From an uncultured delta proteobacterium (GTDB lineage: Bacteria > Desulfobacterota > Binatia > UBA9968): DNA of 64,000 nucleotides. The position numbers and the translations under genes were made by a program. The notes under the pieces are model-generated. The model was not told the origin of the DNA, made no database searches, and was given only the letters and a program-made list of their open reading frames with translations. Position 1 is the first letter of the stretch. Each line of letters opens with the position of its first letter. This document shows positions 1 to 64,000 of this stretch, one piece after another. The stretch is from positions 768,001 to 832,000 of the forward strand of contig CAVSHR010000004.1 of NCBI GenBank assembly GCA_963727625.1, read 5' to 3'.

Positions 1-984
1 AGCGATCGGGCTTACGAGCGCGCCGGCGCAACCATCGTGGAATCAGCGGAATCGATCTGGCGACAAGCCGACATGATCATGAAAGTGAAGGAGCCGCAGG
101 AGTCCGAGTTTGCGCTCATGGGTGCGGGACTCATTCTCTTTACCTATCTGCATCTCGCCGCCAACGAAACCGTTACCCGTGCGCTGCTCGAGCGAAAAGT
201 CACGGCGATCGGGTACGAAACGATCCAGATCGACGACGGCTCGCTGCCGCTCTTGGCGCCGATGAGTGAGATCGCCGGACGGCTATCCATCCAGGTTGGA
301 GCCTGGTGTTTGCAAGCCGAAAATGGCGGCCGCGGGATTTTGCTCGGCGGCGCGTCCGGCGTTCGTCCCGCGAAAGTGGTGATTCTCGGTGCCGGCATGT
401 CGGGAACCGCCGCATGCCAAGTCGCGACCGGCATGGGCGCCCATGTCGGCATTCTCGACGTCAATCCTTCCAAGCTCCGCTACGTGCACGACATTCTCGG
501 CGGACGGTTGACCACCTTGATGTCCAACCGCGCCAATGTCGAAGAAGAAGTCGTTGATGCGGATTTGGTGATCGGCTCGGTCTTGATTCCCGGCGCCCAG
601 GCGCCCAAGCTGATTTCTCGCGCGCTCGTACGACGCATGAAGCCCGGCGCAGCCTTCGTCGACATCTCCATCGACCAGGGCGGCTGCGCGGAAACTTCCC
701 GTCCGACCAACCACCGCGCGCCCATCTATCTTGAAGAAGAAGTCGTGCATTATTGCGTGACCAACATGCCGGCGATCGTGCCCAACACATCGACCTATGC
801 ATTGACCAACTCGACGCTCTCCTACGGCTTGCAGCTCGCCAACCGCGGCTTTCCGCAGGCGCTGGCGCGAAACAGCGCCCTCGCCAGAGGGCTCAACACC
901 TACGACGGCAAAGTCACCCATGAAGGGGTGGCCAATGCTTTCAACTTGCCGTGGACCCCGATCGAGGAGGTGATCCACTCATGA
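1..984 (+). CDS. ald: Alanine dehydrogenase (5'-truncated by window edge)
   Basis: Frame open from base 1; motifs KVKEP, LFTYLHLAA, LPLLAPMSEIAGRL, GGRGILLGG, DISIDQGGC, HYCVTNMP. Confidence 0.95.
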   Translation, partial: SDRAYERAGATIVESAESIWRQADMIMKVKEPQESEFALMGAGLILFTYLHLAANETVTRALLERKVTAIGYETIQIDDGSLPLLAPMSEIAGRLSIQVGAWCLQAENGGRGILLGGASGVRPAKVVILGAGMSGTAACQVATGMGAHVGILDVNPSKLRYVHDILGGRLTTLMSNRANVEEEVVDADLVIGSVLIPGAQAPKLISRALVRRMKPGAAFVDISIDQGGCAETSRPTNHRAPIYLEEEVVHYCVTNMPAIVPNTSTYALTNSTLSYGLQLANRGFPQALARNSALARGLNTYDGKVTHEGVANAFNLPWTPIEEVIHS

Positions 985-1937
985 GACTGGTCACTCGCGC
1001 GGATTTCGACGGCCTGGTCTGCGGCGCGCTCGTCACCAAGTTTGAAAACATCGACGATTATCTATTCGTCGAGCCGAAGTTCATGCAGGACGGCCTGGTG
1101 AATATCCGCACAGGCGACATCATCACCAACCTGCCCTACCACCCCAACTGCACGCTCTGGTTCGACCACCACATCACCAATACCACGCCGGACTTTCCCC
1201 AGCCGATCATGCTCGGCAAAGGCGGCTTTCGTCTGGCGCCAAGCGCGGCGCGGGTGGTTTATGAATACTATACGCAAATAGGCAGTAGGCGTGAGGCAAC
1301 AGGCAATAGTAAGAGTTGGCCCGAGGAGATACTTCCATTTTTGAATAGCGAGCGGATTGTATATCTGCTGCACGAGGCGGATCGGATCGACGCCGGCAAG
1401 CTCGAACAATCAGACGTGCTCGATCCGCAGGGCTACGTTTTGATTTCCATGACCACGGACGGGAGAAACGCCGGCGACGAGTCCTACTGGCTAAAGATCA
1501 TCGATCTGCTGCGCGATCAGACATTGGAAGAAACGCTCAACGATCCCCAAGTCAAACGGCGCTGCCAGCAGATCCGCGACGAACAGGGAAAACTACGAAA
1601 GCTCTTACTGGAACGCGCCGAGCTAAGAGCAAACGTCGTCTACGTCGACTTGCGCGGCGTCAAAGAGATCCCCGACGGCAACCGGTTTTTGATCTTTACG
1701 CTGTTTCCTCAAGGCAACATCCAGGTGAAAGTTGCTCACGACACCCAGCGTGAAAACACCACGGCAATTTCCGTCGGCTACAATATTTTCAACCCGACTT
1801 CCAATGTCAACGTCGGCGAACTGCTGGCGAACTACGGCGGCGGCGGCCACAAAGTCGTTGGCTCCAGCCGCGTGCCCAACGACAAGGCGGAGCAGGCGAT
1901 TAAAGAAATCGTCGAAGCGGTGACTGAAAAGGCATGA
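981..1937 (+). CDS. DHH-family phosphoesterase (nanoRNase/exopolyphosphatase-like)
   Basis: ATG at 981 overlaps the ald stop (ATGA); motifs RLVTRADFDG, FDHH and C-terminal GGGGH. Confidence 0.85.
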   Translation: MRLVTRADFDGLVCGALVTKFENIDDYLFVEPKFMQDGLVNIRTGDIITNLPYHPNCTLWFDHHITNTTPDFPQPIMLGKGGFRLAPSAARVVYEYYTQIGSRREATGNSKSWPEEILPFLNSERIVYLLHEADRIDAGKLEQSDVLDPQGYVLISMTTDGRNAGDESYWLKIIDLLRDQTLEETLNDPQVKRRCQQIRDEQGKLRKLLLERAELRANVVYVDLRGVKEIPDGNRFLIFTLFPQGNIQVKVAHDTQRENTTAISVGYNIFNPTSNVNVGELLANYGGGGHKVVGSSRVPNDKAEQAIKEIVEAVTEKA

Positions 1938-2007
1938 GGCGACAGGCGTGAGGCACGAGTCCGAAAATCTTGCTGTTGCCTCACGCCTCGTGCCTCGCGC
2001 CTAGCCT
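1930..2007. repeat. Inverted arrays of AGGCRNN heptamers forming a hairpin
   Basis: aggcatg aggcgac aggcgtg aggcacg ... gttgcct cacgcct cgtgcct cgcgcct agcct. Confidence 0.8.
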
Positions 2008-2009
2008 AT

Positions 2010-2342
2010 ATGAAAGTCCTAAAGATCCGTCAGGCACTCAAAAGACTCAAGAAGCTCAACGAGGAAATCTATTACGCCGATTGCTTCTCCGAAAAACAAT
2101 TCACCAGCGGCCTGATCGCCTTCCGGCCGACGAAACATTCGAGCCCCAATCAGATCAATCACGCCGACAAAGACGTCGTCTGCCATGTCGTCAAAGGCAG
2201 CGGCCGGCTGCGGGTTGACGGCAAGCGTATTGCGCTAAAGCCGGGAATGGTTTGTCACATCCCGAAGAGAACCCCGCATGATTTTACCGCGGGGAAAAGC
2301 GGTGATCTGATTTTGTTCTATTCGTTGATTAAAACGGCCTAG
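2010..2342 (+). CDS. Cupin-domain protein
   Basis: H..DVVCHVVKGSGRL ... GMVCHIPKRTPH cupin motifs. Confidence 0.8.
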   Translation: MKVLKIRQALKRLKKLNEEIYYADCFSEKQFTSGLIAFRPTKHSSPNQINHADKDVVCHVVKGSGRLRVDGKRIALKPGMVCHIPKRTPHDFTAGKSGDLILFYSLIKTA

Positions 2343-2423
2343 CTCGTAACCGACCCGGACGGTCGTGAGTTTTTGACATCGGCGCGAGCGGCGATTTTCG
2401 CGCCGATCCAATCTAACGATCCA

Positions 2424-2480
2424 GTCATCCCGAACGGGGACGCGGGGGATGCAAGTTTTCTCGCTCCGCTCGAAATGACA
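2424..2480. repeat. Degenerate palindromic miniature element (GTCAT...ATGAC family)
   Basis: gtcatcccgaac ... ttctcgctccgctcgaaatgaca; related copies at 13653, 25817, 34526 and 59561. Confidence 0.6.
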
Positions 2481-2530
2481 CGATGATTAAACTCCAAATA
2501 TTTTTTACCTGATCAGCGATGGCACTCCCC

Positions 2531-3730
2531 TCACCACCACTTCGTCGGCTCGTATTTCGCTTTTAAAAACCCGTCCCACACGGCCGAGGCCGGCTTGGGC
2601 CGGCGATCGCTGGTCTGCATGCCAACGTAAGCCCAGAGTTTTGCCAGGTCGGCAAGCGGCGGGCGAAGGCGAGCGACCAGGCGATCGGAATCGGTGGTGG
2701 CAAAATTGATGACGAATTCGTAGCCGTCGCGGGCGGCGGTTTTGAGCAGATACTCGGTGAACTCGGCCTGGTCGTTTTGGGAGCCATAAAGCGTGGTGTT
2801 GTAAGACTTCAGATCGACGCTTCGCGAGGTCATGCCGCTTTCGGAAATCGCGATGCCTTTCTTGAAGCGCGTGGCAAAATCGAGAAAGCGCGGCGGCACC
2901 GGCCGCTGCATTTCCGCGCTCATGTGCGGGTAAAAGCTCATGGCGAACAGATCGCTGTAGCGCATCATGTCCGCCACTTCTTTCTCCTGATTCTTGCCCT
3001 TGGCCTCTCGCGTCAGGCGCCGGTAGTGCAGCACCTCGGTGGTAAAAAACACCGGCAGCGAGCGGTAGATTTTCTTGACTGCGTTATAGGTATCGCGATG
3101 CAGCTCTTTGAGCTGCCGCCATTTGGATTGATCCCGCGACAGCAATACATTGGATTCGACGCCGATCGCAAGATAATCGGGCCGCATCGCTTGCACCGCC
3201 CGCAGGACGAAATTGAGATAGGCCCGCTTTACCCGAGGGCTGTTGAGCGCCTCGGTGCTCCAAGGCCGCGGCAGGGGCAGGTTGTCGGTCTCGCCCCAGT
3301 AGGGCGCCAAGCCCCGTTTGTCCTTGTTGAGCGGCGAGATCGACAGAAACAATTTTTTCCCAGGCCCCGGGCGGTAGCTCAGATTTTCTTGGACGTCTTT
3401 CGAAAAAGGCTTGCCAGCAAGCGCTTCAGGCCAAGGAATGCCGCCGATAAACATCACTGAAACGATGTCGCCGTGGGTTTGCGCGTAGTCGCGCGCGGTT
3501 GCGACACCCTCTTCGTTTAAGTCGGCGGGCCAAAGCGTAAAGCCCATGTAGAACGGTCGGGTTGTCGGGCCGCGATACTGCGGTAGAGGCGCCAGCGCAG
3601 GCGGCTGCGGCGCAGCCGGCGCGGCATCCCGGCGCTGGCGCGCGGGACCCATAAAGCCGTCTCCGGCACAAGCGGCGAGAGTTAAGAGTGCCAGCAAAAC
3701 CACCGACCACCGGGAAATGCGAATTGCCAT
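2531..3730 (-). CDS. Lipoprotein with probable glycoside-hydrolase-like TIM barrel
   Basis: Start MAIRISRW at 3730 with lipobox LTLAAC; PDYLAIGVESN and IAISESG resemble clan GH-A acid/base and nucleophile segments. Confidence 0.6.
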   Translation of the reverse strand: MAIRISRWSVVLLALLTLAACAGDGFMGPARQRRDAAPAAPQPPALAPLPQYRGPTTRPFYMGFTLWPADLNEEGVATARDYAQTHGDIVSVMFIGGIPWPEALAGKPFSKDVQENLSYRPGPGKKLFLSISPLNKDKRGLAPYWGETDNLPLPRPWSTEALNSPRVKRAYLNFVLRAVQAMRPDYLAIGVESNVLLSRDQSKWRQLKELHRDTYNAVKKIYRSLPVFFTTEVLHYRRLTREAKGKNQEKEVADMMRYSDLFAMSFYPHMSAEMQRPVPPRFLDFATRFKKGIAISESGMTSRSVDLKSYNTTLYGSQNDQAEFTEYLLKTAARDGYEFVINFATTDSDRLVARLRPPLADLAKLWAYVGMQTSDRRPKPASAVWDGFLKAKYEPTKWW

Positions 3731-3888
3731 AAGGGTCAATATTAAGCTATCGATATCAAGGGTCAAGCAATCGCGAAGGCGTCCCTTCCCTTGACTTAGC
3801 AAGAAATTCTCGGAGAATGAGGGAAACTTCAGAGGGCAGCTGAGCGCTCCATGGCACCATCCACGACTCGGTTGGGCGAACAAACATT

Positions 3889-4815
3889 TTGCAATTCGCG
3901 CAACGAATAAAACCGCTCGGCCTCGGCGTCATGTTCGCGCTGGGTATGGTTTCGTTCGCCGCCTGCTCTTCGCGTTCTGTTTCACCTGAGACGCGCTATG
4001 CCCCGGCGGGCGACCTTCTCGACATCGTGAAAGATTTTCAACGCTTGGCCAGGGAGGACAGCTATCGTTTCCCGATTCCTAAGGATATCACCGGGATCAA
4101 CATCATGAAGGCCACGCTGGTGCGCTTGGACGATTACGAGCGCAAAAATCCCAATCAGTACAGCGACATCGTCCAGTTCAACAAAGCCTTGGCCCTGCAA
4201 CGGTTGAGAGAATACGATCAAGCTGCGGCGCTCTTCCGCAAGGTGGCGGACAATGGCGGCCGCCTCGGCGCCGAGGCGGCCAAGAACGCCGAGATTCTCG
4301 ATGATTTCCTGCGTATCTTCGATCGCGCCGTGCCGACCGACGACCCGTTCAAATACATCGCCGGTCTCGACCAGAAAGTCGCCGCCTGGAATCAGCTCAT
4401 TCAAAAACACAAGGGCACACCCTACGAGTTTCTTGCGCGCGAAGAAGAAGAACGGATCGACCGGGCCAAGGTCGCTTTCGTCGAGGCCAATCGCTACCGC
4501 CTGAAGGAAGGCAACCAGCTGACCATCGTCGGCTTCAGCCAGCTGGTCACCAAACATCAGCAAAGCAAGAATATTTACCGCTATCTCATCGACTTCGGCG
4601 ACTTTTACATGCGACTTGCAAATGAGTATGCATCTCAGTACGATCCCGAGGGATTAATCTTCAATTTCAAGCTTTTGGACCAGTTTGTCAAATCGGCGCT
4701 TAAGCTTTACTCCGAAGTCGCCCAGGTCGACGGCATATTGGAAAAAATCGAGGCCCAGGGAAAGATCGAAGCGGCCCGCGGTTTTTTGGAAAAAATGACG
4801 AGACTCAATCGATGA
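3889..4815 (+). CDS. Hypothetical helical/TPR-like lipoprotein
   Basis: Lipobox VSFAAC; helical repeats such as QFNKALALQRLREYDQAAALF; stop overlaps the next ATG. Confidence 0.7.
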   Translation: MQFAQRIKPLGLGVMFALGMVSFAACSSRSVSPETRYAPAGDLLDIVKDFQRLAREDSYRFPIPKDITGINIMKATLVRLDDYERKNPNQYSDIVQFNKALALQRLREYDQAAALFRKVADNGGRLGAEAAKNAEILDDFLRIFDRAVPTDDPFKYIAGLDQKVAAWNQLIQKHKGTPYEFLAREEEERIDRAKVAFVEANRYRLKEGNQLTIVGFSQLVTKHQQSKNIYRYLIDFGDFYMRLANEYASQYDPEGLIFNFKLLDQFVKSALKLYSEVAQVDGILEKIEAQGKIEAARGFLEKMTRLNR

Positions 4816-7322
4816 AAATTAAAGCGCTCTTCGTGGGAATCGTGGTTTGGCTCTCCGGCTTTGGCGCTGTGATTGCGGCGGCTCACGCCAATGAGCTGGC
4901 CCTGGAAAAGATTCTCAACCCGGTCGCCGATTACGATCCCTTCGAGGCGCCCGCCGCCGCGGCGCCGAAATACTTTCCCGATGAGGTCGATCGCCGCACG
5001 CGCGATCTGTTGATCGACGCTTTGACCGATCGGAAAGACGCCCTGGCCGACCATCTGCGCTTTTTCCAAAAAGAAGACGCCCGGCTGCAGAAACAAAGCG
5101 GCTCCGTCACCGGCTTGAGCGAGCATGCGCAAGATCTCCTCAACAACACGATTGAGGACCGGGAACGTTACCTCGCGGCGCAGAAGCAAGCGATCAAAAA
5201 CGCCTCGACGCCGGTGCGCAAGAAATATCTCGAAGCCATCGTCAACAACGACGACATGAACCAGTCCGAACAATTGATGCGGCAAAGTTCGACCAATTTC
5301 TGGGGTGGCATGTTCAACCGCATGCTGAGCTCCGTGGACCTCGTCGGCGTGGCTTCAGGCAACTACATCGGTGCCGCCGCCGAGACCACGATCAACCAGC
5401 TTTATGCCCTGATGGACCGGGACATGCCTGTTGAAGAACGGCGCGCCCTCGCCCGCGACCTCGCCCACTTGAAGCGTTTTCCCGACGATCCGCGCAACGC
5501 GGAGATTCGCAAACAGGTCAAAGCTCTCGTCAAAAAGAAAAAGGATGCGTTGACGCGCAAGCAAGTCGCTAAAGCCGATGAAGCCTTGGGCAAGGGTGAA
5601 CCGGAGAAGGCGCTGTTTTTCATCGACATGGCGACGTTCATCGATCCGCAGTCCAAAGCGTTCGACGCTCTCCGCGAGCAAGCGACCAAGGCGCTGCGGG
5701 AGCTTGAACAGGCGCGCCAAAAAACCCTGGTGGCGCGACCGGATAGCAAAACCAGCGCCGAGCAGCGAGCCGACGTCAAGCTGCTGCTCGAGGCCCTGAC
5801 GCTGCGCGACAGCAATCATTTGCAGCGGGTCGCCATCGATATCGATAAAAAATATTCGGGCATGCCGCTGGCCGATGCCGCGCGCGACGCCGAAGCGGTG
5901 GCGCTGGAAATGAAAGGCTGGCGCGAGGCGGCGAAAAAAGCCATAGAGCAATTGGCCAAGTCTTCGTCGAATCCGGAAACCAAAAAACGCGTTGCCGCGC
6001 TGCTCACAAGCCCGGAGTACAACCTGCTTACGCCCTTTCAAGAAGCGCGCACCGAACGCCGCCTGCAATCGGCCAAATATGTTTTGTTCGGCGAAGACTT
6101 TCTCAAAAGAAATTTGCTTTTCGCTGCCGGCGCGATGGCGGCAGCCGGCCCCGGAGCAGTGGCAACCCTGGGCATGGCCAACGCCCTCATGGTGAGCAAC
6201 AATCTTTATCAGGTGATGACCCATAATCCGGTTTCGGCTCAGCCGGTGATCGATGCCGGCGTCGCCTATGTGCGCAACCATCCCAATTCGGAAAATGCCC
6301 GGGATGTCTACAAGGTTCTCGCCGACGCTTATGAAGATCGCGGCATGCTCGATCGTGCGATCAGCTACCATGAGCTGGCCGGTTCGCCGAAGGAAAAGAT
6401 CGACGAGCTGAAAGACAAAGCGGCGAAGAATTATCTCATCGCCGCGAGCAAGACCAAGGCACGCGCCAGCCGGGAATATTATCTGACCCAGGCGGTGGAT
6501 CAGAATCCCGACAGCCCAACCGCCGCCGAAGCCATCAAAAAACTCGCGCAATTGGCCAAGGACGAAAACCAAGGGCTGCGCATGAGCAAACAGTTTCTGA
6601 TCGAGAACCCCGAACTCTTCGGACCGCGGGGGCTAGGGCTAAAGGCTTCGTTGTTCGACGGCACTCCGAAAAATATGGAGATCGCAGAGCGCGGTGTGAA
6701 CTTGTTAAGCGACAACGAGATTTTGGTTTATTATCAGACACCCTGGGGGGTGAAGAGCCAGAGCTACCCGCTGGCCAAACCGATCTCTGAAAGCTTCTTC
6801 ATCACGCTGCGCGAGAAGAACCAACAAGTCGCTCTGGCCGACGTCAACCGGCGCGCCAAGGACAGCGTCGGCGGCATCAAAGATCTACCCGCGTCGATCG
6901 TCAAAGCCGAACGGGAGCGGCGCCGCGCCGCAGGCGAGGAGCGCGGCGAGGACACGACTTTTACACTGGTGCGCGAGGCCGGGGGATCGAGCGGCAATTA
7001 CCGGAAAGTTTTAGACTTCGATCTGCTGACCGAAAACGAACGCGATCCCGGCAGCAAGTATAAATTGCCGCCGATAGCGGGCAGCATCTCGGCCAGCCGC
7101 TTCAGCATGACCGGCGCGCTGCCCACCGGTTTGTGGGGCAGCCAAGTCGCCGTGGGCGGCGACAGCAGGAGCCCGTTCGCCGGGGTTCAAACGCCGATTC
7201 CGCTGCTCGAGGGCTTTATTCCCCTCGATTTTCTGATACAAGGTCGTCCCGGCGGCATTTCGGTCTATCCGAGAATTCACAGCACAGCAGATAACGGCGA
7301 AGATCCGGAACTTTATCGCTAG
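4812..7322 (+). CDS. Large exported hypothetical protein with TPR-like segments
   Basis: 836-aa ORF, Sec signal ending AAAHA, helical repeats, two Gly/Ala-rich hydrophobic stretches. Confidence 0.75.
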   Translation: MKIKALFVGIVVWLSGFGAVIAAAHANELALEKILNPVADYDPFEAPAAAAPKYFPDEVDRRTRDLLIDALTDRKDALADHLRFFQKEDARLQKQSGSVTGLSEHAQDLLNNTIEDRERYLAAQKQAIKNASTPVRKKYLEAIVNNDDMNQSEQLMRQSSTNFWGGMFNRMLSSVDLVGVASGNYIGAAAETTINQLYALMDRDMPVEERRALARDLAHLKRFPDDPRNAEIRKQVKALVKKKKDALTRKQVAKADEALGKGEPEKALFFIDMATFIDPQSKAFDALREQATKALRELEQARQKTLVARPDSKTSAEQRADVKLLLEALTLRDSNHLQRVAIDIDKKYSGMPLADAARDAEAVALEMKGWREAAKKAIEQLAKSSSNPETKKRVAALLTSPEYNLLTPFQEARTERRLQSAKYVLFGEDFLKRNLLFAAGAMAAAGPGAVATLGMANALMVSNNLYQVMTHNPVSAQPVIDAGVAYVRNHPNSENARDVYKVLADAYEDRGMLDRAISYHELAGSPKEKIDELKDKAAKNYLIAASKTKARASREYYLTQAVDQNPDSPTAAEAIKKLAQLAKDENQGLRMSKQFLIENPELFGPRGLGLKASLFDGTPKNMEIAERGVNLLSDNEILVYYQTPWGVKSQSYPLAKPISESFFITLREKNQQVALADVNRRAKDSVGGIKDLPASIVKAERERRRAAGEERGEDTTFTLVREAGGSSGNYRKVLDFDLLTENERDPGSKYKLPPIAGSISASRFSMTGALPTGLWGSQVAVGGDSRSPFAGVQTPIPLLEGFIPLDFLIQGRPGGISVYPRIHSTADNGEDPELYR

Positions 7323-7334
7323 GAGCAAACTCAG

Positions 7335-8093
7335 GTGAAAAAAGAATTACTACGCGGTATCATTTCCATCGTCGCCGGCCTGGTGATCTGGGAGTTCCTA
7401 GCCAGGCTGCTACTCGACAACGAACTCCTGATCCCGCCGCCGAGCAGCGTGCTTCGCTCTCTCTGGAGCCTTACGGTCGAAGGTAAATTGGGCCATCACC
7501 TGGCTGCCACGCTCTTGGAATTTTCCTACGGCTTCACCACCGCGTGCGTGATCGGCGTCATTTTGGGTTATCTGATGGGCAGGTACAAATGGGTCGATGA
7601 GCTGATGGACCCTTGGATCGCCACGCTTTATTCGATTCCGATCATTGCCGTCGTTCCGATCATTATTATCTGGTTCGGCATCGGGATGGTTTCCAAAATT
7701 ATCGTCGTGTTCAAAATTACCGTCGTCGCGATCATGCTCAACACCGCGGCTGGAATCAAGTCCCTGGACCCGGTCTGGCTCGAGCTGGCCAAATCAATGC
7801 GGCTCAGTTCCTGGGAAACGACCTACAAAATTCGCTTACCCGCGGCGTTCCCCCATATCATTACCGGTATGCGTTTGGGGGTTGGGCGGGCGCTTCTAGG
7901 CGTCATCGTGGCGGAACTGATGGCCGCCAATGCCGGCTTGGGCTACATGCTGAGAGACGCTTCTGAGACCTGGGACAGCCCTAAACTTTTTGTCACGGTC
8001 ATCCTCTTGGCCGCCATGGGGCTCATCAGCTTTAATCTGATCAAACGAATTGAACACCGAATCGCTCCTTGGCGCCAGTCCGCGGAGTGGTAG
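7335..8093 (+). CDS. ABC transporter permease (SsuC/TauC-like)
   Basis: Multi-TM; EAA-loop-like ELAKSMRLS; VIVAELMAANAGLG. Confidence 0.9.
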   Translation: MKKELLRGIISIVAGLVIWEFLARLLLDNELLIPPPSSVLRSLWSLTVEGKLGHHLAATLLEFSYGFTTACVIGVILGYLMGRYKWVDELMDPWIATLYSIPIIAVVPIIIIWFGIGMVSKIIVVFKITVVAIMLNTAAGIKSLDPVWLELAKSMRLSSWETTYKIRLPAAFPHIITGMRLGVGRALLGVIVAELMAANAGLGYMLRDASETWDSPKLFVTVILLAAMGLISFNLIKRIEHRIAPWRQSAEW

Positions 8094-8146
8094 ATCACCG
8101 AGTCGCCGGTTGTTGCGCTTCACAATGATTTATCCAGGATGAGATT

Positions 8147-8929
8147 ATGACTCTGATGCCAAATGTTTCATCTTCCATGATAAAAGTCGGATCGATTCTG
8201 GCCGGTTTGGTCGCCTGGCATGTGATATCCGATGTCATCATCCAGGATACGAGTTTAATCGTTTCACCGATAACCGTGCTCCGCACCGGTTACGACATGA
8301 CGTTCGTTACAGGAGAGCTCTATCCCCATTTAATTGCCAGCTCATGGATTTTCTTCTACGGGTTTTCGCTTGCCATCGTCGCCGGCGCAGGGCTGGGCTT
8401 CTTAATGGCGCTCAGCCCCTTGATCCGCGATTACATCAATCCTTGGATGGCCACCCTTTACTCGACCCCGCGAATCGCTTTTGCGCCGATTCTCCTTTTG
8501 TGGTTTGGCATCGGCGGCGGTTCTAAAGTCGCCATCGTGTTCCTCGGTTGCGTTTTTCCGATTCTCATCAATTGCTTTTATGGCATGCGCGTGGTCAACC
8601 GGGAATTCGTCGAATTGGCGCGTTCCTTTCGTTTAGGGAGATGGGCGTTGTTCTTTAAGATTTTGCTGCCGGCTTCCGTGCCGTTTATGCTGGCTGGAAT
8701 TCGTCTGGCGGTTGGTCGCGGCCTCACCGGCGTCGCCATCGCCGAGTGGTTCGGCGCCACGGAGGGCTTGGGTTATCTAATCTTTTTCGCCGGGCAAACT
8801 CTGAACATACCCATCTTGTTTGTCGGCGTGACTGCGTTCGGCATCCTCGGCGTCGCCGGATTTGAAGCGGTCAAGATCGTCGAGCACTACGCGACCCCTT
8901 GGCGGAATGGCTTGGAGGTCGGAGATTAG
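8147..8929 (+). CDS. ABC transporter permease (SsuC/TauC-like)
   Basis: Multi-TM; ELARSF; IAEWFGATEGLG. Confidence 0.9.
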   Translation: MTLMPNVSSSMIKVGSILAGLVAWHVISDVIIQDTSLIVSPITVLRTGYDMTFVTGELYPHLIASSWIFFYGFSLAIVAGAGLGFLMALSPLIRDYINPWMATLYSTPRIAFAPILLLWFGIGGGSKVAIVFLGCVFPILINCFYGMRVVNREFVELARSFRLGRWALFFKILLPASVPFMLAGIRLAVGRGLTGVAIAEWFGATEGLGYLIFFAGQTLNIPILFVGVTAFGILGVAGFEAVKIVEHYATPWRNGLEVGD

Positions 8930-8930
8930 C

Positions 8931-9731
8931 ATGGCGGGGGCGGTACTTGAGCTGAGAAATTTGACGAAGGAGATTCTTCGGCCGGGGCGGGACCCTTTCG
9001 TTATTTTTCAAAATATCAATCTCAGCGTCCAGGACGGCGAGTTTGTCAGTATCGTCGGACCTAGCGGCTGTGGCAAAACGACCTTGCTTCGAGTGATCAA
9101 CGGGCTTTTGCCCTACTCCGGCGGCGAAATTTATGTCGACGGCAAGCACGCCAAAGACGTTGACAGCGACCTTTTAATGGGATTCGTGTTTCAAGGAGCG
9201 TCGCTGCTGCCTTGGCGCACGAGTTTGAAAAACGTTCTTCTCGGTCTAGAAGGAAGAAATCACCGCCGCAGGGATTCCGAGAGTCTTGCGCGAAAATTCC
9301 TCGAGCTGGTTGGCCTGGCCGGATTTGAAAATCACTACCCGCACGAATTGTCCGGTGGTATGCAACAGCGGGTCAATCTCGCCCGCGCGTTGGCGATCAA
9401 TCCGCGAATTCTTCTAATGGACGAGCCTTTTGCCGCGCTCGATGCGCAGACGCGAAATTTCATGCAGATCGAGTTGCTGCGCATATGGAGAGAGGCACAA
9501 AAGACGGTCATTTTCGTCACCCACATGATTTCCGAAGCGATCTTGCTTTCCGATCGCGTCATAGTCATTAGTCATCGGCCGGGGACGGTTCGATCGGAGT
9601 TTCAAGTGCGCCTACCGCGTCCGCGAACCATCGAAGTACGATCCAACCCCCGTTTCGTTGAATTGGAAAACATCGTCTGGAAACAAATAGAGGAAGAGGT
9701 CAACGCCACCGGCGGTTTTGCAAAGCTTTAA
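8931..9731 (+). CDS. ABC transporter ATP-binding protein (SsuB/TauB-like)
   Basis: Walker A GPSGCGKT, signature LSGGMQQR, Walker B LLMDEPF; ATG at 8931. Confidence 0.95.
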   Translation: MAGAVLELRNLTKEILRPGRDPFVIFQNINLSVQDGEFVSIVGPSGCGKTTLLRVINGLLPYSGGEIYVDGKHAKDVDSDLLMGFVFQGASLLPWRTSLKNVLLGLEGRNHRRRDSESLARKFLELVGLAGFENHYPHELSGGMQQRVNLARALAINPRILLMDEPFAALDAQTRNFMQIELLRIWREAQKTVIFVTHMISEAILLSDRVIVISHRPGTVRSEFQVRLPRPRTIEVRSNPRFVELENIVWKQIEEEVNATGGFAKL

Positions 9732-9757
9732 TTGTTCCAATCTGAGAGGAGGATTTT

Positions 9758-10765
9758 ATGATTAGATTACAACTGAAAAAACCGGTCTTGGCTCTGGTGC
9801 TGCTTTCGCTGGTTCTGCTCCCAGCATCGCTGTTCGCCGGAGACTCTTTGTCGAAGTTTCGCCTTGTGCAAAGCGGTCACACCGCGATGAGTTGGCCTAT
9901 TTATGTCGCCAAAGATCAAAAGATCTTCGAGAAAAACGGTCTTGATTTTGAAGAAATCATCATTCGCGGCGCAACCAACACGACACGCGCGGTACTGAGC
10001 AACTCTGTCGGGATCGGACGCATCAATCCTGACTATGTCGTCACGGCGATGGAAAAAGGCGCCAAGGTAAAAATTGTCGCCGGATCGCTCGATAAAATCC
10101 CTTATAACCTCATGGCGCGCCCCGAAATCAAATCCGGCGCGCAACTGAAGGGGAAAACGATCGGCGTCAGTTCCCTCACCGGCGGAACGACTCTCATGCT
10201 GCATGAAGTCATGGAAAAAGCCTTCAAGCTCAAAGAAACCGATTACAAGTTGCTCGTGGTCGGAACCTCCCCGGACCGTTACGCCGCCTTGAAAGGCGGA
10301 TCAGTCCAGGCGACCTTTATGGGACCTCCTTTCAATATTCGTGCAAAAAAGGAAGGTTTCACGGACCTGGCGGTCTGGCATGATTATCTCGGTCCCATCC
10401 AGTTTGTGGTGACTTTCGCGCACAACGATTATCTCAAGAGCCACCGCAAAGAAACCGTGGCGTACCTGAAGAGTATTATTCAGGCCACGCAATGGCTCTA
10501 TGATCCGAAAAACAAGGAGAAAGCGATCGCCCTGCACATGAAAATTCTCAAGAGCAAGCCGGACGTCGCGCAAAGCGACTACAAATACGTCGTCGAAGAG
10601 TTCAAGCCGTTTTCGCCGGAAGGCATGGTGAGCGATGAAGGTATGAAAAAGACTTTCGCGCTGAGGGTCGCCGCCGGCATGTACCAAGGCAAAAAGGTGC
10701 CATCGTATAAGGAGTACGTCGACACCTCTTATGGCGAACAGGCCAAGAAAGAGCTCGGACTTTAG
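9758..10765 (+). CDS. ABC substrate-binding protein (NMT1/SsuA-like)
   Basis: Signal peptide; IFEKNGLDFE and LKGKTIGV motifs; last gene of the ABC operon. Confidence 0.9.
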   Translation: MIRLQLKKPVLALVLLSLVLLPASLFAGDSLSKFRLVQSGHTAMSWPIYVAKDQKIFEKNGLDFEEIIIRGATNTTRAVLSNSVGIGRINPDYVVTAMEKGAKVKIVAGSLDKIPYNLMARPEIKSGAQLKGKTIGVSSLTGGTTLMLHEVMEKAFKLKETDYKLLVVGTSPDRYAALKGGSVQATFMGPPFNIRAKKEGFTDLAVWHDYLGPIQFVVTFAHNDYLKSHRKETVAYLKSIIQATQWLYDPKNKEKAIALHMKILKSKPDVAQSDYKYVVEEFKPFSPEGMVSDEGMKKTFALRVAAGMYQGKKVPSYKEYVDTSYGEQAKKELGL

Positions 10766-10780
10766 TCATCTACCGCCTCA

Positions 10781-10834
10781 GCCAGCGAATCGACGAGTCA
10801 AAAACCGTCGATTCGCTGGCATGCCTGCTTTTTG
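10781..10834 (+). terminator. Probable intrinsic terminator
   Basis: Perfect 15-bp stem gccagcgaatcgacg/cgtcgattcgctggc just after the stop, with a T-run shortly downstream. Confidence 0.65.
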
Positions 10835-11084
10835 ACTCACCCTGAGGTCAGCGCACGTTTATCGGAGTGTTTTTCACTGCTTTTTGTATTATGCGCGGCC
10901 ACGCATGGTCAGGGTCATAGCAATCCACGCCGATGGGTAAATTCGCGCCGCATCGATCGTATTTGAAATTCGTTGGAAATGTGAAATATTTGCCCTCTCG
11001 GATCTGCTTTCCGGGATCCTGGAGGTTCTCTTTACGCTCGACAGATTTGATTGATCCGGTATGACAAAAAGAAAGGCAGCGGGT

Positions 11085-12083
11085 ATGAAATTCGTTATGC
11101 GATTCATGTTAGCAATCCTGTTGATTGGCGGGACGGCCAGCGCCCCGGTTTGCGCCCAGGCGCTAAAGAAGATTCGCATCGGTTATCCATCCTTGAGCTT
11201 TCGCCAGTCCAATGTCTGGGTGGCGAAGGAGATGGGTTTATTCAACAAGTACGGACTCGAAGTGGAACCGATTTTTCTCCGCGGCGGCCAGATGGCTACC
11301 CAGGCGCTGGTCGCGGGCGATCCGCCCATCGTTAACATCGGTACGGTGGTGCAAGCGAGCCTTCGCGGTCACAACCTGGTGCTCGTGGCCGCGGTTGAAA
11401 CCAAGTACGATCAAATCGTCTTCGCCCGTCCCAACATCACGAAGCTCGAGCAGCTCAAGGGCAAAACCTTCGGGGTGAGCGGCTTTGGCTCCGCGACCCA
11501 TTACGCCTCGGCCATTCTGATCAAACATCTTAAGCTGGATCCCAAAGATTTGGCGATTATCCCAACTGGCGCCGACGCCGAGCGGCTGGCTGCGCTCAGT
11601 ACCGGAAAAATCGACGCGACTTTTTTCAGCTCTTCCGCGGCCCCGGTGGCTCGGAAGGCCGGCTTTAACGAGCTTTTGCAGATCGCCGACCTCGGCGTCG
11701 AAGTTCAGGGCAACGGCTTTGCGACGTCGAAAGCCTATATCCAGAGTAATCGTGAGACCGTCAAAAATGCCCTCAAAGGATTTATCGAGGCAATCTATTT
11801 TGTTTACGCCAACAAGAAAGACGCCCAAAAGGTGTTTGCAAAATACATGCGCACCAACGACCCCGCCGTCCTCGAGGAATCCTACGAGGGCTACATCAAG
11901 ATGATTCCCAAGAAGCCTTACCCTACCCTCAAGGGAATTCAGTTCATGCTGGACATGCTGGCGCCGACGATGCCCGAAGCGAAGAGCGCCAAACCCGAGC
12001 AGTTTGTCGATCTGAGCTTTTTACATGAACTCGAGAAAGAAGGCTTCTTCAACGAGATGGCGAAACGGTACCCAACGAAATAA
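11085..12083 (+). CDS. ABC substrate-binding protein (NMT1/SsuA-like)
   Basis: Signal peptide; GLFNKYGLEVE, LKGKTFGVS and KPYPT motifs. Confidence 0.9.
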   Translation: MKFVMRFMLAILLIGGTASAPVCAQALKKIRIGYPSLSFRQSNVWVAKEMGLFNKYGLEVEPIFLRGGQMATQALVAGDPPIVNIGTVVQASLRGHNLVLVAAVETKYDQIVFARPNITKLEQLKGKTFGVSGFGSATHYASAILIKHLKLDPKDLAIIPTGADAERLAALSTGKIDATFFSSSAAPVARKAGFNELLQIADLGVEVQGNGFATSKAYIQSNRETVKNALKGFIEAIYFVYANKKDAQKVFAKYMRTNDPAVLEESYEGYIKMIPKKPYPTLKGIQFMLDMLAPTMPEAKSAKPEQFVDLSFLHELEKEGFFNEMAKRYPTK

Positions 12084-12084
12084 C

Positions 12085-12152
12085 TGGAGCGATGGAGTAC
12101 CGGAGTTTTGGAGTGTTGGGTTTTTCCGAAGCACCCCGTTACTCCAGCCCTC
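12085..12152. repeat. Inverted arrays of TGGAGTRN octamers
   Basis: tggagcga tggagtac cggagttt tggagtgt ... actccagc cctcca; a second copy lies at 29478. Confidence 0.75.
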
Positions 12153-12188
12153 CAAGACTTCATCAACCCAATCTTGAAGGAGGCGTTC

Positions 12189-12578
12189 ATGGCACGCAAA
12201 ACCATCCAACCCAAAACTCTCAACGATCCCCGGCCGCGCTACTCTCAAGGAATTCAAACCCGCGGCGGCAAGCTCGTGTTTGTCGCCGGACAAACGGCGT
12301 CGGACAAGGACGGCAAGGTCGTCGGCAAGGGCAACATCAGGGCCCAGACTGAACAGGTTTTCGCCAATCTCAGAGCGGTTTTGAAGGCGGCCGGCGGCAC
12401 ACTGGATAATCTCGTGATGACGACGACCTATATCGTCGATCGTAAATACCGCGAAGGCTATAACGAGGTGCGCCGCGGGCAGTATAAAAAGGACCCGGCG
12501 ACCAGCACGCTGGTGATCGTCAAGGGCCTCGCCCATCCCGATTATCTGATCGAGATCTCCGGCATCGCCGTCATTTGA
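12189..12578 (+). CDS. RidA/YjgF family protein
   Basis: RBS ggagg before ATG 12189; YSQG, VFVAGQ, AQTEQVFANL, IEISGIA. Confidence 0.9.
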   Translation: MARKTIQPKTLNDPRPRYSQGIQTRGGKLVFVAGQTASDKDGKVVGKGNIRAQTEQVFANLRAVLKAAGGTLDNLVMTTTYIVDRKYREGYNEVRRGQYKKDPATSTLVIVKGLAHPDYLIEISGIAVI

Positions 12579-12580
12579 AC

Positions 12581-13549
12581 ATGAAAATCACGGTCCTCGA
12601 CGATTATCAGCGCGCCTTCGATAGCACCGACGCGATCCGGCGCCTGCGACAGAAAGCCGACGTCCGCATCATCACCGAGAAGCTGCCGTCGGACACCGCC
12701 GTCGCGGCAGCGCTCAACGGCTCGCAAGCGATCATACCGGTGCGCGAGCGCACCAAGTTCACCGCATCGCTGCTCAGCGCGCTGCCGGATCTCGAACTTA
12801 TTTCTCAAACCGGCAATCACGTCTATCACGTCGACCTGGAAGCGGCGACCAAACAAGGCATCGTCGTCAGCCTGGCGCCGGGCGGTAACAGCACGACGGA
12901 ATTGGCCTTCGCTTTGATGCTCGCCGTCATGCGGCGAATTTCACAAAGCGACCGCGCCATGCGCCGCGGCGAATGGCCGATGGTGCTCGGCTACGTGCTC
13001 AAGGGAAAAACTCTCGGGATCTTGGGGCTCGGGAAAATCGGCACCGAGGTCGCCGCCATCGCCCGCGCCTTCGGCATGAAGGTGATCGCCTGGGGACCGA
13101 CGCTCACCGCCGAACGCGCGGCCAAATCCGAAGCAAGGTTTTTGCCCTTGGAAGAAGTTCTCAAGTCGTCCGACGTCGTATCGGTGCACCTCGCGCTTTC
13201 TGATCAGAGCAAAAACTTGCTCAATGAAGCGCGCCTGCGCTTGATGAAACCATCCGCCTATCTGATCAACACTGCCCGCGGTGCCATCGTCGACGAGCCC
13301 GCCCTGATCCAGCTCTTGAAAGAAAACGCCATCGGCGGCGCCGCCCTCGACGTCTTCGTCGAAGAGCCGCTGCCGAAGAATCATCCCCTCCTCGACCTCG
13401 ACAACGTCGTGCTGGCTCCCCATCTCGGCTGGCCCACCGACTCGGGCTTCGCCGGCTTTGCCGAAAAGGCTGTCGAGAACATCCTCGACTATATGAACGG
13501 CAAGCTCACCCGCGCCCTCAATCCCGAAGCGCTCAAACACCGCCGCTAA
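12581..13549 (+). CDS. D-2-hydroxyacid dehydrogenase family protein
   Basis: GLGKIG, INTARG, DVFVEEP, PHLG. Confidence 0.9.
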   Translation: MKITVLDDYQRAFDSTDAIRRLRQKADVRIITEKLPSDTAVAAALNGSQAIIPVRERTKFTASLLSALPDLELISQTGNHVYHVDLEAATKQGIVVSLAPGGNSTTELAFALMLAVMRRISQSDRAMRRGEWPMVLGYVLKGKTLGILGLGKIGTEVAAIARAFGMKVIAWGPTLTAERAAKSEARFLPLEEVLKSSDVVSVHLALSDQSKNLLNEARLRLMKPSAYLINTARGAIVDEPALIQLLKENAIGGAALDVFVEEPLPKNHPLLDLDNVVLAPHLGWPTDSGFAGFAEKAVENILDYMNGKLTRALNPEALKHRR

Positions 13550-13652
13550 CCGGACGCGGCGTCGGTCCAGCCACCGGACCAATCGATTCTATCATATTCG
13601 GTTATCGTCGCACGAAAACCGCCGAGGAATCAGCATCTGCACTCCCTTTGAA

Positions 13653-13754
13653 TGTCTTACTCAACACAGTGAAGCATCTGCTTTTTCCGGCCCGGCTTTC
13701 TTTCTCGGGCGAAAATTCCAAAAGCAGATTCCTCGGCTGCGCCTCGGAATGACA
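13653..13754. repeat. Palindromic miniature element (GTC...GAATGAC family)
   Basis: atctgctttt ... aaaagcagattcctcggctgcgcctcggaatgaca, between convergent genes. Confidence 0.6.
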
Positions 13755-13833
13755 GTCTGCCAGCGGCTCCCTATTCAAGAGATTTATATCGGCAGGAAAT
13801 CCGGAGTCCGAGCTTGGACTCGCGTCGGATCGA

Positions 13834-15117
13834 TCATGCCCTCAGCCTCGTGCTGTGAAACACACGGTTGTCCTGATCAATGAATTCCAACAGGGCGTGA
13901 TTGGGATCGGCTTTGGGGTCGATGGTGATCTTTGCGAAATTAAAATCTTCCGCCAGATAGTATTCAAAGCGCCGCGCTGATCCGTCGGTGATTCGATTGA
14001 GCGGCGCGCCTAAGGGCCCCGCGGTGATGTCCTTGAGCCCGCGGGACTTGGGAATTTTAGTGATCGCCGCGTAGTGCATATCCGCGCTGAGAAAATAAAC
14101 GCCGCGGATTTTGTTTTGATTGATGAAGCGCAGGATCTGCGCCCGCTCTTTGGGAAAACCGTCCCATCGATCGCTGCCGCCGCCGGCCATCGTCACCGAG
14201 GTGGCGATGAATTTGAAGGTCGCTGTGGAACTCGCAACGCGGTCGAAGAGCCACGCCTTTTGCGCCTCACCTAACATCGTGCCGCTCTTGAGATCGCGGT
14301 ACTGGCGCGTGTCGAGAATAAAAAGCTCCGCCGCCCGGCCCCAGCGAAACGAACGGTAAATTCGCCGCGGATCGCTCGCCGGACAGCGCACCGGCCAATA
14401 ATCGAGAAACGCTTTCCACCCGATGGGAGCCAAAGCGTCACCGGGCAAAAAATCATCTGCGACTTCGTGATCGTCCCAGACGACATAGAGGCCAGTGTTT
14501 TGCATACAGGCTTGCGTCGCATAGTCGTCACGGTTGACACGGTATTTGGCCCAGAACTCCGCTAACTGCCGCGCGCTGCCGTTTTTGTCGGCGTAGATCG
14601 TATCGCCCAGGTTCAGGAAAAAATCCGGCCGCTGCGCAGCCACGGCGCTCATGACGGTGAACGGTTTGTAGCTTTCGCGGGTGTCGCCGCTGAAGCAAAA
14701 CGTCACCTTCGCGGCATCGTCCGGATGCGGCGCGGTCACGAAGCTCCCGACCGGCCCCGGAAATTTGCCGCTGACCGCGGCGCGATAATAGTAGCGGCTC
14801 GCCGGCTTCAAACCACTGAGGGAAATTTTTACGGTGTAATCCGACGCCGAATCCACTGGAAACACCCGGGTGGAGGCATATTTGACGAGACGCGGATGCC
14901 CGCCGTATTGCAAGGCAACCCGGCTGCCGGCCTCGGCGCGCAGCCAGACCAGTGCGCTCGTGTCGGTCACATCGCCGGCGACACAGTAAAGCGACAACCC
15001 TGTGGCCGGATCGGGCGGAGTGAACACCGTGGCGCACCCGGATTGGCCCAAAAAAAACGGCGCGCCTAGACCGGCTGCCGCTACGGCTTTGAGAAATTGT
15101 CTGCGACGCATCGTCAT
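13834..15117 (-). CDS. phoD: PhoD-family alkaline phosphatase, Tat-exported (possible lipoprotein)
   Basis: RRRQFLK Tat motif, QSGC, GDTIYAD, WDDHE, LDTRQYR, DRWDGF, SADMH. Confidence 0.9.
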   Translation of the reverse strand: MTMRRRQFLKAVAAAGLGAPFFLGQSGCATVFTPPDPATGLSLYCVAGDVTDTSALVWLRAEAGSRVALQYGGHPRLVKYASTRVFPVDSASDYTVKISLSGLKPASRYYYRAAVSGKFPGPVGSFVTAPHPDDAAKVTFCFSGDTRESYKPFTVMSAVAAQRPDFFLNLGDTIYADKNGSARQLAEFWAKYRVNRDDYATQACMQNTGLYVVWDDHEVADDFLPGDALAPIGWKAFLDYWPVRCPASDPRRIYRSFRWGRAAELFILDTRQYRDLKSGTMLGEAQKAWLFDRVASSTATFKFIATSVTMAGGGSDRWDGFPKERAQILRFINQNKIRGVYFLSADMHYAAITKIPKSRGLKDITAGPLGAPLNRITDGSARRFEYYLAEDFNFAKITIDPKADPNHALLEFIDQDNRVFHSTRLRA

Positions 15118-15618
15118 TCAAACATAAAATTTATTCCAGAGGATCTCGCACAGCCAGCCGGCGATCAGGGGAAAGAGCAGGCTCACGGTCAGACGTACCG
15201 CGACAACCTTCGGACCCAAAAAGGGGATCTCCCACATGATGATGCGTTGCATGCCGAACAACGACCACGCCGTCAGGTACGCCACCAAGGGCCCGATACC
15301 GACCCCCATCTTGTAAAACGAAGCGATCACCGGGAAGTGAGTCATCGGTCCGCCCGGGGTGACACCGCCCAAGGTCATGCCGACGAGAAGACCCCGAAAG
15401 CCCGTCCCATGGCCCATCCATTCGACGATCAGTTCTTTGGGCACGATCGCTTGGAACAACCCCGCCAGCAAAAATGCCGCGATCATGCGCGGGGTGATTT
15501 CAAGAATCAACGAGCCGGTCGCGTTGAGCCCTTTTTGAGCGGCTTCCGGCGACTTATAGTAAACCGCGGCGAGCATGACCAGCGCCGCCGCCATCATGAC
15601 GACTGTCGATGTGTCCAT
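15118..15618 (-). CDS. Predicted permease (DUF318/ArsP-like, short form)
   Basis: Hydrophobic; TPGGP motif and YLTAWS; start MDTSTVV preceded by RBS aggag. Confidence 0.75.
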   Translation of the reverse strand: MDTSTVVMMAAALVMLAAVYYKSPEAAQKGLNATGSLILEITPRMIAAFLLAGLFQAIVPKELIVEWMGHGTGFRGLLVGMTLGGVTPGGPMTHFPVIASFYKMGVGIGPLVAYLTAWSLFGMQRIIMWEIPFLGPKVVAVRLTVSLLFPLIAGWLCEILWNKFYV

Positions 15619-15805
15619 GGATCTCCTGAAGATAAGATTGGTTAACTTTCGCGGGGGCATCGGATGTACTGCAGCGAACCGTGAGCGTAGATTTGAACTG
15701 TAAAGAGCGCCGGGTGAATTTGCAAACCGGCGGCTCAAGAGGCTCGTTTGACTTGCCCCGGACGCTATAGTTACCTGGAGGCGATCATTTTACGCGGAGG
15801 AATGA

Positions 15806-17089
15806 ATGGCTCTCGATCAGGAATTGGCAAATAAAGTCATCGATCAAATCGACCGCGACGAATTGGCTCGGCTCGGCTGCGATCTCACCGGCATCCCGAG
15901 CCCCACTGGCCAGGAAAAAGCGATCGGCGAATTCATTTTGAGCTGGTTCGAGTCCAACGGCATCAAAGCGGTCAGACAAGACGTCGAATTCGACCGGCCC
16001 AACGCCGTCGGGGTGGTCAAAGGCGACGGCACAGGGTTGAGCCTCGGCTTCAACGGCCATACGGATACGAGTTTCACCGGCACCGAGGAAGACCGCCGCA
16101 TGGTCGCCGACATGGAGCCCGAGTCGGAGCTCAAGGGAAAGATCGTCGGCGATAAAGTTCGAGGCCTCGGCATCTCCAACATGAAGGGCGGCGTCGCGGC
16201 GTTCATGATCGCCGGCAAGGCGCTCAAAAAATGCGGCGTGAAGTTGAAAGGCGACGTGGTTCTCGCCGCCGTGGTCGGCGAGATCTCGCGCACCCCCGTG
16301 GGCCCCTGGCAGACCAAGGAATATCGCGGCGAAGGCGCCGGCACGCGCCATCTGTTGACCCACGGCATGCATTCGGACTACGCGGTCTGCTGCGACGGCT
16401 CCGACATGAACATCGTCTGGACCCAGAACGGCGTCGTGCAGGTGAAGATTCAAACCTTCGGCAAGGCCGAGGCCGCCTGGGGCTCCAATCGCGAAACCCA
16501 TCCGATGGTAAAGATGAACGCCATCGTCAAAATGACCAAGATCATCGACGCCATCGAGCGCTGGGGCGCGGAGTTCGAAGCGAAATATGTTTACCAATCC
16601 CCCACCGGCCCGCTCTATCCCAAGGTCAACATCGGCGGCATCGAAGGCGGCGCGCCCTACCGGCCCAACTACTATCCCGGCGTCTGCTCGATCTACGTCG
16701 ACATTCGCATGCCGCCGCAAATCCGGCCGGTGCAGATCCAGCACGAGCTGGAAAAGAGGTTGAATGCGACCGGCCTCGAATACCAAATGGATATTTACAA
16801 ATCGTTGCTCGGCCACGAGGGCAAGAACGTCGAGCCGTTGGTCAAGTCGGCCGAAGAGGTTTTCCAGCATCTGTTCGGCGCCAATATCAAGCACGAAGCT
16901 CCCGACCGCGCCAGCATCTGGACGGACACCAACGTGTACAACGAGCTCGGCATCCCCGCGATCAAGATCGGCCCGCGCGGCCGCCGCATCGGCCCGCGCA
17001 ACGAGGAAATCGAGATCGAGACGATGGTCGACGCGGCGAAGCTCTACGCGCTCATGGCGCTCGATATCTGCACGAGGCCAAGAGCCTAG
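15806..17089 (+). CDS. M20/ArgE-DapE family metallohydrolase-like protein
   Basis: PSPTGQE, FNGHTDT, GLGISNMKGG, VNIGGIEGG, TD..GIPAIKIGP. Confidence 0.85.
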   Translation: MALDQELANKVIDQIDRDELARLGCDLTGIPSPTGQEKAIGEFILSWFESNGIKAVRQDVEFDRPNAVGVVKGDGTGLSLGFNGHTDTSFTGTEEDRRMVADMEPESELKGKIVGDKVRGLGISNMKGGVAAFMIAGKALKKCGVKLKGDVVLAAVVGEISRTPVGPWQTKEYRGEGAGTRHLLTHGMHSDYAVCCDGSDMNIVWTQNGVVQVKIQTFGKAEAAWGSNRETHPMVKMNAIVKMTKIIDAIERWGAEFEAKYVYQSPTGPLYPKVNIGGIEGGAPYRPNYYPGVCSIYVDIRMPPQIRPVQIQHELEKRLNATGLEYQMDIYKSLLGHEGKNVEPLVKSAEEVFQHLFGANIKHEAPDRASIWTDTNVYNELGIPAIKIGPRGRRIGPRNEEIEIETMVDAAKLYALMALDICTRPRA

Positions 17090-17144
17090 TAGTAAAGGAG
17101 TTCGCAGTCCGGCTGACCTCTTAGAATCTGGACGGCTAAAATAA
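17088..17144 (+). pseudogene. intI: Extreme 3' tail of an integron integrase
   Basis: Reads SSKGVRSPADLL, matching the typical IntI C-terminus GGxGVRSP(A/L)D; lies directly upstream of an attC array. Confidence 0.55.
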
Positions 17145-17300
17145 TACTATGCCGTCCCCATACGCAGCCTTCTGCAGCCGAGAAAGAGATGTGGAATGGG
17201 ATCGTAAGCGTATGACATATCGAGAAAATTGCTGCTGTCGCAAGAATCTAATCGAGCAGTGTTATACCGACCGGCATATTCATAGTTTGAGCATACTACT

Positions 17301-17337
17301 TTGACACGGCATAAATTTTGGCTATAATCTGGCCAGA
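17301..17337 (+). promoter_or_regulatory. Consensus sigma70 promoter with overlapping palindromic operator
   Basis: TTGACA-16nt-TATAAT (17301-17328); perfect palindrome TCTGGCCAGA at 17328-17337 abuts the toxin ATG. Confidence 0.85.
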
Positions 17338-17631
17338 ATGCGCTTTGAGATCATTTTGGCTCCGGAGGCGGTGGAAGATTTTCGCGCTTTGAAGGCCAAT
17401 GTTCGATCGACCGTCCGCGATGCTCTTGAAACGCATCTTCGGCACGAACCCATGAAATCGAGCCGGAGCCGGATCAAGCGGCTGCGAGGCCTGGCGCGAC
17501 CACAGTATCGACTTCGTATCGGTGAGGTTCGAATATTTTACGACGTATTAGCCGAGTCCGTTGAGGTCTTGGCTATCGTGCCCAAATCGGAGGCGGCAAT
17601 ATGGCGGGAGCAGTTCGGAAAGCCCGAATAA
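17338..17631 (+). CDS. RelE/ParE-family toxin
   Basis: IILAPEAVEDF, RIKRLRG..QYRLRIGEVRIFYDV; paired with the downstream antitoxin. Confidence 0.9.
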   Translation: MRFEIILAPEAVEDFRALKANVRSTVRDALETHLRHEPMKSSRSRIKRLRGLARPQYRLRIGEVRIFYDVLAESVEVLAIVPKSEAAIWREQFGKPE

Positions 17632-17873
17632 AAGAAGTCCCTTTATCTGAGATCAAAGACGATCTTTCACGATTTCTGCGTGAGGCGGAGAAGCAGGAGA
17701 TTGTCATAACTCGGCACGGAAAGGCTGCCGGTGTCTTGATCGGATTCGAGTCAGAGGACGACTGGTTTGACTATCGGCTTGAGAACGACTCGCGTTTCCT
17801 CGAGCGGGTCGAACGGGCTCGAAGAAGCTTAAAAGCCGGGCGGGGTATCCGGTTAGAAGATATGCCGAAGTAA
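17601..17873 (+). CDS. Phd/YefM-family antitoxin
   Basis: EVPLSEIKDDLSRFL..IVITRHGKAAGVLI. Confidence 0.9.
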   Translation: MAGAVRKARIKEVPLSEIKDDLSRFLREAEKQEIVITRHGKAAGVLIGFESEDDWFDYRLENDSRFLERVERARRSLKAGRGIRLEDMPK

Positions 17874-17880
17874 GCGAGTG

Positions 17881-17935
17881 TTCTAACCGGCGGCTTGATA
17901 AAGCCGCTTCGCGCTTCTTAGCCTTCGCGCTGCTC
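17881..17935 (+). repeat. attC site, degenerate R'
   Basis: ttctaac-5nt-gcttga ... ttagcc-5nt-gctgctc (GTT mutated); arms resemble the attCs at 21303 and 23864. Confidence 0.6.
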
Positions 17936-18101
17936 GTTCCCGTGGCTAAAAGTCTTGCCAAACAACAGCGTATTGACGACCGATCTTTGGCGTAGTCGTC
18001 CAGCGAGCGCAGACAAACCGCTTAGGGACTTGCTTCCGCACGTTCCTAGGCTCCGCGCTATACTTGAGAACGCTCGGCGCGGTCAGGTGCGCGAAATTTC
18101 T

Positions 18102-18160
18102 GGCTAACCATCGGGTGGAAATGTCGCGCCAAACCGTGCCTCTCACCCAAAACGTTCGGC
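18102..18160 (+). repeat. attC site
   Basis: R'' ggctaac, arms gggtgga/tcaccc, R' gttcggc. Confidence 0.85.
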
Positions 18161-18222
18161 CGCACATCGCCCGAGTGACACAACCTCGCTTTCGTTACGG
18201 AGTTCAGAACAAAGGAGAATTT

Positions 18223-18798
18223 ATGTCACGCATTCGCCCTACAAAGTTCGCCCATGTTGTTTACCGCACGCGCCGTTTCGAGCAGATGGTGCATTGGTAT
18301 GAGACCGTGTTCGACGCCAAGGTCCAGTACCAGAACCCCGTGCTGGCATTCTTGACCTACGACGACGAACACCACCGCATTGCGTTGATCAACCTGTCGG
18401 TGCTTCAGCCGGACGGTACCGAAACCGAGCGTCATGGCTTGATCGGTGTCGACCACGTGGCGTACACGTATGCGTCTTTGAACGACCTGTTCGAAAATTA
18501 TGTGCAGCTCAAGGAGAAGGGAATCCGGCCGTACTGGTGTGTCCATCACGGTATCACGGTGTCGATGTACTACGCCGATCCTGACGGCAATCAGATGGAA
18601 TTTCAGATCGATAGCTATGGGTCGAGTGAAGAGGCCAATGCCTTTATCAACGGGCATTTCACGGTCAATCCCGTTGGCGTTGAGTATGACCCCGAAGATT
18701 GGCTGGTCCGGCTGCGGGCCGGAACACCGGTGTCGGACTTTCTGGTGCGCCGGGTTCACGAACCGGTGTCCCCGGTACGGGGATCGATCGCAGGTTAG
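18223..18798 (+). CDS. VOC/glyoxalase-family cassette protein
   Basis: RBS aaggag; FAHVV, DDEHHRIA, GVDHVAY, HGITVSMYYADPDGNQMEFQ; cassette ends gttcggc...gccgaac are exact reverse complements. Confidence 0.9.
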   Translation: MSRIRPTKFAHVVYRTRRFEQMVHWYETVFDAKVQYQNPVLAFLTYDDEHHRIALINLSVLQPDGTETERHGLIGVDHVAYTYASLNDLFENYVQLKEKGIRPYWCVHHGITVSMYYADPDGNQMEFQIDSYGSSEEANAFINGHFTVNPVGVEYDPEDWLVRLRAGTPVSDFLVRRVHEPVSPVRGSIAG

Positions 18799-18916
18799 TC
18801 GCGGCGAGTTGACGGCGGCTGCTCAATCGGGCTGGTTGCGTTGGTCCACGCTGCCGTTGTCGCCGTTTCATCCGCCTGAGACTCTGCGCTGTAAAGGTTT
18901 CGATTCCGAAGGCCCA

Positions 18917-19010
18917 GCCGAACAAGCGAATCAACCGGAGCGCACGCAGCTTAGTCCGTCTGCCACTGCATGGTAACTTCGCGCGCGCCCGATTATCCTT
19001 GTCGTTACAC
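18917..19010 (+). repeat. attC site
   Basis: R'' gccgaac, gaatcaaccggagcgcacgc ... gcgcgcgcccgattatcc, R' gttacac; next ATG 4 nt later. Confidence 0.85.
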
Positions 19011-19014
19011 CTCC

Positions 19015-19446
19015 ATGAAAAGTTACAAAATAGCGTTTTTGACAAGTGTAATTTTGATGTCCCTGCCAAGTGCGATGCTGGTTGTGGTTGGCGTAGTGAA
19101 TCTCAGCGCTTCGCACATCCTTTTTTGGGCAGGGATGCTGTTTCTGCCTTGGTTGGTGTATAGGAATCTGGTTCGGGAAGCTAAGCGGTCTTTTGGCGTT
19201 AGTTTTCTGCTCATTAACTTGCTTTGGTGGCCGTTGCTGGCGAGAACCGTGCAACGAGTAATTTTTGCCGTAGAAAATGGGGGCATAGAACGAGCTGACG
19301 GATACGGCTCGCCGCTCGCGTTCCTGATCGGCATGATAGGTGAACAAGCTTATTTCCTTCCAATGACGGTTACATTATTATTCGGTTGCAGGGTGCTTTT
19401 GACATCTAACAACCGACTCGATGAGCCGCAAAAACCGCACGCTTGA
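19015..19446 (+). CDS. Hypothetical membrane cassette protein
   Basis: ATG right after the attC; about 4 hydrophobic segments; reads into an attC-like atctaac at 19404. Confidence 0.7.
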   Translation: MKSYKIAFLTSVILMSLPSAMLVVVGVVNLSASHILFWAGMLFLPWLVYRNLVREAKRSFGVSFLLINLLWWPLLARTVQRVIFAVENGGIERADGYGSPLAFLIGMIGEQAYFLPMTVTLLFGCRVLLTSNNRLDEPQKPHA

Positions 19447-19669
19447 GTTGATTCATCGTACTGCAAAGAGCAAATCGAACCGCACGATCCCGTACCAAGA
19501 CTGAAGTAAAGCCGTCAAACCTCGATCCCGCGCTCGCCGAATCGCGCAATATCATGAAGCTCTATGCCGCGATGCTCTCAAACCAGATTAATCCAACCAT
19601 GAGTATGAACGTAAGATCGACTCGCCGCGATTATTCTGTTCGCAACTTCAGTCTTAACCACTCGACGGC

Positions 19670-20056
19670 ATGAAACGAAATCGCAAGGCACTTGGGTTGT
19701 TGATGATCGGCGTTTTTCTTGGCATGGCGATCTGGTTTTTCTCGCCCTGGCTTACCGGGAAGGTCGAACCCTGGGACTCGGACGCGCCGATTTGGTCTCT
19801 GTCTTGGTTGGTGGTCGCGCTTTTCGGCGGCGTCACGGGCCATGTTTGCGGCGTGTGCTTGCCGATCGGTTACGCGCTGGGCCGGATGCTGGTCACAATC
19901 CGGTCTGTCTTCTTTGGGCCGTTTGGAGCATTGGGCTGGCTGTTCATAGCAGGCTATGCGATGGCTGCTGTAATTGTCACGTTGGCTCTTGTCGGTGCAA
20001 CGACAACGCTAAAATGGGCTTGGCGCACGCGGAGCGGCAAGGTCGTTGGCGTGTAA
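19670..20056 (+). CDS. Hypothetical membrane protein
   Basis: About 4 TM segments; SPWLTGKVEPWD. Confidence 0.7.
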   Translation: MKRNRKALGLLMIGVFLGMAIWFFSPWLTGKVEPWDSDAPIWSLSWLVVALFGGVTGHVCGVCLPIGYALGRMLVTIRSVFFGPFGALGWLFIAGYAMAAVIVTLALVGATTTLKWAWRTRSGKVVGV

Positions 20057-20211
20057 TTCCTCCATCGAACCAAGGTTTTAAAATATTCAACCCCCGAGTA
20101 GAATGGCCGACAAATCATTGTTATCGTAAGTGCTCAACCACCCGTACCAAACCGACCAAAATGTTCTAAATTAGTTCCGATTTTTTGTCGACCAACTATT
20201 AAGGAGGACTC

Positions 20212-20664
20212 ATGTTTCGTTCCCTGCCCTTTCTATTAGCGTCGCTCTTAACAGTATAATCAGCGGCCTTTGGCGCCGATGGTCTGATCTCGGTCAAGAG
20301 CCCCTTTCCAGTGAAAGAAACGATGAACCGGTTCGAGCAATTAGCCAAGAAACGCGGTCTCAATATCTTCGCGCGTGTCGACCACGCAGCCGGCGCGGCA
20401 AAGGTGGGCAAGACGTTGCGGCCCACGGAGGTAATCATCTTCGGTAATCCGCAAGGCGGCACGCCATTCATGGAATGCGCGCAGTCCGTCGGCATCGATC
20501 TGCCGCTCAAGGCGCTTGTCTGGGAGGACGCTCAGGGTCAGGTGTGGCTCGGCTACAACGACCCGGCGTTCCTGGCTAAGCGTCATGGCGCGCCTCAGTG
20601 TCCTGCGGTGGGCGGTTTGACCAAGGCGTTGGCCGGTCTTGCTAAGGCGACGATTGCTCGATGA
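20212..20664 (+). pseudogene. DUF302-family protein with a nonsense codon in the signal peptide
   Basis: RBS aaggagg + ATG 20212, in frame with FARVDHAAGA..IFGNP..GTP..IDLPLK; in-frame TAA at 20257-20259. Confidence 0.8.
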
Positions 20665-20698
20665 GCCGAGAACGCAGGCTACATTACTTCGAGGGATT

Positions 20699-20840
20699 CG
20701 CACGGGTAGGGCCTGCAGGGAGCGAGCAATTCGTAGAGAGGATCGAAAGGTTAACGGGCCGTCAGCTGGGGATGCGAAAAGCAGGGCGTCCACTTAAGCG
20801 CACCTCGTAAGAAATTGGAATTGTGTCCCCGGAATACCCG
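20699..20840 (+). mobile_element. 3' remnant of a REP-associated Y1 (RAYT-like) transposase
   Basis: RTGR/(+1 shift)PAGSEQFVERIERLTGRQLGMRKAGRP*, followed by tgtgtccccggaat. Confidence 0.6.
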
Positions 20841-20845
20841 TGTAG

Positions 20846-21301
20846 ATGATGAAAGCACACATCTTGCTTGTCCAGTTGGCTTTGGTCGCCTGTTTGCCGG
20901 CATATGTAGCTTCCGCGCAACCGGACTCGTGCGAGTACTTTTTCTCGGCTTTGAGATCAGTTCCACACGAAAAGTTAACCCGCATTGAAGGAGCGCACAA
21001 GTCTCTTTGGGATGGAAAGAAGTATACTGGATGCGAGGTTAAGTTCGTAACCAACGACAAATTGCTTTCTGGCAGAAGGGTCCCAGATTTTGATCCTATT
21101 AAAGACTCAGAGATGCATCGTAAGGGCTGGCGGATGAACAACTCGTTTGTGGCCGATGGACCAGGTACAGGTGTATTTGGAATCGAAAAAGAGTCTGTTC
21201 TATGCCTTGTCAGGCATGAGCAACCAGCCCATCTGGATGATCACGGCAATATTATGCAAAGCGAGACGCTGAGTGTTACGGTTCAATGTAGGTACAGGTA
21301 A
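20846..21301 (+). CDS. Exported hypothetical cassette protein
   Basis: Signal peptide, 4 Cys in the mature part, stop directly before an attC. Confidence 0.75.
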   Translation: MMKAHILLVQLALVACLPAYVASAQPDSCEYFFSALRSVPHEKLTRIEGAHKSLWDGKKYTGCEVKFVTNDKLLSGRRVPDFDPIKDSEMHRKGWRMNNSFVADGPGTGVFGIEKESVLCLVRHEQPAHLDDHGNIMQSETLSVTVQCRYR

Positions 21302-21302
21302 A

Positions 21303-21382
21303 GCATAACCCTTGGCTTGAGACAGACCCTCGTCCCGCCACTTGATGGGCGGGGACCCCGCTTCTCAGCCTGAACGTTAGAT
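21303..21382 (+). repeat. attC site
   Basis: R'' gcataac, ggcttgaga...tctcagcc, inner stem gtcccgcc/ggcggggac, R' gttagat. Confidence 0.9.
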
Positions 21383-21440
21383 ATCGAGGGTTCTCAGCGT
21401 CGTGGTTGGTAGGTAGCAAAACTAGAACCGGAGGGAAGGA

Positions 21441-21638
21441 ATGTCTTCTCGCGCCTATCTGGTCATCTCTGGTGTCATCTTCGGAATTGTCGCAGTTCTT
21501 CATTTGCTTCGCCTTGTCAACGGCTGGGCGTTAGAGCTCGGTCCGTGGTCCGCGCCAATATGGCTGTCTTGGTTGGGCGCGGTGGTTCCGGCTCTTCTCT
21601 GCATCTGGGCCTTTCGTTTGGCAAGACAATCGCTTTGA
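21441..21638 (+). CDS. Small 2-TM membrane protein
   Basis: RBS; IFGIVAVLHLLRL..PIWLSW. Confidence 0.7.
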   Translation: MSSRAYLVISGVIFGIVAVLHLLRLVNGWALELGPWSAPIWLSWLGAVVPALLCIWAFRLARQSL

Positions 21639-21752
21639 GAATGGATTGCGGGTGAGGTACGATTAGCCCGTTTCGCGGGCGCTTGAGCCCGGAAATTACG
21701 GCGGTGTGGGCCGCTGATTAAGCTAACGTTAGAACTCTACCGCCTGTATGCC

Positions 21753-22223
21753 ATGATCTCGATCGACATTCCCGGCTTCCGCAAGCTTGAGCTGGCACAC
21801 CTCGTATCTGACTACAACGGCACACTGGCTCTCGACGGCAAACTGTTGCCTGGCGTTGCGGAGGCACTGTCCGACCTCGCACCCAAACTTCACATTCACG
21901 TCATCACAGCGGACACCTTCGGCTTTGCCAAGGCACAACTCGCAGCGCTTCCTGTTAAGCTGAAAATCATACCGGTCGAATCGCAAGCCGAGGCTAAACT
22001 GCAGTTTTTGTCCGAATTGGGAGCCGATACGGTCGTTGCCATCGGCAATGGCCGCAACGATCGCAAAATGTTGAAGGCCGCCGCCCTGGGCATCGCCCTC
22101 GTTCAAACCGAAGGCGGCGCGGCAGAAACTCTCGCAAGCGCCGATGTCGCCAGCACGAGCATCCTCGACGCGCTGGAGCTTCTGCGCAATCCAAAGCGCC
22201 TCGTCGCCACGCTGAGATCATGA
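21753..22223 (+). CDS. HAD-superfamily hydrolase (soluble P-type ATPase-like)
   Basis: SDYNGTLA, ITADTFG, AIGNGRND; preceded by R'-like gttagaa at 21728. Confidence 0.85.
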   Translation: MISIDIPGFRKLELAHLVSDYNGTLALDGKLLPGVAEALSDLAPKLHIHVITADTFGFAKAQLAALPVKLKIIPVESQAEAKLQFLSELGADTVVAIGNGRNDRKMLKAAALGIALVQTEGGAAETLASADVASTSILDALELLRNPKRLVATLRS

Positions 22224-22496
22224 AATGGTAAGTCTCAGCCGCTTGATAGACGAGAAAGATCCGAATTGTCTCAGACGCCTGTGATAGCGGTTGAAACTCT
22301 TCGCTGCTCGAAAATGTGGTTTGCCCACGTGGTGATGTCGCTTGACCGACCTGCCTATTTAGGAATATAGGTTGCAAAACCTCCGGAGACATGGTCGAGG
22401 AAAACGCCCATGGCAAATCCCACCGAAAGACTTTCTTCTCACCTCTCCAGCCGTGCCGGCACCGGAGCAATTCCCGCGCTCAGCGTTCCGGTATGG

Positions 22497-22586
22497 ACGG
22501 CGCAAGAACTGCTTGGGCACCGCCATGTGGACACCACGATGATATACACGCATATTCTAAACCGCGGTGGCAAAGGGGTTCAATGA
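22497..22586 (+). pseudogene. intI: Integron integrase catalytic C-terminal fragment
   Basis: Reads [28 protein letters not shown]: tyrosine recombinase box II plus the IntI-type NRGG tail; absent from the supplied ORF track. Confidence 0.85.
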
Positions 22587-23029
22587 AGAAACTCCTCATC
22601 TTGGCGCTCGCCGCAATTGGCGCGGCCACAATTCTCGGTGGCGTAGCGTTTTTCGTTTTTGGCCCGGGGTTTCTGTATTTTGGTATGGCTGGTGGGTCCG
22701 ACTACAAAATTGAGAAGACCGTGCCTTCACCGAGCGGCGCGTATGTAGCGACGCTTTACACTGGCATGGGCGGCGGTGCGGCTGGATCGTGCTCTCAAGT
22801 TATCTCGATCAATACCGTCTCCGAACCACTTTCTTTAGAAGTGGAGAAGAGTTCGGGGCAATACCAGGTATTTCGCGCCAGTTGCAGCGCTAAGGTCACC
22901 TTTCAATGGCTCTCGAATTCAGCCCTTCAGATCGGCTTCGCTGGAACAGACCAAGGCGGTCTGTCCCTTTACTTAAAGCCAATGGATTACTCCGGTCAAG
23001 TCACCTTCGAGTATAGCCTTGGCGCCTAA
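22583..23029 (+). CDS. Hypothetical membrane-anchored cassette protein
   Basis: Start MKKLLIL at 22583; [14 protein letters not shown]; stop lies inside the attC R''. Confidence 0.75.
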
Positions 23030-23149
23030 CCAATCGCTCCACCGTGCCGGTTCAGCGCTAGTCAGCGCGCGCGTCCGTGCGTACTCGACAGTTTGCGCCG
23101 GCCGCGCGCCTCGAACGTTGCCACCGGCCGGTGAGCTCAATCGTTCGCC
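23024..23149 (+). repeat. attC site
   Basis: R'' gcctaac, gctccaccgtgccgg...ccggccggtgagc, R' gttcgcc. Confidence 0.9.
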
Positions 23150-23155
23150 CGCTAA

Positions 23156-23860
23156 ATGGACACGCTAGACACCATAGTTTTAGCATTCCAGGTTGTGTTC
23201 TACGGGATTGGTTTAGCTCTTCTGATCGGAATTGTTCTGGCATGGCGAAGACGTTCGCGAGTTGTGTTCATCAGCCTTATAGTCGGAATAGTTTTCTACT
23301 ATGCCGGCGGACTCGAAATATCGGCTCTGCCTGGATCCACTCAGTACCAGCATCTTCGGATGGCGTGGATGCTGGTGGGTCGTCCCTTCCTACTCGGTTC
23401 ACCTGTGTTCGCTTTCGACTCTGAACGTGCGTTCAATGGAGACGGATATTCGATTTATCGGTACAATCTTCCAGCGTCGATCGCGGAAGGCTTGCAGCGG
23501 CCGCCCGAAACGTTTTTCACGACGCTTCCCAAGAAGCCTTCGTACCGTTCGGAGTGGAAAACGAAATATTGGCGTCGTACACCCGTCGATCAGAGTGAGC
23601 AGGAGTTCGTGCAGTTTGCAGCGCCCATGGGAAATTTTTCCAATGGGATGAGAAGTGAACCGGGGTTTGTGGAGCTTGGTGATGCGGCGAGAAGAGAAGC
23701 CGAATTTTTGCAACAGCTTCTTCGCGAAGAGGATAACTACTACGCTTATTTTTATTTTATGGCGGGTCCGTGGAACGGTATTACTTGGCCCGGGGATATC
23801 GATTTTTTCGTTTTAAATCCACGGAGGCGAGTGCTCTACGTCATTAACAACAACACCTGA
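23156..23860 (+). CDS. Hypothetical membrane cassette protein
   Basis: Two N-terminal TMs; bounded by attC sites with near-complementary cores. Confidence 0.75.
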   Translation: MDTLDTIVLAFQVVFYGIGLALLIGIVLAWRRRSRVVFISLIVGIVFYYAGGLEISALPGSTQYQHLRMAWMLVGRPFLLGSPVFAFDSERAFNGDGYSIYRYNLPASIAEGLQRPPETFFTTLPKKPSYRSEWKTKYWRRTPVDQSEQEFVQFAAPMGNFSNGMRSEPGFVELGDAARREAEFLQQLLREEDNYYAYFYFMAGPWNGITWPGDIDFFVLNPRRRVLYVINNNT

Positions 23861-23863
23861 ACG

Positions 23864-23944
23864 GGCTAACAACCGGCTTGAGAAGGGTCTTCGACCCGCT
23901 CGGTACACTCGCTGGTCTCGCCCTCTCAGCCTGAATCGTTCGCC
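23864..23944 (+). repeat. attC site
   Basis: R'' ggctaac, ggcttgaga...tctcagcc, R' gttcgcc. Confidence 0.9.
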
Positions 23945-24000
23945 CGACCTCAGATGGTCGTGCGAACGGGTCGGCGGAATTAATACGAGAGGAGAAATAC

Positions 24001-24369
24001 ATGATAGAACACACCCTCGACGCTGAGAATTCCATTCTGTATCTTCGACCAAAGTCCGCGCTCGCGCGAGACGACTTCGTGCAACTCGCGAAAGCGGTTG
24101 ACCCATACATTGAGAAAACCGGGGGACTCGACGGTCTAATCATTGAGGCTACTACGTTTCCCGGATGGGAGAGTCTTGGAGCAATGGCGGCCCACCTCCG
24201 CTTCGTGCGAGATCATCACAAGCGTATCAAGAAGATTGGCCTCGTAACCGATTCTGCCTTGGGAAATGTCGCAGAACATCTGGCATCACACTTTGTGTCA
24301 GCCGAGATCAGGCATTTTTCTGCGGGGGAGATTGAGGCTGCAAAGCAATGGATCATGGACCGCAGTTGA
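24001..24369 (+). CDS. STAS/SEC14 (SpoIIAA-like) domain protein
   Basis: FPGWESLGAM..HLRFVRDHHKRIKKIGLVTD..EIRHF..AKQWI. Confidence 0.85.
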   Translation: MIEHTLDAENSILYLRPKSALARDDFVQLAKAVDPYIEKTGGLDGLIIEATTFPGWESLGAMAAHLRFVRDHHKRIKKIGLVTDSALGNVAEHLASHFVSAEIRHFSAGEIEAAKQWIMDRS

Positions 24370-24372
24370 TTC

Positions 24373-24442
24373 GCCTAACACGACGCTCCACCCGCCTGCT
24401 CACCGCTACGCGGTTCGCAGCGGGTAAGCTTAGTCGCTACGC
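24373..24442 (+). repeat. Terminal attC site, R' mutated
   Basis: R'' gcctaac, gctccacccgc...gcgggtaagc, 6 nt, gctacgc (GCT instead of GTT). Confidence 0.75.
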
Positions 24443-24465
24443 TTGGACCGGATGTCCCAACGAAC

Positions 24466-25725
24466 TCAGCAAGCCTTCCGCAGTGCACGTGGTCGGGAAA
24501 TTTTGCTCGACAAGATAACTGGAACCACCCCATCGATATACATAAAAAACCGCCCTACGGCTTGATGATCAGCGACGACTGCTCTTCTTCCTTCTTCTGC
24601 CTTTTCCTGCGACATGAAGTAAGCGAAGCTCTTCTGCACAAGGCCGGTGAGAAAAGACACGTCGAGCGGGCCGGGGTCGCCTTCGCCGACTTGCAAACCG
24701 ACGGCAAGGGAGAGCTTCGCCTGCTCCGGCCGCTGGGTTTCGAAGAAATAGAGCGCCATGTCTTCCATGCGCCGCTTGAAAGCCTTGCCGTTGTCCCCGC
24801 TGCAAAGCGCTTTAACCGCTTCGCGCACGATGGCGGATAGGCGCTCTTCTTTTTGCAGCGGATTGAGCACCAGCCGGCTGGTCTGCGCTTCTTGGATCTG
24901 CGGCAAATAGGCTTGGACCCAGTCGTCGGTCAAAATCCAGTAGCGCAGCTCGGGCTCGTCGAGCAGGCGGCGCGACAGTTCCCGCCAGGCGCCGTCGCGC
25001 GCTTCTTCCGCGGCTAACTTTTCATAGATCGGGTGGCTGACCTCTTTGGGCTTGCCGGTGGCGATGACCGAGCGAATCTCGTGAAAGTTTTCCAGGCCGC
25101 TCTGGCCGCGCGCCTTGGCGTGCTCGTAGCCCTCGTACATTATTTGATCGGCGTATTCCCAGGGAATCGAGATCATGCTGACTTCATGTTGCCGCTTGAT
25201 CTCGTCGGCCATATTGCGCAGCTCTTTGCGCCGCATCTGCATGCCGCCGACGCGCAGCAATCCTTCACGGTCATGCAGCATCGCTTGAATGACTCGTAAT
25301 CCATGGCTCGGCTGCGCCCTGGCGATCCAGATCAGCCGCCCGCCGCCGCCGTCCACCGCCGACATATAGGCTTCGATCTCCGGGCCATGGCTAAATAGCG
25401 GCGCGGCGGATGTCGCTTCACCCGCCGCAGGCTGGGGCACCGCGAAGCCGCGCTGCGCCAATTTAAAAAGTGCGCGCTTGATTTCTTTCTTGATCTCCTT
25501 GCCGGCCATCTGCCGCTCGATCTCGCCGAGCGCCTGCACCGCTGCCGCATCAGCGATTTTACCCAATGAAAATACCACCGCCAGATCCGTTTCCCGGCCC
25601 TTGCCCAACTGTTCCCGCAGTCTAGCGACGAGGGTCGGGGAGTCGGCAGCGAAGTCCACGCCTGCTTTGGCGAGCTCGTCCATGCCGCGGCGGATCGTCT
25701 CGTCGATATTTTTCTTCTTGGCCAA
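24466..25725 (-). CDS. Hypothetical protein with HEAT-like N-terminus; probable frameshift near the C-terminus
   Basis: 419-aa ORF; an alternative frame ends EEEQSSLIIKP* at 24555. Confidence 0.7.
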   Translation of the reverse strand: MAKKKNIDETIRRGMDELAKAGVDFAADSPTLVARLREQLGKGRETDLAVVFSLGKIADAAAVQALGEIERQMAGKEIKKEIKRALFKLAQRGFAVPQPAAGEATSAAPLFSHGPEIEAYMSAVDGGGGRLIWIARAQPSHGLRVIQAMLHDREGLLRVGGMQMRRKELRNMADEIKRQHEVSMISIPWEYADQIMYEGYEHAKARGQSGLENFHEIRSVIATGKPKEVSHPIYEKLAAEEARDGAWRELSRRLLDEPELRYWILTDDWVQAYLPQIQEAQTSRLVLNPLQKEERLSAIVREAVKALCSGDNGKAFKRRMEDMALYFFETQRPEQAKLSLAVGLQVGEGDPGPLDVSFLTGLVQKSFAYFMSQEKAEEGRRAVVADHQAVGRFFMYIDGVVPVILSSKISRPRALRKAC

Positions 25726-25903
25726 ACTCTCGTATCCTATGATTCACGAACGGAACAAACTTAGACTCTTAACTGTAACACTAGCTGAATACTGCTTCCG
25801 AACGTCAATCGAGTCGCCTAGATCGCGCGCTAGGCTCGGGATGACATACACGAAGCGAGGCAGCTTGCTTCAAGTCGATTTGAAATCAAATTTACGCCGG
25901 CTC

Positions 25904-26845
25904 CTACAGTCTCGACAGATCCGTGATCTTCCCCTGCCTGCCGGCGAAGGCGAAGTTCGGCCACTCTTCCACCTGCGCGTCGCGATAGTTGTCGCGATAC
26001 CATTGGGCGACTTCACCGGCGGTGGCGAACCAGACCTTGCCATGCTTCTTGGCGTAGCGAATAAACTCGCGCAACAGCAGCGCGCGAAACGGCCGGCCAC
26101 CGACGAACGGATGGTTGCCCCACATCATGAACTTCGGATCGGTGGCGCCTTCTTCGTAAAGACAATCGAAGCAATCCTTCCACATCTGCAACAGATCGCG
26201 CGGCGTGCGCCCGGCGCGCTGGTAGCTGGAATAGTCGTTCAAGTCCTGGAAGTATGCGAGCACCGTCAGCTCTTTACGCTTAACTTTTAAAGTATAGGGC
26301 GTTTCTTGATGCTGTGGGTCCATCCAGTACCTATAACCCAGCTCCAAAATAATCTCAGGGGTCACGGCGCTCGGCGCCACGCCGGTCGAAAGATAACCCA
26401 CCGGCGCCTTACCGATGACTTTTTTCACCGCGGCGACGGTTTTTTGCAGATCTTTTTTCTCGGTCGCGCGCCTTTTCATGTAGCTGTAATCATGAATCCA
26501 GGTTTCCGTGCCGATCTCGTGCCCATATTCGGCGGCTTCTTTAAAAATCTCCGGATAATTTTGCACGGTGATGCCGGTGGGGAAAAAGCTGGTACGGATC
26601 TTCTCTTTTTCGAAGACTTCGAGCATGCGATAAATGCCCACCCGCTCGCCGAATTCACGGTCAGTGATGATCGCCAGATTTTTCTTGGTGACTGCGTTTC
26701 TTGGGAAGCTCCGCCGATTTTCCTGTTGCAGCGTATTCGGCCCGCCGAGATCCTCCGGCCAAGTTTCGAAAGCCACGCAGGGCGTGATCGCGATGCGCGC
26801 GCCATTGGGCCATTTGATCGGTTTTCGCTTCGGTCTGACTTTCAT
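25904..26845 (-). CDS. Polysaccharide deacetylase family (PuuE-like)
   Basis: WPNGARIA, EFGERVGIYR, GHEIG, HPFVGGRPFR, VWFAT. Confidence 0.85.
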   Translation of the reverse strand: MKVRPKRKPIKWPNGARIAITPCVAFETWPEDLGGPNTLQQENRRSFPRNAVTKKNLAIITDREFGERVGIYRMLEVFEKEKIRTSFFPTGITVQNYPEIFKEAAEYGHEIGTETWIHDYSYMKRRATEKKDLQKTVAAVKKVIGKAPVGYLSTGVAPSAVTPEIILELGYRYWMDPQHQETPYTLKVKRKELTVLAYFQDLNDYSSYQRAGRTPRDLLQMWKDCFDCLYEEGATDPKFMMWGNHPFVGGRPFRALLLREFIRYAKKHGKVWFATAGEVAQWYRDNYRDAQVEEWPNFAFAGRQGKITDLSRL

Positions 26846-27100
26846 ACTGCCTCCTTCGGCTGGTGAATTTTTCTAGTCATGCCATGTTTCGATGGTCTTG
26901 CCAACCGACTTCCGCCATTCGCGGCGAACTTCTCGGATTCACCGGATAGGTTCCCTCCGGGGCCCTAGACCGCAATTTTGAACCTTAACATTCCAATGTT
27001 TTTTCGCTGATTTGCATTGTCTACGCCGGTGCCGTGCTATTGACTTGCGCGGGGATGCCAGCTAATTCATTTAATTGATTTTGAACGAGGAGGCTGAGCC

Positions 27101-27892
27101 ATGGCAGATGCAAAAATGATCGAATACCGTGTCGATAACGGCGTGGCGGTGCTGGAAATTAACCGGCCGCCGGTCAACAGTTATAACACTGAATTATTGA
27201 AGGAATTGGACGCGACGATACTCGACGCGCGCTTCGACGAAAACGTCCACGCGATCGTCATCACCGGCAAAGTCGAGAAGTTCTTCTCCGCCGGCGCCGA
27301 TATCAACATGCTGTCCAAGCAGTCGCTCGCTTTCAAAAACAACTTCGCGCTGCACGGCCATGAAGTGTTGATGCGGCTGGAAAACACCCCGAAGATCGTC
27401 ATCGCCGCGATCAACGGCCACGCCGTCGGCGGCGGCCTGGAAATTGCCATGGCCTGCGACATCCGCATCGCCAGGAAAGAAGGCGGCCGAGTCGGCCTGG
27501 CCGAGATCAATCTCGGCGTCATGCCTGGGATGGGCGGCACCCAGCGCCTGCCGCGCTTGGTCGGCAAAGCGCGCGCCCTGGAGCTCTGCGCCACCGGCAA
27601 GACCATCGCCTTCGAGGAAGCGCTCGACATGGGACTGGTCCACTACATCTACGAAAAAGATAATTTCATGGAGCAAGTGCTGGACTACGCCAAGCAGTTC
27701 ACCGTTCCCAACAAGAGCAGCCTAGCGGTCGGCAAAGTGAAGCGCGCCATCCAAACCGGACTCGAACTGTCTTTACCCGACGGTCTGGCGTTCGAGCGCG
27801 AGCTTTTGGCCCAAACCTTCGGCAGCGAAGACGGTCAGGAAGGCGTCAAAGCCTATCTCGAAAAACGCACGGCGCAGTTCAAAGGCAAGTAA
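27101..27892 (+). CDS. Enoyl-CoA hydratase/isomerase
   Basis: FSAGADI, AINGHAVGGGLE, AEINLGVMPGMGGTQRL. Confidence 0.95.
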   Translation: MADAKMIEYRVDNGVAVLEINRPPVNSYNTELLKELDATILDARFDENVHAIVITGKVEKFFSAGADINMLSKQSLAFKNNFALHGHEVLMRLENTPKIVIAAINGHAVGGGLEIAMACDIRIARKEGGRVGLAEINLGVMPGMGGTQRLPRLVGKARALELCATGKTIAFEEALDMGLVHYIYEKDNFMEQVLDYAKQFTVPNKSSLAVGKVKRAIQTGLELSLPDGLAFERELLAQTFGSEDGQEGVKAYLEKRTAQFKGK

Positions 27893-27917
27893 CCGGCGCT
27901 GCTATTCCCCGTTTACA

Positions 27918-27972
27918 CGTTCCAATCCGTTTAAACGTTTTGAACGGCTTGAACGATTGGAACGTCTGGAAC
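27918..27972. repeat. Inverted arrays of TGAACG-core 8-9-mers
   Basis: cgttccaat ccgtttaaa cgttt tgaacggct tgaacgatt ggaacgtct ggaac; related copies at 36038, 46528, 53283 and 58438. Confidence 0.75.
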
Positions 27973-27997
27973 TTTTTTAATTCATGGAGGTCAGCTA

Positions 27998-29461
27998 ATG
28001 GCAAAAATGTTGATTGGCGGCGAGTCCGTCGACTCGGTCACTAAAAACACCACCGAAGTGCGCAATCCGGCGACCGGGGCAACGGTCGACACAGTGCCGC
28101 AAGGCAGCGACAAGGACGTGCAGCAGGCGATCCAGGCCGCCGAGGACGCCTTCAAGGTTTGGTCCGACGTTTCGCCCGAAGATCGCGGCAACGCGCTCAT
28201 GAACGCCGGCGAGCTGATCAAGAAAAACTCGGGCGAGATCGCCCAACTGCTCACTCAAGAACAGGGCAAGACGCTCTTCGAAGCCGGGTTAGAAATTCAT
28301 CATCTGGTGCACGGTTTGGAATTTTACGCCGGCCTGGCCTCGAAAGTGCGCGGCTCCCACGTGCCGCTGCCGCAAAAAAACGCCTACGGCATGGTCGTGC
28401 GCCAGCCGATCGGCGTGTGCGGCGGCATCGTCCCGTGGAACTTTCCGCTGACCTTGATGGGCACAAAGCTCGGACCCGCGCTCGCCGCCGGCAACACGAT
28501 CATCATCAAGCCGGCGAGCACCACTCCCCTCGCGACGATTAAAGTTATCGAACTGATCGCTCAGGCGACCTTCGGCGAAGGCAAGGCGCAAAAGAGCTTG
28601 CCCAAGGGAACGGTGAATATCGTCACCGGCCCCGGCGGCAGCGTCGGCGAAGAGCTGCTGCGCAACCCGCGCGTCCGGCGCATCGCTTTTACCGGCTCGA
28701 CGCCGGTGGGACGCCATGTCATGGAAGTGGCAGGCCGCGAGATCAAGCGCGTGACTTTGGAATTGGGCGGCAGCGATCCGATGATCGTGATGGAAGACGC
28801 CAATCTGGATTTGGCCGTGAAAATGGCCGACGTCGGCCGCTACTTCAATTGCGGTCAGATGTGTCTCGGCGTCAAGCGATTGTTCTTGCAGGAATCCATC
28901 GCCGATAATTTTGTCGGCGGGCTGGCGGAAATTCTCAAGAAGAAGACCGTTGGTAACGGCATGAGCAAAGAAACCCGCATGGGCCCGATCCACATCGGCT
29001 CACAGCGCCAGGAGGTCGAAGAGCAGGTGGAAGATGCCAAGGCGCGCGGCGCCAAGGTGCTGTTCGGCGGCGAGCGTCCCAAGGGCGGCGACTTCGACAA
29101 GGGCTTCTTCTATCTGCCGACTCTGATGACCAACGTGCCCGACGACGCGCGCATGACCAAGGAAGAAGTCTTCGGTCCGGCTCTGCCCGTCTACACCTTC
29201 AAGACCCTCGACGAAGCTTTGGAAAAAGCCAACTCGTCGGAGTTTGGCCTTGGCTCGTCGATCTGGACGCGCAATTTGTTAAACGCCAACAAAGCCATCG
29301 ACAAGCTCCAAGCCGGCAACGTGTGGGTCAACTCCCTTCACTACGGCTACGACGAACTCCCCTTCGGCGGCGTAAAATCGAGCGGCGTCGGCCGCGAGCA
29401 TGGCCCCGAGGCCTTGGATTACTACCTCGAGCCCAAGGGCGTCGTGGTCGTCAACGTCTGA
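27998..29461 (+). CDS. NAD(P)-dependent aldehyde dehydrogenase
   Basis: PWNFP, FTGS, LELGG, NCGQMC, EEVFGP, PFGGVKSSG. Confidence 0.95.
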   Translation: MAKMLIGGESVDSVTKNTTEVRNPATGATVDTVPQGSDKDVQQAIQAAEDAFKVWSDVSPEDRGNALMNAGELIKKNSGEIAQLLTQEQGKTLFEAGLEIHHLVHGLEFYAGLASKVRGSHVPLPQKNAYGMVVRQPIGVCGGIVPWNFPLTLMGTKLGPALAAGNTIIIKPASTTPLATIKVIELIAQATFGEGKAQKSLPKGTVNIVTGPGGSVGEELLRNPRVRRIAFTGSTPVGRHVMEVAGREIKRVTLELGGSDPMIVMEDANLDLAVKMADVGRYFNCGQMCLGVKRLFLQESIADNFVGGLAEILKKKTVGNGMSKETRMGPIHIGSQRQEVEEQVEDAKARGAKVLFGGERPKGGDFDKGFFYLPTLMTNVPDDARMTKEEVFGPALPVYTFKTLDEALEKANSSEFGLGSSIWTRNLLNANKAIDKLQAGNVWVNSLHYGYDELPFGGVKSSGVGREHGPEALDYYLEPKGVVVVNV

Positions 29462-29477
29462 GAACCGATCGTAAGAA

Positions 29478-29559
29478 TTGGAGTGATGGAATACTGGAGT
29501 AGTGGAGTATTGTAAACTCCGAACCCAATATTTCATCACTCCAATACTCCACCACTCCG
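29478..29559. repeat. Inverted arrays of TGGAGTRN octamers
   Basis: tggagtga tggaatac tggagtag tggagtat ... tcactcca atactcca ccactcc. Confidence 0.8.
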
Positions 29560-29651
29560 ATCTTCCCGCTTTCTTCCCGCTTTCTTCGGTTGACAACTCG
29601 CTGTTCCTTCCACTAGTTTAGAGCCAATCTAAAATTCCAAGGAGGGCGCTC

Positions 29652-30455
29652 ATGTTTGCACAAATGCGGCATATGGCGATCGTTACCAGCAATGCGAATA
29701 CCGAAGGTGATTTTTATCGGGACGTTTTCGGCATGCGGCGCTCGACCCTGCAGCGCGCCGGCGGTGCCGTGGTCGTCGGTGACGGCTACGTCGGGCTGAA
29801 CCTCAATCCGCGCGCGCCGGGGCGGCAGGCTGGGTTCGATCACTTCGGCTTTGAGGTTCAAGACACCGAGGTCGTATTCGCCCGGCTCAAAGACAAATAT
29901 CCAAAAATCCAAGTGCTCCATCGGCCGAGCAACCGCCCCTTCGCCGGCATCAGCATGCACGACCCGGCCGGCAACGTTTTCGATCTGTCGCAGTCGAACA
30001 TGGAAAATCGCCGCGATCTTTATACGGACAAGGTTGAAGAGCGCAAGCGCCGCATTGGCCATTTCGGCCTGCGCTGCGTCGAGCCTGAGGAATGCGCCGA
30101 GTTTTATCGCAACGTTTTCGAATTGACGGAGATGGAAAAACCTTCCGGCGATCCGAACCACTATTTATCCGACGGCAAAGTCACCTTGGCGGTTATGCCG
30201 TGGAAGATATCCGACTTCTCCGGCTCCGGCATCGAGCGGCCGGCGCTGGACCATATCGGCTTTAAAGTCGAAAGTATGGCCGCCTTCAAAGCCGACTTAG
30301 AAAAGCACGCACATATGCTCGACGCGATCAAAGACGATCGTCCCGAGAAAAACCCCGAGCGCGAAATCAGGCAAAAGCTGCTCGCCTCCTGCTGCTTTGG
30401 TCAGTTACAGATGTCCGATCCCGACGGCGTTTTGATCGACGTGTCGGAGAGCTAA
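29652..30455 (+). CDS. Tandem VOC-domain protein
   Basis: RHMAI, FDHFGF, DPAGNVFDL, LDHIGF, DPDGVLIDV. Confidence 0.85.
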   Translation: MFAQMRHMAIVTSNANTEGDFYRDVFGMRRSTLQRAGGAVVVGDGYVGLNLNPRAPGRQAGFDHFGFEVQDTEVVFARLKDKYPKIQVLHRPSNRPFAGISMHDPAGNVFDLSQSNMENRRDLYTDKVEERKRRIGHFGLRCVEPEECAEFYRNVFELTEMEKPSGDPNHYLSDGKVTLAVMPWKISDFSGSGIERPALDHIGFKVESMAAFKADLEKHAHMLDAIKDDRPEKNPEREIRQKLLASCCFGQLQMSDPDGVLIDVSES

Positions 30456-30485
30456 GTCCGGCGCTTTCACGACTTCGTCACACTC

Positions 30486-30520
30486 ATAGGGGCGCGGCAT
30501 GCCGCGCCCCTATTTATTTT
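30486..30520. terminator. REP-like perfect palindrome / terminator between convergent genes
   Basis: ataggggcgcggcatgccgcgcccctat followed by ttatttt. Confidence 0.7.
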
Positions 30521-30538
30521 GAATCGCGCCAAGCGATA

Positions 30539-31525
30539 TCAGGCGGATATTTTACGCCGCTTGCTCCACCGCCCCGCTCCCAAGCCCAATGCGATGAGCC
30601 CGACAAAGAGCGCCAGCGCCGGCGCGATTGAGCGCGCCTCCGGTTCGACGCCGGTCACGTCGACCACCTGCTCGTTGCGCAACGGCGCCTCGCCGGGGAT
30701 TTGGACAAGCGTCCTAACCCGATAGCGTGCTCCGTCGGTGAAGTGAAATCTCACCGTAAATTCCCGGGCCACGGGAACCCGATCGATCGCGAAGGCGAGC
30801 TTTTCCTTCTCTAGATGCTCGATGGTCAGCGTCAGCAGCGCGGTCAAAGGAACCGATGAGGGCTCATTACCTCGCGACCAGCGCACCAGGGTGAGCTTTC
30901 CCACGGTGGCCGGCTCGACCTGCAAAATCGCCTTGCCCTCGACTTTACCTTCCTGCGCGCGGGTGTTCGGTGCGCTGGCTGATAAGAGCGCCAGCACACC
31001 GAGGGCCACGATCGCCGTTTTTGATCCGGTAAATATTCTCCCGGCGAGGAAGCCGAGCAGAAACAGCCCGAAAGAAAAGCCGCCCAGGATCAGCCACTTT
31101 TTTTTATGCTCCCGAATCGTAAAATTGAAGGTCTTACTCGCCTTGCGGCCGTCGCTCATGCTTACGTCGACAGAGAGCCGGTACTCGCCGCGAATCGGCA
31201 AGAGTAATTTCCAATTCGCCTTGCCCTGGCGAAGCGGCAAGCGCATCTCGCTCAAGCGCGTGCCCTCGACCCGAGGAAAGTCGGTCGAGAAAATAGACTC
31301 CGGCTTAGGCGCGTCAAGGCGAATTTCGACGCTACCCTGCCCGACCGGCCTGCCGTCCGCGCCGGTGACCAGCAACGCCAGATCGGCCGGATCATGGAAG
31401 GGTCGCAGCAACTCGACCCCCGGCGTGGTCTTGAAATAAACGTTCAGATCACCGGCGCCGAGCGCGGCGCTGAAAGACGCGAGGAGAAAAAAAGAGACAA
31501 ACGAAGGGAGCAGTTTTAGTGACAA
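30539..31525 (-). CDS. Hypothetical membrane protein downstream of cbtB-like gene
   Basis: Probable TTG start overlapping the cbtB stop; signal peptide, beta-rich domain (STDFPRVEGT), central and C-terminal TMs. Confidence 0.65.
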   Translation of the reverse strand: MSLKLLPSFVSFFLLASFSAALGAGDLNVYFKTTPGVELLRPFHDPADLALLVTGADGRPVGQGSVEIRLDAPKPESIFSTDFPRVEGTRLSEMRLPLRQGKANWKLLLPIRGEYRLSVDVSMSDGRKASKTFNFTIREHKKKWLILGGFSFGLFLLGFLAGRIFTGSKTAIVALGVLALLSASAPNTRAQEGKVEGKAILQVEPATVGKLTLVRWSRGNEPSSVPLTALLTLTIEHLEKEKLAFAIDRVPVAREFTVRFHFTDGARYRVRTLVQIPGEAPLRNEQVVDVTGVEPEARSIAPALALFVGLIALGLGAGRWSKRRKISA

Positions 31526-31704
31526 GGAACCACGGCAAGGGCGTGACGCACATGATGCAAGGTGTCGTGAACTGCGGGATAACTTGCGGCTAACGCGACA
31601 AACAAAGTGGCGCCGCAGATGGACAGGAAAATTGCCGACTTGATGAGAAACGAGGCTTGCTCCGAGATCGCTATTCCCAACCATGCGCTGACCATTCGTT
31701 CCAT
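31516..31704 (-). CDS. CbtB-like small metal-binding membrane protein
   Basis: One TM followed by VHDTLHHVRHALAVVPCH (CbtB-type H..RH....PCH). Confidence 0.8.
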   Translation of the reverse strand: MERMVSAWLGIAISEQASFLIKSAIFLSICGATLFVALAASYPAVHDTLHHVRHALAVVPCH

Positions 31705-31843
31705 AGGATTGTCCCCCGCTAAGTTGACGCCATATTCCTACCGATCGCCTGCCACTGTCAAGAGAATTTGGTCTAATGGCTGTTGCCTTTCCGGGTTTGC
31801 TTTCGTATTGCTGGAAACAACTTCGAAACTGCGGGAGGTCACC

Positions 31844-32038
31844 ATGCCGGTCGTCCAGATATATATGTATGCGGGAAGAACCAAGGAACAGAAAAACCAG
31901 ATGGTCCATCGCATTTCCAAAGACTTCGAAGAAGTCTTTGGCGTCAAATCCGAGTCTCTCAACATACTGTTTCACGACATGGACAAGAGCGATTGGGGCA
32001 TTCGCGGCGCGCTGGCCTCGGAACCGCCGCCAAAGTAG
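31844..32038 (+). CDS. 4-oxalocrotonate tautomerase family protein
   Basis: RBS ggagg; Pro1 in (M)PVVQI, GRTKEQK, WGIRG. Confidence 0.9.
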   Translation: MPVVQIYMYAGRTKEQKNQMVHRISKDFEEVFGVKSESLNILFHDMDKSDWGIRGALASEPPPK

Positions 32039-32072
32039 TGTCTTTATCTCGCGAATCAAGCAGGGAGATCGC

Positions 32073-32795
32073 ATGTCTACCAAGATCGGCTTCATCGGGT
32101 CCAGCGCGCCCTCAAGCCCGCACCACGATAGTTTTCGCCTGCTTATTCCCAAAGATCTCGAATTTACTTTCGTCCAGGAAGCCGGCGCCAAGAGATCACT
32201 CTACGAAGCTCGCGGCAAGGTCGATAACCTGATCGGACAAGTGCGGCAATTGATTGCGGAGCAACATTGGCACGGCGTCATTATCAGCGGCGCGCCCAAA
32301 GAAGCGCTCAATCCCGGCATGTGGGAGCGAGTGTCCGCCGAACTAAGCGTGCCGGTATCGTTGGCGCTCAGGTCATCGGTCGCGGCGTTGACGGCGTTCG
32401 GCGCGAAGCGCATCCTGTTGATGACGCCGGTGGACGATCAACTCAAGAAACTGTACCGCGACTACATCGCCGAGTTTGGCATCGAGTCGTTCTTCCCCCC
32501 GCAAACCCTGCGCGCCCACACCGACGCCCTGAAGCTCACTCCGGCCGATGTCGAGTCGATGACCCGAAGCGCGCTGGCGAAATATCCGAAGGTCGACGCG
32601 ATCTATTTTCAGGGCGCGTTGCTCGATCCAATTCCGGTGCTGGAAAAATTGGAAGAGGAGCTTAACCTGCCGATCGTCGCCAGCAACCCCGCCATGCTCT
32701 GGCTGATTCTCTCGAAGCTCGGCTCGATCTACAAAATCGCCGGCTACGGCAGCCTGTTGTCCGGCTGGCCGGCACTGCCGGCTGGACCTTTTTAG
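32073..32795 (+). CDS. Maleate isomerase/arylmalonate decarboxylase-like protein lacking cysteines
   Basis: AALTAFGAKRILLMTP, DAIYFQG, LEEELNLPIVASN..W..L, GYGSLL. Confidence 0.8.
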   Translation: MSTKIGFIGSSAPSSPHHDSFRLLIPKDLEFTFVQEAGAKRSLYEARGKVDNLIGQVRQLIAEQHWHGVIISGAPKEALNPGMWERVSAELSVPVSLALRSSVAALTAFGAKRILLMTPVDDQLKKLYRDYIAEFGIESFFPPQTLRAHTDALKLTPADVESMTRSALAKYPKVDAIYFQGALLDPIPVLEKLEEELNLPIVASNPAMLWLILSKLGSIYKIAGYGSLLSGWPALPAGPF

Positions 32796-32810
32796 TTTCC
32801 GAAACAACTC

Positions 32811-33755
32811 ATGCGCACCATCAGGCTCGCCTACCGCGACAACGACCGCACGCCGGTGATCTATTGCGTCAAAGCGATGGCCGAGCAGCACTACGATATG
32901 ACTGTCGATGTCGTTCAGATCGAGGACCGGGAACAATTCGAAGCCGCGCTTTTCACCGGCGCGTGCGATGCGATCATCGAGCACATCGAGTACCTCCACA
33001 CCGACGCCGCCAAGGGGAAAAGAATTACTTTTTTCTGCGCGCCGCAGATCCGCCGCGGTCTGAAGCTGGTCGTGCCGCATAAGCTCACCGCACTCGATGA
33101 ATTGCGCGGCAAGACCATGGCGGTGCGCGACCTGGGACGGCCGCATACGATCACGCTGTGGCTGAGAAAAATGGGGTTGGAAAAAGACGTTGAAACCGTC
33201 ATCGTCAAGGACAAGGAGATCGGCCGCTGGAAGCAGTGGAAGAAAGTCGCCAGCGGCGATTGCGCCGCCTGCTTCATGGCGCCGATTTACTTGCCCGACG
33301 CGCTGGCGGCGGGCCTGAAAATCTTTCCGGTATCCGAAGTCGAGATCGTCAGCAACTTCGCCCAGGCCTGTCTATCGAGCTTCGCCTATCAAAACGCCGG
33401 GCTCATGCGGGATTACCTGAAGGCGGTGGTCCACGCCATCGCGCTGCTGATCTTCGCCCGAGACGAGGCGATGGCTATCATCGCCAAAGAGCCCATGCGC
33501 CTGATGAAGGTAGCGAAGCTCGGCGAGCTCGCCCGCCAGGTCGACTCCATCGCCGAAATGCTCCAGGTTAAACCCTACCCGACCGTCGAGGCGATCATGA
33601 ACACCAACGAGATCGCCGCCCACGAATACGGCGCAGGCGTGGAAAATCCGCTGACTCTGTGGGATCTCCACTGGCTCAAAGAACTCGACGATGGAGGCTT
33701 CATCGACGGACTCATCGCCGGCTTATCATCAAATGTGAATGACGTGGATGATTGA
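32811..33755 (+). CDS. Type-2 periplasmic-binding-fold protein without signal peptide
   Basis: LRGKTMAV, KPYPT and WDLHWLKELDDGGFID resemble the SBP paralogues in this window. Confidence 0.75.
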   Translation: MRTIRLAYRDNDRTPVIYCVKAMAEQHYDMTVDVVQIEDREQFEAALFTGACDAIIEHIEYLHTDAAKGKRITFFCAPQIRRGLKLVVPHKLTALDELRGKTMAVRDLGRPHTITLWLRKMGLEKDVETVIVKDKEIGRWKQWKKVASGDCAACFMAPIYLPDALAAGLKIFPVSEVEIVSNFAQACLSSFAYQNAGLMRDYLKAVVHAIALLIFARDEAMAIIAKEPMRLMKVAKLGELARQVDSIAEMLQVKPYPTVEAIMNTNEIAAHEYGAGVENPLTLWDLHWLKELDDGGFIDGLIAGLSSNVNDVDD

Positions 33756-33903
33756 CCACGGAGGCGTTGAGTGCGTCGAGTAGAGGATTTTATTGAGAAA
33801 TCTTCCGGCCTCTGCGAACTCGGCGCCTCTGCGGTGAAATCACGCATGCTCTTTTGCTTGCGACTCCGCGCGCTTTGCGGCTTCGTGTGAAAATCTTATT
33901 CCG

Positions 33904-34395
33904 ATGAAACAAATCTTGATTGTCTTTCATTCTAAAACCGGCGGCACCTATCAGATGGCCGAGGCGGCGGCAAAAGGTGTCGCGAGCGAACCGGGCACGG
34001 ACCTGAAGCTCGTCCACGCCGCCGAAGCGGGCCCGCAGGAGCTGTTCGATTCGGACGGCTACATTTTCGCAACGCCGGAAAATCTCGCCATGATGTCCGG
34101 GATAATGAAAGATTTTTTCGATCGCACGTACTACCCCGTGTTGGATCGGCTCGTCGGCCGTCCCTACGCCACGCTCATCTGCGCCGGCAGCGACGGCGAA
34201 AACGCCGCCCGGCAAATCCGGAGAATCGCCGCCGGCTGGCGCCTCAAAGCGATCGCCGAGCCGATCATCGTCTGCACCCACGCCCAGACGCCGGAAGCGA
34301 TCCTCGCACCGAAGCAAATCGGCGCATACGATTTGCAGCGCTGCGAAGAGATCGGCTTGACTCTGGCCGCGGGGCTAGCTTTGGGGATCTACTAG
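33904..34395 (+). CDS. Flavodoxin-family (WrbA-like) protein
   Basis: VFHSKTGGT..MA, TPENLAMMSG.MKDFFDR, AGSDG. Confidence 0.9.
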   Translation: MKQILIVFHSKTGGTYQMAEAAAKGVASEPGTDLKLVHAAEAGPQELFDSDGYIFATPENLAMMSGIMKDFFDRTYYPVLDRLVGRPYATLICAGSDGENAARQIRRIAAGWRLKAIAEPIIVCTHAQTPEAILAPKQIGAYDLQRCEEIGLTLAAGLALGIY

Positions 34396-34608
34396 CAGTG
34401 CAGCAGGGGGCGCGCGGGATATTAATACGAACGCAATCCACACAGGGGTCGAGGCCGGCACAAGCGCATCCGAAAGTCGGGTTATCTCGCTCCAAAGGCG
34501 CAAAGGTCGCCAAGCAAACCGAATTGTCATTGCGACCAAAGCTAACACACACTCTCTCTCTCAGATCCCTCGCATTTGCTTGGGATGGCGGGCGTTGATC
34601 CGGCCGCC

Positions 34609-35226
34609 TTACTTTGCCTGGGAGTCGCTCGCGCGCGACAGAGTGGACGTGAGAATTTTCAGATTCTCGCTTCTCTCGATATAGCGCACGAACCGGTATT
34701 TATTTTCCTGCGAGTCCAAAGCCGCTGCGGGCACGTCGCCCGCTCCCGCCTCCACCTTCGCCAGCATGAAGTAAAGATCGTTGCCCTTGATAGCGCGCGA
34801 AAATTCCGCTTCGAACTCGGCTACCGTGTTCGCCTTAAGCACGTTGGCAATCCCGCAGCCGCGCGCGACCGCGGCCAGGTCGGCTTGCCCCGCCGTCGCC
34901 GTCGGCGCGCCGCGCGAGGACTCGTAGCACTCGTTGTCGAAAACGATATGAATCAAGTTTTTCGGATGTTGGTTCGCGATCGTAGCCAGGCTGCCGAGAT
35001 TGAGCAGCAAAGAGCCGTCGCCGTCGAAGGCCACGACCTTGCGGTGCGGCAGCGCCAAGGCCAAGCCAAGCGCCACCGACGAGGTCAGTCCGAGGTTCTG
35101 CAGATGGTAATTGCCCGGATGCGGCCTCAGCGCCTGCCATTCATGGCGCACCGCGCCGATGTTGGTGACCACCAGTTCCTCGCCGAAGTGCGGCGCGATC
35201 GCGCGCAGACAATCGTATCGTTTCAT
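34609..35226 (-). CDS. TPP-dependent decarboxylase beta subunit (ComE-like)
   Basis: TPP motif DGDGSLLLNLG...FDN. Confidence 0.85.
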   Translation of the reverse strand: MKRYDCLRAIAPHFGEELVVTNIGAVRHEWQALRPHPGNYHLQNLGLTSSVALGLALALPHRKVVAFDGDGSLLLNLGSLATIANQHPKNLIHIVFDNECYESSRGAPTATAGQADLAAVARGCGIANVLKANTVAEFEAEFSRAIKGNDLYFMLAKVEAGAGDVPAAALDSQENKYRFVRYIERSENLKILTSTLSRASDSQAK

Positions 35227-35229
35227 AGA

Positions 35230-35730
35230 CTACCTCAGGGCTTGTTTGTTGAGCACGATGGCCGTCGGCCGTCGCGACGAGCGCGCGAGCATATGGCTAT
35301 CGCGAATAGTCGAACGAATCTCCTCGAAGCGGCCGACTTTTTCGTAGACGATATGCATCGCTTGCAGCACCGGCTCGGTCAGAGCGCCGACGGTGGCATG
35401 CCCGGCATTTTCCTCGCCGACGCCGCCGCTATGGCCGATCAGCATCAAGACGGGGATGCCCGGATGGATGCAGACGGTCGCCAGGGCATTGGCCGACAAC
35501 AGAAAACCCGCGTTCATCATCACCATCGCCGGCCTCTTGCCACCGAGGTACGCGCCCGCGCAGACGCCGATCCCCTCTTCTTCACGGGTGACCGGCACAT
35601 GGTGAAGGTCCTTATCTTCGCCCAGCGCCATAACCAGGTCGTGGAGATTCGCTTCGGTTAGCGTCGCAACGAAATCGACGCCGGCTTCTTTTAACGAATC
35701 GACAATTTCCGCAGCCACTTCTCTTTTCAT
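35230..35730 (-). CDS. TPP-dependent decarboxylase alpha subunit (ComD-like)
   Basis: VTREEEGIGVCAGAYLGG..MNAG. Confidence 0.85.
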   Translation of the reverse strand: MKREVAAEIVDSLKEAGVDFVATLTEANLHDLVMALGEDKDLHHVPVTREEEGIGVCAGAYLGGKRPAMVMMNAGFLLSANALATVCIHPGIPVLMLIGHSGGVGEENAGHATVGALTEPVLQAMHIVYEKVGRFEEIRSTIRDSHMLARSSRRPTAIVLNKQALR

Positions 35731-36087
35731 TTTTCCTCCTAGGGCAGATCCGAACCTGTTATCGCGAAGAGCCGGCGGACAGTCAAGAGAATTTCGCCCG
35801 GTAAAAGAATCGGGCGCGGGGTTTTCTCTCAGGTTTTCAGCAATACGACCACCGCCGGCTAGACAATAGTAAAGGACGCGGCCGACAAACTGCTTGACAC
35901 AAATTCTTGGCTCTGCTAGCCGTCGCGAAAAGAAAGTGGTGCTAGCTAATCGCTGCTTGGGCTAATTTACTCGAACTTGGTGACCATTCCCCGCCTCTTT
36001 CCTCCCCGCCAACGCAGGGGAGGATGAAGGAGGGGCGTGAACGATTTGAACGCTTGAACCGCTAAAGAACTGGAAGGAGTATCTCCG

Positions 36088-37173
36088 ATGAATAACCGCG
36101 AACCTAAAGGCGCAGTTCACTGGATCGATCACTTTGTCGTCGGCACCAATGACATGGTCGCGTGGGTGGATTGGGCGGTAAACGCCACCGGCATCACTCG
36201 ACAGCCGATTATCGGACTCACCACCGCGGCACGGAAAAGGAATATCAAAATCACCAGCTTCCTGTGGTGGGACGGCGGCTCGTGCCGCATCGGCGCGTTC
36301 CTTCAGCCGGAAATCTATCCGCCGGCAAAAGAGCTGGGAAAAGATCTGCCGCGCTGCGGATTCTATATCCGGCCCGAGGACATCGACAAACATTTGCGCC
36401 GCCTCGACCGACACAAGATTCCGCACGCCGATCCCGTCAAGACCGCCGCCGACGGCGACGAAGGCACGGTAATCCATTTGGCCGATCCGGACGGCAACCA
36501 GTATGAGTTTTGGGCACCCTTGCAGATGCCCGAGGGCGCCATGGAGATTGCCACCGAAGAAAAAGTCGGCCGCATCAGCCACGTCGTCCTCGGCGCCCGC
36601 GATCTGGCGCGCAACGCCGCGTTCTTCGAGCATTACTGCGGCATGCAAACAGAGCAGAATGCGAAAATTGCTGAAGGAACCCTGGTTTTGCGTCTGCGCG
36701 CGGGCGGGCGCCTGGTCTACAAGCTGATCGACCAGGTCGACGAGCGTGTCTCCGGACATGGGACCTGGTGGGATATGCACACCGCGCTGACCGTTCGTCA
36801 AGAAGAGTTCCTGCCCAGCTACCGGCGCATGTGGGACGGGATTCCCGAAGAAAAGGGCTATAAGGCAGACCTCAATCTTTCCATCAAAGAGCAAGAGGCG
36901 CTTCCGGCGCGAACGGGTTTGCACCGCAGTCCCGTCGGTATCCGCTGGAAAGAGATCTGCAGCCGCGGCGATGAGTTTTACGATTGGGATTGCCACTCCT
37001 TTCACTTCATCGGCGGCAAACCGCTCAAGAACGACGGTTCGCTCGCCTTATACGAAGCGATAGAACAGGAAGAATACTTGCGCGATCTCGCGGAGTCGCT
37101 GAATAAAGGAGACGACCCCGGCTTGATGAAAGGGCTCGGCAACGAAAACCCTTTCAACCCACGCGATGAATAA
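36088..37173 (+). CDS. Tandem VOC-domain protein
   Basis: WIDHFVV, DPDGNQYEF, GRISHVVL, FYDWDCHSFH. Confidence 0.8.
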   Translation: MNNREPKGAVHWIDHFVVGTNDMVAWVDWAVNATGITRQPIIGLTTAARKRNIKITSFLWWDGGSCRIGAFLQPEIYPPAKELGKDLPRCGFYIRPEDIDKHLRRLDRHKIPHADPVKTAADGDEGTVIHLADPDGNQYEFWAPLQMPEGAMEIATEEKVGRISHVVLGARDLARNAAFFEHYCGMQTEQNAKIAEGTLVLRLRAGGRLVYKLIDQVDERVSGHGTWWDMHTALTVRQEEFLPSYRRMWDGIPEEKGYKADLNLSIKEQEALPARTGLHRSPVGIRWKEICSRGDEFYDWDCHSFHFIGGKPLKNDGSLALYEAIEQEEYLRDLAESLNKGDDPGLMKGLGNENPFNPRDE

Positions 37174-37508
37174 CGTTTTGCCGAAGTCGCTCGCGTCATT
37201 CGCGTGAGCGCGTTGAAATCGGCTAAGCGCTCGATCCGCCATTTGAGCGGACCAAGTTTAGGAAGTCTTTTGACGTTCTGCTCCCGTAGGTGCGAAAGTG
37301 CGGCTCGGCCCGTTCGCGGCATGCGAAACGCTCCACCGCGATCGGAACCCTCCTGTTGATCAAGGCCTATAACGCCGGCGCCTCCTTAGGCCCGATCGCG
37401 CGGCGCATGGTGAGAGGAATCAGAACACTCGATGCGGCTTTTGGGCTGAACCCGCCGCGGTGGAAACAGCCCTTTAGTAAAACTAGCAGTAAAGCTGAGC
37501 GGCTGGCC

Positions 37509-38168
37509 CTAGACCGATCTGTGTTGGAGTACGACCGGCGCAGCCAGGTCTTTTCCGACGATACCGCCGGACATGATAAATTTGAACGCTTCCTCGACCG
37601 TGAAGTCCACCTCGATAACGTCTTCGGGAGAAACGATGACCAGATACCCCGATGTCGGATTGGGAGTGGTCGGAACAAAAACGGTAAGAACCTTGCTGCC
37701 TGAACCCAGATTGAGAGTATCCGCGCGCTCGGAAGCCACGAAGCCGATGCTCCAGACCCCTTGGCGGGGGTACTGGATCAAAACGACCTGCTGAAAGCTT
37801 CGCCCCGGTCCTTGGAACGTCTCTACCACCTGTTTCGCGCTGCTATAGATGGTCTTGACCAAAGGCACTCTCAACAGAAGTGACTCGAATCGTGTCAGGA
37901 TCTGCCGACCGAGAATATTGGTTCCCACCAACCCGAGAACAAAGATCACCGAGAGCGAGAGTAACAGGTTGACAAACGGTACCAGGGGATCGGCTAATTT
38001 ATCGGCCCCCACGATGCGGAGGAATCCCGCGACCAGCGGAGCGCCGACTCCGGTAAAGATATTGAACAGAAAAGAAATCAGGATGTAGGTGATAAACAAA
38101 GGTAAAAGTATGAGCAAACCGGCGAGAAATGTGCGCCGAATAAAGTGGGGTGTCTTATCCGCAGGCAT
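37509..38168 (-). CDS. DUF502 membrane protein
   Basis: FLAGLL..P, PLVKTIY..KQ, VFVPTTPNPTSG. Confidence 0.9.
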   Translation of the reverse strand: MPADKTPHFIRRTFLAGLLILLPLFITYILISFLFNIFTGVGAPLVAGFLRIVGADKLADPLVPFVNLLLSLSVIFVLGLVGTNILGRQILTRFESLLLRVPLVKTIYSSAKQVVETFQGPGRSFQQVVLIQYPRQGVWSIGFVASERADTLNLGSGSKVLTVFVPTTPNPTSGYLVIVSPEDVIEVDFTVEEAFKFIMSGGIVGKDLAAPVVLQHRSV

Positions 38169-38264
38169 GACTTTACGCTCCTAGAGAAAGTGTGTTTCGA
38201 AATTCGGTCCGCGACTGGCATTAAGTCTAACCTGAATTTTGAAAAATTTCTCTTCTAGCCGACT

Positions 38265-38615
38265 ATGGAACCATCCGATCATAGGAAACGGCGTAAAAGA
38301 TTGAAGCGCGCCAGGGGCAATGCTTGCCGCTGGCAAACCTGAAGGGTGAACCGTGTTGCGGCGTTCCAACAACTTAAACGGCGTCGTCTCGGCGCTCCGG
38401 CCGCGCGACGAGCTGGCGAAGGACATGGGCGTGACCGCCGATCCTGTCCCGGCCTACCGAGGTTACGCCGTGGCTCACAATACCCGAAGCGAATCTGAGA
38501 GTGATGGGATCTTTGCCCGGCTACGGGATTACGGTGCGAAAATCGTCAAGCAACCGCAAAAACCCTCTGGGGGGCGGTTATTCCGGATACTTTTCCAATC
38601 GCGACGGCCATATAG
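38265..38615 (+). pseudogene. VOC-family pseudogene interrupted at an IS end
   Basis: Broken frames: LNGVV..PRDELAKD, AHNTRSE, IVKQPQK..GG; ends at catatag next to the IS. Confidence 0.75.
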
Positions 38616-39147
38616 TACTACTGTGTCATTAATGTTGGCGCACCATGTTGCAAGGGGGACAACGAGGGAGTTGTGTGATGATATCGCAAGCGAGCCTGAA
38701 GCGCAGTGTCGCGATGGAATCGGGCACGTGACGTTGCGCGCGCCGGGCTGCCGCGCGGGGTGTAATTTTGGGGTAAGCCAGGCATTTTTGATCGAGAGGA
38801 GTTTTTTTTAGAGCCGCCATGTTTAAGCCGGTCTGCCAACAAGAAGCCATAGGCGGCAATGCACAAGGTGGCGTGATGATGAAAGCCACGCCACCCCGTC
38901 CCTCGTAGTGGCTCAGGCCAAATTCCTGTTTAAGCTCCTGATAGTCCCGTTCAATGCGCCAGCGCATCTTGGTGGTCTTGACCAAATCGAGCAGCGCGGT
39001 GTCAGCGGGCAAGGTCGACAACCAATACTTGGTCGGTTCGGTTTGATCTTGAGGCCATTCGATCAACAACCATTGCTCTTGGCGTGGAGCCCTGAGGCCT
39101 TCTTGTTCCCGATGCGCAACCCGTACTCGCACCGCGGCAAAGCGCGA
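38616..39147 (-). mobile_element. IS701-family transposase 3' remnant, frameshifted
   Basis: RFAAVRVRVAHR, WLLIEWP..EPTKYWLSTLP, RWRIERDYQELKQEFGLSHYEGR, then in a shifted frame CIAAYGFL...MTQ*. Confidence 0.9.
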
Positions 39148-39340
39148 CGAATTCTACGATTGGGATTGTCACTCCTTTCACTTTATCGGCGGCAAACCCT
39201 TGGGCACCAACGACTCTATGGCGCTTTACGAAGCCATCGAACAGGAAGATTACCTGCTCGAGCTTGCCCAATCCTTAGACAAAGGGAACCACCCGGACCT
39301 GATGACAGGACTGGGGAAGGACAACCCTTTCAATGTTTAG
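39146..39340 (+). pseudogene. 3' fragment of a paralogue of the 36088-37173 VOC protein
   Basis: DEFYDWDCHSFHFIGGKPLGTNDSMALYEAIEQEDYLLELAQSLDKGNHPDLMTGLGKDNPFNV*. Confidence 0.9.
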
Positions 39341-39531
39341 ACTTAGAGTTATTGGAAACGATTAAAACGCAAGAAGCGTACTATCTCATCTGCGTCGTGA
39401 ATCCGTTCTAACATTTAGCAAGGCGTTTTAATAATAATCTTGACCACATTGGCACCAAGTCCCGGCTAATTATACTGCGTGAGCCGGTGTGAAAATCACT
39501 TTGCCGTTAAACCGCACCATGATTATTTTTC

Positions 39532-39561
39532 TTGACACAGCTTTGCCCTGGTGGTTAGAGT
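39532..39561 (+). promoter_or_regulatory. Candidate sigma70 promoter for the small Cys protein
   Basis: TTGACA-18nt-TAGAGT, flanked by inverted repeat gagccggtgtgaaa (39481) / tttcgcaccggctc (to 39609). Confidence 0.5.
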
Positions 39562-39790
39562 CTGCGTCTATTTAACTTTAACGATTTTTTTTAAATTTCG
39601 CACCGGCTCAACTTACGACTTGGTTGAATGGGTTATCGGCCAATTTAGGCGGATAATATGTTTCCAGCAGCGAAACCTTGTACGTGGGTTGCTTTACCCT
39701 TGTTAGGACGCAGCGCTTCGTTTTTCCGGACGAATGCCGCGTACGCAAACATTCTTACAGGTCAAAAAAAACACGAGGAGGGAAATCTTT

Positions 39791-40078
39791 ATGTCACTTA
39801 CTTTTCAGGTAACAGTTGACACAGGAAACCTCGGCGATCCAAATCAGAGACCGAAAGCACCGGAGGGGTCGCCTCCCATCACTGTCAGTCGATTGAACCC
39901 CAATGACTTCGTCGGAAAATTAAATTCTGGAAACGTAGCCATATACGGGTTTATTTGCAAAGATGTGAGCATTCCAAGCATAGAACAAGGTGCGGCTGAC
40001 TGCGATCCCAAATACCTTGCGGACGATGGCTGCGTTATTATTTATCTAGGTGGTACGCCTTACCGGATGTGTCCGTAA
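39791..40078 (+). CDS. Small protein with C-terminal Cys-hairpin (CVIIYLGGTPYRMCP)
   Basis: Strong RBS gaggaggg before ATG 39791; 95 aa, 4 Cys, no obvious signal peptide. Confidence 0.7.
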   Translation: MSLTFQVTVDTGNLGDPNQRPKAPEGSPPITVSRLNPNDFVGKLNSGNVAIYGFICKDVSIPSIEQGAADCDPKYLADDGCVIIYLGGTPYRMCP

Positions 40079-40201
40079 TAATAGGGTTCGGCTTCTGAGA
40101 CATTGGCGCCTCACAGGCTGCTCGGGGCCCCGGTCTAAAAATTTTACTGAATTCGAAATCGTGAGAATACTCGTCGCCGGCCGGGCATCTCCGGCTTACC
40201 A

Positions 40202-43200
40202 TTACGGTAGTGCTATGGTGATTTTGCCAAAGAGCATCCTGCCTGGTCGTAGGCTTGGGTTATTAAAGTCACGGTCGTAGAATTTGAACTTACGGTCGGT
40301 GAGATTGGTTACGCCGACCGTTACGATACCGTAACGGTCGGGCAGGCGATAATTGAGACCCGCATCCACGGTCCAAAAGGCGTCGGACCCGTTCGCACGA
40401 GCGCCATTCGTGGGAACGAATCTTCCGGCTTGATTGACGTAAGTAGATGAGAGCGTCGCACTGAACCCCGATGGATGGAAGAAGTTAACGCCTAACGGGA
40501 TTCGATAAGTCTGCAAGCGTATAGGCAAACCGGCCACCCCGTCGCTTTTAAAGTGCTCAAATTGGTATTCTGCGCGTAGGGCCCACCAACGATGTGGTGC
40601 CCAGAAAAGGTAGAGTCGGCTTAAATCCTCTTGCATATCATCTTTTCGAAGAGTTGTAGTTGCGGCGAAAATGTTTCTTTGAACCACCTGACTATTCAGG
40701 TCTCGACGCGTATATTCCGCGCCTGTGAAGAGTTCTTTTGTAAATTTCTGGTCCAGGGCAACACCGTAGTTCCACGCGGATGTGCCGTTGAAATCGTCGA
40801 AGAATTGGTTGAATCCCGCCACCTGAGTCGGTTCGATTGTTTGATCGGTGATCAGAGTTCTTTTTAAGGTTCTGAATGCCGCTGCGCGGATGGTTGTGTT
40901 CAGCCACGGATTCCACGTAACACCGAACTTTGGATTAAACTGTCGACGATCACCGACATCGGGGCTTTTCCCATTGGTGAACTCGCCACTTGCACCGAAA
41001 GTAACAGTCGCGTTCTTCAAAGGACTCCAATGGAAGTAGGCGTAAGTATTGGCTTGTTTAAGGTCCGTAGGGAACCGCGAGAAGAATAAGCTGGGAAACG
41101 GCGGAGGAAGAGCTAGCTTTGTCGCAATGTCAGAATGACCGTCGACTTTGGCATAGCCGATGCCGCTCGTCAAATTGATCGATCCTAAACGAAAGAGATG
41201 TTCAAGCTCTACGCTAGTCGCGCTCTCGGGCCTTTTCGAGTTGATATAGGTGAACGGAAACGGCAACTGCTGAACGTCGCTTCGAAAGACGACCTCTTGA
41301 TGAATCAATGAGCCTATAACTATTGAATTTGGCGAGAATGCGTGGCGCAGCCCGAAACGTCCCGTGTTTCTCTCTTCGGCATCTCTTTGCCCGGGAAAGA
41401 AATCGTCGGGAAAAAATCGTAAGCCAATGTCGCCGCTTTTAAAATTTCGGTATCGATATTCACCTTGCACACTCGTTTCTGGAGAAAGTTCCAGTTGCAA
41501 AAAAGCGTTGCCGATAGAGTCTTTCTGGTCTGCGTTCGTTCTCCAACCGTCCGTCTGAAAGTGAAATCCGCCCAAGCTAAAAGCCGCCTTCTGATAGATT
41601 CCCGAGAGCACGCCTTCACCCGCATAAGTATTATTATCTCCCCCGAGAGCAGTCGTTTGAAAATTAACCCCATTGCGATTGAACAGTGGATTGAATTCAT
41701 TGAAAGACAGCGCCGCCGGTCCTCCGGCGCTGATCAGGAACAGATTGCTTTCGGCTAAACGGGGTTGGATAGGCGTCATATTGAGAGGCTGGAGCAACTG
41801 CGACTGTAGCAATTCGCTCACTCGAGCAATCTCGTGACGTGGTAGAACCGCGTACGAGTCGGCAAGAAAACGATGGGCAGAGAAATTTATCGGGTCAGTG
41901 TTGACCGACTTCCATCCTTCCACCAGTGCCAATTGCTGGAAGCCGAGATCGCTGTAAATACGTGCTTGGCTAGCGCTCCGAGCGGCTAGGTCGGAATCAA
42001 GCTCGAGACGCGAGCGGTAGATTGCGCGATTGTCGTTCAACTCAATCGCCTTCTCCATGTCATGCAAAGCCTCGACTGGCCGGTTGGTGGTTTGCTTAGC
42101 AATCGCATCATAGAACCAGGGTGTAGGGTCTTTCGGGTCCAGTTCCTTGGCGATGGCATATTCCCGCTCATCCAATCGACCCCGTTTCTCCTCATAGTAG
42201 GCTTTGCCCAAATAACTTCGGACGATCGAGTTATTAGGAGCCAGGCTTACAGCTATCTCAATCTCTCTTCTTCCTTCTTCCAATCCGCCTTCTCGGATCT
42301 TTGCCAAACCCAGACCCAACCTCGGCAGATAATCCGACTGGTCGAACTCAATCGCTTTTGCGAAAGCAGCCTTTGCTTCATCGGTGTCGACCTGGGTGAG
42401 ATAAGCGAATCCGAGGACCGTGCGGGTTCGCGACAGGCTTGGATCCAAAGCGACCGCTTTCTTGGCCGCCTCGAGGGCTTCGTCCAAATCCGCAAATGAC
42501 ATGTGAAGTTCCGCTAGCCGGGCCCAGGCAAGCGTGTTGTTTGGATTTGATTCTACAGCCCGTTGCAAACCCGCTCGCGCGCCTTCGAGATCGAAGTTCG
42601 CCTGCTGCGCGTAAGAGAGAGCGATCAACGCAGAAGCCGACTTGGGATCTGCGGCAACTGACTTCTGCGCCAGGGCGAGTGCTTTATCCTTGTCGTTTTG
42701 AACGACCGCTATTGTCGACTGGAGCGCCAACGCTTCGCCGTAGTTCGGATCCAAGCTGAGCGCCCGATCGAGGTCCGGTCCGGCTTCATCGACGCGTCCG
42801 ACGGCGAGCAACAAAGAGGCCCGATAGGCAAAAAAACGAGGCTCCCGGAGATCGTTGGGCACGCCCCTGATGGCTTCGAAGGCGGCCTGAAAATCGCCTT
42901 TCATGTAAGACTCGAGCGAATTCCGCACCATCCCCTGCCAGCCCGGTCCGGCTGGGAACTCGTTAGGTCGTAGATAGAGGGCGGGCGGATAGTATAAGGC
43001 CCATTGAACCGCATCCCGAGGACGCACGACAGTCCGTAATACGGGAGCTTGTCCCCTCTCGGCCACAGCTGATTGGCCGTCGGTCAGGATCAGGCTCCCG
43101 GCCTGGTTCGAAGCCAATACCTTGCCTTCAAATATGGTTATCAAGGCTCTGTCGGCTTCGACTTGAACGAGGCCCTCGGTTCCCTCCACTCCTGCATTGA

Positions 43201-43609
43201 CGAAGGCGGTAATGATTTCTAGATTTCGTGGCAAACGACTGAAGAAATACAGCGCGCCTTTCACCAATTCGACGAGGGAGGTTTTTTCCTCCCGTACTCC
43301 TCCGAAGGTGATGGTGGTATCCTGATTGAGGCGCAGGACGGGTTGATTGACTAACGCCACATCCGCGCGGCTCTTCTCGCCCACTTGAACCCTGTCACCC
43401 GGGCAAAAAGTGTCATTCAAACGCACCGGCTGCCACTGGGTCTGGCCGGCGCGGCTAATCTGGACGCTCCCTTGTACCGAGACCAACTTGGCCACCCAAG
43501 GATCGCACGGCGTCGCCGCCAGCGAGAGATCAGAGGAGAGAAGACAGAAACTTGTGCACGCAATCGCCAACCATCGTGTGCGGATCATAATATCGCCACT
43601 CCTTATCAC
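40202..43609 (-). CDS. FecR-domain + TPR + TonB-receptor-like beta-barrel outer-membrane protein (NsrA-like architecture)
   Basis: Signal peptide; FecR-like VSVQGSV...GDRVQVGEKSRA...LRL, AGVEGT; many TPRs; barrel C-terminus VDAGLNY..VGVTNLTD. Confidence 0.85.
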   Translation of the reverse strand: MIRSGDIMIRTRWLAIACTSFCLLSSDLSLAATPCDPWVAKLVSVQGSVQISRAGQTQWQPVRLNDTFCPGDRVQVGEKSRADVALVNQPVLRLNQDTTITFGGVREEKTSLVELVKGALYFFSRLPRNLEIITAFVNAGVEGTEGLVQVEADRALITIFEGKVLASNQAGSLILTDGQSAVAERGQAPVLRTVVRPRDAVQWALYYPPALYLRPNEFPAGPGWQGMVRNSLESYMKGDFQAAFEAIRGVPNDLREPRFFAYRASLLLAVGRVDEAGPDLDRALSLDPNYGEALALQSTIAVVQNDKDKALALAQKSVAADPKSASALIALSYAQQANFDLEGARAGLQRAVESNPNNTLAWARLAELHMSFADLDEALEAAKKAVALDPSLSRTRTVLGFAYLTQVDTDEAKAAFAKAIEFDQSDYLPRLGLGLAKIREGGLEEGRREIEIAVSLAPNNSIVRSYLGKAYYEEKRGRLDEREYAIAKELDPKDPTPWFYDAIAKQTTNRPVEALHDMEKAIELNDNRAIYRSRLELDSDLAARSASQARIYSDLGFQQLALVEGWKSVNTDPINFSAHRFLADSYAVLPRHEIARVSELLQSQLLQPLNMTPIQPRLAESNLFLISAGGPAALSFNEFNPLFNRNGVNFQTTALGGDNNTYAGEGVLSGIYQKAAFSLGGFHFQTDGWRTNADQKDSIGNAFLQLELSPETSVQGEYRYRNFKSGDIGLRFFPDDFFPGQRDAEERNTGRFGLRHAFSPNSIVIGSLIHQEVVFRSDVQQLPFPFTYINSKRPESATSVELEHLFRLGSINLTSGIGYAKVDGHSDIATKLALPPPFPSLFFSRFPTDLKQANTYAYFHWSPLKNATVTFGASGEFTNGKSPDVGDRRQFNPKFGVTWNPWLNTTIRAAAFRTLKRTLITDQTIEPTQVAGFNQFFDDFNGTSAWNYGVALDQKFTKELFTGAEYTRRDLNSQVVQRNIFAATTTLRKDDMQEDLSRLYLFWAPHRWWALRAEYQFEHFKSDGVAGLPIRLQTYRIPLGVNFFHPSGFSATLSSTYVNQAGRFVPTNGARANGSDAFWTVDAGLNYRLPDRYGIVTVGVTNLTDRKFKFYDRDFNNPSLRPGRMLFGKITIALP

Positions 43610-43900
43610 CCCGAGAGGTGATCGTGCCGAAATCCGAAGTTGACGCTTCGACAGAGTCTCGATGACCAGCTAACTTGTTATTTCTCCGTATGCCAGCGTC
43701 CGTTCGTTGAGAGCGTGTCGGACAAGGAGTAAACTTTTGACGCAGTGAGAAAGTGTAAGCGCGAACTCGTTCCGGGCGGCGCGCTCGCGAAGAGAAAATT
43801 GACTCGATATAGAACCATGGCAGGACCGGGCATTTTTCATGACGCGTTTTCGCCTATTATTTGGAACTCAGAGGTATAACACACCGGAAGCCTGGGGTCA

Positions 43901-46153
43901 CTACTTTTCGTCTATCGGGATCACAGCCTTCCACGGCTCTTCAGGGGGATGCGCCTTATATTCCGCACACAACTTTAAATAGAAGCGCGAGAGGCCATCT
44001 TCTTCGAGAATACCGATACATTGATGAAATTTCACTGCCGCGTCGGTCCACGCGCGTACTTTGAAGGCGCCGAGGGCTTCGGAAAAAATGGCGCATGCTT
44101 TTTTTCTCTGATCATCCGCTTCTGCCGCGCGTCCTAACAATTCATAGACAACGACCGGCTGCGCCTTCCCCTTGAGCAAGAAGCTTCCCGCTTCCCGAGT
44201 CAAGAACCCCTCAGACTCGCCGACGGCTTCGCGAGACACCAAAATTTTCGTCTCGAGGTATTTGTTCAAGCCATCGAGCCGGGATACGGTATTCACCGTA
44301 TCGCCCGTGACGCCATATTCGTAGTGATCCCCGGCGCCGATATTGCCGAGGAAAAACTCGCCCGCATGGACTGCAATGCGCGTAGGAAGCTTGGCGTTCA
44401 TAGCACCCTGGTTGAACTGCCTAACGGCATCGGCGAGAGCCAATGCAGCCCCACAGGCTCGTTGACCAAGGCTAGAATCCGGCCGTTGTGCCTTCCAGAG
44501 GGCTATGATCGAATCTCCCTTGAGCTCCACGATAAGGCCGCCGTTTCGCTTGATCGGATCGAAGGTGACCTCGAAATACTTGTGCATCAAATCGCTCAAT
44601 TCACGAGGCCCCATCGTCTCCGATAGGTTCGTATACCCCGCGGCGTCGGCGAATAAACAAGCGCCGTAAACCATCTGGCCGCCGCGCCTAATATCGACGA
44701 TGTTTTGCGCCAGTTGGTTGACCACGTCACTCGGGACATAGTATCCGAGCGCGCTCCTAATATTCTGTCGCTCTTTATTTGTCTCGAAATAGCCGACTAA
44801 TACCGCGGCGACAAAACCGAGCGGCGCCTGCAGATAAAGCGGTACAATTATCGGATACCACATACTGTTGACCTTGAACTGGTACTCGGCAGCGGCGAGA
44901 TAAAAACCTCCCAAGGCCACCAAAGCAACCGCGGCCACCATCGTTCCATTGGTCCGAGAGAGCAACCCGACGACGATTCCCCATATTAGGATTAGCATTA
45001 CATAGGGCCAGTAGCTGAGCATTTTTACCGAAGCATCTTCGAGCAGATTCGCAAATGCCGTGGCGGCGATTTCGATGCCGCTGATGAACACGCCGTTGGC
45101 CTGGGAAAATACCGTATGAAAACTATCCTGCCTTTCCGCCAGCAATATTTCGGAGTAACCGACGAAAACGGTCTTTCCTGCAAGCGATAGCGGCTTGCGA
45201 CCGTGCGAATCTTGACCGAGGCGCAGAGCTTGATCGTACGGGATGGTCGTTAGGGTGCGGGGCGGACCGTAAAAATTGAGATAACGGCGATTGTTACCGC
45301 CATACATTCGCACGAGGGATTTGATTAGCCGGTAATCGTCCGCTTTGTAAGCCGATGGGCCGATGCGATCCAATTCCGTCATCATTTTTTCGGCAAGGGT
45401 CGGATCGCTTTCAAAAATTTCTCGGATGTCTCGAAGAAATCTCCCTGCGCCCCGCGTTTTAAACGCACTAGCCGCATCCCGCGGCAGCTCTCCCGCCAGC
45501 GACGGACTCACCCTCTCAATTAAATCTCTAAAATGGCCGTAAACGGACAAGGCCGAGAGTTGAAACGCGATAATAGGGAAGGTCGGCGTATCCCCCGCGC
45601 TGGTCTGAAACGCCCAATACTGGCTGACCCTGACGGGCATTCTGGGCAAAACAAACGGCGCGGTCGCGAAAGCTGCTTCTGAGATAGGTTCGATGGTCTG
45701 CAGCTTTTTCACGATCAAGTGCCCCGCCGTTGATCCAACGGTATCTAAGGAACGCACTTGTTCCGCTCTCAGAGGCTCGGCGAGCACAACGTTTTGCGCT
45801 CGGTGGATTGCTGCGGCAAGGGATGCATCTTCCGTACCGGAACGGGGCTCGATGAAATAAATATCGAGAACGATGACTCTGGCGCCTTCGCGGACGAGAT
45901 TCCTAATTAACTCGGCATGGAGCGAACGCGGCCATCGATCAGGATTCGGCGAGACCTTCAGGCGCTCGGCGGACTCTCGATCGATGCTGATAACGACGAC
46001 ATTGGCGGGCGGTTTTCTGGGGCCTCGCAATTTGAACAGCAATCCCAGTCCCACGTCTTCCTCAAGATCGTGGACGACGGGGAAAAAACTAATCAGTAAG
46101 CCGACAATCCCGATGAGCAAACCGAAGGCGGCGGCCTCTAGGAGGCGCGACAT
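43901..46153 (-). CDS. CHASE2-domain class III nucleotidyl cyclase
   Basis: VVVISID..WPRS.HA..GARVIVLD, GKTVFVG, GIEI (CHASE2); 3 TMs; LFAD, KGD, GDTVN.VSR, KGK. Confidence 0.92.
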   Translation of the reverse strand: MSRLLEAAAFGLLIGIVGLLISFFPVVHDLEEDVGLGLLFKLRGPRKPPANVVVISIDRESAERLKVSPNPDRWPRSLHAELIRNLVREGARVIVLDIYFIEPRSGTEDASLAAAIHRAQNVVLAEPLRAEQVRSLDTVGSTAGHLIVKKLQTIEPISEAAFATAPFVLPRMPVRVSQYWAFQTSAGDTPTFPIIAFQLSALSVYGHFRDLIERVSPSLAGELPRDAASAFKTRGAGRFLRDIREIFESDPTLAEKMMTELDRIGPSAYKADDYRLIKSLVRMYGGNNRRYLNFYGPPRTLTTIPYDQALRLGQDSHGRKPLSLAGKTVFVGYSEILLAERQDSFHTVFSQANGVFISGIEIAATAFANLLEDASVKMLSYWPYVMLILIWGIVVGLLSRTNGTMVAAVALVALGGFYLAAAEYQFKVNSMWYPIIVPLYLQAPLGFVAAVLVGYFETNKERQNIRSALGYYVPSDVVNQLAQNIVDIRRGGQMVYGACLFADAAGYTNLSETMGPRELSDLMHKYFEVTFDPIKRNGGLIVELKGDSIIALWKAQRPDSSLGQRACGAALALADAVRQFNQGAMNAKLPTRIAVHAGEFFLGNIGAGDHYEYGVTGDTVNTVSRLDGLNKYLETKILVSREAVGESEGFLTREAGSFLLKGKAQPVVVYELLGRAAEADDQRKKACAIFSEALGAFKVRAWTDAAVKFHQCIGILEEDGLSRFYLKLCAEYKAHPPEEPWKAVIPIDEK

Positions 46154-46797
46154 TTTGCTGCTCCCGTCTGAATCTCAAACTATGCGTTTGTGTTAAACAG
46201 CGCTCTTTCTCGGCTCCGACTCTACCGTGATTCGGTATAGTCCAAGCCGATTGCGCGCGCAAGGTTTGGTTGTCGAGAGCACAAGGTCAATATCATTTCG
46301 GAGTTGAAACAAATTTGAATCAAACACTTCATGTTTTGAGCGCGCCAATGCGACGACCATGATCGACGGCAAATTACGACCGCTCTGAAACCCACGGCGC
46401 GTCCAGCTCACCGTTAGCAGGTCGGCAGACGTGCAACAATTTGGGAGGCATTCACTGCCTCGAATTTAGCGCTTCAATATTTTGACGACCTATGGAAGTT
46501 TCTATGGGCGCGGTAAAATTGCCAAATGGCTTGAACAGAACGAAGCCCTTGAGCGGCTTGAGCTTTTTGAGCTTAAATCTTAGACGCGCGCCCTCACAGG
46601 CAACGATTAAATGAGATTTTTTCAGCCGCACTCCGGTGGAAACTTTTTCTCTACCCTTTGGTCTCTTTACTCTGGGATTGAATCTTCCATGCCGGCCGGA
46701 TTGAAATCAATTTTGGCTTCTCACTGCTCATGCCTGGGGCTATCTGCAATATCGCCTGCGCGGCCGGTATTGTGGACGACGGACTGGCGCCGAATCA

Positions 46798-47022
46798 GTC
46801 CCGGCCTACCGAGGTTACGCCGTGGCTCACAATACCCGAAGCGAATCTGAGATTGATGGGATCTTTGCCCGGCTACAGGATTACGGTGCGAACATCGTCA
46901 AGCAACCGCAAAAAATCCTCTGGGGCGGTTATTCCGGAAATTTTTCCGATCTCGACAGCCATATAGGAGAGATCGCTTACAATCCGTTTTGGATCATCCG
47001 GACGGATGGCCGCGTGCGATAA
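46798..47022 (+). pseudogene. VOC-family 3' fragment; direct repeat of 38446-38615
   Basis: Near-identical sequence gtcccggcctaccgagg...catatag, continuing into EIAYNPFW. Confidence 0.85.
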
Positions 47023-47063
47023 AGAAGGATTGATCCTAGGACAGAAGATTTTCACGGCGGAGG

Positions 47064-47594
47064 TTAGTTCCAAAAATCAAGCTGCGGGATGGCCGTTCGA
47101 ATGAGTTGCTCGGGCCATTCGATCACCGGCCCCGGCCAGGGCAGATGAAGTATCTGGTCGAAAAGGAGATCAAAAAAAATAAACGTCGCCAACGTCAAGC
47201 CGATCGAGATCAGCCACCGCTCCCGGGCTTGCAATTTGAGGTAGAGAAACGTGTAAAGCGGCACCGCGACAAAGAAGCCGAGCAGCCAAATACAGAAAAA
47301 AAATCCCAGCAGCCAGGCGAAAAACCTGCCGGCCTTGGCCACAACGACCTTGGAGCTCATGCTCAAGTCAACTTGTAAATCTCCCGTGTCTTCCTTCGGT
47401 CGCACGGCGACCGAGCGCGATTGATAGATTTCCAGCGCCAGCTGAATCATCGATAGAATCATGACGGGGATACCGACGATCCAGGGAAACAATTTCGTCG
47501 ATAGTGGCCAGTCCCACGCCGATAGCACCGCATAGGTTGAAAAAACAACGATGGCCAGCGTAAAAAACATTCGGGCCCGGAATTTCATCATCAA
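47064..47594 (-). CDS. tctB: Tripartite tricarboxylate transporter small subunit
   Basis: 4 TMs, FP..., LLGF...L..PWPG; follows tctA. Confidence 0.85.
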   Translation of the reverse strand: MMMKFRARMFFTLAIVVFSTYAVLSAWDWPLSTKLFPWIVGIPVMILSMIQLALEIYQSRSVAVRPKEDTGDLQVDLSMSSKVVVAKAGRFFAWLLGFFFCIWLLGFFVAVPLYTFLYLKLQARERWLISIGLTLATFIFFDLLFDQILHLPWPGPVIEWPEQLIRTAIPQLDFWN

Positions 47595-49078
47595 CCCACC
47601 GCGGAAAATTTCCGCGCTTTTCTTTCCTGCCAGGTGCTATAGACCACGGTGGCTATGGTAATCAAAATGATCACGATGACGAGAGGACGCATCATCCATC
47701 CAAAACCGTAGGCCTTGACAGAGATGACCGCATAACGCTCGATGAGCGTACCCAGGAGAAAACCCAACAGCAGCGGCGGCCTCGGCCACCCGGATCGTTT
47801 CATAATCCAGCCCAAGCCCCCGATGATTAGCAGCGTAATGAGATCACCCATGCTTGCGCTCGCCTGGAATGCCGCCAGAAACACGACGACCATAACCAGC
47901 GGCGCCAGGATTTGAATGCGCACGGCGGATAGCTTGGCCAGCTGGTTGGTAAACAGCAGCGCAATCCCCGTGGCCAAGATGTTGGCAATCGCGGTGCTCC
48001 AGACGATCGCATAGGTGACATCGAGATGCTTCGTGAGCATTTCCGGACCGGGTTGGATGCCGTGGATCAAAAAAGCTCCGATCAAGAGGGCCATGGAGGC
48101 GCTTCCCGGCACTCCGAATGCAAGCGTCGGTACGAGTGCACCCCCTTGTTTCGCGTTGTTGGCGCTTTCCGGAGCGATGACCCCACGAACGTCGCCCTTG
48201 CCGAATGTCAACGCCGCGTCCTTGCAGGTCTGCCGCGCGTGGCCATAGGCCAGCCAGTCCACGACGGCCGACCCGAGGCCGGGTATAATGCCGATCCAGG
48301 TGCCCAAAAAGCTGCAACGCAGCATCAACCAGCGGTGCGTATAGACGTCGCGCATTCCCTGCCCGACCCCTTTCATGGCAGACTTCGGCACGCTGCTGAT
48401 TTTAGAGCCTTCGATGACCATGTCCGCGAGTTCCGGAATGGCGAAGAGTCCGAGGCTCACAACGATGATATTCAATCCGTCGATGAGATAGATCGTGTCA
48501 AAGGTCCAGCGCAGCAGGCCCTCCTGCTTGTCGGTACCGATCATGGCCAGGAGCAGTCCCAGCCCCCCCGCGATAATTCCTTTGAGTGGAACGTTGCCGC
48601 TTAAAATCGCGACCATGGAAATTCCCATGATTCCCAAAGCGAACAACTCGGGCGCCGCGAAGTACAAGACCACCGGCTTTAAGACGGGAATCAACAAGCC
48701 TAGGCAGGCAGCGCCAATGATGCCGCCCAACATGGAGGACAGGTAGGCCGCGCCAAAGGCGCGACCCGCCTCGCCCTTACGCGCCATGGGGTGGCCGTCT
48801 AATATCGTAGCTTGAGAGCCGACGGTGCCGGGCACAGCAAACAAAACCGACGGGATCGTGTCCGTCGTCGTCGGCACGGCTGTTAATGCAACGAGCATGG
48901 CGATGGCCGAGGTGCGATCCATTTCGAAGGTAAACGGCAGAAGAATAGCCACGCCGACAACTCCGCCAAGGCCCGGAATCGCGCCGAGCGCCATGCCGAT
49001 CAGCACTCCGATAACTAAAAACATCATTCGGTCAGGGCTCATGAGAGCGCCAAACCCTTGCGCCATCGCTTCTAGCAC
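47591..49078 (-). CDS. tctA: Tripartite tricarboxylate transporter permease
   Basis: GAIPGL, VPGT..ATILDGHPMA, GVIAPESANNA, GIQPGP. Confidence 0.95.
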   Translation of the reverse strand: MLEAMAQGFGALMSPDRMMFLVIGVLIGMALGAIPGLGGVVGVAILLPFTFEMDRTSAIAMLVALTAVPTTTDTIPSVLFAVPGTVGSQATILDGHPMARKGEAGRAFGAAYLSSMLGGIIGAACLGLLIPVLKPVVLYFAAPELFALGIMGISMVAILSGNVPLKGIIAGGLGLLLAMIGTDKQEGLLRWTFDTIYLIDGLNIIVVSLGLFAIPELADMVIEGSKISSVPKSAMKGVGQGMRDVYTHRWLMLRCSFLGTWIGIIPGLGSAVVDWLAYGHARQTCKDAALTFGKGDVRGVIAPESANNAKQGGALVPTLAFGVPGSASMALLIGAFLIHGIQPGPEMLTKHLDVTYAIVWSTAIANILATGIALLFTNQLAKLSAVRIQILAPLVMVVVFLAAFQASASMGDLITLLIIGGLGWIMKRSGWPRPPLLLGFLLGTLIERYAVISVKAYGFGWMMRPLVIVIILITIATVVYSTWQERKARKFSAVG

Positions 49079-49134
49079 ATGTCACCCCTCAACCGTCGCC
49101 AATCCTCGTCGATAGACCGTCGATAAAATCCTGG

Positions 49135-50178
49135 CTATTTTTTCTTGCCCCCGCCAAAAACCTCCGAAACGATCTCGAACATATCGGGCGAGGGATGGAT
49201 GTCTTTATTCACAACTTCTTGAAGCTCTTTTCCCGGCATGGGATCGACCGGACGGTGCAGCTTCTTGGCTTCTGCCCGAAACTTCTCATCTGCCAACGTT
49301 TTGTCGAAGGCGTCGCGCAGAGTCTGCACTGATTCAGCCGGCACGTCCTGAGGTAGAAAATAGGGGCGCCCGTAGTGTTGAAAGAACAATGTCGCCTCGG
49401 CGATTTCCTTGCCCTTATTACTATTGGCCAACTCCTTGAGCGTCGGCACGTCGGGAAAATCCTTGTCTCTGCCACCCTTGAGAGTGCCGGCCTGAGCAAC
49501 CACGACGAGCTTGCCCGCCTTGTACATATCGCCCAGCTGATCGTAGAAAGAAGATTTGGTGTTGCTCGAGGTGTCCACCTCCCCCTGCCGAAGCGCGAGA
49601 CTGTATTGACGCGCGCCGGGATAAGCCATCACCATGTCGAACAGCTTGTATCCGGTCACCTTTTCGATAAGGCGGCCGAGAATGAAGCCGGTGGATTGCC
49701 GCCCGCTCACCCCTACGGTCGCAAGCTTGCCGGATTTGTGAATCGCTTCGATGCTCTTGTAACGATCCGGCCTGGAGTAGAAAAGCGCGTTTTCCACCAC
49801 GATCGCGCCGACCGCGTGCATCTTGCCAAAATCGAATCTGGCGCGTTTGTCTTTGATGCCCTGATAGTGCCAGACGCCCCAGTTGATTTGTTCCATAGTC
49901 GTGCCATCGCGCCGCGCCTGCTCATAGAGGTAATTCGCTGCGACCAACCCGCCGCCGCCGGGCATGTTTTCCACGATGATCTTCGGCTTGCCGGGAATGT
50001 GACGCACCAGATGGCGCGCCAACAGCCGCGTATAGGTGTCGTTGCCGCCGCCGGGCGAGGAAGAAACGATGATGCGCACCGTCTTGCCCTGGTAAAATTG
50101 GCCGAACGCATTCGGCGAGAGCCCGAAACTCACCATACCGGCGAATCCCAGAACCAGTGAAACATTTCTCAATTTCAT
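49135..50178 (-). CDS. tctC: Tripartite tricarboxylate transporter binding protein (Bug/TctC)
   Basis: Signal peptide; PGGGND..R, VENMPGGGG, PDVPT. Confidence 0.9.
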   Translation of the reverse strand: MKLRNVSLVLGFAGMVSFGLSPNAFGQFYQGKTVRIIVSSSPGGGNDTYTRLLARHLVRHIPGKPKIIVENMPGGGGLVAANYLYEQARRDGTTMEQINWGVWHYQGIKDKRARFDFGKMHAVGAIVVENALFYSRPDRYKSIEAIHKSGKLATVGVSGRQSTGFILGRLIEKVTGYKLFDMVMAYPGARQYSLALRQGEVDTSSNTKSSFYDQLGDMYKAGKLVVVAQAGTLKGGRDKDFPDVPTLKELANSNKGKEIAEATLFFQHYGRPYFLPQDVPAESVQTLRDAFDKTLADEKFRAEAKKLHRPVDPMPGKELQEVVNKDIHPSPDMFEIVSEVFGGGKKK

Positions 50179-50729
50179 TTTTTCCTCCTTCTATTGAGTA
50201 GTTTTTAATCCGGCGTTGGACTTCACCTTCGCGGCTGACCCGGCCGATGTACGCTGGTTGCGTGTGGCGTGGAACCCAGGTTATGGATGCTGCTCGATGC
50301 CAGGGCGCGGCGATGGGAAAATATTCTGGTTTTTTTCTTCATCTTCTCGATTGACTGAGTGCTATTCACCAGGCAAACAATGCACCGCGTTTCACGGACA
50401 GGTCGCACGCCAGGCCCGCAGCGATCTAGCCAACGATGCTCTAAGTCCCTCGTCCTGCTTTGTCGCGCGGTTTCGGCAAAAACCAAATACTCGAACTTTC
50501 CACCCGCCCCTACGCGTACGCGGGCACAAAACGACGCAGGCATAAATCCTGCACTTAGACTCCAACTATGAATTTCTAATTCAAGGCCTTTGAGTTAATT
50601 TAACGGTAAGAAAATTTCTGCGGCGATTTTACCAGCGGTTGCATTCTATTTCGCATTAACCCGCTATCGCTAATTGTCATAGACGAGCGCCTTCGGTAAG
50701 CTCTCCACCGATGACTCAAGGAGGTACTC

Positions 50730-52043
50730 GTGCAAATCTCATCGAGGGGAAGTTGGTCCGGTGCCGTAGGTTTTATCCTGGCATCCATGGGATCCGCCGT
50801 AGGCCTTGGCAACGTTTGGCGCTTTCCGTACATGACCGGGCAGTACGGCGGCGCCGCGTTCATTCTTCTTTATATCGTTTGCGTGCTGGCCGTCGGCATC
50901 CCACTCATGCTCGCCGAATTCCTCATCGGCAGAAAAACTCAACGCAACCCCGTCGGCGCGTTTAGAGCTCTCCGTCCCGGTTCGCCATGGGCGGTCACCG
51001 GCTGGCTCGGTGTCGTCAGTAGTTTTGTGATCCTGTCTTATTACGCCGTCGTGGGCGGCTGGGTTTTGCACTACGTTTATCTCTCGCTGATCGACTCCTT
51101 TACCGGCAAATCCCCCGAGCGACTCGCGGCGATTTTTACCAGCATGAGCGCCAGTCCCTGGCTGCAAATTTTAGGTCTGCTGATTTTTATGCTCCTCACC
51201 ATCATCATCGTTTCAGGCGGCGTATCGAAGGGCATCGAAATCGGCAACAAGATCATGATGCCCCTGCTCTTCGTGCTCCTGGTCGTTCTCCTTGTTTACG
51301 CGCTCCAGACCGATGGCGCCGCGGCGGGACTTGAATTTTTGCTGCGGCCGCAATGGCAAAAGTTAGGTCCTGCAGCATTTCTCGAAGCGCTGGGGCAGGC
51401 CCTTTTCTCTCTCAGCCTCGGCATGGGGGCGATGATGACCTATGGGAGTTATCTTTCGCGCCAAACCAATCTCGTCGGCTGCACGTTTTTTGTCGCGATC
51501 GGTGACACTCTGGTGGCGATACTTGCGGGGTTCGTGGTCTTTCCACTGGTCTTTACTTTCGGTCTCGAGCCGGGAGCCGGGCCGGGATTGATCTTTCAAA
51601 CTCTTCCCATTGCCTTTGCTTTACTGCCGGCCGGTTATTGGGTGGCTCTGGCTTTTTTTGTTCTTCTCAGCTTCGCCGCCGTCACCTCATCGATCTCGCT
51701 CCTCGAAGTGGCCTGCGCCTATTTTGTCGACGAGCAAGGATGGTCGCGCCAGCAAGCGAGTTGGACCTTGGGCGTGGTTATTTTTTTGCTCGGTATTCCA
51801 TCGGCGCTAACCACAGACTTCCTCGGTCTCATGGACGGGATCGCGACAAATTATCTGCTCCCGATTGGAGCGCTCCTGATCGCCGTTTTCACCGGATGGG
51901 CGCTCACACACCGAGAGCGAAAAGAAGAATTCAGCGCCGGCGAAGTCTCAGAGCTCCGCTTTGCCGGCTGGTCGCTTCTCATCCGCTTCGTGAGTCCCGT
52001 AGCCCTCATTCTGATCTTTCTTCATCAACTCCAAATATTTTAG
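50730..52043 (+). CDS. Sodium-dependent transporter, NSS/SNF family
   Basis: GSAVGLGNVWRFPY..GGAAF, SYYAVVGGW, ALGQA.FSLS. Confidence 0.95.
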   Translation: MQISSRGSWSGAVGFILASMGSAVGLGNVWRFPYMTGQYGGAAFILLYIVCVLAVGIPLMLAEFLIGRKTQRNPVGAFRALRPGSPWAVTGWLGVVSSFVILSYYAVVGGWVLHYVYLSLIDSFTGKSPERLAAIFTSMSASPWLQILGLLIFMLLTIIIVSGGVSKGIEIGNKIMMPLLFVLLVVLLVYALQTDGAAAGLEFLLRPQWQKLGPAAFLEALGQALFSLSLGMGAMMTYGSYLSRQTNLVGCTFFVAIGDTLVAILAGFVVFPLVFTFGLEPGAGPGLIFQTLPIAFALLPAGYWVALAFFVLLSFAAVTSSISLLEVACAYFVDEQGWSRQQASWTLGVVIFLLGIPSALTTDFLGLMDGIATNYLLPIGALLIAVFTGWALTHRERKEEFSAGEVSELRFAGWSLLIRFVSPVALILIFLHQLQIF

Positions 52044-52266
52044 GACTGGAATCATCACCCACGCCGGTAAAATCAGCCTGTCTCAAAATGCGCGGGCGGG
52101 CATTCGTTGATCCAGGCTGAAAAACCTCCGGCGTCCGTCGGGCGTTTAAAAACACTTGTCCGTGTTGTAGTGTCTGGCTCCCCGGATCGGCTGCCCCTCC
52201 GCTGCTGTTTCGAAACACCGTTCGCTATGCGGTCGCAGGCCGAGGCCCGAAACTTGGCCCTACTCT

Positions 52267-53241
52267 TTATCGATAGAGCTGATCTATAAATCCTGACTTT
52301 TGGATCTCGTCGATCAAACTGGTGTCCCAGTGATCCTTCTCGCTCATTTGTTGCGCCTGCGGATAATCCAGGGCAACGAGGTCGAGCAACGCGCGCACCG
52401 CCTCCTTTTTTGGCCGCAAATCCTTTTCTACTCGAGTGGTTATCTCCCCGTAAAGGTACGCCATGATGTCGAGATCCGAATTACGTGTATATTTGGAAAA
52501 GATCTTCAGGCTTTCCTGCTTGTGCGTCTTTAGATAGTGAATGCCCTCAATATACGCTTTTAAAAATCGAACCAGTGCCGGCCGATTCTTCTGCGCCGTC
52601 GATTTCATCGTGCTGAGCCCGCCACCGACGTTATCGGCGTCGATCTTGGAGATAATTTTCATGCCCGCGCGCTCCGCGATCATGTCGGTCGGGGGAGTGA
52701 ACATCGTCGCGTGAATAACACCGCTCGAAAGCGCCGCGAGCCTTCCCGCAGGCCCTTCAGCTATCGGAAGAAACTTGACGTCTCTGCTGGCGTTCATACC
52801 GTTGTCGCGCAGAATTTTCACCACTCGCGAGTAGGCCGCGTCCCGGCCCTGAGTAATTCCAATGATTTTGCCCTTCAGGTCGCGCAGGCTTTTGAGATTG
52901 GGCTGTCCGACCATTGAATAACCTAGAGTATTGGTCGTCACCCCCAATTTGGTTATTTCCGCGCCTTTGAGAATCGCTGTGACCGAGCCAACGTCCGAGC
53001 CGATAATGAGATCGATGCTTCCCCCAATCAGAGCAGAAACGGTTCGCGAACCACCCCGGAGATAGATCAGCTCGACCTCGAGGCCGTGCTTTCTCCATAT
53101 CCCCTTGTCCGCAGTCACCCACGAAGGAGCGAAGCCCGTCGCCAACGAAGGAAATCCGACCCTGAAGGTTTCCGCTCGGAGCGAAGTTGCTCCAAACACC
53201 AAAGCAACGGTGACGACTAAAACACAAAACCAACGAATCAT
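52267..53241 (-). CDS. ABC substrate-binding protein (NMT1/SsuA-like)
   Basis: RBS ggagg, start MIRWF with signal peptide; KHGLEVE, LKGKIIGI. Confidence 0.9.
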   Translation of the reverse strand: MIRWFCVLVVTVALVFGATSLRAETFRVGFPSLATGFAPSWVTADKGIWRKHGLEVELIYLRGGSRTVSALIGGSIDLIIGSDVGSVTAILKGAEITKLGVTTNTLGYSMVGQPNLKSLRDLKGKIIGITQGRDAAYSRVVKILRDNGMNASRDVKFLPIAEGPAGRLAALSSGVIHATMFTPPTDMIAERAGMKIISKIDADNVGGGLSTMKSTAQKNRPALVRFLKAYIEGIHYLKTHKQESLKIFSKYTRNSDLDIMAYLYGEITTRVEKDLRPKKEAVRALLDLVALDYPQAQQMSEKDHWDTSLIDEIQKSGFIDQLYR

Positions 53242-53485
53242 CCTGTACCTCCCTGTCCTCAAAAACCGAAACACGAGCAAAAGGTTCAAGCCATCCCAAC
53301 TACCGTGAACGCTTGAACCATTGAATTTTTCAAGCGGCACCTAATGTTTACGCCATCGCAGCCCACGCATGCAAATATTTTTCACAGATATTTTTTCGAT
53401 ACGCCGCCATCTGGCGGAAGACAACGGGTCGGGAGCATTTCTTGGTTCGCCTGCTACGATAAAGGGGTTGCTCGCTCACGGCCCC

Positions 53486-53692
53486 CTACAGTTCGTCTTC
53501 GGAAACTCCGGATACTTTGAAAAGGTATTTAAGGAGACCGATCTTCAGGGATGCGTTGCCGTGAATGGGTGCGGAAATGCGTGCCGGATTGCCGGCTTTA
53601 GCGTAGATGTGAAGACTGCCGGTCACTCGCTTTAGCTCCCAGCCGTGCTTTTCGAGTCACCGAGCGAAATCTTTTCCCGAGACGGTTTTCAA
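53486..53692 (-). pseudogene. hicA: HicA-family toxin pseudogene
   Basis: TTG overlaps the hicB stop; KTVSGKDFAR*LEKHGWELKRVTGSLHIY...PIHGNASLKIGLL; in-frame TGA at 53657-53659. Confidence 0.85.
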
Positions 53693-53892
53693 ACTGCGAT
53701 GTCTAAAACTTTGTCGTTGGCAGAGATCTGAATATCCTTAACGTCAACCGAAAGGCAACCTTCGACAGCCTCATAAATATTTTTCAAAAGCTCATCGAAG
53801 GTGTCTCCCTGCGTCGCACAGCCCGCAATGGCGGGGACTTCAGCCCAGTAACCGCCCTCTTCAGCCTCATGTACGATGACCTTGAGTTTCAT
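53689..53892 (-). CDS. hicB: HicB-family antitoxin
   Basis: VIVHEAEEGGYWAEVPAIAGCATQGDT..E...NIYEA. Confidence 0.9.
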   Translation of the reverse strand: MKLKVIVHEAEEGGYWAEVPAIAGCATQGDTFDELLKNIYEAVEGCLSVDVKDIQISANDKVLDIAV

Positions 53893-54022
53893 ATTCTCTC
53901 TATCTTCTGTTTTTTCCTGTCAGTCGATACTATCTATTTGAAATCCCAACAGTGCGGCAATCGGTCACACTCGACGACTTCTCTGCTTCTTCGGCTGGGT
54001 TGTCAAACTTCTCATTGTTTTC

Positions 54023-56527
54023 TCATTCCCGAAAATATTCTCGATCCGTCGGTTCCCGCTCGCGCTGCTCGCGCTTCTGTCGCAAAATCTCCAACAGCCG
54101 CTGGCGCTCGCGTTGCCTGGCGATGGTCCGTTGCTCTTCCGGATCGCTGCCTAAGGCTCCATGGTTTTTCATCTCCTCGGGTCGCGGCGCTTCGCCCTCC
54201 AGCTCGCGCCGAGGCGCACGCGGCGGCAGGGGGCGCGGTCCGGTCCGATTGCCAAACAGCCAATCGCTGAGCAGCTCGATCCAATCCTTGGCCGCATCCA
54301 AATAGGGCTCCAAAGTAGAATCCCGCGGTCTGGCGAACGGGAACCCGACGCCCTCGGCGATCAATCGCGAGGCGAGCGCTTGCTGAAAGAAATCGCCAAC
54401 CACGAGCAAAGCGTTATGGGCGCCCTGGCCCCAATAATTGCTGCGCATGGTAACGCGGGGGTCATTAAAACCGACCCACGCCCCGGCGACCAGCCGCGGA
54501 TGCATCAAGATGAACCAGCCATCGGTATTGTTTTGGGTAGTGCCAGTTTTCCCGGCGACATCGGCGCGCACGCCGAATTGCGTTCGCACCGCTTGCCCGG
54601 TGCCGATGTCCACCGCGCCGCGCAACATGTCGATCAAATATCCGACTGTTTCGTAGGATAGGACGTGCTTTTTCTCGGCCTTGAATTGGGCTAGCACGTT
54701 ACCGTTCTTGTCGGTGATACGGGTGACGAAAATCGGCTGGCGGTAATCGCCGAGCGAAGCGACGGTGCCGTACGCGGAGACCATTTCCAACGGAGTAACC
54801 GGACTGGTGCCGAGGGCCAACGAGGGCACCTCGTCGAGCTTGCTTTGGTTGACCCCCATGCGGCGCGCAAGGTCCGCCGTTTTTTTCGGGCCAACTGCCT
54901 GCATGACCTGCGCGGTGATGGTGTTCTTTGAATAGATGAGACCTTCGCGCGCGGTCATCCGCCGGCCGCTCGGCTGGGATTGATCGGAGGGGCGCCAGAC
55001 GGTGCCGTCCGGCAGGGGAATTTCCACTGCGCGGTCGGTGAAACGTTGGTCGGGCGACATTCCCTGCTCGAGTGCCGCGCCGTAAACAAACAGTTTAAAC
55101 GTCGAACCGGGCTGCCGCCTGGCCTGCGCCACATGATCGAACGGGTCGGTGGTGAAATCGCGGCTGCCGACCCAAGCCTTCACCTGGCCGGTGGCGGGAT
55201 CGATCGCCACAAAGCCCGCCTGCAAACGCGTTTTTTCGGCGCGCAATTTAACCATAAATTCCCGGTTCATCTTCAGCTGCTTGATGGCGGCTTCAGGGGC
55301 CGTACCGGCCCCAATCGCGCTGCGGTAAGCGGCGGATTCCCGGATAAACACGTCGATCAGGTTGGCTTTGGTTCTCCAGAAATAGGCGAAAGGCTGCACC
55401 CGCCGGCGCATGTCGACATACGCGTTCTTGTTCGTCGATATCAATCGCGCGGAGCCCAGCCCCCACTCGACGTCCGCGACCGCCTGCAAGGCTCCCATCT
55501 GCCGCCGGACGGCTCGGTTGGCCACCGCCTGCAAACGGGAGTCGATCGTCGTGTAGACAATCAGTCCATCGGAATAAATGTCGCGGTCGTTACGGTCCGC
55601 CCAGTCGATCAGCCATCGACGAATCTGCACGGCTAGATGAGGGGCGGAGCCGAGGCCATCCGGCTGGCGCTCAAACGCAAGGCGTATCGGCCGGGTCTTC
55701 AGCCGATCGAAATCGACCCGGCGCAACGCCCCGTATTTGACCATTTGCGACAACACCAAGTTGCGGCGCTTCAAAGCGCGCTCGGGATTAAGCACCGGGT
55801 TGTAGTAGCTGGTGCCTTTCAACATGGCGATCAGGGTGGCGCTTTCGAGGATATTGAGTTTTTGCGCCGGCTTATCGAAGTAGGTGCGCGCCGCCATTTC
55901 GATGCCGAACGCGTTGTACAAAAACGGAATCGTGTTGAGATAGGTTTCCAAGATATCTTTCTTGCTGTAGGCATATTCGATTTTGATCGCCGTGATCGTC
56001 TCCTTGATTTTCCGGGTGAGTGTCCGTTTGCGGCCGATCTCCTCCGGATAAAGATTGCGCGCGAGTTGCTGGGTGAGCGTGGAACCGCCCTCCGGATCAC
56101 CGATCAAGGTGCGTAGGATGCCCATCGCGGTGCGCCGCAAATCAACGCCGTGGTGGCGGTAAAAGCGGTGATCCTCCGTGGCGATCAGCGCGTTAATGAC
56201 ATACGGCGAGACTTGACCTAAGCGAACCCACTCGCGGTTCATCGGCGCAAGAGTCGCCAGCCGCTTGCCATCGGAGGAAATCAGCACGCTGGGTTGGTGA
56301 ATTTTCGCTTTTTTTATGTCCGAAATACTCGGTGTGAAGGGTATCAAAACTATCGTGTAAGCGGACAAGAGCACCAGGGCACCCGCTCCCAACGCGGCCA
56401 GTCCTTTCGCACCATGAATAATCCTCGCGCGCAGAGTCAAGCTCGGATCGATTGCGGCTCTGAAGTAACCGGCGAGCCGCCGGTGCCAGCGTCTATGCGG
56501 ATCGAGAGGCGGTGCGTCTTCAGCCAC
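54023..56527 (-). CDS. Class A penicillin-binding protein (PBP1A-like)
   Basis: Transglycosylase EDHRF, GGSTLTQQL; transpeptidase STFK, SKN, KTG. Confidence 0.95.
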   Translation of the reverse strand: MAEDAPPLDPHRRWHRRLAGYFRAAIDPSLTLRARIIHGAKGLAALGAGALVLLSAYTIVLIPFTPSISDIKKAKIHQPSVLISSDGKRLATLAPMNREWVRLGQVSPYVINALIATEDHRFYRHHGVDLRRTAMGILRTLIGDPEGGSTLTQQLARNLYPEEIGRKRTLTRKIKETITAIKIEYAYSKKDILETYLNTIPFLYNAFGIEMAARTYFDKPAQKLNILESATLIAMLKGTSYYNPVLNPERALKRRNLVLSQMVKYGALRRVDFDRLKTRPIRLAFERQPDGLGSAPHLAVQIRRWLIDWADRNDRDIYSDGLIVYTTIDSRLQAVANRAVRRQMGALQAVADVEWGLGSARLISTNKNAYVDMRRRVQPFAYFWRTKANLIDVFIRESAAYRSAIGAGTAPEAAIKQLKMNREFMVKLRAEKTRLQAGFVAIDPATGQVKAWVGSRDFTTDPFDHVAQARRQPGSTFKLFVYGAALEQGMSPDQRFTDRAVEIPLPDGTVWRPSDQSQPSGRRMTAREGLIYSKNTITAQVMQAVGPKKTADLARRMGVNQSKLDEVPSLALGTSPVTPLEMVSAYGTVASLGDYRQPIFVTRITDKNGNVLAQFKAEKKHVLSYETVGYLIDMLRGAVDIGTGQAVRTQFGVRADVAGKTGTTQNNTDGWFILMHPRLVAGAWVGFNDPRVTMRSNYWGQGAHNALLVVGDFFQQALASRLIAEGVGFPFARPRDSTLEPYLDAAKDWIELLSDWLFGNRTGPRPLPPRAPRRELEGEAPRPEEMKNHGALGSDPEEQRTIARQRERQRLLEILRQKREQREREPTDREYFRE

Positions 56528-57217
56528 TATTGTTCCCTTTAAATACGACTAAATATTTACCGAAACCGATACGAAACCCAAGGCGCATGCATTTTTAAAG
56601 CGTGCAACCCCTCGCGCCTGATAGCGCCGCACGAACCTGAATCATTCTACCAGTATAACCGACTCTTGCTGCCCATTCAGCAGCGCGCAAAAGACCCTTC
56701 TGACCGGAACCATCCCATCGGAAAGTTAATCGATCGGAGCGACCCCAGCGGTCTGCCACGCAGGAATAGCGCGTACGTTTAGACGAACGGATCGTGAAAT
56801 AAGTTAATGACGGTAGCCCGGCGGCCGGAATTTTTTGACGAGAAACCGATTGACTTTAGGCGCTAGAATCGTTCCGAGTTAATTAGATCGGCGTGGTTCC
56901 AGTAGTCCCAAACGCTCGACACATTGCAGCCGTTTTAGAACCAATGGTGCGGCCAGCCGAGAATTTCGAATCCACGCCAAACGGTATGATCTGCGTGATT
57001 TTTTCATTTGCTATTGGCTTTGACCTCGGCAAGGGTCGGTGGCTGTAGCAGGCTGCCTGCGGTGTCAAAAAATAAAAGAAGCCGCTGCTCGGCCGATCCC
57101 CGCGCGGCAGCTTCGCGGCTCAGGCAAAAACGCCGGCCTGGAATCGCTTGATTGCTTGACAGATACGCCCTTTCCCCTATTAACTAAGGCGGATCTCGAA
57201 AGGACATAACTGGCTTT

Positions 57218-58429
57218 ATGGCATCCCCCGCAACAAATAAAAGGCTCAAGCTAGGCATCGTTGGCATCGGCGTCGGTGCATCCGAAATTTTGCCGGCAAT
57301 GGAGCAGATTCCGGAATTTGAACTGGTTGCCGCTGCCGATGTCAATCCGCGCGTGTTGGAGACCTTTCGCCAACGCTACGGCGCCAGGACTTACGATAGC
57401 GTCGAGAATCTCTGCGCCGACCCCGATATCGAAGCGGTTTGGGTATCGACACCAAATAAATTCCACGCCGCCCACACGATCATCGCCGCCAACGCCGGCA
57501 AGCATGTGGTGGTCGAGAAGCCCATGGCGATCTCGCTGGAGGAAGCCGAGCGGATGATTGAGGCGTCGATCAAAAACAAGATCAAGCTGCTGTGCGGCCA
57601 TACGCAGAGCTTCGGCCCGCATATCCGCACCATGCGGAAAATCATTCGATCGGGTGAGCTCGGCCGCCTTTGCGCCCTCCACGTCTGGGCCTATACGGAC
57701 TGGATGCTCCGTCCGCGCACCGCCGAAGAGCTGGACATCAACCAGGGCGGGGGCGTGCCCTACCGCCAAGGCCCGCACCAGATCGACACCCTGCGCCTGC
57801 TCGGCGGTGGCTTGGTGCGCAGCGTGCGCGGCTCAACCGGCCAATGGTTCAAGGGGCGGCCGATTCCCGGCTATTATTCCGGGTTCCTGGAATTCGAAGA
57901 CGGCACCCCGGCAACCTTGATGCACAACGGTTACGGCTACTTCCTTGCGTCCGAATTGGTGCCCTGGGGCGGGCAAAACAGCCGCTACAGCGAAGCCGAG
58001 CGAGCGAAGATCCGCCGGTCGCTCCTCGACGGCACACGCGACGAAAACGCCGATAAAGATGCCATGCGCATCGGCGGCGCCAACGAAAGAGAAGTCCGCG
58101 ACCGAAGCAAGGTAAAACCCTGGCTGCCCAACGATCTGGGCATACTGATCGCGACCTGTGAGAAAGGCGACATTCGCCAGTCCCGGTACGGCTTGTTCGT
58201 TCACTGCGATGAAGGAACCAAGGACGTGCCGCTGATCGGCGGTGGCGGCCCGGCGCGGCGCGGCGAGCTGATGGAACTTTACAATGCCGTCGTGCTCGAC
58301 CAGCCGATTCGCCACACCGGTCCCTGGGGCATGGCCACGCTGGAAGTCTGCCTGGCGCTCATCCAATCGGCCAAAGAGAGAAAAGAAATTTTTTTAAAGC
58401 ATCAGGTGTCCGCGCCGGAGGGAGATTGA
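57218..58429 (+). CDS. Gfo/Idh/MocA oxidoreductase, phthalate cis-4,5-dihydrodiol dehydrogenase-like
   Basis: GKHVVVEKP; YTDW..RPR..EELD...GGG...Q.PHQID. Confidence 0.8.
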   Translation: MASPATNKRLKLGIVGIGVGASEILPAMEQIPEFELVAAADVNPRVLETFRQRYGARTYDSVENLCADPDIEAVWVSTPNKFHAAHTIIAANAGKHVVVEKPMAISLEEAERMIEASIKNKIKLLCGHTQSFGPHIRTMRKIIRSGELGRLCALHVWAYTDWMLRPRTAEELDINQGGGVPYRQGPHQIDTLRLLGGGLVRSVRGSTGQWFKGRPIPGYYSGFLEFEDGTPATLMHNGYGYFLASELVPWGGQNSRYSEAERAKIRRSLLDGTRDENADKDAMRIGGANEREVRDRSKVKPWLPNDLGILIATCEKGDIRQSRYGLFVHCDEGTKDVPLIGGGGPARRGELMELYNAVVLDQPIRHTGPWGMATLEVCLALIQSAKERKEIFLKHQVSAPEGD

Positions 58430-58526
58430 GAACCACCCGTTCAAATGGTTCAAAACGTTCCAGCCGTTCAAGTCGTAAATCGTCAGGTCAACGAATTCTG
58501 TAGTCACAGGTAAACAAGGAGTTTCT

Positions 58527-59507
58527 ATGTACAATGGACAAACCGTCGTCGATGTTCACGGCCACATGACCACGCCTGCGGTGTTTCGCCAGTTCCTGGC
58601 TGAAACCGTTTCGCAGAACACCCCCGGGCGCAAGCTCGATCTTTCCGACGAGCAGCTCGAAGCCGCGCAGCAGCGCCATTTGAAATTCATGAACGATCGG
58701 AATATCGATGTCCAGCTCATCGGCCCCCGTCCTATCGCCATGTGGCACTGGATGCGTCCGTTCCTGCAAGAGTACTGGGCTTACATGACCAATAATGTGA
58801 TCGCACGCATCGTCAAGCTCCACCCCGAGCGTTTTCGCGGCATGGCGCAGTTACCCCAGTCCAAAGAGAAGGACACGCGCAATTGCCTGCCGGAGTTCGA
58901 GCGTTGCATCAAAGAGCTCGGCTTCGTCGGCGCCTATCTGAACCCGGACCCGGCCGGCGACAAACAGACGCCGGGAGTGCATGAGGAGTACTGGCACCCG
59001 CTCTACGACAAGGCGGTGCAATTGGATGTCCCGCTGATGGTGCATCCCTCGATCACCTACGATCGGAGACTGGAAATCATCCCCGCCAACTACCAGATGA
59101 ACAATTATCTGGAGGAATTCGTCGCCATGCAGCTTTACTCGCATAGCAAGATTTTTCAGACCTTCCCCAAACTTAAGATCGTCATCTGCCACTGCGGCGG
59201 CGGCTTGAATCGCTTTATCCCGACCGACCACCATGTTGGCCAGGGTGATTTCAGCCAAAATCTTTTTTACGACTCCTGTGTATACGACCGCAATTATCTC
59301 GAAGCCGGGATCAAACAGCGCGGCGTCGATCAGATTCTTTTCGGCACCGAATCACCCGGCTCCGGCGGCGCCGTTCGTCCGGACACCGGCAAGCCCTCCG
59401 ACGATATGATTCCGGTGATCGACGACCTGGGGTTTCTGAGCCCGGAAGACAAACTCAAAATCTTCCAGAAGAATCCGTTAAAGGTGTTCACGAAGGTGAA
59501 AATTTAG
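58527..59507 (+). CDS. Amidohydrolase, LigJ (4-oxalomesaconate hydratase)-like
   Basis: DVHGH, ELGFVG..LNPDP, LMVH, CHCGG, LFGTE. Confidence 0.8.
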   Translation: MYNGQTVVDVHGHMTTPAVFRQFLAETVSQNTPGRKLDLSDEQLEAAQQRHLKFMNDRNIDVQLIGPRPIAMWHWMRPFLQEYWAYMTNNVIARIVKLHPERFRGMAQLPQSKEKDTRNCLPEFERCIKELGFVGAYLNPDPAGDKQTPGVHEEYWHPLYDKAVQLDVPLMVHPSITYDRRLEIIPANYQMNNYLEEFVAMQLYSHSKIFQTFPKLKIVICHCGGGLNRFIPTDHHVGQGDFSQNLFYDSCVYDRNYLEAGIKQRGVDQILFGTESPGSGGAVRPDTGKPSDDMIPVIDDLGFLSPEDKLKIFQKNPLKVFTKVKI

Positions 59508-59560
59508 TGTGCAGGCTCGCAGTTCCTTGAACATCAACTTCGTTCCGGACTTCGCCCGAC

Positions 59561-59673
59561 TGTCAATTTGCGGTGAAGCCGAATAATCTGATCTTTCGGC
59601 TTCATAATCCGTGCAATGAACCGGCCATTTTAAGCTCTGAAAAGCAGATCCTTCGCTTTCAGCTCAGGATGAC
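59561..59673. repeat. Palindromic miniature element (GTC...GGATGAC family)
   Basis: Right arm aaagcagatccttcgctttcagctcaggatgac resembles the right arm of the 13653 copy. Confidence 0.6.
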
Positions 59674-59712
59674 GGATAATCAAGTTCAAACAACGCGCAA
59701 TTGGAGAACTCA

Positions 59713-61941
59713 ATGGCTTACAAAAATCTAAACAGAGCGATTCCCCGAATCGAAGGCGCCGATAAAGTCGCAGGCAAGATGCGTTATGCCGCGGATATAT
59801 CATTCCCCGCCGCGCTGTCGGCGAGGATTCTGCGCACTTCGCTGCCCCATGCGCGCATTCTGGCCATCGACACAAGCAAGGCGGTGAAGTTGCCGGGGGT
59901 GCGCGGGATCATCACCGGCGCCGATGTCGCCGGCGTGATGGTCGGCTTGAGAATGAAAGACATGCCACTGTTGGCTCAGGATGTGGTTCGCTACGTCGGC
60001 GAGCCGGTCGCTGCCGTGGCGGCGGATAACGACGAGATCGCCGAAGAGGCGTTGAATCTGATCGACGTTCAATATCAAGATCTGCCGTTTGTCACCGATC
60101 CCCTCGAGGCGATCCGTCCGGGCGCGCCAGTGCTGCACCAGAACCCTGCCGGTTACAAAAACGCGCCGGAACGAGATACGGAACTCCCCAACGTGCAATC
60201 TTACGGCAAATGGTCCAACGGCGATCTTGGCGCCGGCTTCCAAAAAGCCGCGCGGATTTTCGAGCATACTTTTCGCACCCCGCTGGGTTTTCACGGCTAC
60301 ATCGAACCCCAAGCCTGCACGGTGCAGCTCAACGACGACGGCCGCGTCGAGATCTGGGCCTCGAACAAAGCTCCGTTCACGCTGCGCAGCCGCTTCGCGC
60401 GCGATCTCGGTCTCGACGAGGCTAAAGTCAAAGTTCATATCCTTCCGGTCGGAGGGGACTTCGGTGGCAAGACTTCTGTAGTCGAAGCGCCGGTTTGTTA
60501 TTTTCTCGCCAAGAAGACCGGCAAGCCGGTGCGTATGGTGCTTGAGTACACCGAAGAACTGACCGCTATTTCCCATCGCCATCCCGCCGTGATCACGCTG
60601 CGCACGGGCGTCGACCGCGACGGCAAACTGACCGCCATGCAAGTCAGGGCGGTTTTCAGCGGCGGCGGCTACGCCGCGCTCAAGGCCAACGCCGAGGTCA
60701 CGGTTCAGGGACCGCGCCGCGCCGCGAGTTATTACCGCATCCCGGCAATCCAGGTCGAAACCCTTTGTGTTTATACCAATCAGGTTCCCTGCACCCAGAC
60801 GCGCACGCCGGGCAGTCCGCAGACGACCTTCGCGGTGGAATCGCACATCGACATCATCGCCCGCGAGCTGAGTATGGACCCCGTCGAGTTCCGCATGAAG
60901 AATTTGCTCAACGACGGCGACCCGACACCCTTCGGACAAAAATTAAAAGGCATCGTCGTCAAGGAAACTCTCAAGAAAGCGCTCGACACCGCCGGATGGA
61001 AAAAACCCAAGGCGAAAAATATCGGTCGCGGCGTGGCGGTTTACGAACGGCCTTCAGGCGCGGGCAAATCCGGCGCTGCGATTACGATTGAAAACAATGG
61101 CGGCGTCAGCGTGAATTTAGGCGTGCCCGACGTCGGCCCCGGCATTCACACCGTGGTGCAGCAGATCGTCAGCGAAGTGCTCGAGCTGCCCCGGGAACGG
61201 GTCAAGATCGTCGTCGGTGACACCGACAGCTCCCCGTACGATTCCGGAACCGGCGGCAGCAAATCGACCAACAGCGTCGGCACCGCCGCATACCAGGCGG
61301 TCAACGAAGTTAAAGAAAAACTCCTTGCCCTCGCCGCGGAGCGCCTCGGCTGCAAGCCTGAAGAAATACAAGCGGCGAATGGCCGTTACACCTCTCCCGG
61401 GCGCAAGGCGATGCCGTTCAGCGATGTGATCGCTGTCGCGCTCGAACAAAACGGCGCGTCAATCACACACCTGAGCGTCTACGAGCCATCGCGCGCGCCG
61501 ATCACGTCTTTTGCCGCGCAGGTCGCCGAAGTCGAGGTCGACCCCGGCACCGGCCAAGTCAAGGTAAAAAAACTGACCACGGTGCACGATTCCGGCACCG
61601 TTTTGAATCATCTGAGCTACACCGGGCAGATCGACGGCGGCGTGATCACCGGCATGGGCTTCGCTCTGATGGAAGACAACTCCCTGGTCGATGGCAAAAT
61701 GCTGACCGCCAACCTCGGTGAATTTAAAATGGCCACGATTGCCGACGTGCCGAAGCTCACAACTGTGCTCATGGAAGGCGCCAACGGGCCGATCCCCTAC
61801 CAGGGCAAAGCCATCGCGGAGATCCCGAACGTACCCACCGCGGCAGCGATAGCGAATGCCGTCCAAGACGCTGTCGGCGTGCGCTTATTCGACCTGCCGC
61901 TCACATCGGAAAAGATTTACGCTGCGATCCATAACAAATAG
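59713..61941 (+). CDS. Xanthine dehydrogenase-family molybdopterin-binding subunit
   Basis: VRYVGEPVAAVAA, VGGDFGGK, GQIDGG, K.IAE.P...AAAIANAV.DA. Confidence 0.92.
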   Translation: MAYKNLNRAIPRIEGADKVAGKMRYAADISFPAALSARILRTSLPHARILAIDTSKAVKLPGVRGIITGADVAGVMVGLRMKDMPLLAQDVVRYVGEPVAAVAADNDEIAEEALNLIDVQYQDLPFVTDPLEAIRPGAPVLHQNPAGYKNAPERDTELPNVQSYGKWSNGDLGAGFQKAARIFEHTFRTPLGFHGYIEPQACTVQLNDDGRVEIWASNKAPFTLRSRFARDLGLDEAKVKVHILPVGGDFGGKTSVVEAPVCYFLAKKTGKPVRMVLEYTEELTAISHRHPAVITLRTGVDRDGKLTAMQVRAVFSGGGYAALKANAEVTVQGPRRAASYYRIPAIQVETLCVYTNQVPCTQTRTPGSPQTTFAVESHIDIIARELSMDPVEFRMKNLLNDGDPTPFGQKLKGIVVKETLKKALDTAGWKKPKAKNIGRGVAVYERPSGAGKSGAAITIENNGGVSVNLGVPDVGPGIHTVVQQIVSEVLELPRERVKIVVGDTDSSPYDSGTGGSKSTNSVGTAAYQAVNEVKEKLLALAAERLGCKPEEIQAANGRYTSPGRKAMPFSDVIAVALEQNGASITHLSVYEPSRAPITSFAAQVAEVEVDPGTGQVKVKKLTTVHDSGTVLNHLSYTGQIDGGVITGMGFALMEDNSLVDGKMLTANLGEFKMATIADVPKLTTVLMEGANGPIPYQGKAIAEIPNVPTAAAIANAVQDAVGVRLFDLPLTSEKIYAAIHNK

Positions 61942-62364
61942 ATACCCTACGGTGCGGCCGATTTGTTTCGAGGTAGAGGGTAGGTTTGAAACCTGCCCCG
62001 CGCCTACTTTATTCTCTGTCTAGTACTAGAAAGAATGGTTGAAATCCCCCGCCTCAGACAAAGTGAAGGTTCTCCATGCCGGCCAACGCCGGCATGGAGG
62101 TTCGTTTTCGATTAGTTCAAGAAACCCTTGGATTCGAGCTGCCACCGGAAGGACGGGACAAGAGTTGGATCCCGGTCGACCCGTTCCGAACGGCGCGGCC
62201 TGGAGACGATGGTTGGTTAAAGCGAAAACATCAGCTTGCGCAGTCCCGTCACAGGAACTCTTAACCTAATCCTTCCATTTGCTCGCAGCGCTCTGTCACG
62301 CGTCGATATTCCTTTTAAAACAGTTTATTTTGAAGTGAAATTTGCCGACAGGAAACAAATACCC

Positions 62365-63402
62365 GTGAAAGCAATTCGTATTCACCGGCATGGCGGCGTC
62401 GATCAATTGCGCTACGAAGACGCCGATGCCCCTAAGCTGGATTCTCCCGAGGACGTGATTATTAAGCTCGAATCCGCCGCCCTGAACCATATCGATATCT
62501 GGGTGCGCAAGGGCTCGACCGGGATGGAAATCCCGATGCCGCACATTCTTGGCGCTGACGGTGCCGGCGTCGTTGTTGAGGTCGGCAGCAACGTGAAAAG
62601 CGTTAAACCCGGCGACAACGTCTGCCTTTATTCTTTCACCGGGTGCGGTAAATGCGAATTTTGCCTTTCGGATCGCGATTTCATGTGCATCCGGGTGAGA
62701 GCGCTGGGTGAACGCTTGGACGGCACCTACGCGGAATACGTAAAAGCAGCTCCGAAAAACTGCTTTCGGATGCCTTCCTATATGACGTTCGACGAAGCCG
62801 CGGCGTTCCCTCTCGTATTTGTGACTGTGTGGCGCATGCTGGTTGCCAATGCCCGATTAAAACCGGGCGAAAGCCTGCTCATCATCGGCATCGGCGGCGG
62901 CGTGGCCAGCGCCGCGCTCCAAGTGGCGAAACGGATTGGCGCGCGCGTTATCGTGACTTCAGGCAGTGACGAAAAAATCGAGCGCGCAAAGCTCTTAGGC
63001 GCCGATCACGGCATCAATCATCATCGGAGGAACTTCGCCGAGGAAGTTCGTCTTGTGACCGACGATCGCGGCGTGGATGTCGTTCTCGACAGTGTCGCAG
63101 GCGAAGTATGGCAGAAGAGCTTAACTTCTCTTGCTCACGGCGGCCGGCTGGTCACCTGCGGGGCTACCGCGGGCGGCGAACCCGACGACGATTTGAACGC
63201 GATTATTTCGAAAGAGCTAAAAATTTACGGCTCGACCCTCGGCAGCCGGGAAGACTTTCGCCAGCTTCTGAACTTTCTAGAAGTCGCGCGAATTCATCCG
63301 ATCATCGACAGCAAATTCCCTTTGAAGGAGGCGGCATCGGCCCAGCGGCGCATGGAAGAAGGGCGGCAGTTCGGGAAGATTCTGTTGCAGAGTTCCCCGT
63401 GA
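62365..63402 (+). CDS. Zinc-binding (MDR) dehydrogenase
   Basis: GTG start MKAIRIH; PHILGADGAG, CGKCEFC..C, GIGGGVA, FGKILL. Confidence 0.9.
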   Translation: MKAIRIHRHGGVDQLRYEDADAPKLDSPEDVIIKLESAALNHIDIWVRKGSTGMEIPMPHILGADGAGVVVEVGSNVKSVKPGDNVCLYSFTGCGKCEFCLSDRDFMCIRVRALGERLDGTYAEYVKAAPKNCFRMPSYMTFDEAAAFPLVFVTVWRMLVANARLKPGESLLIIGIGGGVASAALQVAKRIGARVIVTSGSDEKIERAKLLGADHGINHHRRNFAEEVRLVTDDRGVDVVLDSVAGEVWQKSLTSLAHGGRLVTCGATAGGEPDDDLNAIISKELKIYGSTLGSREDFRQLLNFLEVARIHPIIDSKFPLKEAASAQRRMEEGRQFGKILLQSSP

Positions 63403-63692
63403 CGCGCTGGCAACCACGAGTAAGGAAATGGACCAGCGATGAGTACGAATCGTTCTAATCACCAGGGGTGGTTTTTCGCTTTGGGATTATTCCCGGCGAT
63501 CAGACACAGAGAGTTTTCGACTCCCTTGAACTAAGCTTGGAAATTTTCTTGATGTAGCGCTAGGTAAAAAGACCATAGGTGTTCGACGACATGCTACGAT
63601 CGCTGATGCCCGGCGCTGGATCGCGCGGGAGCTTCTCGATAGGGCTCAAAACTGCTTGAACTCCAGGCAGTCAACCCCTTAGAAACATTGCA

Positions 63693-64000
63693 TTATGGTT
63701 GCGGATCGCGCAGAAAACCGCGGCGCATGAGTTGCTCGGCGCAGTTTTCCAAATGTCTGATCTGATCGCTGGTGGCAATGCGCAGCACTAGAGTACGCGC
63801 GCCGGCATCAGCGTAGGCCTGGATCTGATCTATCACATGCTCCCAACTGCCCATCACGCAGATCATCGCCTTGGCCACCGCTTCGTAGGGCCGGTTGTAA
63901 TATTGCGACAAAAAGATCCGGCCTTCGCGGATGGCGCTGTCATCGCCGGCTGCAAGGGTGAAATAGAGTCCGGGCTCGATCGCTTGAGGATCACGCCCGG
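63693..64000 (-). CDS. LLM-class flavin-dependent oxidoreductase, C-terminal part (cut by window edge)
   Basis: GRDPQAI ... GSWEHVIDQIQAYADAGA. Confidence 0.7.
   Translation of the reverse strand, partial: GRDPQAIEPGLYFTLAAGDDSAIREGRIFLSQYYNRPYEAVAKAMICVMGSWEHVIDQIQAYADAGARTLVLRIATSDQIRHLENCAEQLMRRGFLRDPQP

Follow-up and report, generated by a model that had tools for sequence, protein, structure and literature searches.

The original description of the Treponema denticola-type integron is reportedly that of Coleman et al. 2004. An integron layout in which the integrase gene, intI, is co-oriented with its cassettes is described for Treponema (PMC3607928). Clusters of attC sites without an integron integrase (CALINs) have intI pseudogenes near 15 of 279 members in the survey of Cury et al. 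2016 (PMC4889954), where it is suggested that such clusters may originate through loss of intI, through rearrangement or through insertion at secondary sites. Recombination at secondary, attG sites is treated in a preprint (10.1101/2022.09.11.507474), which gives the consensus as GWT, cut after the G, and the minimal site as 9+9 nt. Finally, short left-arm remnants of a recombination site (8-12 nt) are kept before G/TT, the slash marking the crossover, and travel with cassettes (PMC12901181).

The locus analysed here is an integron island, extending from position 17090 to around 24450 of the window (the whole 64,000-nucleotide stretch of DNA under analysis), with an M20 peptidase gene on its left and a conserved chromosomal gene on its right (Table 1). 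In several relatives (G013, G014, G004) the right-flank gene directly follows the M20 gene, giving an empty site, and the natural M20 stop codon, TAG at 17087-17089, has the same position in nine relatives. As the original prediction had it, the island contains two cassette arrays, A and B, each headed by a piece of intI that shares its strand with the cassettes and attC sites. It was also correct to call this unlike the usual divergent layout, but co-orientation is an already known atypical type and not novel here. In integrons of this Binatia-like family, intI and the cassettes share a strand and attI lies downstream of the intI stop codon: besides the window, the Treponema-type layout is seen in the genomes G005 and G014 and in this genome's own complete integron, where the attC matches have the same strand as intI and follow its 3' end. 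The differences from the T. denticola type lie in the Binatia-like soil host and in the island's two wrecked integrase genes, with platforms apparently in tandem.

Table 1. Features of the integron island and its flanks (window coordinates; R1 is the attC covariance model)
Feature	Position	Strand	Evidence
M20 peptidase gene, chromosomal left flank	15806-17089	+	Pfam PF01546/PF07687
intI 3' remnant (tail), codons ~340-355, KGVRSPADLLESGRLK and stop	17092-17144	+	BLAST to G005 intI, translation, alignment
Probable attI, conserved region 3' of intI stop	17145-17287	+	Homology with G005
Sigma-70 consensus (TTGACA, 16 nt, TATAAT), inside first cassette, upstream of parE	17301-17328	+	12/12 matches, consensus match alone
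First cassette: ParE-type toxin (17338-17631), Phd/YefM antitoxin (17601-17873)	17338-17873	+	Pfam PF05016, PF02604
Weak attC candidate	17881-17935	+	R1, 12.4 bits, E 0.18
attC site	18102-18160	+	R1, 41.4 bits, E 2e-10 (R1 seed); GGCTAAC ... GTTCGGC inverted-repeat structure
Rest of array A	18223-22223	+	ORFs, Pfam
Glyoxalase/VOC ORF, array A	18223-18798	+	
Two membrane ORFs, array A	19015-19446, 19670-20056	+	
DUF302 ORF, array A	20311-20664	+	
Secreted ORF, array A	20846-21301	+	
attC site	21303-21382	+	R1, 76.8 bits (R1 seed)
Small ORF, array A	21441-21638	+	
HAD-like hydrolase ORF, array A	21753-22223	+	
Conserved region 5' of intI with TTGACC hexamer; presumed intI promoter and 5' UTR	22316-22409	+	Three-way alignment with two G005 copies, BLAST
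Internally deleted intI, 58-codon ORF (P0001)	22410-22586	+	Translation, BLASTP, TIGR02249
First ORF of array B, membrane/secreted protein, no known family	22583-23029	+	
attC site, long form, found by hand	23024-23149	+	Stem scan (best score) and regex scan; not found by R1
Cassette ORF, no family	23156-23860	+	
attC site	23864-23944	+	R1, 89.1 bits (R1 seed)
Cassette ORF, SpoIIAA-like	24001-24369	+	Pfam PF11964
Possible last attC, weak; GCCTAAC start, degenerate 3' end	24374-24440	+	Sequence reading; not found by R1
Right-flank chromosomal gene	24466-25725	-	

The arrays themselves are of the usual kind, with attC sites on one strand separated by short promoterless ORFs. Three attC sites match R1 at E < 1e-9, all on the + strand; all three are seeds of that model, so that a match such as that of 18102-18160 comes by construction, and two more sites were added by hand. 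The arrays of relatives hold near-identical attC copies, and the ORFs are typical cassette cargo. Copies of the site at 21303-21382, some 85-90% identical, recur in G029 and G027; that at 23864-23944 has copies (84-91% identical) in five relatives, besides a single one among the cassettes of the genome's own complete integron. Since the former is the one confident attC within 18223-22223, several cassette boundaries of array A are left without definition.

The first intI remnant, termed the tail, begins 2 nt past the M20 stop codon. Translation of 17088-17144 gives SSKGVRSPADLLESGRLK followed by a stop, which includes the KGVRSPAD of the IntI C-terminal block ...TTMIYTHVLNRGGxGVxSPxD, a block also present in the surveyed intI 3' ends of the family; the GTT of its GV codons lies at 17100-17102. 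The tail by itself is too short to score against the integrase profile TIGR02249. Together with the DNA downstream, it matches the 3' end of the G005 intI at 76% identity over 199 nt (BLAST, E 1.5e-34), so that the nucleotide similarity to intI ends, on which the original prediction depended, is present. In G005 one intact intI of 355 codons (452 bits against a TIGR02249 cut-off of 265) directly follows the same M20 gene on the same strand, with the two parts that are separate in the island contiguous. The key comparisons rest on this unpublished genome; locus L162, which is arranged alike, probably represents the same record and would then not be independent. About 140 nt past the tail are also conserved with G005, the homology ending at CATAG/TT, after which the sequences read TGAGC in the window and AGGCG in G005. 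This region is probably attI, with a predicted crossover at the G/TT between 17285 and 17286. A match to this probable attI was found in G005 only, among 30 other genomes of the genus, and the first cassette has an independent counterpart in G012, where the match starts at 17298.

The second remnant is more elaborate. The 58-codon ORF joins intI codons 1 to about 27, in frame, to codons ~314-343 (the head, 22494-22581), with BLASTP aligning it to residues 1-37 and 314-344 of the G005 IntI. The head is 82% identical to the G005 gene over 79 nt and matches TIGR02249 profile positions 280-309 (E 9e-8 in a genome scan); at 36.4 bits the ORF lies below the membership threshold of 265. The stretch 22497-22586, originally predicted to be a second intI 3' fragment, reads through as the 29-residue end of this ORF. 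Both fragments are genuine remnants of integron-integrases, and not members of the family themselves, but the head is no lone 3' piece, as the N-terminal codons and the upstream region are kept. The catalytic residues of tyrosine recombinases are two Arg, the His and the Tyr. With codons ~28-313 deleted, the 58-codon ORF retains the part of the C-terminal block that includes the Tyr segment (MIYTH) and lacks a complete catalytic domain. The GV codons of the head are 22575-22580 and intI sequence ends at their GTT (22578-22580) or at GTTC (to 22581), 2-5 nt before array B's first ORF begins.

The island resembles a CALIN in having arrays accompanied by recognisable intI pseudogene pieces with no working intI in cis: remnants alone adjoin the arrays, and the nearest complete intI, the only one in this genome (467 bits with TIGR02249), is 397 kb away. 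It differs in having two complementary-looking pieces in one island, and in that a surviving piece is the 3' end adjoining attI, as a result of the co-oriented layout. Decay of intI of such a kind is common in the family. Around 18-22 of the family matches listed are confined to the last 45-70 codons of intI. Other internally deleted copies exist as well, such as that of another unpublished genome (G076:C302), in which a single open frame passes from codons 32-135 straight to 288-350.

How did the two pieces arise? On the coordinates of the G005 locus the head match ends at L012 4004, and that of the tail starts, exactly at its first nucleotide, at L012 3993. The head thus does not stop where the tail begins, at the GV, as was originally thought; instead 12 nt are present twice, as GCAAAGGGGTTC in the head (22570-22581) and GTAAAGGAGTTC in the tail (17092-17103), with two mismatches, the copy in the tail being identical to G005. 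This argues for two gene copies, though two differences in 12 nt make it a thin argument. Furthermore, over some 125 nt compared, the region upstream of the head resembles a second G005 copy, which has a different genomic neighbourhood on contig C17, more closely than it does the G005 copy beside the M20 gene. Tandem integrons also exist in the same genus: G014:C15 has two intact intI ORFs 17 kb apart on one strand and, between them on that strand, nine attC matches (E <= 0.07). The original suggestion of two fused co-oriented integrons fits these data best. The remnants most likely derive from two gene copies and are most likely the wreckage of two tandem integrons, not the product of a new recombination mechanism.

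In detail, we lean towards two tandem platforms each decayed by deletion, the complementarity of the pieces being approximate and probably coincidental. Platform 1 would be the orthologue of the intact integron that G005 carries at this locus. Its upstream region and nearly all of intI would have gone in a deletion that began at the M20 stop codon and reached about codon 340, so that what survives is the final 16 codons of intI with attI and array A. Platform 2, which lies where array A ends, would have kept its upstream region and start codon while losing codons ~28-313 in frame. A further loss, starting with the GTT of the GV codons and stopping 2-5 nt short of the first array B ORF, would have taken its tail and attI as well. 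Either duplication or a second insertion could have given rise to the two intI copies; how the deletions came about, and in which order, is inferred. Several observations tell against two platforms. By our own estimate, which assumes uniform breakpoints, there is a chance of ~2% that independent deletions in a platform of ~1.2 kb would end no more than 12 nt apart. Both remnants are of one intI subfamily, sharing the MANPTER N-terminus and having G005 as best match, and the head breaks exactly at GTT, the triplet cut by integron integrases. A tail or attI left by platform 2 was also looked for after array B, and neither was found.

Since both remnants fall in one subfamily, it is possible, if rather unlikely, that the integrase used the GTT of the GV codons as a secondary, attG-like site and so split a single integron, and that the present order is a permuted single platform. 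If this GTT recombined with the terminal attC of array A, then tail, attI and array A would be excised as a giant cassette, leaving the head, G/TT and array B; the circle would then re-enter beside the M20 stop codon. Equivalently, a whole circle of intI plus cassettes would have been opened at this GTT, as was originally proposed. The remnants are indeed almost exactly complementary, and the head ends at G/TT (or GTTC) with an intact cassette ORF beginning 2-5 nt later. As in attG recombination, the junction at GTT puts a cassette ORF next to non-att DNA. According to the preprint, integron integrases do insert cassettes at GWT sites in genomes, with 9+9 nt as the minimal site; exactly 9 nt are retained to the left of the tail's G/TT. 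Another family locus, L049, has its break 4-5 nt ahead of this GTT.

A crossover at G/TT, however, leaves no overlap, yet 12 nt are duplicated, and to the left of its GTT the tail has 9 nt of intI and not of target sequence. The published left-arm remnants (PMC12901181) come from attI1 or attI2 of clinical mobile integrons, whereas the 9-nt left arm in the island is integrase coding sequence. The first bases of the cassette (TTCAAT) pair poorly with the R'' box of its own attC (GCCTAAC), unlike those of the next two cassettes. Distant homologues of the first array B ORF, from metagenomes (36-38% identity, in attC arrays), have a leader of ~40 nt; no homologue was found in 89 other family genomes searched. 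The reciprocal junction, attC-G/TT-tail, is absent after array B, where a search for a tail or an attI belonging to platform 2 found none, the similarity at 24416 being no better than that of shuffled sequence. The site would also differ from the reported attG sites in lying inside the integrase's own gene; it is unlike attI beyond the GTT, and the right-arm motif CRGM at positions 6-9 is unmatched in register.

Nor does the breakpoint recur: none of the other genes surveyed, in 78 intI 3' ends of the family or the 150 class-level matches listed, is cut at the GV codon. In the family, 74 of the 78 match to codon 348 or beyond and another, L052, is a frameshift still holding the natural end, so that the true 3' truncations are L049 and, on one contig, L053 and L054 (codon 332/333). 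Among the class-level matches listed, 146 of the 150 extend at least to position 93 of 100, and no match has its end at 86-90. The proposal that the intI 3' end contains a recombination site carried along with the arrays survives in a trivial sense, 3' remnants staying beside arrays because attI lies downstream of the intI stop codon in this layout, and not as a recurrent GV breakpoint.

It is also very improbable that the permuted order is an artefact, a wrong join between strains or repeats in a metagenome-assembled genome. The assembly has 15 contigs and an estimated contamination of 6.3%; at most 9% of the stretch's sampled words occur in any public run, and no independent contig from those runs covers 22415-23200, which includes the junction of head and cassette (22578-22583). 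Small contigs nevertheless bridge the M20-tail junction (run X4, a 294-nt contig with 2 differences), tail, attI and first cassette (X3, 17090-17340, 0 differences) and the HAD gene, upstream region and intI start (X2, 22202-22414), and two of the junctions are not assembly artefacts. Moreover, the 12 nt with two mismatches shared by the breakpoints are too short to mislead an assembler, and neither fragment has another copy in the genome. Chance likeness of the tail to an IntI C-terminus, conceivable for just 14-16 residues that alone fall below every family threshold, is refuted by the 199-nt G005 match starting exactly at the tail, by the intact gene at the same locus there and by a six-frame motif scan of the genome, in which the tail and the complete intI are the 2 integrase-like hits among 9.

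On the favoured reading of two tandem decayed integrons, both platforms are dead, neither remnant being able to encode an active recombinase. The island cassettes could nevertheless be movable in trans by the complete IntI encoded 397 kb away. The region at 22316-22409 is the presumed intI promoter, though a simple promoter scan called none there. The 58-codon ORF ends in ATGA, its TGA stop (22584-22586) overlapping the start codon of the first array B ORF with AAAGGGG just upstream, so that the old intI promoter may now drive array B.

The forward-strand stretch 17088-17144 translates as SSKGVRSPADLLESGRLK followed by a stop, and 22497-22586 of the same strand as 29 residues of the intI C-terminal region; jointly these translations form the conserved C-terminal block of integron integrases. 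We call the intI pieces the tail (17092-17144) and the head (22494-22581). In a profile scan of the whole genome, positions 280-309 of TIGR02249 (NCBIfam) align with the head (E 9e-8). The contig also carries the genome's one complete intI, at a distance of 397 kb (468 bits against a TIGR02249 cut-off of 265), whose 3' end aligns with both head and tail at the nucleotide level. That alignment, with a similar one to the intI of relative G005, bears out the original prediction that the 17088 fragment is an intI end. Neither a second copy of head or tail (blastn, whole genome) nor a further integrase-like orphan tail (six-frame motif scan, whole genome) was found.

When 15000-27000 was searched against the DNA of 40 relatives, 17090 to about 24450 proved to be an insertion between the M20 peptidase gene and a conserved opposite-strand gene, which are neighbours in G013, G014 and G004. 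In G005, an unpublished genome on which all statements about G005 rest, an intact 355-codon intI (P0002; TIGR02249, 452 bits) follows M20 on the same strand. The head matches it at 82% over 79 nt, ending at position 4004 of the G005 locus (L012), and the tail plus downstream DNA matches at 76% over 199 nt from position 3993; both match one intI gene there, within which head and tail are contiguous. They had been predicted to be complementary, meeting at the C-terminal GV codons, whose GTT lies at 17100-17102 in the tail and 22578-22580 in the head. Both are genuine intI pieces, but they do not abut: in G005 coordinates they overlap by 12 nt, GCAAAGGGGTTC (22570-22581) against GTAAAGGAGTTC (17092-17103), with two mismatches, and G005 is identical to the tail's copy.

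Beside the tail, M20 ends at its natural stop codon, whose position nine relatives share, and intI sequence begins 2 nt past it. Homology to G005 extends about 140 nt beyond the intI stop (17142-17144) and ends exactly at CATAG|TT (G = 17285), beyond which the window reads TTTGAGC and G005 TTAGGCG. Because of this break we read the intervening DNA as a putative attI with crossover G|TT. The first cassette of array A, which follows, is a ParE/Phd toxin-antitoxin pair; the match to an independent copy in G012 begins at 17298. A perfect sigma-70 consensus (TTGACA, 16 nt, TATAAT) lies inside this cassette, 10 nt upstream of the first ParE/Phd gene.

The head, predicted to be a 3' fragment, is indeed intI 3' sequence but forms the terminal part of a 58-codon ORF retaining N-terminal codons. 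The first 27 or so codons (MANPTER...) match the N-terminus of G005 IntI and the last 31 correspond to its residues 314-344, so about 283 internal codons have been deleted in frame. Some 95 nt upstream of the ORF, including a TTGACC hexamer, are conserved with two G005 copies; when 22224-22290 was aligned with the M20-intI spacer of G005, identity was near the MAFFT level for unrelated DNA, and the alignment was discarded. The intI sequence ends at the GV-codon GTT or at GTTC, the next C being ambiguous, and the frame continues CAA TGA, its stop overlapping the ATG (22583) of a 148-codon ORF, the first of array B. This ORF has a full-length N-terminus relative to its only known homologues, which are distant and metagenomic: a metagenome scan gave only three distant loci (36-50% identity), and the 89 other family genomes gave no homologue to place the cassette's 5' boundary. 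An intI with an in-frame internal deletion, codons 32-135 joined to 288-350 in a 188-codon open frame, is also seen in the unpublished genome G076 (C302:237-734) and resembles the 58-codon remnant; retention of both gene ends may be favoured in co-oriented integrons.

Features of the locus, in window positions
Feature	Position	Strand	Basis
M20 peptidase gene	15806-17089		left flank
Tail, intI 3' remnant	17092-17144	+	nucleotide alignment
Putative attI	17145-17287		end of G005 homology
Sigma-70 consensus	17301-17328		motif
attC	18102-18160	+	R1 model, confident; seed of model
DUF302 cassette	20213-20664
attC	21303-21382	+	R1 model, confident; seed of model
58-codon ORF	22410-22586	+	ends in head
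First array-B ORF	22583-23029		148 codons
attC candidate, long	23024-23149	+	found by hand; absent from R1 matches
attC	23864-23944	+	R1 model, confident; seed of model
attC candidate	24374-24440	+	found by hand

This raises the question of whether one integron platform or two lie behind the remnants. On balance we think it somewhat probable that the remnants come from two platforms in tandem, both worn down by ordinary deletions, so that the suggestion of two fused co-oriented integrons has become the favoured explanation. The mismatched overlap argues for it, as does the head's upstream region, which resembles the M20-locus copy of G005 less closely than it does a second G005 copy. That second copy (G005:C17:1-1591, L134), comprising the region and a start codon at a contig end, lies beside a thiamine-pyrophosphate enzyme gene; the 85% identical orthologue in the window's genome (G000:C2:71839-76200, L196) is without adjacent integron sequence; sister species therefore differ in where these integron platforms sit. 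G014, which belongs to the same genus, carries a pair of intact intI ORFs (C15:183000-202999, L161) that share a strand and are separated by 17 kb, with nine attC matches (E <= 0.07) between them on the intI strand; an intact tandem co-oriented pair thus exists in the genus.

That a single platform was split at the GV-codon GTT we regard as unlikely, although the near-complementarity of head and tail would arise by chance in only about 2% of cases, as estimated for independent uniform deletion ends, both belong to the same intI subfamily, and the break falls at GTT. According to the preprint 10.1101/2022.09.11.507474, integron integrases use GWT sites in the genome for cassette insertion, the minimal site being 9+9 nt; exactly 9 nt are kept left of the tail's GTT. 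Those 9 nt, however, are intI sequence rather than target, a G|TT crossover leaves no overlap, the reciprocal junction is absent after array B, and pairing of the first array-B cassette's initial bases with the cassette's attC is poor. The proposal of a permuted circle opened at this GTT draws likewise on the near-complementarity and the GTT break, but conflicts with the overlap and the lack of a reciprocal junction. A second tail picked out by eye after array B (24416-24486, GTTCGCAG...CTTAG...TGGACCGG) was rejected, its local alignment score of 10 being no higher than the shuffle mean (10.1), with 610/1000 shuffles as good.

We doubt still more that the GV-codon GTT, some 40 nt short of the intI stop, really serves these co-oriented integrases as an attG-like secondary site, at which cutting would make intI tail, attI and array a giant excisable cassette, re-insertable elsewhere; the tail does keep exactly the 9-nt left arm required by the minimal site, and the nearest parallel, along with attG insertion, is the delta-attI cassettes of clinical integrons (PMC12901181). 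If such a site existed, attI and array could move as an acquisition module and arrays be permuted; an integrase cutting its own gene and mobilising attI with the entire array would open a new array-moving route, which the evidence does not favour. A non-exhaustive literature search turned up no published case in which a cassette is joined within the 3' end of intI itself.

The expectation of a recurrent breakpoint at the GV codon largely failed in two surveys. P0002 was searched against 90 genomes of the family and the best 150 of about 500 matches were examined; 79 among the matches listed had at least 60% identity and reached codon 330. We took 76, omitting G005:C279 and the genome's own gene, both added as L012 and L001 (n=78), and G074:C303, at a contig end. 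The intI match extends to codon 348 or beyond in 74 of the 78 3' ends, and none is cut at the GV-codon GTT itself. As to the rest, L052, from unpublished G076, has a frameshift and retains the natural intI end; L053 and L054, two inverted copies on one contig, are both broken after the catalytic-Tyr codon (332/333); and L049 (G051:C362:10300-11200) is broken 4-5 nt before the GTT, the deletion taking the tail and most of attI. At class level, codons 256-355 were searched in 401 genomes, detecting tails of at least about 14 codons: among the best 150 of 1,236 matches, 146 extend at least as far as position 93 of 100, four stop at 70-84 and none at 86-90. The L049 break is joined about 15 nt before an attI-like ...TTAATAG|TTAGGC. 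The inverted copies (G056:C1:42285-42461 and 45987-46928) lie 3.5 kb apart and share a similar continuation starting TATGCGCAG, which may reflect inversion or a common inserted element.

The assembled order was compared with public sequencing runs, in which the highest share of the stretch's sampled words was 9%, so that none holds it whole, and no joints on the stretch were reported from their contigs. Small contigs of three runs bridge M20 and tail (X4, 16859-17152, 2 differences), tail, attI and first cassette (X3, 17090-17340, 0 differences), and the end of the HAD-like gene, the upstream region and the intI start (X2, 22202-22414). No such contig covers 22415-23200, and the junction of head and cassette is therefore without independent support.

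Near-identical copies of the attC sites found with R1, our attC covariance model, occur in relatives' arrays. The model is narrow (effective sequence number 2.6) and missed the long candidate and any degenerate sites, constrained folding gave mostly noise, and stem-scoring and regex scans recovered the clearest sites only, so most cassette boundaries in 18800-21300 and 21640-22316 are undefined. Between the HAD-like gene and the intI-upstream region (22224-22316) no attC was found, folds being no better than shuffles (z -0.85, -1.4) and R1 giving no match. The remnants do lie on the cassette strand, as predicted, but this is no oddity: all attC matches of the genome's complete integron share the strand of intI and lie beyond its 3' end, and co-orientation is thus the rule here. 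Such a layout has been described for Treponema (PMC3607928).

The observation is real and tidy, and best explained by the decay of tandem integrons. The locus is of two known kinds, a co-oriented chromosomal integron region and an array that has decayed into something like a CALIN, its intI pseudogenes resembling those described near CALINs in PMC4889954. Presumably no integrase is made in cis; the complete genomic IntI, 75% identical to the G005 enzyme, could act in trans on attC sites and perhaps on array A's surviving attI, array B having none. Judged from sequence, the upstream region, open 58-codon frame, AAAGGGG before the cassette ATG and ATGA overlap would let the old intI promoter express the first array-B cassette. 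The locus is mainly a worked example of intI pointing to its cassettes: because the intI 3' end then adjoins attI, integrase-less arrays keep a recognisable 3' stub, usable for finding attI and dating integrase loss. Binatia-like soil bacteria have many co-oriented integrons, often several per genome, with tandem pairs among them.

The DUF302 cassette has an apparent ATG and signal-peptide-like start at about 20213 with an in-frame TAA near 20258, its long ORF resuming only at GTG 20311. Either pseudogenisation or a sequencing error may account for the interruption.

The site after M20 varies among relatives, being empty in some and differently filled in others. In a scan of 34 M20 loci, one genome per species, intI follows M20 only in L162, which is not independent of G005, since it is probably the same record as G005:C279. 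Homology of the right flank to empty-site relatives, sought for the island's right edge, was no better than shuffles. G006, G010 and G019 have different inserts, and in G017 (C46:297612-305452, L125) a 2.5-kb insert bordered by duplications of the M20 3' end (188 nt) and of a 3' piece of the right-flank gene (365 nt) looks like Campbell-type integration of a circle with a junction copy. The window's HAD-like gene has a homologue (74.5% nt identity) in G006 (C330:1-1100, L126); this homologue lies two genes after M20, comes after a SnoaL-like ORF and is cut by the contig end, so that the HAD-like gene may be part of the locus rather than an ordinary cassette.

Follow-up and report, generated by a model that had tools for sequence, protein, structure and literature searches.

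The window (the whole 64,000-nt stretch of DNA that was analysed) contains three genes that may form a trans-envelope cyclic-nucleotide module of the NsrA/CyaK kind with a small protein as its own partner; a probability of about 0.45 was assigned to this reading. The pair consisting of a CHASE2 cyclase and a FecR-TPR-barrel protein is already known, and the new part is the third gene, which encodes a protein with a Cys-bracketed C-terminal hairpin. Similar hairpin genes adjoin receptors of this type in many other bacteria, which points to a third partner not described before.

Table 1. Features of the three-gene locus and its borders (positions are those of the window).
Feature	Position, nt	Strand	Size or residues	Basis or remark
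Left copy of direct repeat	38436..38615	+	~180 nt	Frameshifted 3' fragment of glyoxalase/VOC gene
Open frame, DDE-transposase-like C-terminal part	38629..39153	-		Just inside left repeat; label from reading by eye
Second promoter-like site	39449-39476			Consensus scan
Promoter-like site TTGACA, 18 nt spacer, TAGAGT	39532..39561	+		230 nt upstream of small gene; consensus scan
Shine-Dalgarno-like GAGGAGGG	39775..39782	+		8 nt before ATG of small gene; read from sequence
Small leaderless protein gene, four Cys	39791..40078	+	95 aa	ORF and sequence
FecR-TPR-barrel outer-membrane protein gene	40202..43609	-	1135 aa	ORF, Pfam and AlphaFold2
Barrel of ~22 strands	40208-41671	-	647-1134	AlphaFold2
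Linker, invariant, modelled with low confidence	41681-41803	-	603-643	
TPR solenoid, helices	41807-42940	-	224-601	AlphaFold2
FecR beta domain	43034-43492	-	40-192	AlphaFold2
Signal helix		-		Precedes FecR beta domain
CHASE2-domain class III nucleotidyl cyclase gene	43901..46153	-	750 aa	ORF and Pfam
Guanylate_cyc domain	44144-44659	-	499-670	Pfam, E 3.9e-13
CHASE2 domain	44966-46075	-	27-396	Pfam, E 2e-28
Right copy of direct repeat	46788..46966	+	~180 nt	Inside ORF 46705-47022

Both large genes that the earlier note had read from the sequence, namely a CHASE2 membrane cyclase and a 1135-aa FecR-TPR-beta-barrel protein, were confirmed using ORF and Pfam analysis and, for the latter, AlphaFold2. 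The cyclase consists of an N-terminal TM helix, a periplasmic CHASE2 domain, a TM bundle, the cyclase domain and a C-terminal tail of ~80 aa. Scanning of the barrel protein with Pfam showed a FecR domain (residues 72-164, E 2.6e-11), many TPR models (about residues 260-530) and, at the C-terminal end, weak models of outer-membrane barrels; no Plug model was present among its 19 Pfam hits. A Foldseek search with the AlphaFold2 model (pLDDT 81, pTM 0.76) gave the TonB-dependent transporters FpvA, FhuE, OprC and FecA as the best matches (E 1e-16 to 1e-13). The 1135-aa protein joins periplasmic TPR and FecR domains to a TonB-dependent-transporter-like barrel that has no plug, and its gene stands with that of an inner-membrane cyclase with CHASE2 as its periplasmic sensor domain. 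In the FecA-FecR-FecI and FpvA-FpvR systems, whose FecA and FpvA are among the nearest matches of the barrel fold, a FecR-family domain also takes part in relaying an outer-membrane event inward. However, those barrels have a plug domain, their FecR is an inner-membrane anti-sigma factor and not a part of the barrel protein, and their output is an ECF sigma factor instead of a cyclase.

The search for relatives of the barrel protein gave 4396 sequences at E <= 1e-5 (7999 candidates scored). Among 74 related loci, a CHASE2 gene was found beside the barrel gene in 57: in 36 a full-length relative of the cyclase immediately precedes the barrel gene on its strand, in 17 a CHASE2 gene lies downstream and in 4 the arrangement is another one. 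Two loci had no CHASE2 gene, and in 15 the flanks were too short to tell. Genes for cyclic-nucleotide output were surveyed in 12 scanned loci and two more. CRP-like genes adjoin the cyclase gene in three of them (L025, L040 and L042) and a cNMP-binding patatin gene in L074, while in L015 and L018 the barrel gene is followed by genes resembling class-II cAMP phosphodiesterases. Scanning of 60 window ORFs gave no match to a cNMP_binding or Crp model, in agreement with the lack of a CRP-like gene described previously.

A tblastn search against plasmids revealed the annotated nsrA gene of Sinorhizobium meliloti pSymB (E 4e-4; 26% identical in the FecR part), and a C-terminal barrel segment from a pSymB record gave a further match at 26% (E 1e-3). 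NsrA was scanned as FecR, TPR and a weak barrel, cyaK adjoins its gene, and in Pfam scans both NsrA and CyaK show the architecture of the pair in the window. Judging from sequence, this pair is of the known NsrA/CyaK kind; the likeness suggested in the earlier note thus held at the level of shared domains, tblastn kinship and locus pairing. In both systems an outer-membrane protein with FecR, TPR and a C-terminal barrel is encoded beside a CHASE2 class III cyclase, but the similarity is distant (about 26% in both the FecR and the barrel segment) and the gene order differs: nsrA precedes cyaK, whereas in the window the cyclase precedes the barrel. According to the accessible part of PMC13001267, Clr serves the NsrA/CyaK pathway (with CyaD1 and CyaD2). 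The CRP-like genes beside some related loci are comparable to Clr in rhizobia; in contrast, the window has no CRP gene. The ligands of NsrA, previously called poorly defined, are less undefined than stated, since plant ribosomal protein uL2 is reported as a signal in the accessible parts of PMC13001267 and PMC7529298. In Campylobacterota, CHASE2 cyclases cluster with a FecR outer-membrane protein, TPR and cAMP phosphodiesterase and have spread horizontally, and a third protein that is Cys-rich or has a hairpin does not figure in the accessible part of this account (PMC9239204). The phosphodiesterase-like genes of L015 and L018 resemble this cluster; however, FecR, TPR and barrel are one polypeptide in the window.

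The small gene is convergent with the barrel gene, with 123 nt between the two stops, and the hairpin of its product is C81-x5-GG-x5-C94 (nt 40031-40072). The ORF and the Shine-Dalgarno-like sequence therefore agree with the earlier description of a convergent 95-aa gene with its own ribosome-binding site, ending in C-x5-GG-x5-C. Only two relatives were detectable among 1.84 billion representatives, one of 91 aa (49% identity, E 2.5e-17) and one of 93 aa (37% identity, E 2e-5), and on account of them the gene was considered real. C81, C94 and the GG pair are invariant in these proteins, and C55/C70 are missing together in one relative. No family was matched in Pfam and NCBIfam scans, and no Sec, Tat or lipoprotein signal was found by reading the sequence and its relatives. 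The AlphaFold2 model was poor (pLDDT 47), with a helix at residues 37-45 and a hairpin at 82-86/89-93. Promoter-like sites do exist upstream, as had been proposed, but their number is not above chance, since 3 were observed versus 1.4 +/- 1.3 in shuffles.

The earlier note had suggested a check for recurrent Cys-hairpin ORFs beside homologous receptor/cyclase pairs, and such ORFs were found. A motif-free rule was used, selecting called genes of 50-400 aa that start within 600 nt after the barrel stop and end in two Cys 7-16 residues apart; the background of this generic rule is 3-6%. The Cys pair was present in 28 of the 69 called genes just after the barrel stop versus 31/917 elsewhere in those loci (odds ratio 19.5, p = 1.6e-19), covering 27 of 53 usable loci. 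The relaxed form of the original motif, C-x4-7-GG-x4-7-C near the end, occurred in 6/605 short ORFs starting within 600 nt after the barrel stop versus 12/19202 elsewhere (p = 1e-5). The hairpin neighbours, none of which matched Pfam or NCBIfam, come in two forms: leaderless proteins of 66-100 aa and signal-peptide proteins of 100-360 aa. Assignment by eye, based on crude gene calls, gave leaderless proteins of 66-100 aa in 11 of the 53 usable loci (with tandem pairs in L003, L006 and L007), signal-peptide forms of 108-153 aa in 7, Cys-rich proteins of 200-360 aa, mostly with a signal peptide, in 21, a phosphodiesterase in 2 and an unclear place with no candidate in 12. Sequence comparison indicates that the two forms can be homologous: leaderless L025/L042 clustered with signal-peptide L074 in BLAST, and an HMM of the leaderless set matched the signal-peptide form of L022 at 2.6e-7. 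This HMM gave 14 matches among 21229 ORFs; each of these directly follows a barrel gene, and two had not been part of the seed. Unlike the window, the S. meliloti nsrA-cyaK locus contained no hairpin gene among 161 ORFs (8 rule hits were Arg-rich frames, judged spurious by eye), and therefore the third gene is not needed for the known system.

By analogy with S. meliloti, a stimulus at the barrel would be passed through TPR/FecR to CHASE2, activation of the cyclase would raise cAMP or cGMP, and the rise would be sensed by a cNMP-binding protein, CRP-like or other, whose gene lies elsewhere in the genome. The small gene would encode the system's own partner protein, whose Cys-bracketed beta-hairpin (stapled by a disulfide, should the protein enter the periplasm) may be the element that the barrel protein recognises. 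Candidate places for this contact are the TPR groove, the lumen of the barrel and the conserved linker. Through binding, the hairpin could set or gate signal transfer to the cyclase, the small protein acting as a co-receptor, plug or self-made ligand. For a leaderless protein, the need to reach periplasmic domains counts against the partner reading. No exporter or modifying enzyme was conserved near such genes in the window and the loci scanned. The initial idea of a ligand or output in a cell-cell signalling module therefore stands in part: the association of hairpin and receptor is recurrent, but a signal peptide, a conserved exporter and significant kinship with other hairpin proteins were not found. 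In the RRNPP quorum sensing of Firmicutes, the gene of a TPR receptor adjoins a small peptide gene that evolves fast; the peptide gene frequently lies on the other strand, and its product can be leaderless. RRNPP receptors are cytoplasmic and take up imported peptides, whereas the TPR of the window is periplasmic and tied to an outer-membrane barrel, and no processing or export route is known for its small protein.

It is also conceivable, although unlikely, that the hairpin protein is not a diffusible signal but a structural subunit sitting as a plug in the otherwise plugless barrel of 22 strands, which it would enter from the periplasm, so that its displacement would signal. The barrel resembles TonB-dependent transporters, yet has no Plug model; signal peptides are present on most third-gene products and lipobox-like ends on some (L001, L032), and in related loci these genes run in the direction of the barrel gene at a distance of 10-160 nt behind it, as would suit subunits that are translated together. 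LptD is a known example of a large barrel working with a small periplasmic protein or lipoprotein from a separate gene, in this case LptE, which fills it, and Slam translocons combine TPR and barrel, with partners encoded next door. No sequence or profile similarity of LptD/LptE and Slam to the module proteins was found, their barrel sizes differ from that of the window, and neither is linked to a cyclase. Against a plug role, leaderless forms, including that of the window, have no known route to the periplasm, the invariant linker 603-643 and the loop 916-943 could themselves plug the barrel, and NsrA works without such a gene at its own locus. In addition, its convergent orientation and a ribosome-binding site of its own uncouple the dosage of the small gene from that of the barrel gene.

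A cytoplasmic role is rather improbable: the leaderless protein would act on the catalytic domain or C-terminal tail of the cyclase, or be the output, with its Cys pairs binding metal or sensing redox. All leaderless forms are without a signal peptide, no exporter is conserved nearby and the cyclase tail has no assigned role, which agrees with this explanation. However, apparently homologous forms with clear Sec signal peptides share the hairpin (L074 versus L025/L042, and L022), and the third gene follows the barrel gene and not the cyclase gene, even where the CHASE2 gene is elsewhere (L054, L062).

Equally improbable is a chance neighbour, that is, an unrelated small gene or mobile-block cargo with a coincidental Cys hairpin. 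Sequence similarity to other hairpin proteins was indeed not significant: a tblastn search of the 74 loci gave no match, the HMM of the small-protein family reached a best E of 3.2, hhalign gave 26% probability over 19 columns, and an HMM of 26 database hairpin proteins had no match in the window. Membership of the small protein therefore rests on position, size, orientation and hairpin pattern. The gene also has only two known relatives and the lowest GC3 of the block and lies 640 nt from the transposase-like fragment, and the generic Cys-pair rule has the background given above. On the other hand, the prior probability of finding such a gene precisely here is low (31/917 elsewhere), and its product was the first of 1246 window ORFs against an independent HMM of 12 locus proteins (E 0.69). 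Moreover, the barrel protein forms a clade with those of L001, L003, L006 and L072 (SH-aLRT 96), and three of these four closest relatives (L003, L006 and L072) have a convergent leaderless hairpin gene in the same place.

The idea that the barrel protein is a Slam-like translocon, with hairpin proteins as cargo, the hairpin as export signal and the cyclase monitoring or regulating export, is very improbable: the TPR and barrel architecture does stand beside cargo-like secreted, Cys-rich, fast-evolving proteins, but leaderless forms would fail to reach the translocon, tight CHASE2-sensor pairing fits signalling better, and NsrA is described as a signal-perception protein without cargo in the accessible parts of PMC13001267 and PMC7529298.

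The repeat-bounded block recognised in the earlier note was recovered by repeat search and alignment, which showed direct repeats on both sides with copies 89-95% identical (127 nt at 95%, 45 nt at 89%). GC3 is 0.45-0.62 in the three module genes versus 0.65-0.80 in neighbouring genes. Because of the flanking repeats and the lower GC3, the block carrying the module looks horizontally acquired. The transposase-like frame gave no Pfam hit at E <= 0.001. Both repeat copies are the 3' part of a glyoxalase/VOC gene, and ORF 46705-47022 encodes the C-terminal half of such a protein (Pfam Glyoxalase, E 3.4e-4, profile positions 61-115 of 121).

The pair formed by the CHASE2 cyclase and the FecR-TPR-barrel protein is already known; the new part is a proposed third partner, a hairpin protein encoded beside the pair. 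Like NsrA of Sinorhizobium meliloti, the barrel protein of the window is a single secreted polypeptide in which FecR, TPR and a weak barrel were recognised by Pfam, and the window cyclase shares the CHASE2 and cyclase domains with CyaK. The two genes adjoin each other in both organisms, in the order nsrA then cyaK in S. meliloti and cyclase then barrel in the window. A tblastn search of plasmids with the window barrel protein gave no match at E <= 1e-10. The annotated nsrA of pSymB was found at 26% identity over residues 10-202, the FecR part (E 4e-4), and a C-terminal segment of the barrel was found in a pSymB record at 26% identity over residues 884-1112 (E 1e-3). In the sections consulted of two papers (PMC13001267, PMC7529298), the plant protein uL2 acts by way of NsrA, an outer-membrane barrel, to raise cAMP synthesis by CHASE2 cyclases, and this cAMP is read by the CRP-like regulator Clr. 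We therefore assign the window pair to this known kind of system. A survey of open-access main texts returned papers on the CHASE2/FecR pair from Sinorhizobium and Campylobacterota, and no report of a third partner of hairpin or Cys-rich type.

Coordinates of the features in the window and in related loci (L numbers)
Feature	Location	Strand	Remarks
FecR-TPR-barrel protein, 1135 aa	window 40202-43609	-	Pfam: FecR 2.6e-11, many TPR, weak outer-membrane barrel models
CHASE2 class III cyclase, 750 aa	window 43901-46153	-	Pfam: CHASE2 E 2e-28, class III cyclase (Guanylate_cyc) domain E 3.9e-13
Small Cys protein, 95 aa	window 39791-40078	+	ORF; convergent with barrel gene, stop codons 123 nt apart
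Direct repeats, ~180 nt	window 38436-38615 and 46788-46966
Inverted repeat, 15 nt	window 39480-39494 / 39596-39610		93% complementary, 101 nt apart
Open frame just inside block	window 39053-39340
TctB/TctA/TctC operon	window 47064-50178		tricarboxylate transporter
TctABC operon, annotated	S. meliloti pSymB, L075 1078-4243		~2.7 kb upstream of nsrA
ParE-like and Phd/YefM-like ORFs	window 17338-17870
CRP-like regulators	L025 6498-7205; L042 6548-7300; L040 6183-6917		divergently upstream of cyclase; cNMP_binding + HTH_Crp_2 (Pfam)
Patatin-like phospholipase, cNMP-binding	L074 5555-7453		upstream of cyclase (Pfam)
Metallo-beta-lactamase-fold genes	L015 10089-11579; L018 5643-6431		directly after barrel gene
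Tandem diverged hairpin pairs, leaderless	L003 13439-14005; L006 13415-14037; L007 13603-14281		convergent with barrel gene

Modeling of the barrel protein using AlphaFold2, with 97 relatives as the alignment, led to a model with a pLDDT of 81 and a pTM of 0.76. It consists of a signal helix, a beta domain (residues 40-192), TPR helices (224-601) and a barrel of ~22 strands (647-1134). The Foldseek search against the PDB showed that the barrel is closest to the TonB-dependent transporters FpvA, FhuE, OprC and FecA (E 1e-16 to 1e-13; target-normalised TM-score ~0.5). The 22-strand barrel is common to both; however, the N-terminal plug that lies inside the barrel of such transporters is not present in the window protein, whose N-terminus is made up of FecR and TPR and whose Pfam matches at E <= 0.01 include no Plug model. 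The protein thus combines periplasmic TPR and FecR domains with a transporter-like barrel that has no plug. Two segments, 603-643 (nt 41681-41803) and 916-943 (nt 40799-40882), belong to the best-conserved stretches of the family, yet were modeled with low confidence. The first contains a hydrophobic run, GG and a second hydrophobic run, resembling the hairpins of the partner proteins. These segments may be self-plugging or partner-binding. Judged by sequence, the barrel family is large and well conserved: of the 7999 candidate proteins that were scored, 4396 have E <= 1e-5, and the best 120 relatives share 58-80% identity in the barrel part, their named sources being Binatia, Thermodesulfobacteriota, Zixibacteria and others.

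In the window cyclase, the periplasmic CHASE2 domain is located between transmembrane helices and is followed by the cytoplasmic Guanylate_cyc domain (domains from Pfam, transmembrane segments from reading the sequence). The cyclase also contains stretches that we take to resemble the metal-binding and transition-state motifs, judging by eye against the known consensus. The cyclase gene precedes the barrel gene on the same strand with a gap of 291 nt (43610-43900), in which sequence reading and Rfam revealed no feature; Rfam gave 0 matches over the whole region 38000-47500. In related loci of the same gene order, the gap is mostly ~35-270 nt and in a few cases 400-1070 nt. These loci come from a scan in which the barrel alignment was run against a single genome for each species; 706 of the 726 pattern matches were relatives, and the best 80 were kept, giving 74 loci. 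The window cyclase had a tblastn match in 58 of them, and a CHASE2 gene was found in the flanks of the barrel gene in 57: directly upstream on the same strand as a cyclase in 36, downstream as a CHASE2 protein in 17 and in another arrangement in 4. The flanks were too short to judge in a further 15, and 2 loci did not contain CHASE2.

Pfam analysis of 12 related loci (148 proteins) showed that little else is conserved around the pair. Single loci carry genes for CRP-like regulators, a cNMP-binding phospholipase or metallo-beta-lactamase-fold proteins; among the last, the one from L018 matches the class-II cAMP phosphodiesterase model, and that from L015 gives a weak match to the anti-Pycsar Apyc1 model. 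The absence of a CRP-like gene from the window, as observed in the earlier note, was confirmed, since no cNMP-binding or CRP-like ORF was found among the 60 window ORFs scanned. The CRP-site consensus matched the window 13 times, with 14.6 matches expected, and none of the matches lay at the promoters of the module. Note that a tricarboxylate transporter operon directly adjoins the cyclase gene and that such an operon is also annotated near nsrA, which may be due to chance.

The earlier note proposed a peptide-receptor-cyclase system, to be recognised by short ORFs ending in C-x5-GG-x5-C beside homologous barrel genes, and this pattern does recur. A relaxed form of this motif occurred in 18 short ORFs across the related loci, namely in 6/605 of those that start no more than 600 nt past a barrel stop and in 12/19202 of those elsewhere (p = 1e-5). 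A loose Cys-pair rule applied to raw ORFs was noisy (46/546 vs. 501/8831, p = 0.01) and was superseded by tests on called genes. For the motif-free test, genes of 50-400 aa were crudely called and scored for two Cys 7-16 residues apart, the last of them at most 6 residues from the end. Of the 69 called genes whose start lies up to 600 nt past the barrel stop, 28 had such a pair, compared with 31 of the 917 other called genes (odds ratio 19.5, p = 1.6e-19). Of the 53 loci in which the 3' end of the barrel gene is complete and followed by 400 nt or more, 27 were positive. Hairpin genes are thus enriched after barrel genes. The hairpin set is defined here as genes lying no further than ~600 nt beyond the barrel stop, with a product at whose end two Cys, spaced by 7-16 residues, enclose a turn.

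The third genes of the same 53 loci were assigned to classes by hand, from sequences read by eye. Leaderless hairpin proteins of 66-100 aa, convergent or co-directional, were found in 11 loci, and small forms of 108-153 aa with a signal peptide or lipobox-like start and the same kind of hairpin were found in 7. Larger Cys-rich proteins of 200-360 aa, mostly with a signal peptide, were present in 21 loci, and many of them have a Cys-flanked hairpin with GG or NG, either at their end or at the start of the part that follows the signal peptide. Phosphodiesterases were encoded in 2 loci (L015, L018), and no candidate was recognised in 12. BLAST tied some of the leaderless to signal-peptide forms (L074 to L025 and L042; four larger proteins to L001). 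Some of the leaderless genes form tandem diverged pairs, which are typical of fast-evolving specificity determinants. Pfam matched 0 of 21 small and 0 of 22 larger third-gene proteins, and NCBIfam matched none of 39, save for one stray weak hit. With the profile of the leaderless set, another 44 hypothetical proteins, 75-91 aa long, were retrieved from a large protein collection, and most of them belong to one well-conserved subfamily.

The small protein of the window contains four Cys, the C-terminal end C-x5-GG-x5-C and no hydrophobic N-terminal segment. Its gene had been credited with a ribosome-binding site and a candidate promoter; the former fits GAGGAGGG, located 8 nt before the ATG, and promoter-like sites do lie upstream of the gene, though they are no commoner than in shuffled sequence. 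The better of these sites is flanked by an inverted repeat. An exhaustive search of 1.84 billion representatives revealed two relatives, of 91 aa (49% identity, E 2.5e-17) and 93 aa (37% identity, E 2e-5); a word-indexed search returned only the small protein itself. A third match, of 915 aa, was read as eukaryotic, repeat-rich and Cys-rich and was set aside as compositional. In the alignment of the three sequences, the last two Cys and GG are invariant, and one member lacks both of the first two Cys, consistent with the four Cys forming two independent pairs. A profile scan of the genome collection found no member of this small family, and the PDB sequence search with its profile gave 0 matches at E <= 1. 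AlphaFold2 modeling of the small protein alone gave a pLDDT of 47, too poor for a fold search, and the ESM Atlas offered no informative neighbour for this protein or for one of the type found in L006. A RiPP or bacteriocin precursor was also considered and rejected, because no modification enzyme, leader protease or dedicated exporter is encoded in the window or conserved in the 12 loci (148 proteins), and because conservation lies in the C-terminal hairpin.

If the system works like that of NsrA, the TPR and FecR domains would relay a barrel event to CHASE2, changing cNMP synthesis. We propose that the Cys-bracketed hairpin is the part by which the hairpin protein binds the barrel protein, and that this binding gates the relay. 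In the broadest form of this proposal, to which we give a probability of roughly 0.15, modules in many uncultured Gram-negative lineages would encode their own ligands, a disulfide-stapled hairpin being released and read back by the receptor to drive cAMP/cGMP synthesis. The main difficulty of the binding proposal is that the window form and those of 11 loci have no export signal and that no exporter is conserved nearby in the 12 loci. A co-fold of the small protein with barrel-protein residues 231-1135 scored 0.00 in a run without controls, and nothing was inferred from it.

Alternatively, the hairpin protein could be a plug subunit of the barrel. The plugless barrel agrees with this; the leaderless forms do not, nor do the conserved segments 603-643 and 916-943, which could plug the barrel themselves, and we hold it to be a doubtful reading. 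A role as a cytoplasmic regulator of the cyclase would suit the leaderless forms and not the related forms with signal peptides, and is unlikely. That the small gene of the window is a chance neighbour is likewise improbable, and here the evidence is divided. The gene lies within the distance that defines the hairpin set, and its product has the corresponding end. A quick maximum-likelihood tree built on 43 barrel proteins placed that of the window with L001, L003, L006 and L072 (SH-aLRT 96), and the hairpin genes of the last three are convergent and leaderless. An HMM built from 12 locus proteins only ranked the small ORF 1st of 1246 window ORFs, but with an E of 0.69, and hhalign gave a probability of 26% over 19 hairpin columns. 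The HMM of 26 database proteins had no match in the window, the small protein had no tblastn or HMM match in the 74 loci, and neither at the sequence nor at the profile level did its resemblance to the rest of the set reach significance. Place, size, hairpin, tree and HMM rank argue for membership and the lack of significant similarity against it, so the small protein is regarded as a positional and structural counterpart whose homology is unproven. Finally, the hairpin proteins are very improbable as export substrates of the barrel protein, for which the TPR-plus-barrel architecture and the secreted, Cys-rich nature of many neighbours would speak, and the pairing with CHASE2 and the leaderless forms would not.

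If the hairpin proteins are self-encoded ligands, they would provide peptide-based self or kin signalling across the whole envelope, with specificity set by fast-evolving, often duplicated hairpin genes. To our knowledge, one symbiont responding to a plant protein is the sole case in which a signal has been reported for NsrA-like barrel/CHASE2 systems. If about half or more of these receptors have a self-encoded partner, it would offer a candidate, open to testing, for the ligand, plug or co-receptor still missing in a family of thousands, and the hairpin set would name small and mid-sized Cys-rich proteins outside Pfam and NCBIfam coverage.

The repeat-bounded block in which the three genes had been placed was also recovered: its direct repeats are 95% and 89% identical in two pieces, and both copies represent the 3' part of a glyoxalase/VOC gene. 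An ORF matching the C-terminal half of the Glyoxalase model contains the right copy, and the left copy is frameshifted. The frame directly inside the left repeat is transposase-fragment-like by our own reading and has no Pfam match; no integrase gene was found inside the block. The GC3 of the three module genes (0.45, 0.58 and 0.62) is lower than that of the neighbouring genes (0.65-0.80). Based on the flanking repeats, the transposase-like frame and the lower GC3, the block looks horizontally acquired. The open frame just inside it resembles the C-terminal end of a real protein, has neither start context nor a Pfam match and is probably another gene remnant. Elsewhere in the window, a ParE-like toxin ORF overlaps a Phd/YefM-like antitoxin ORF in an unusual order.
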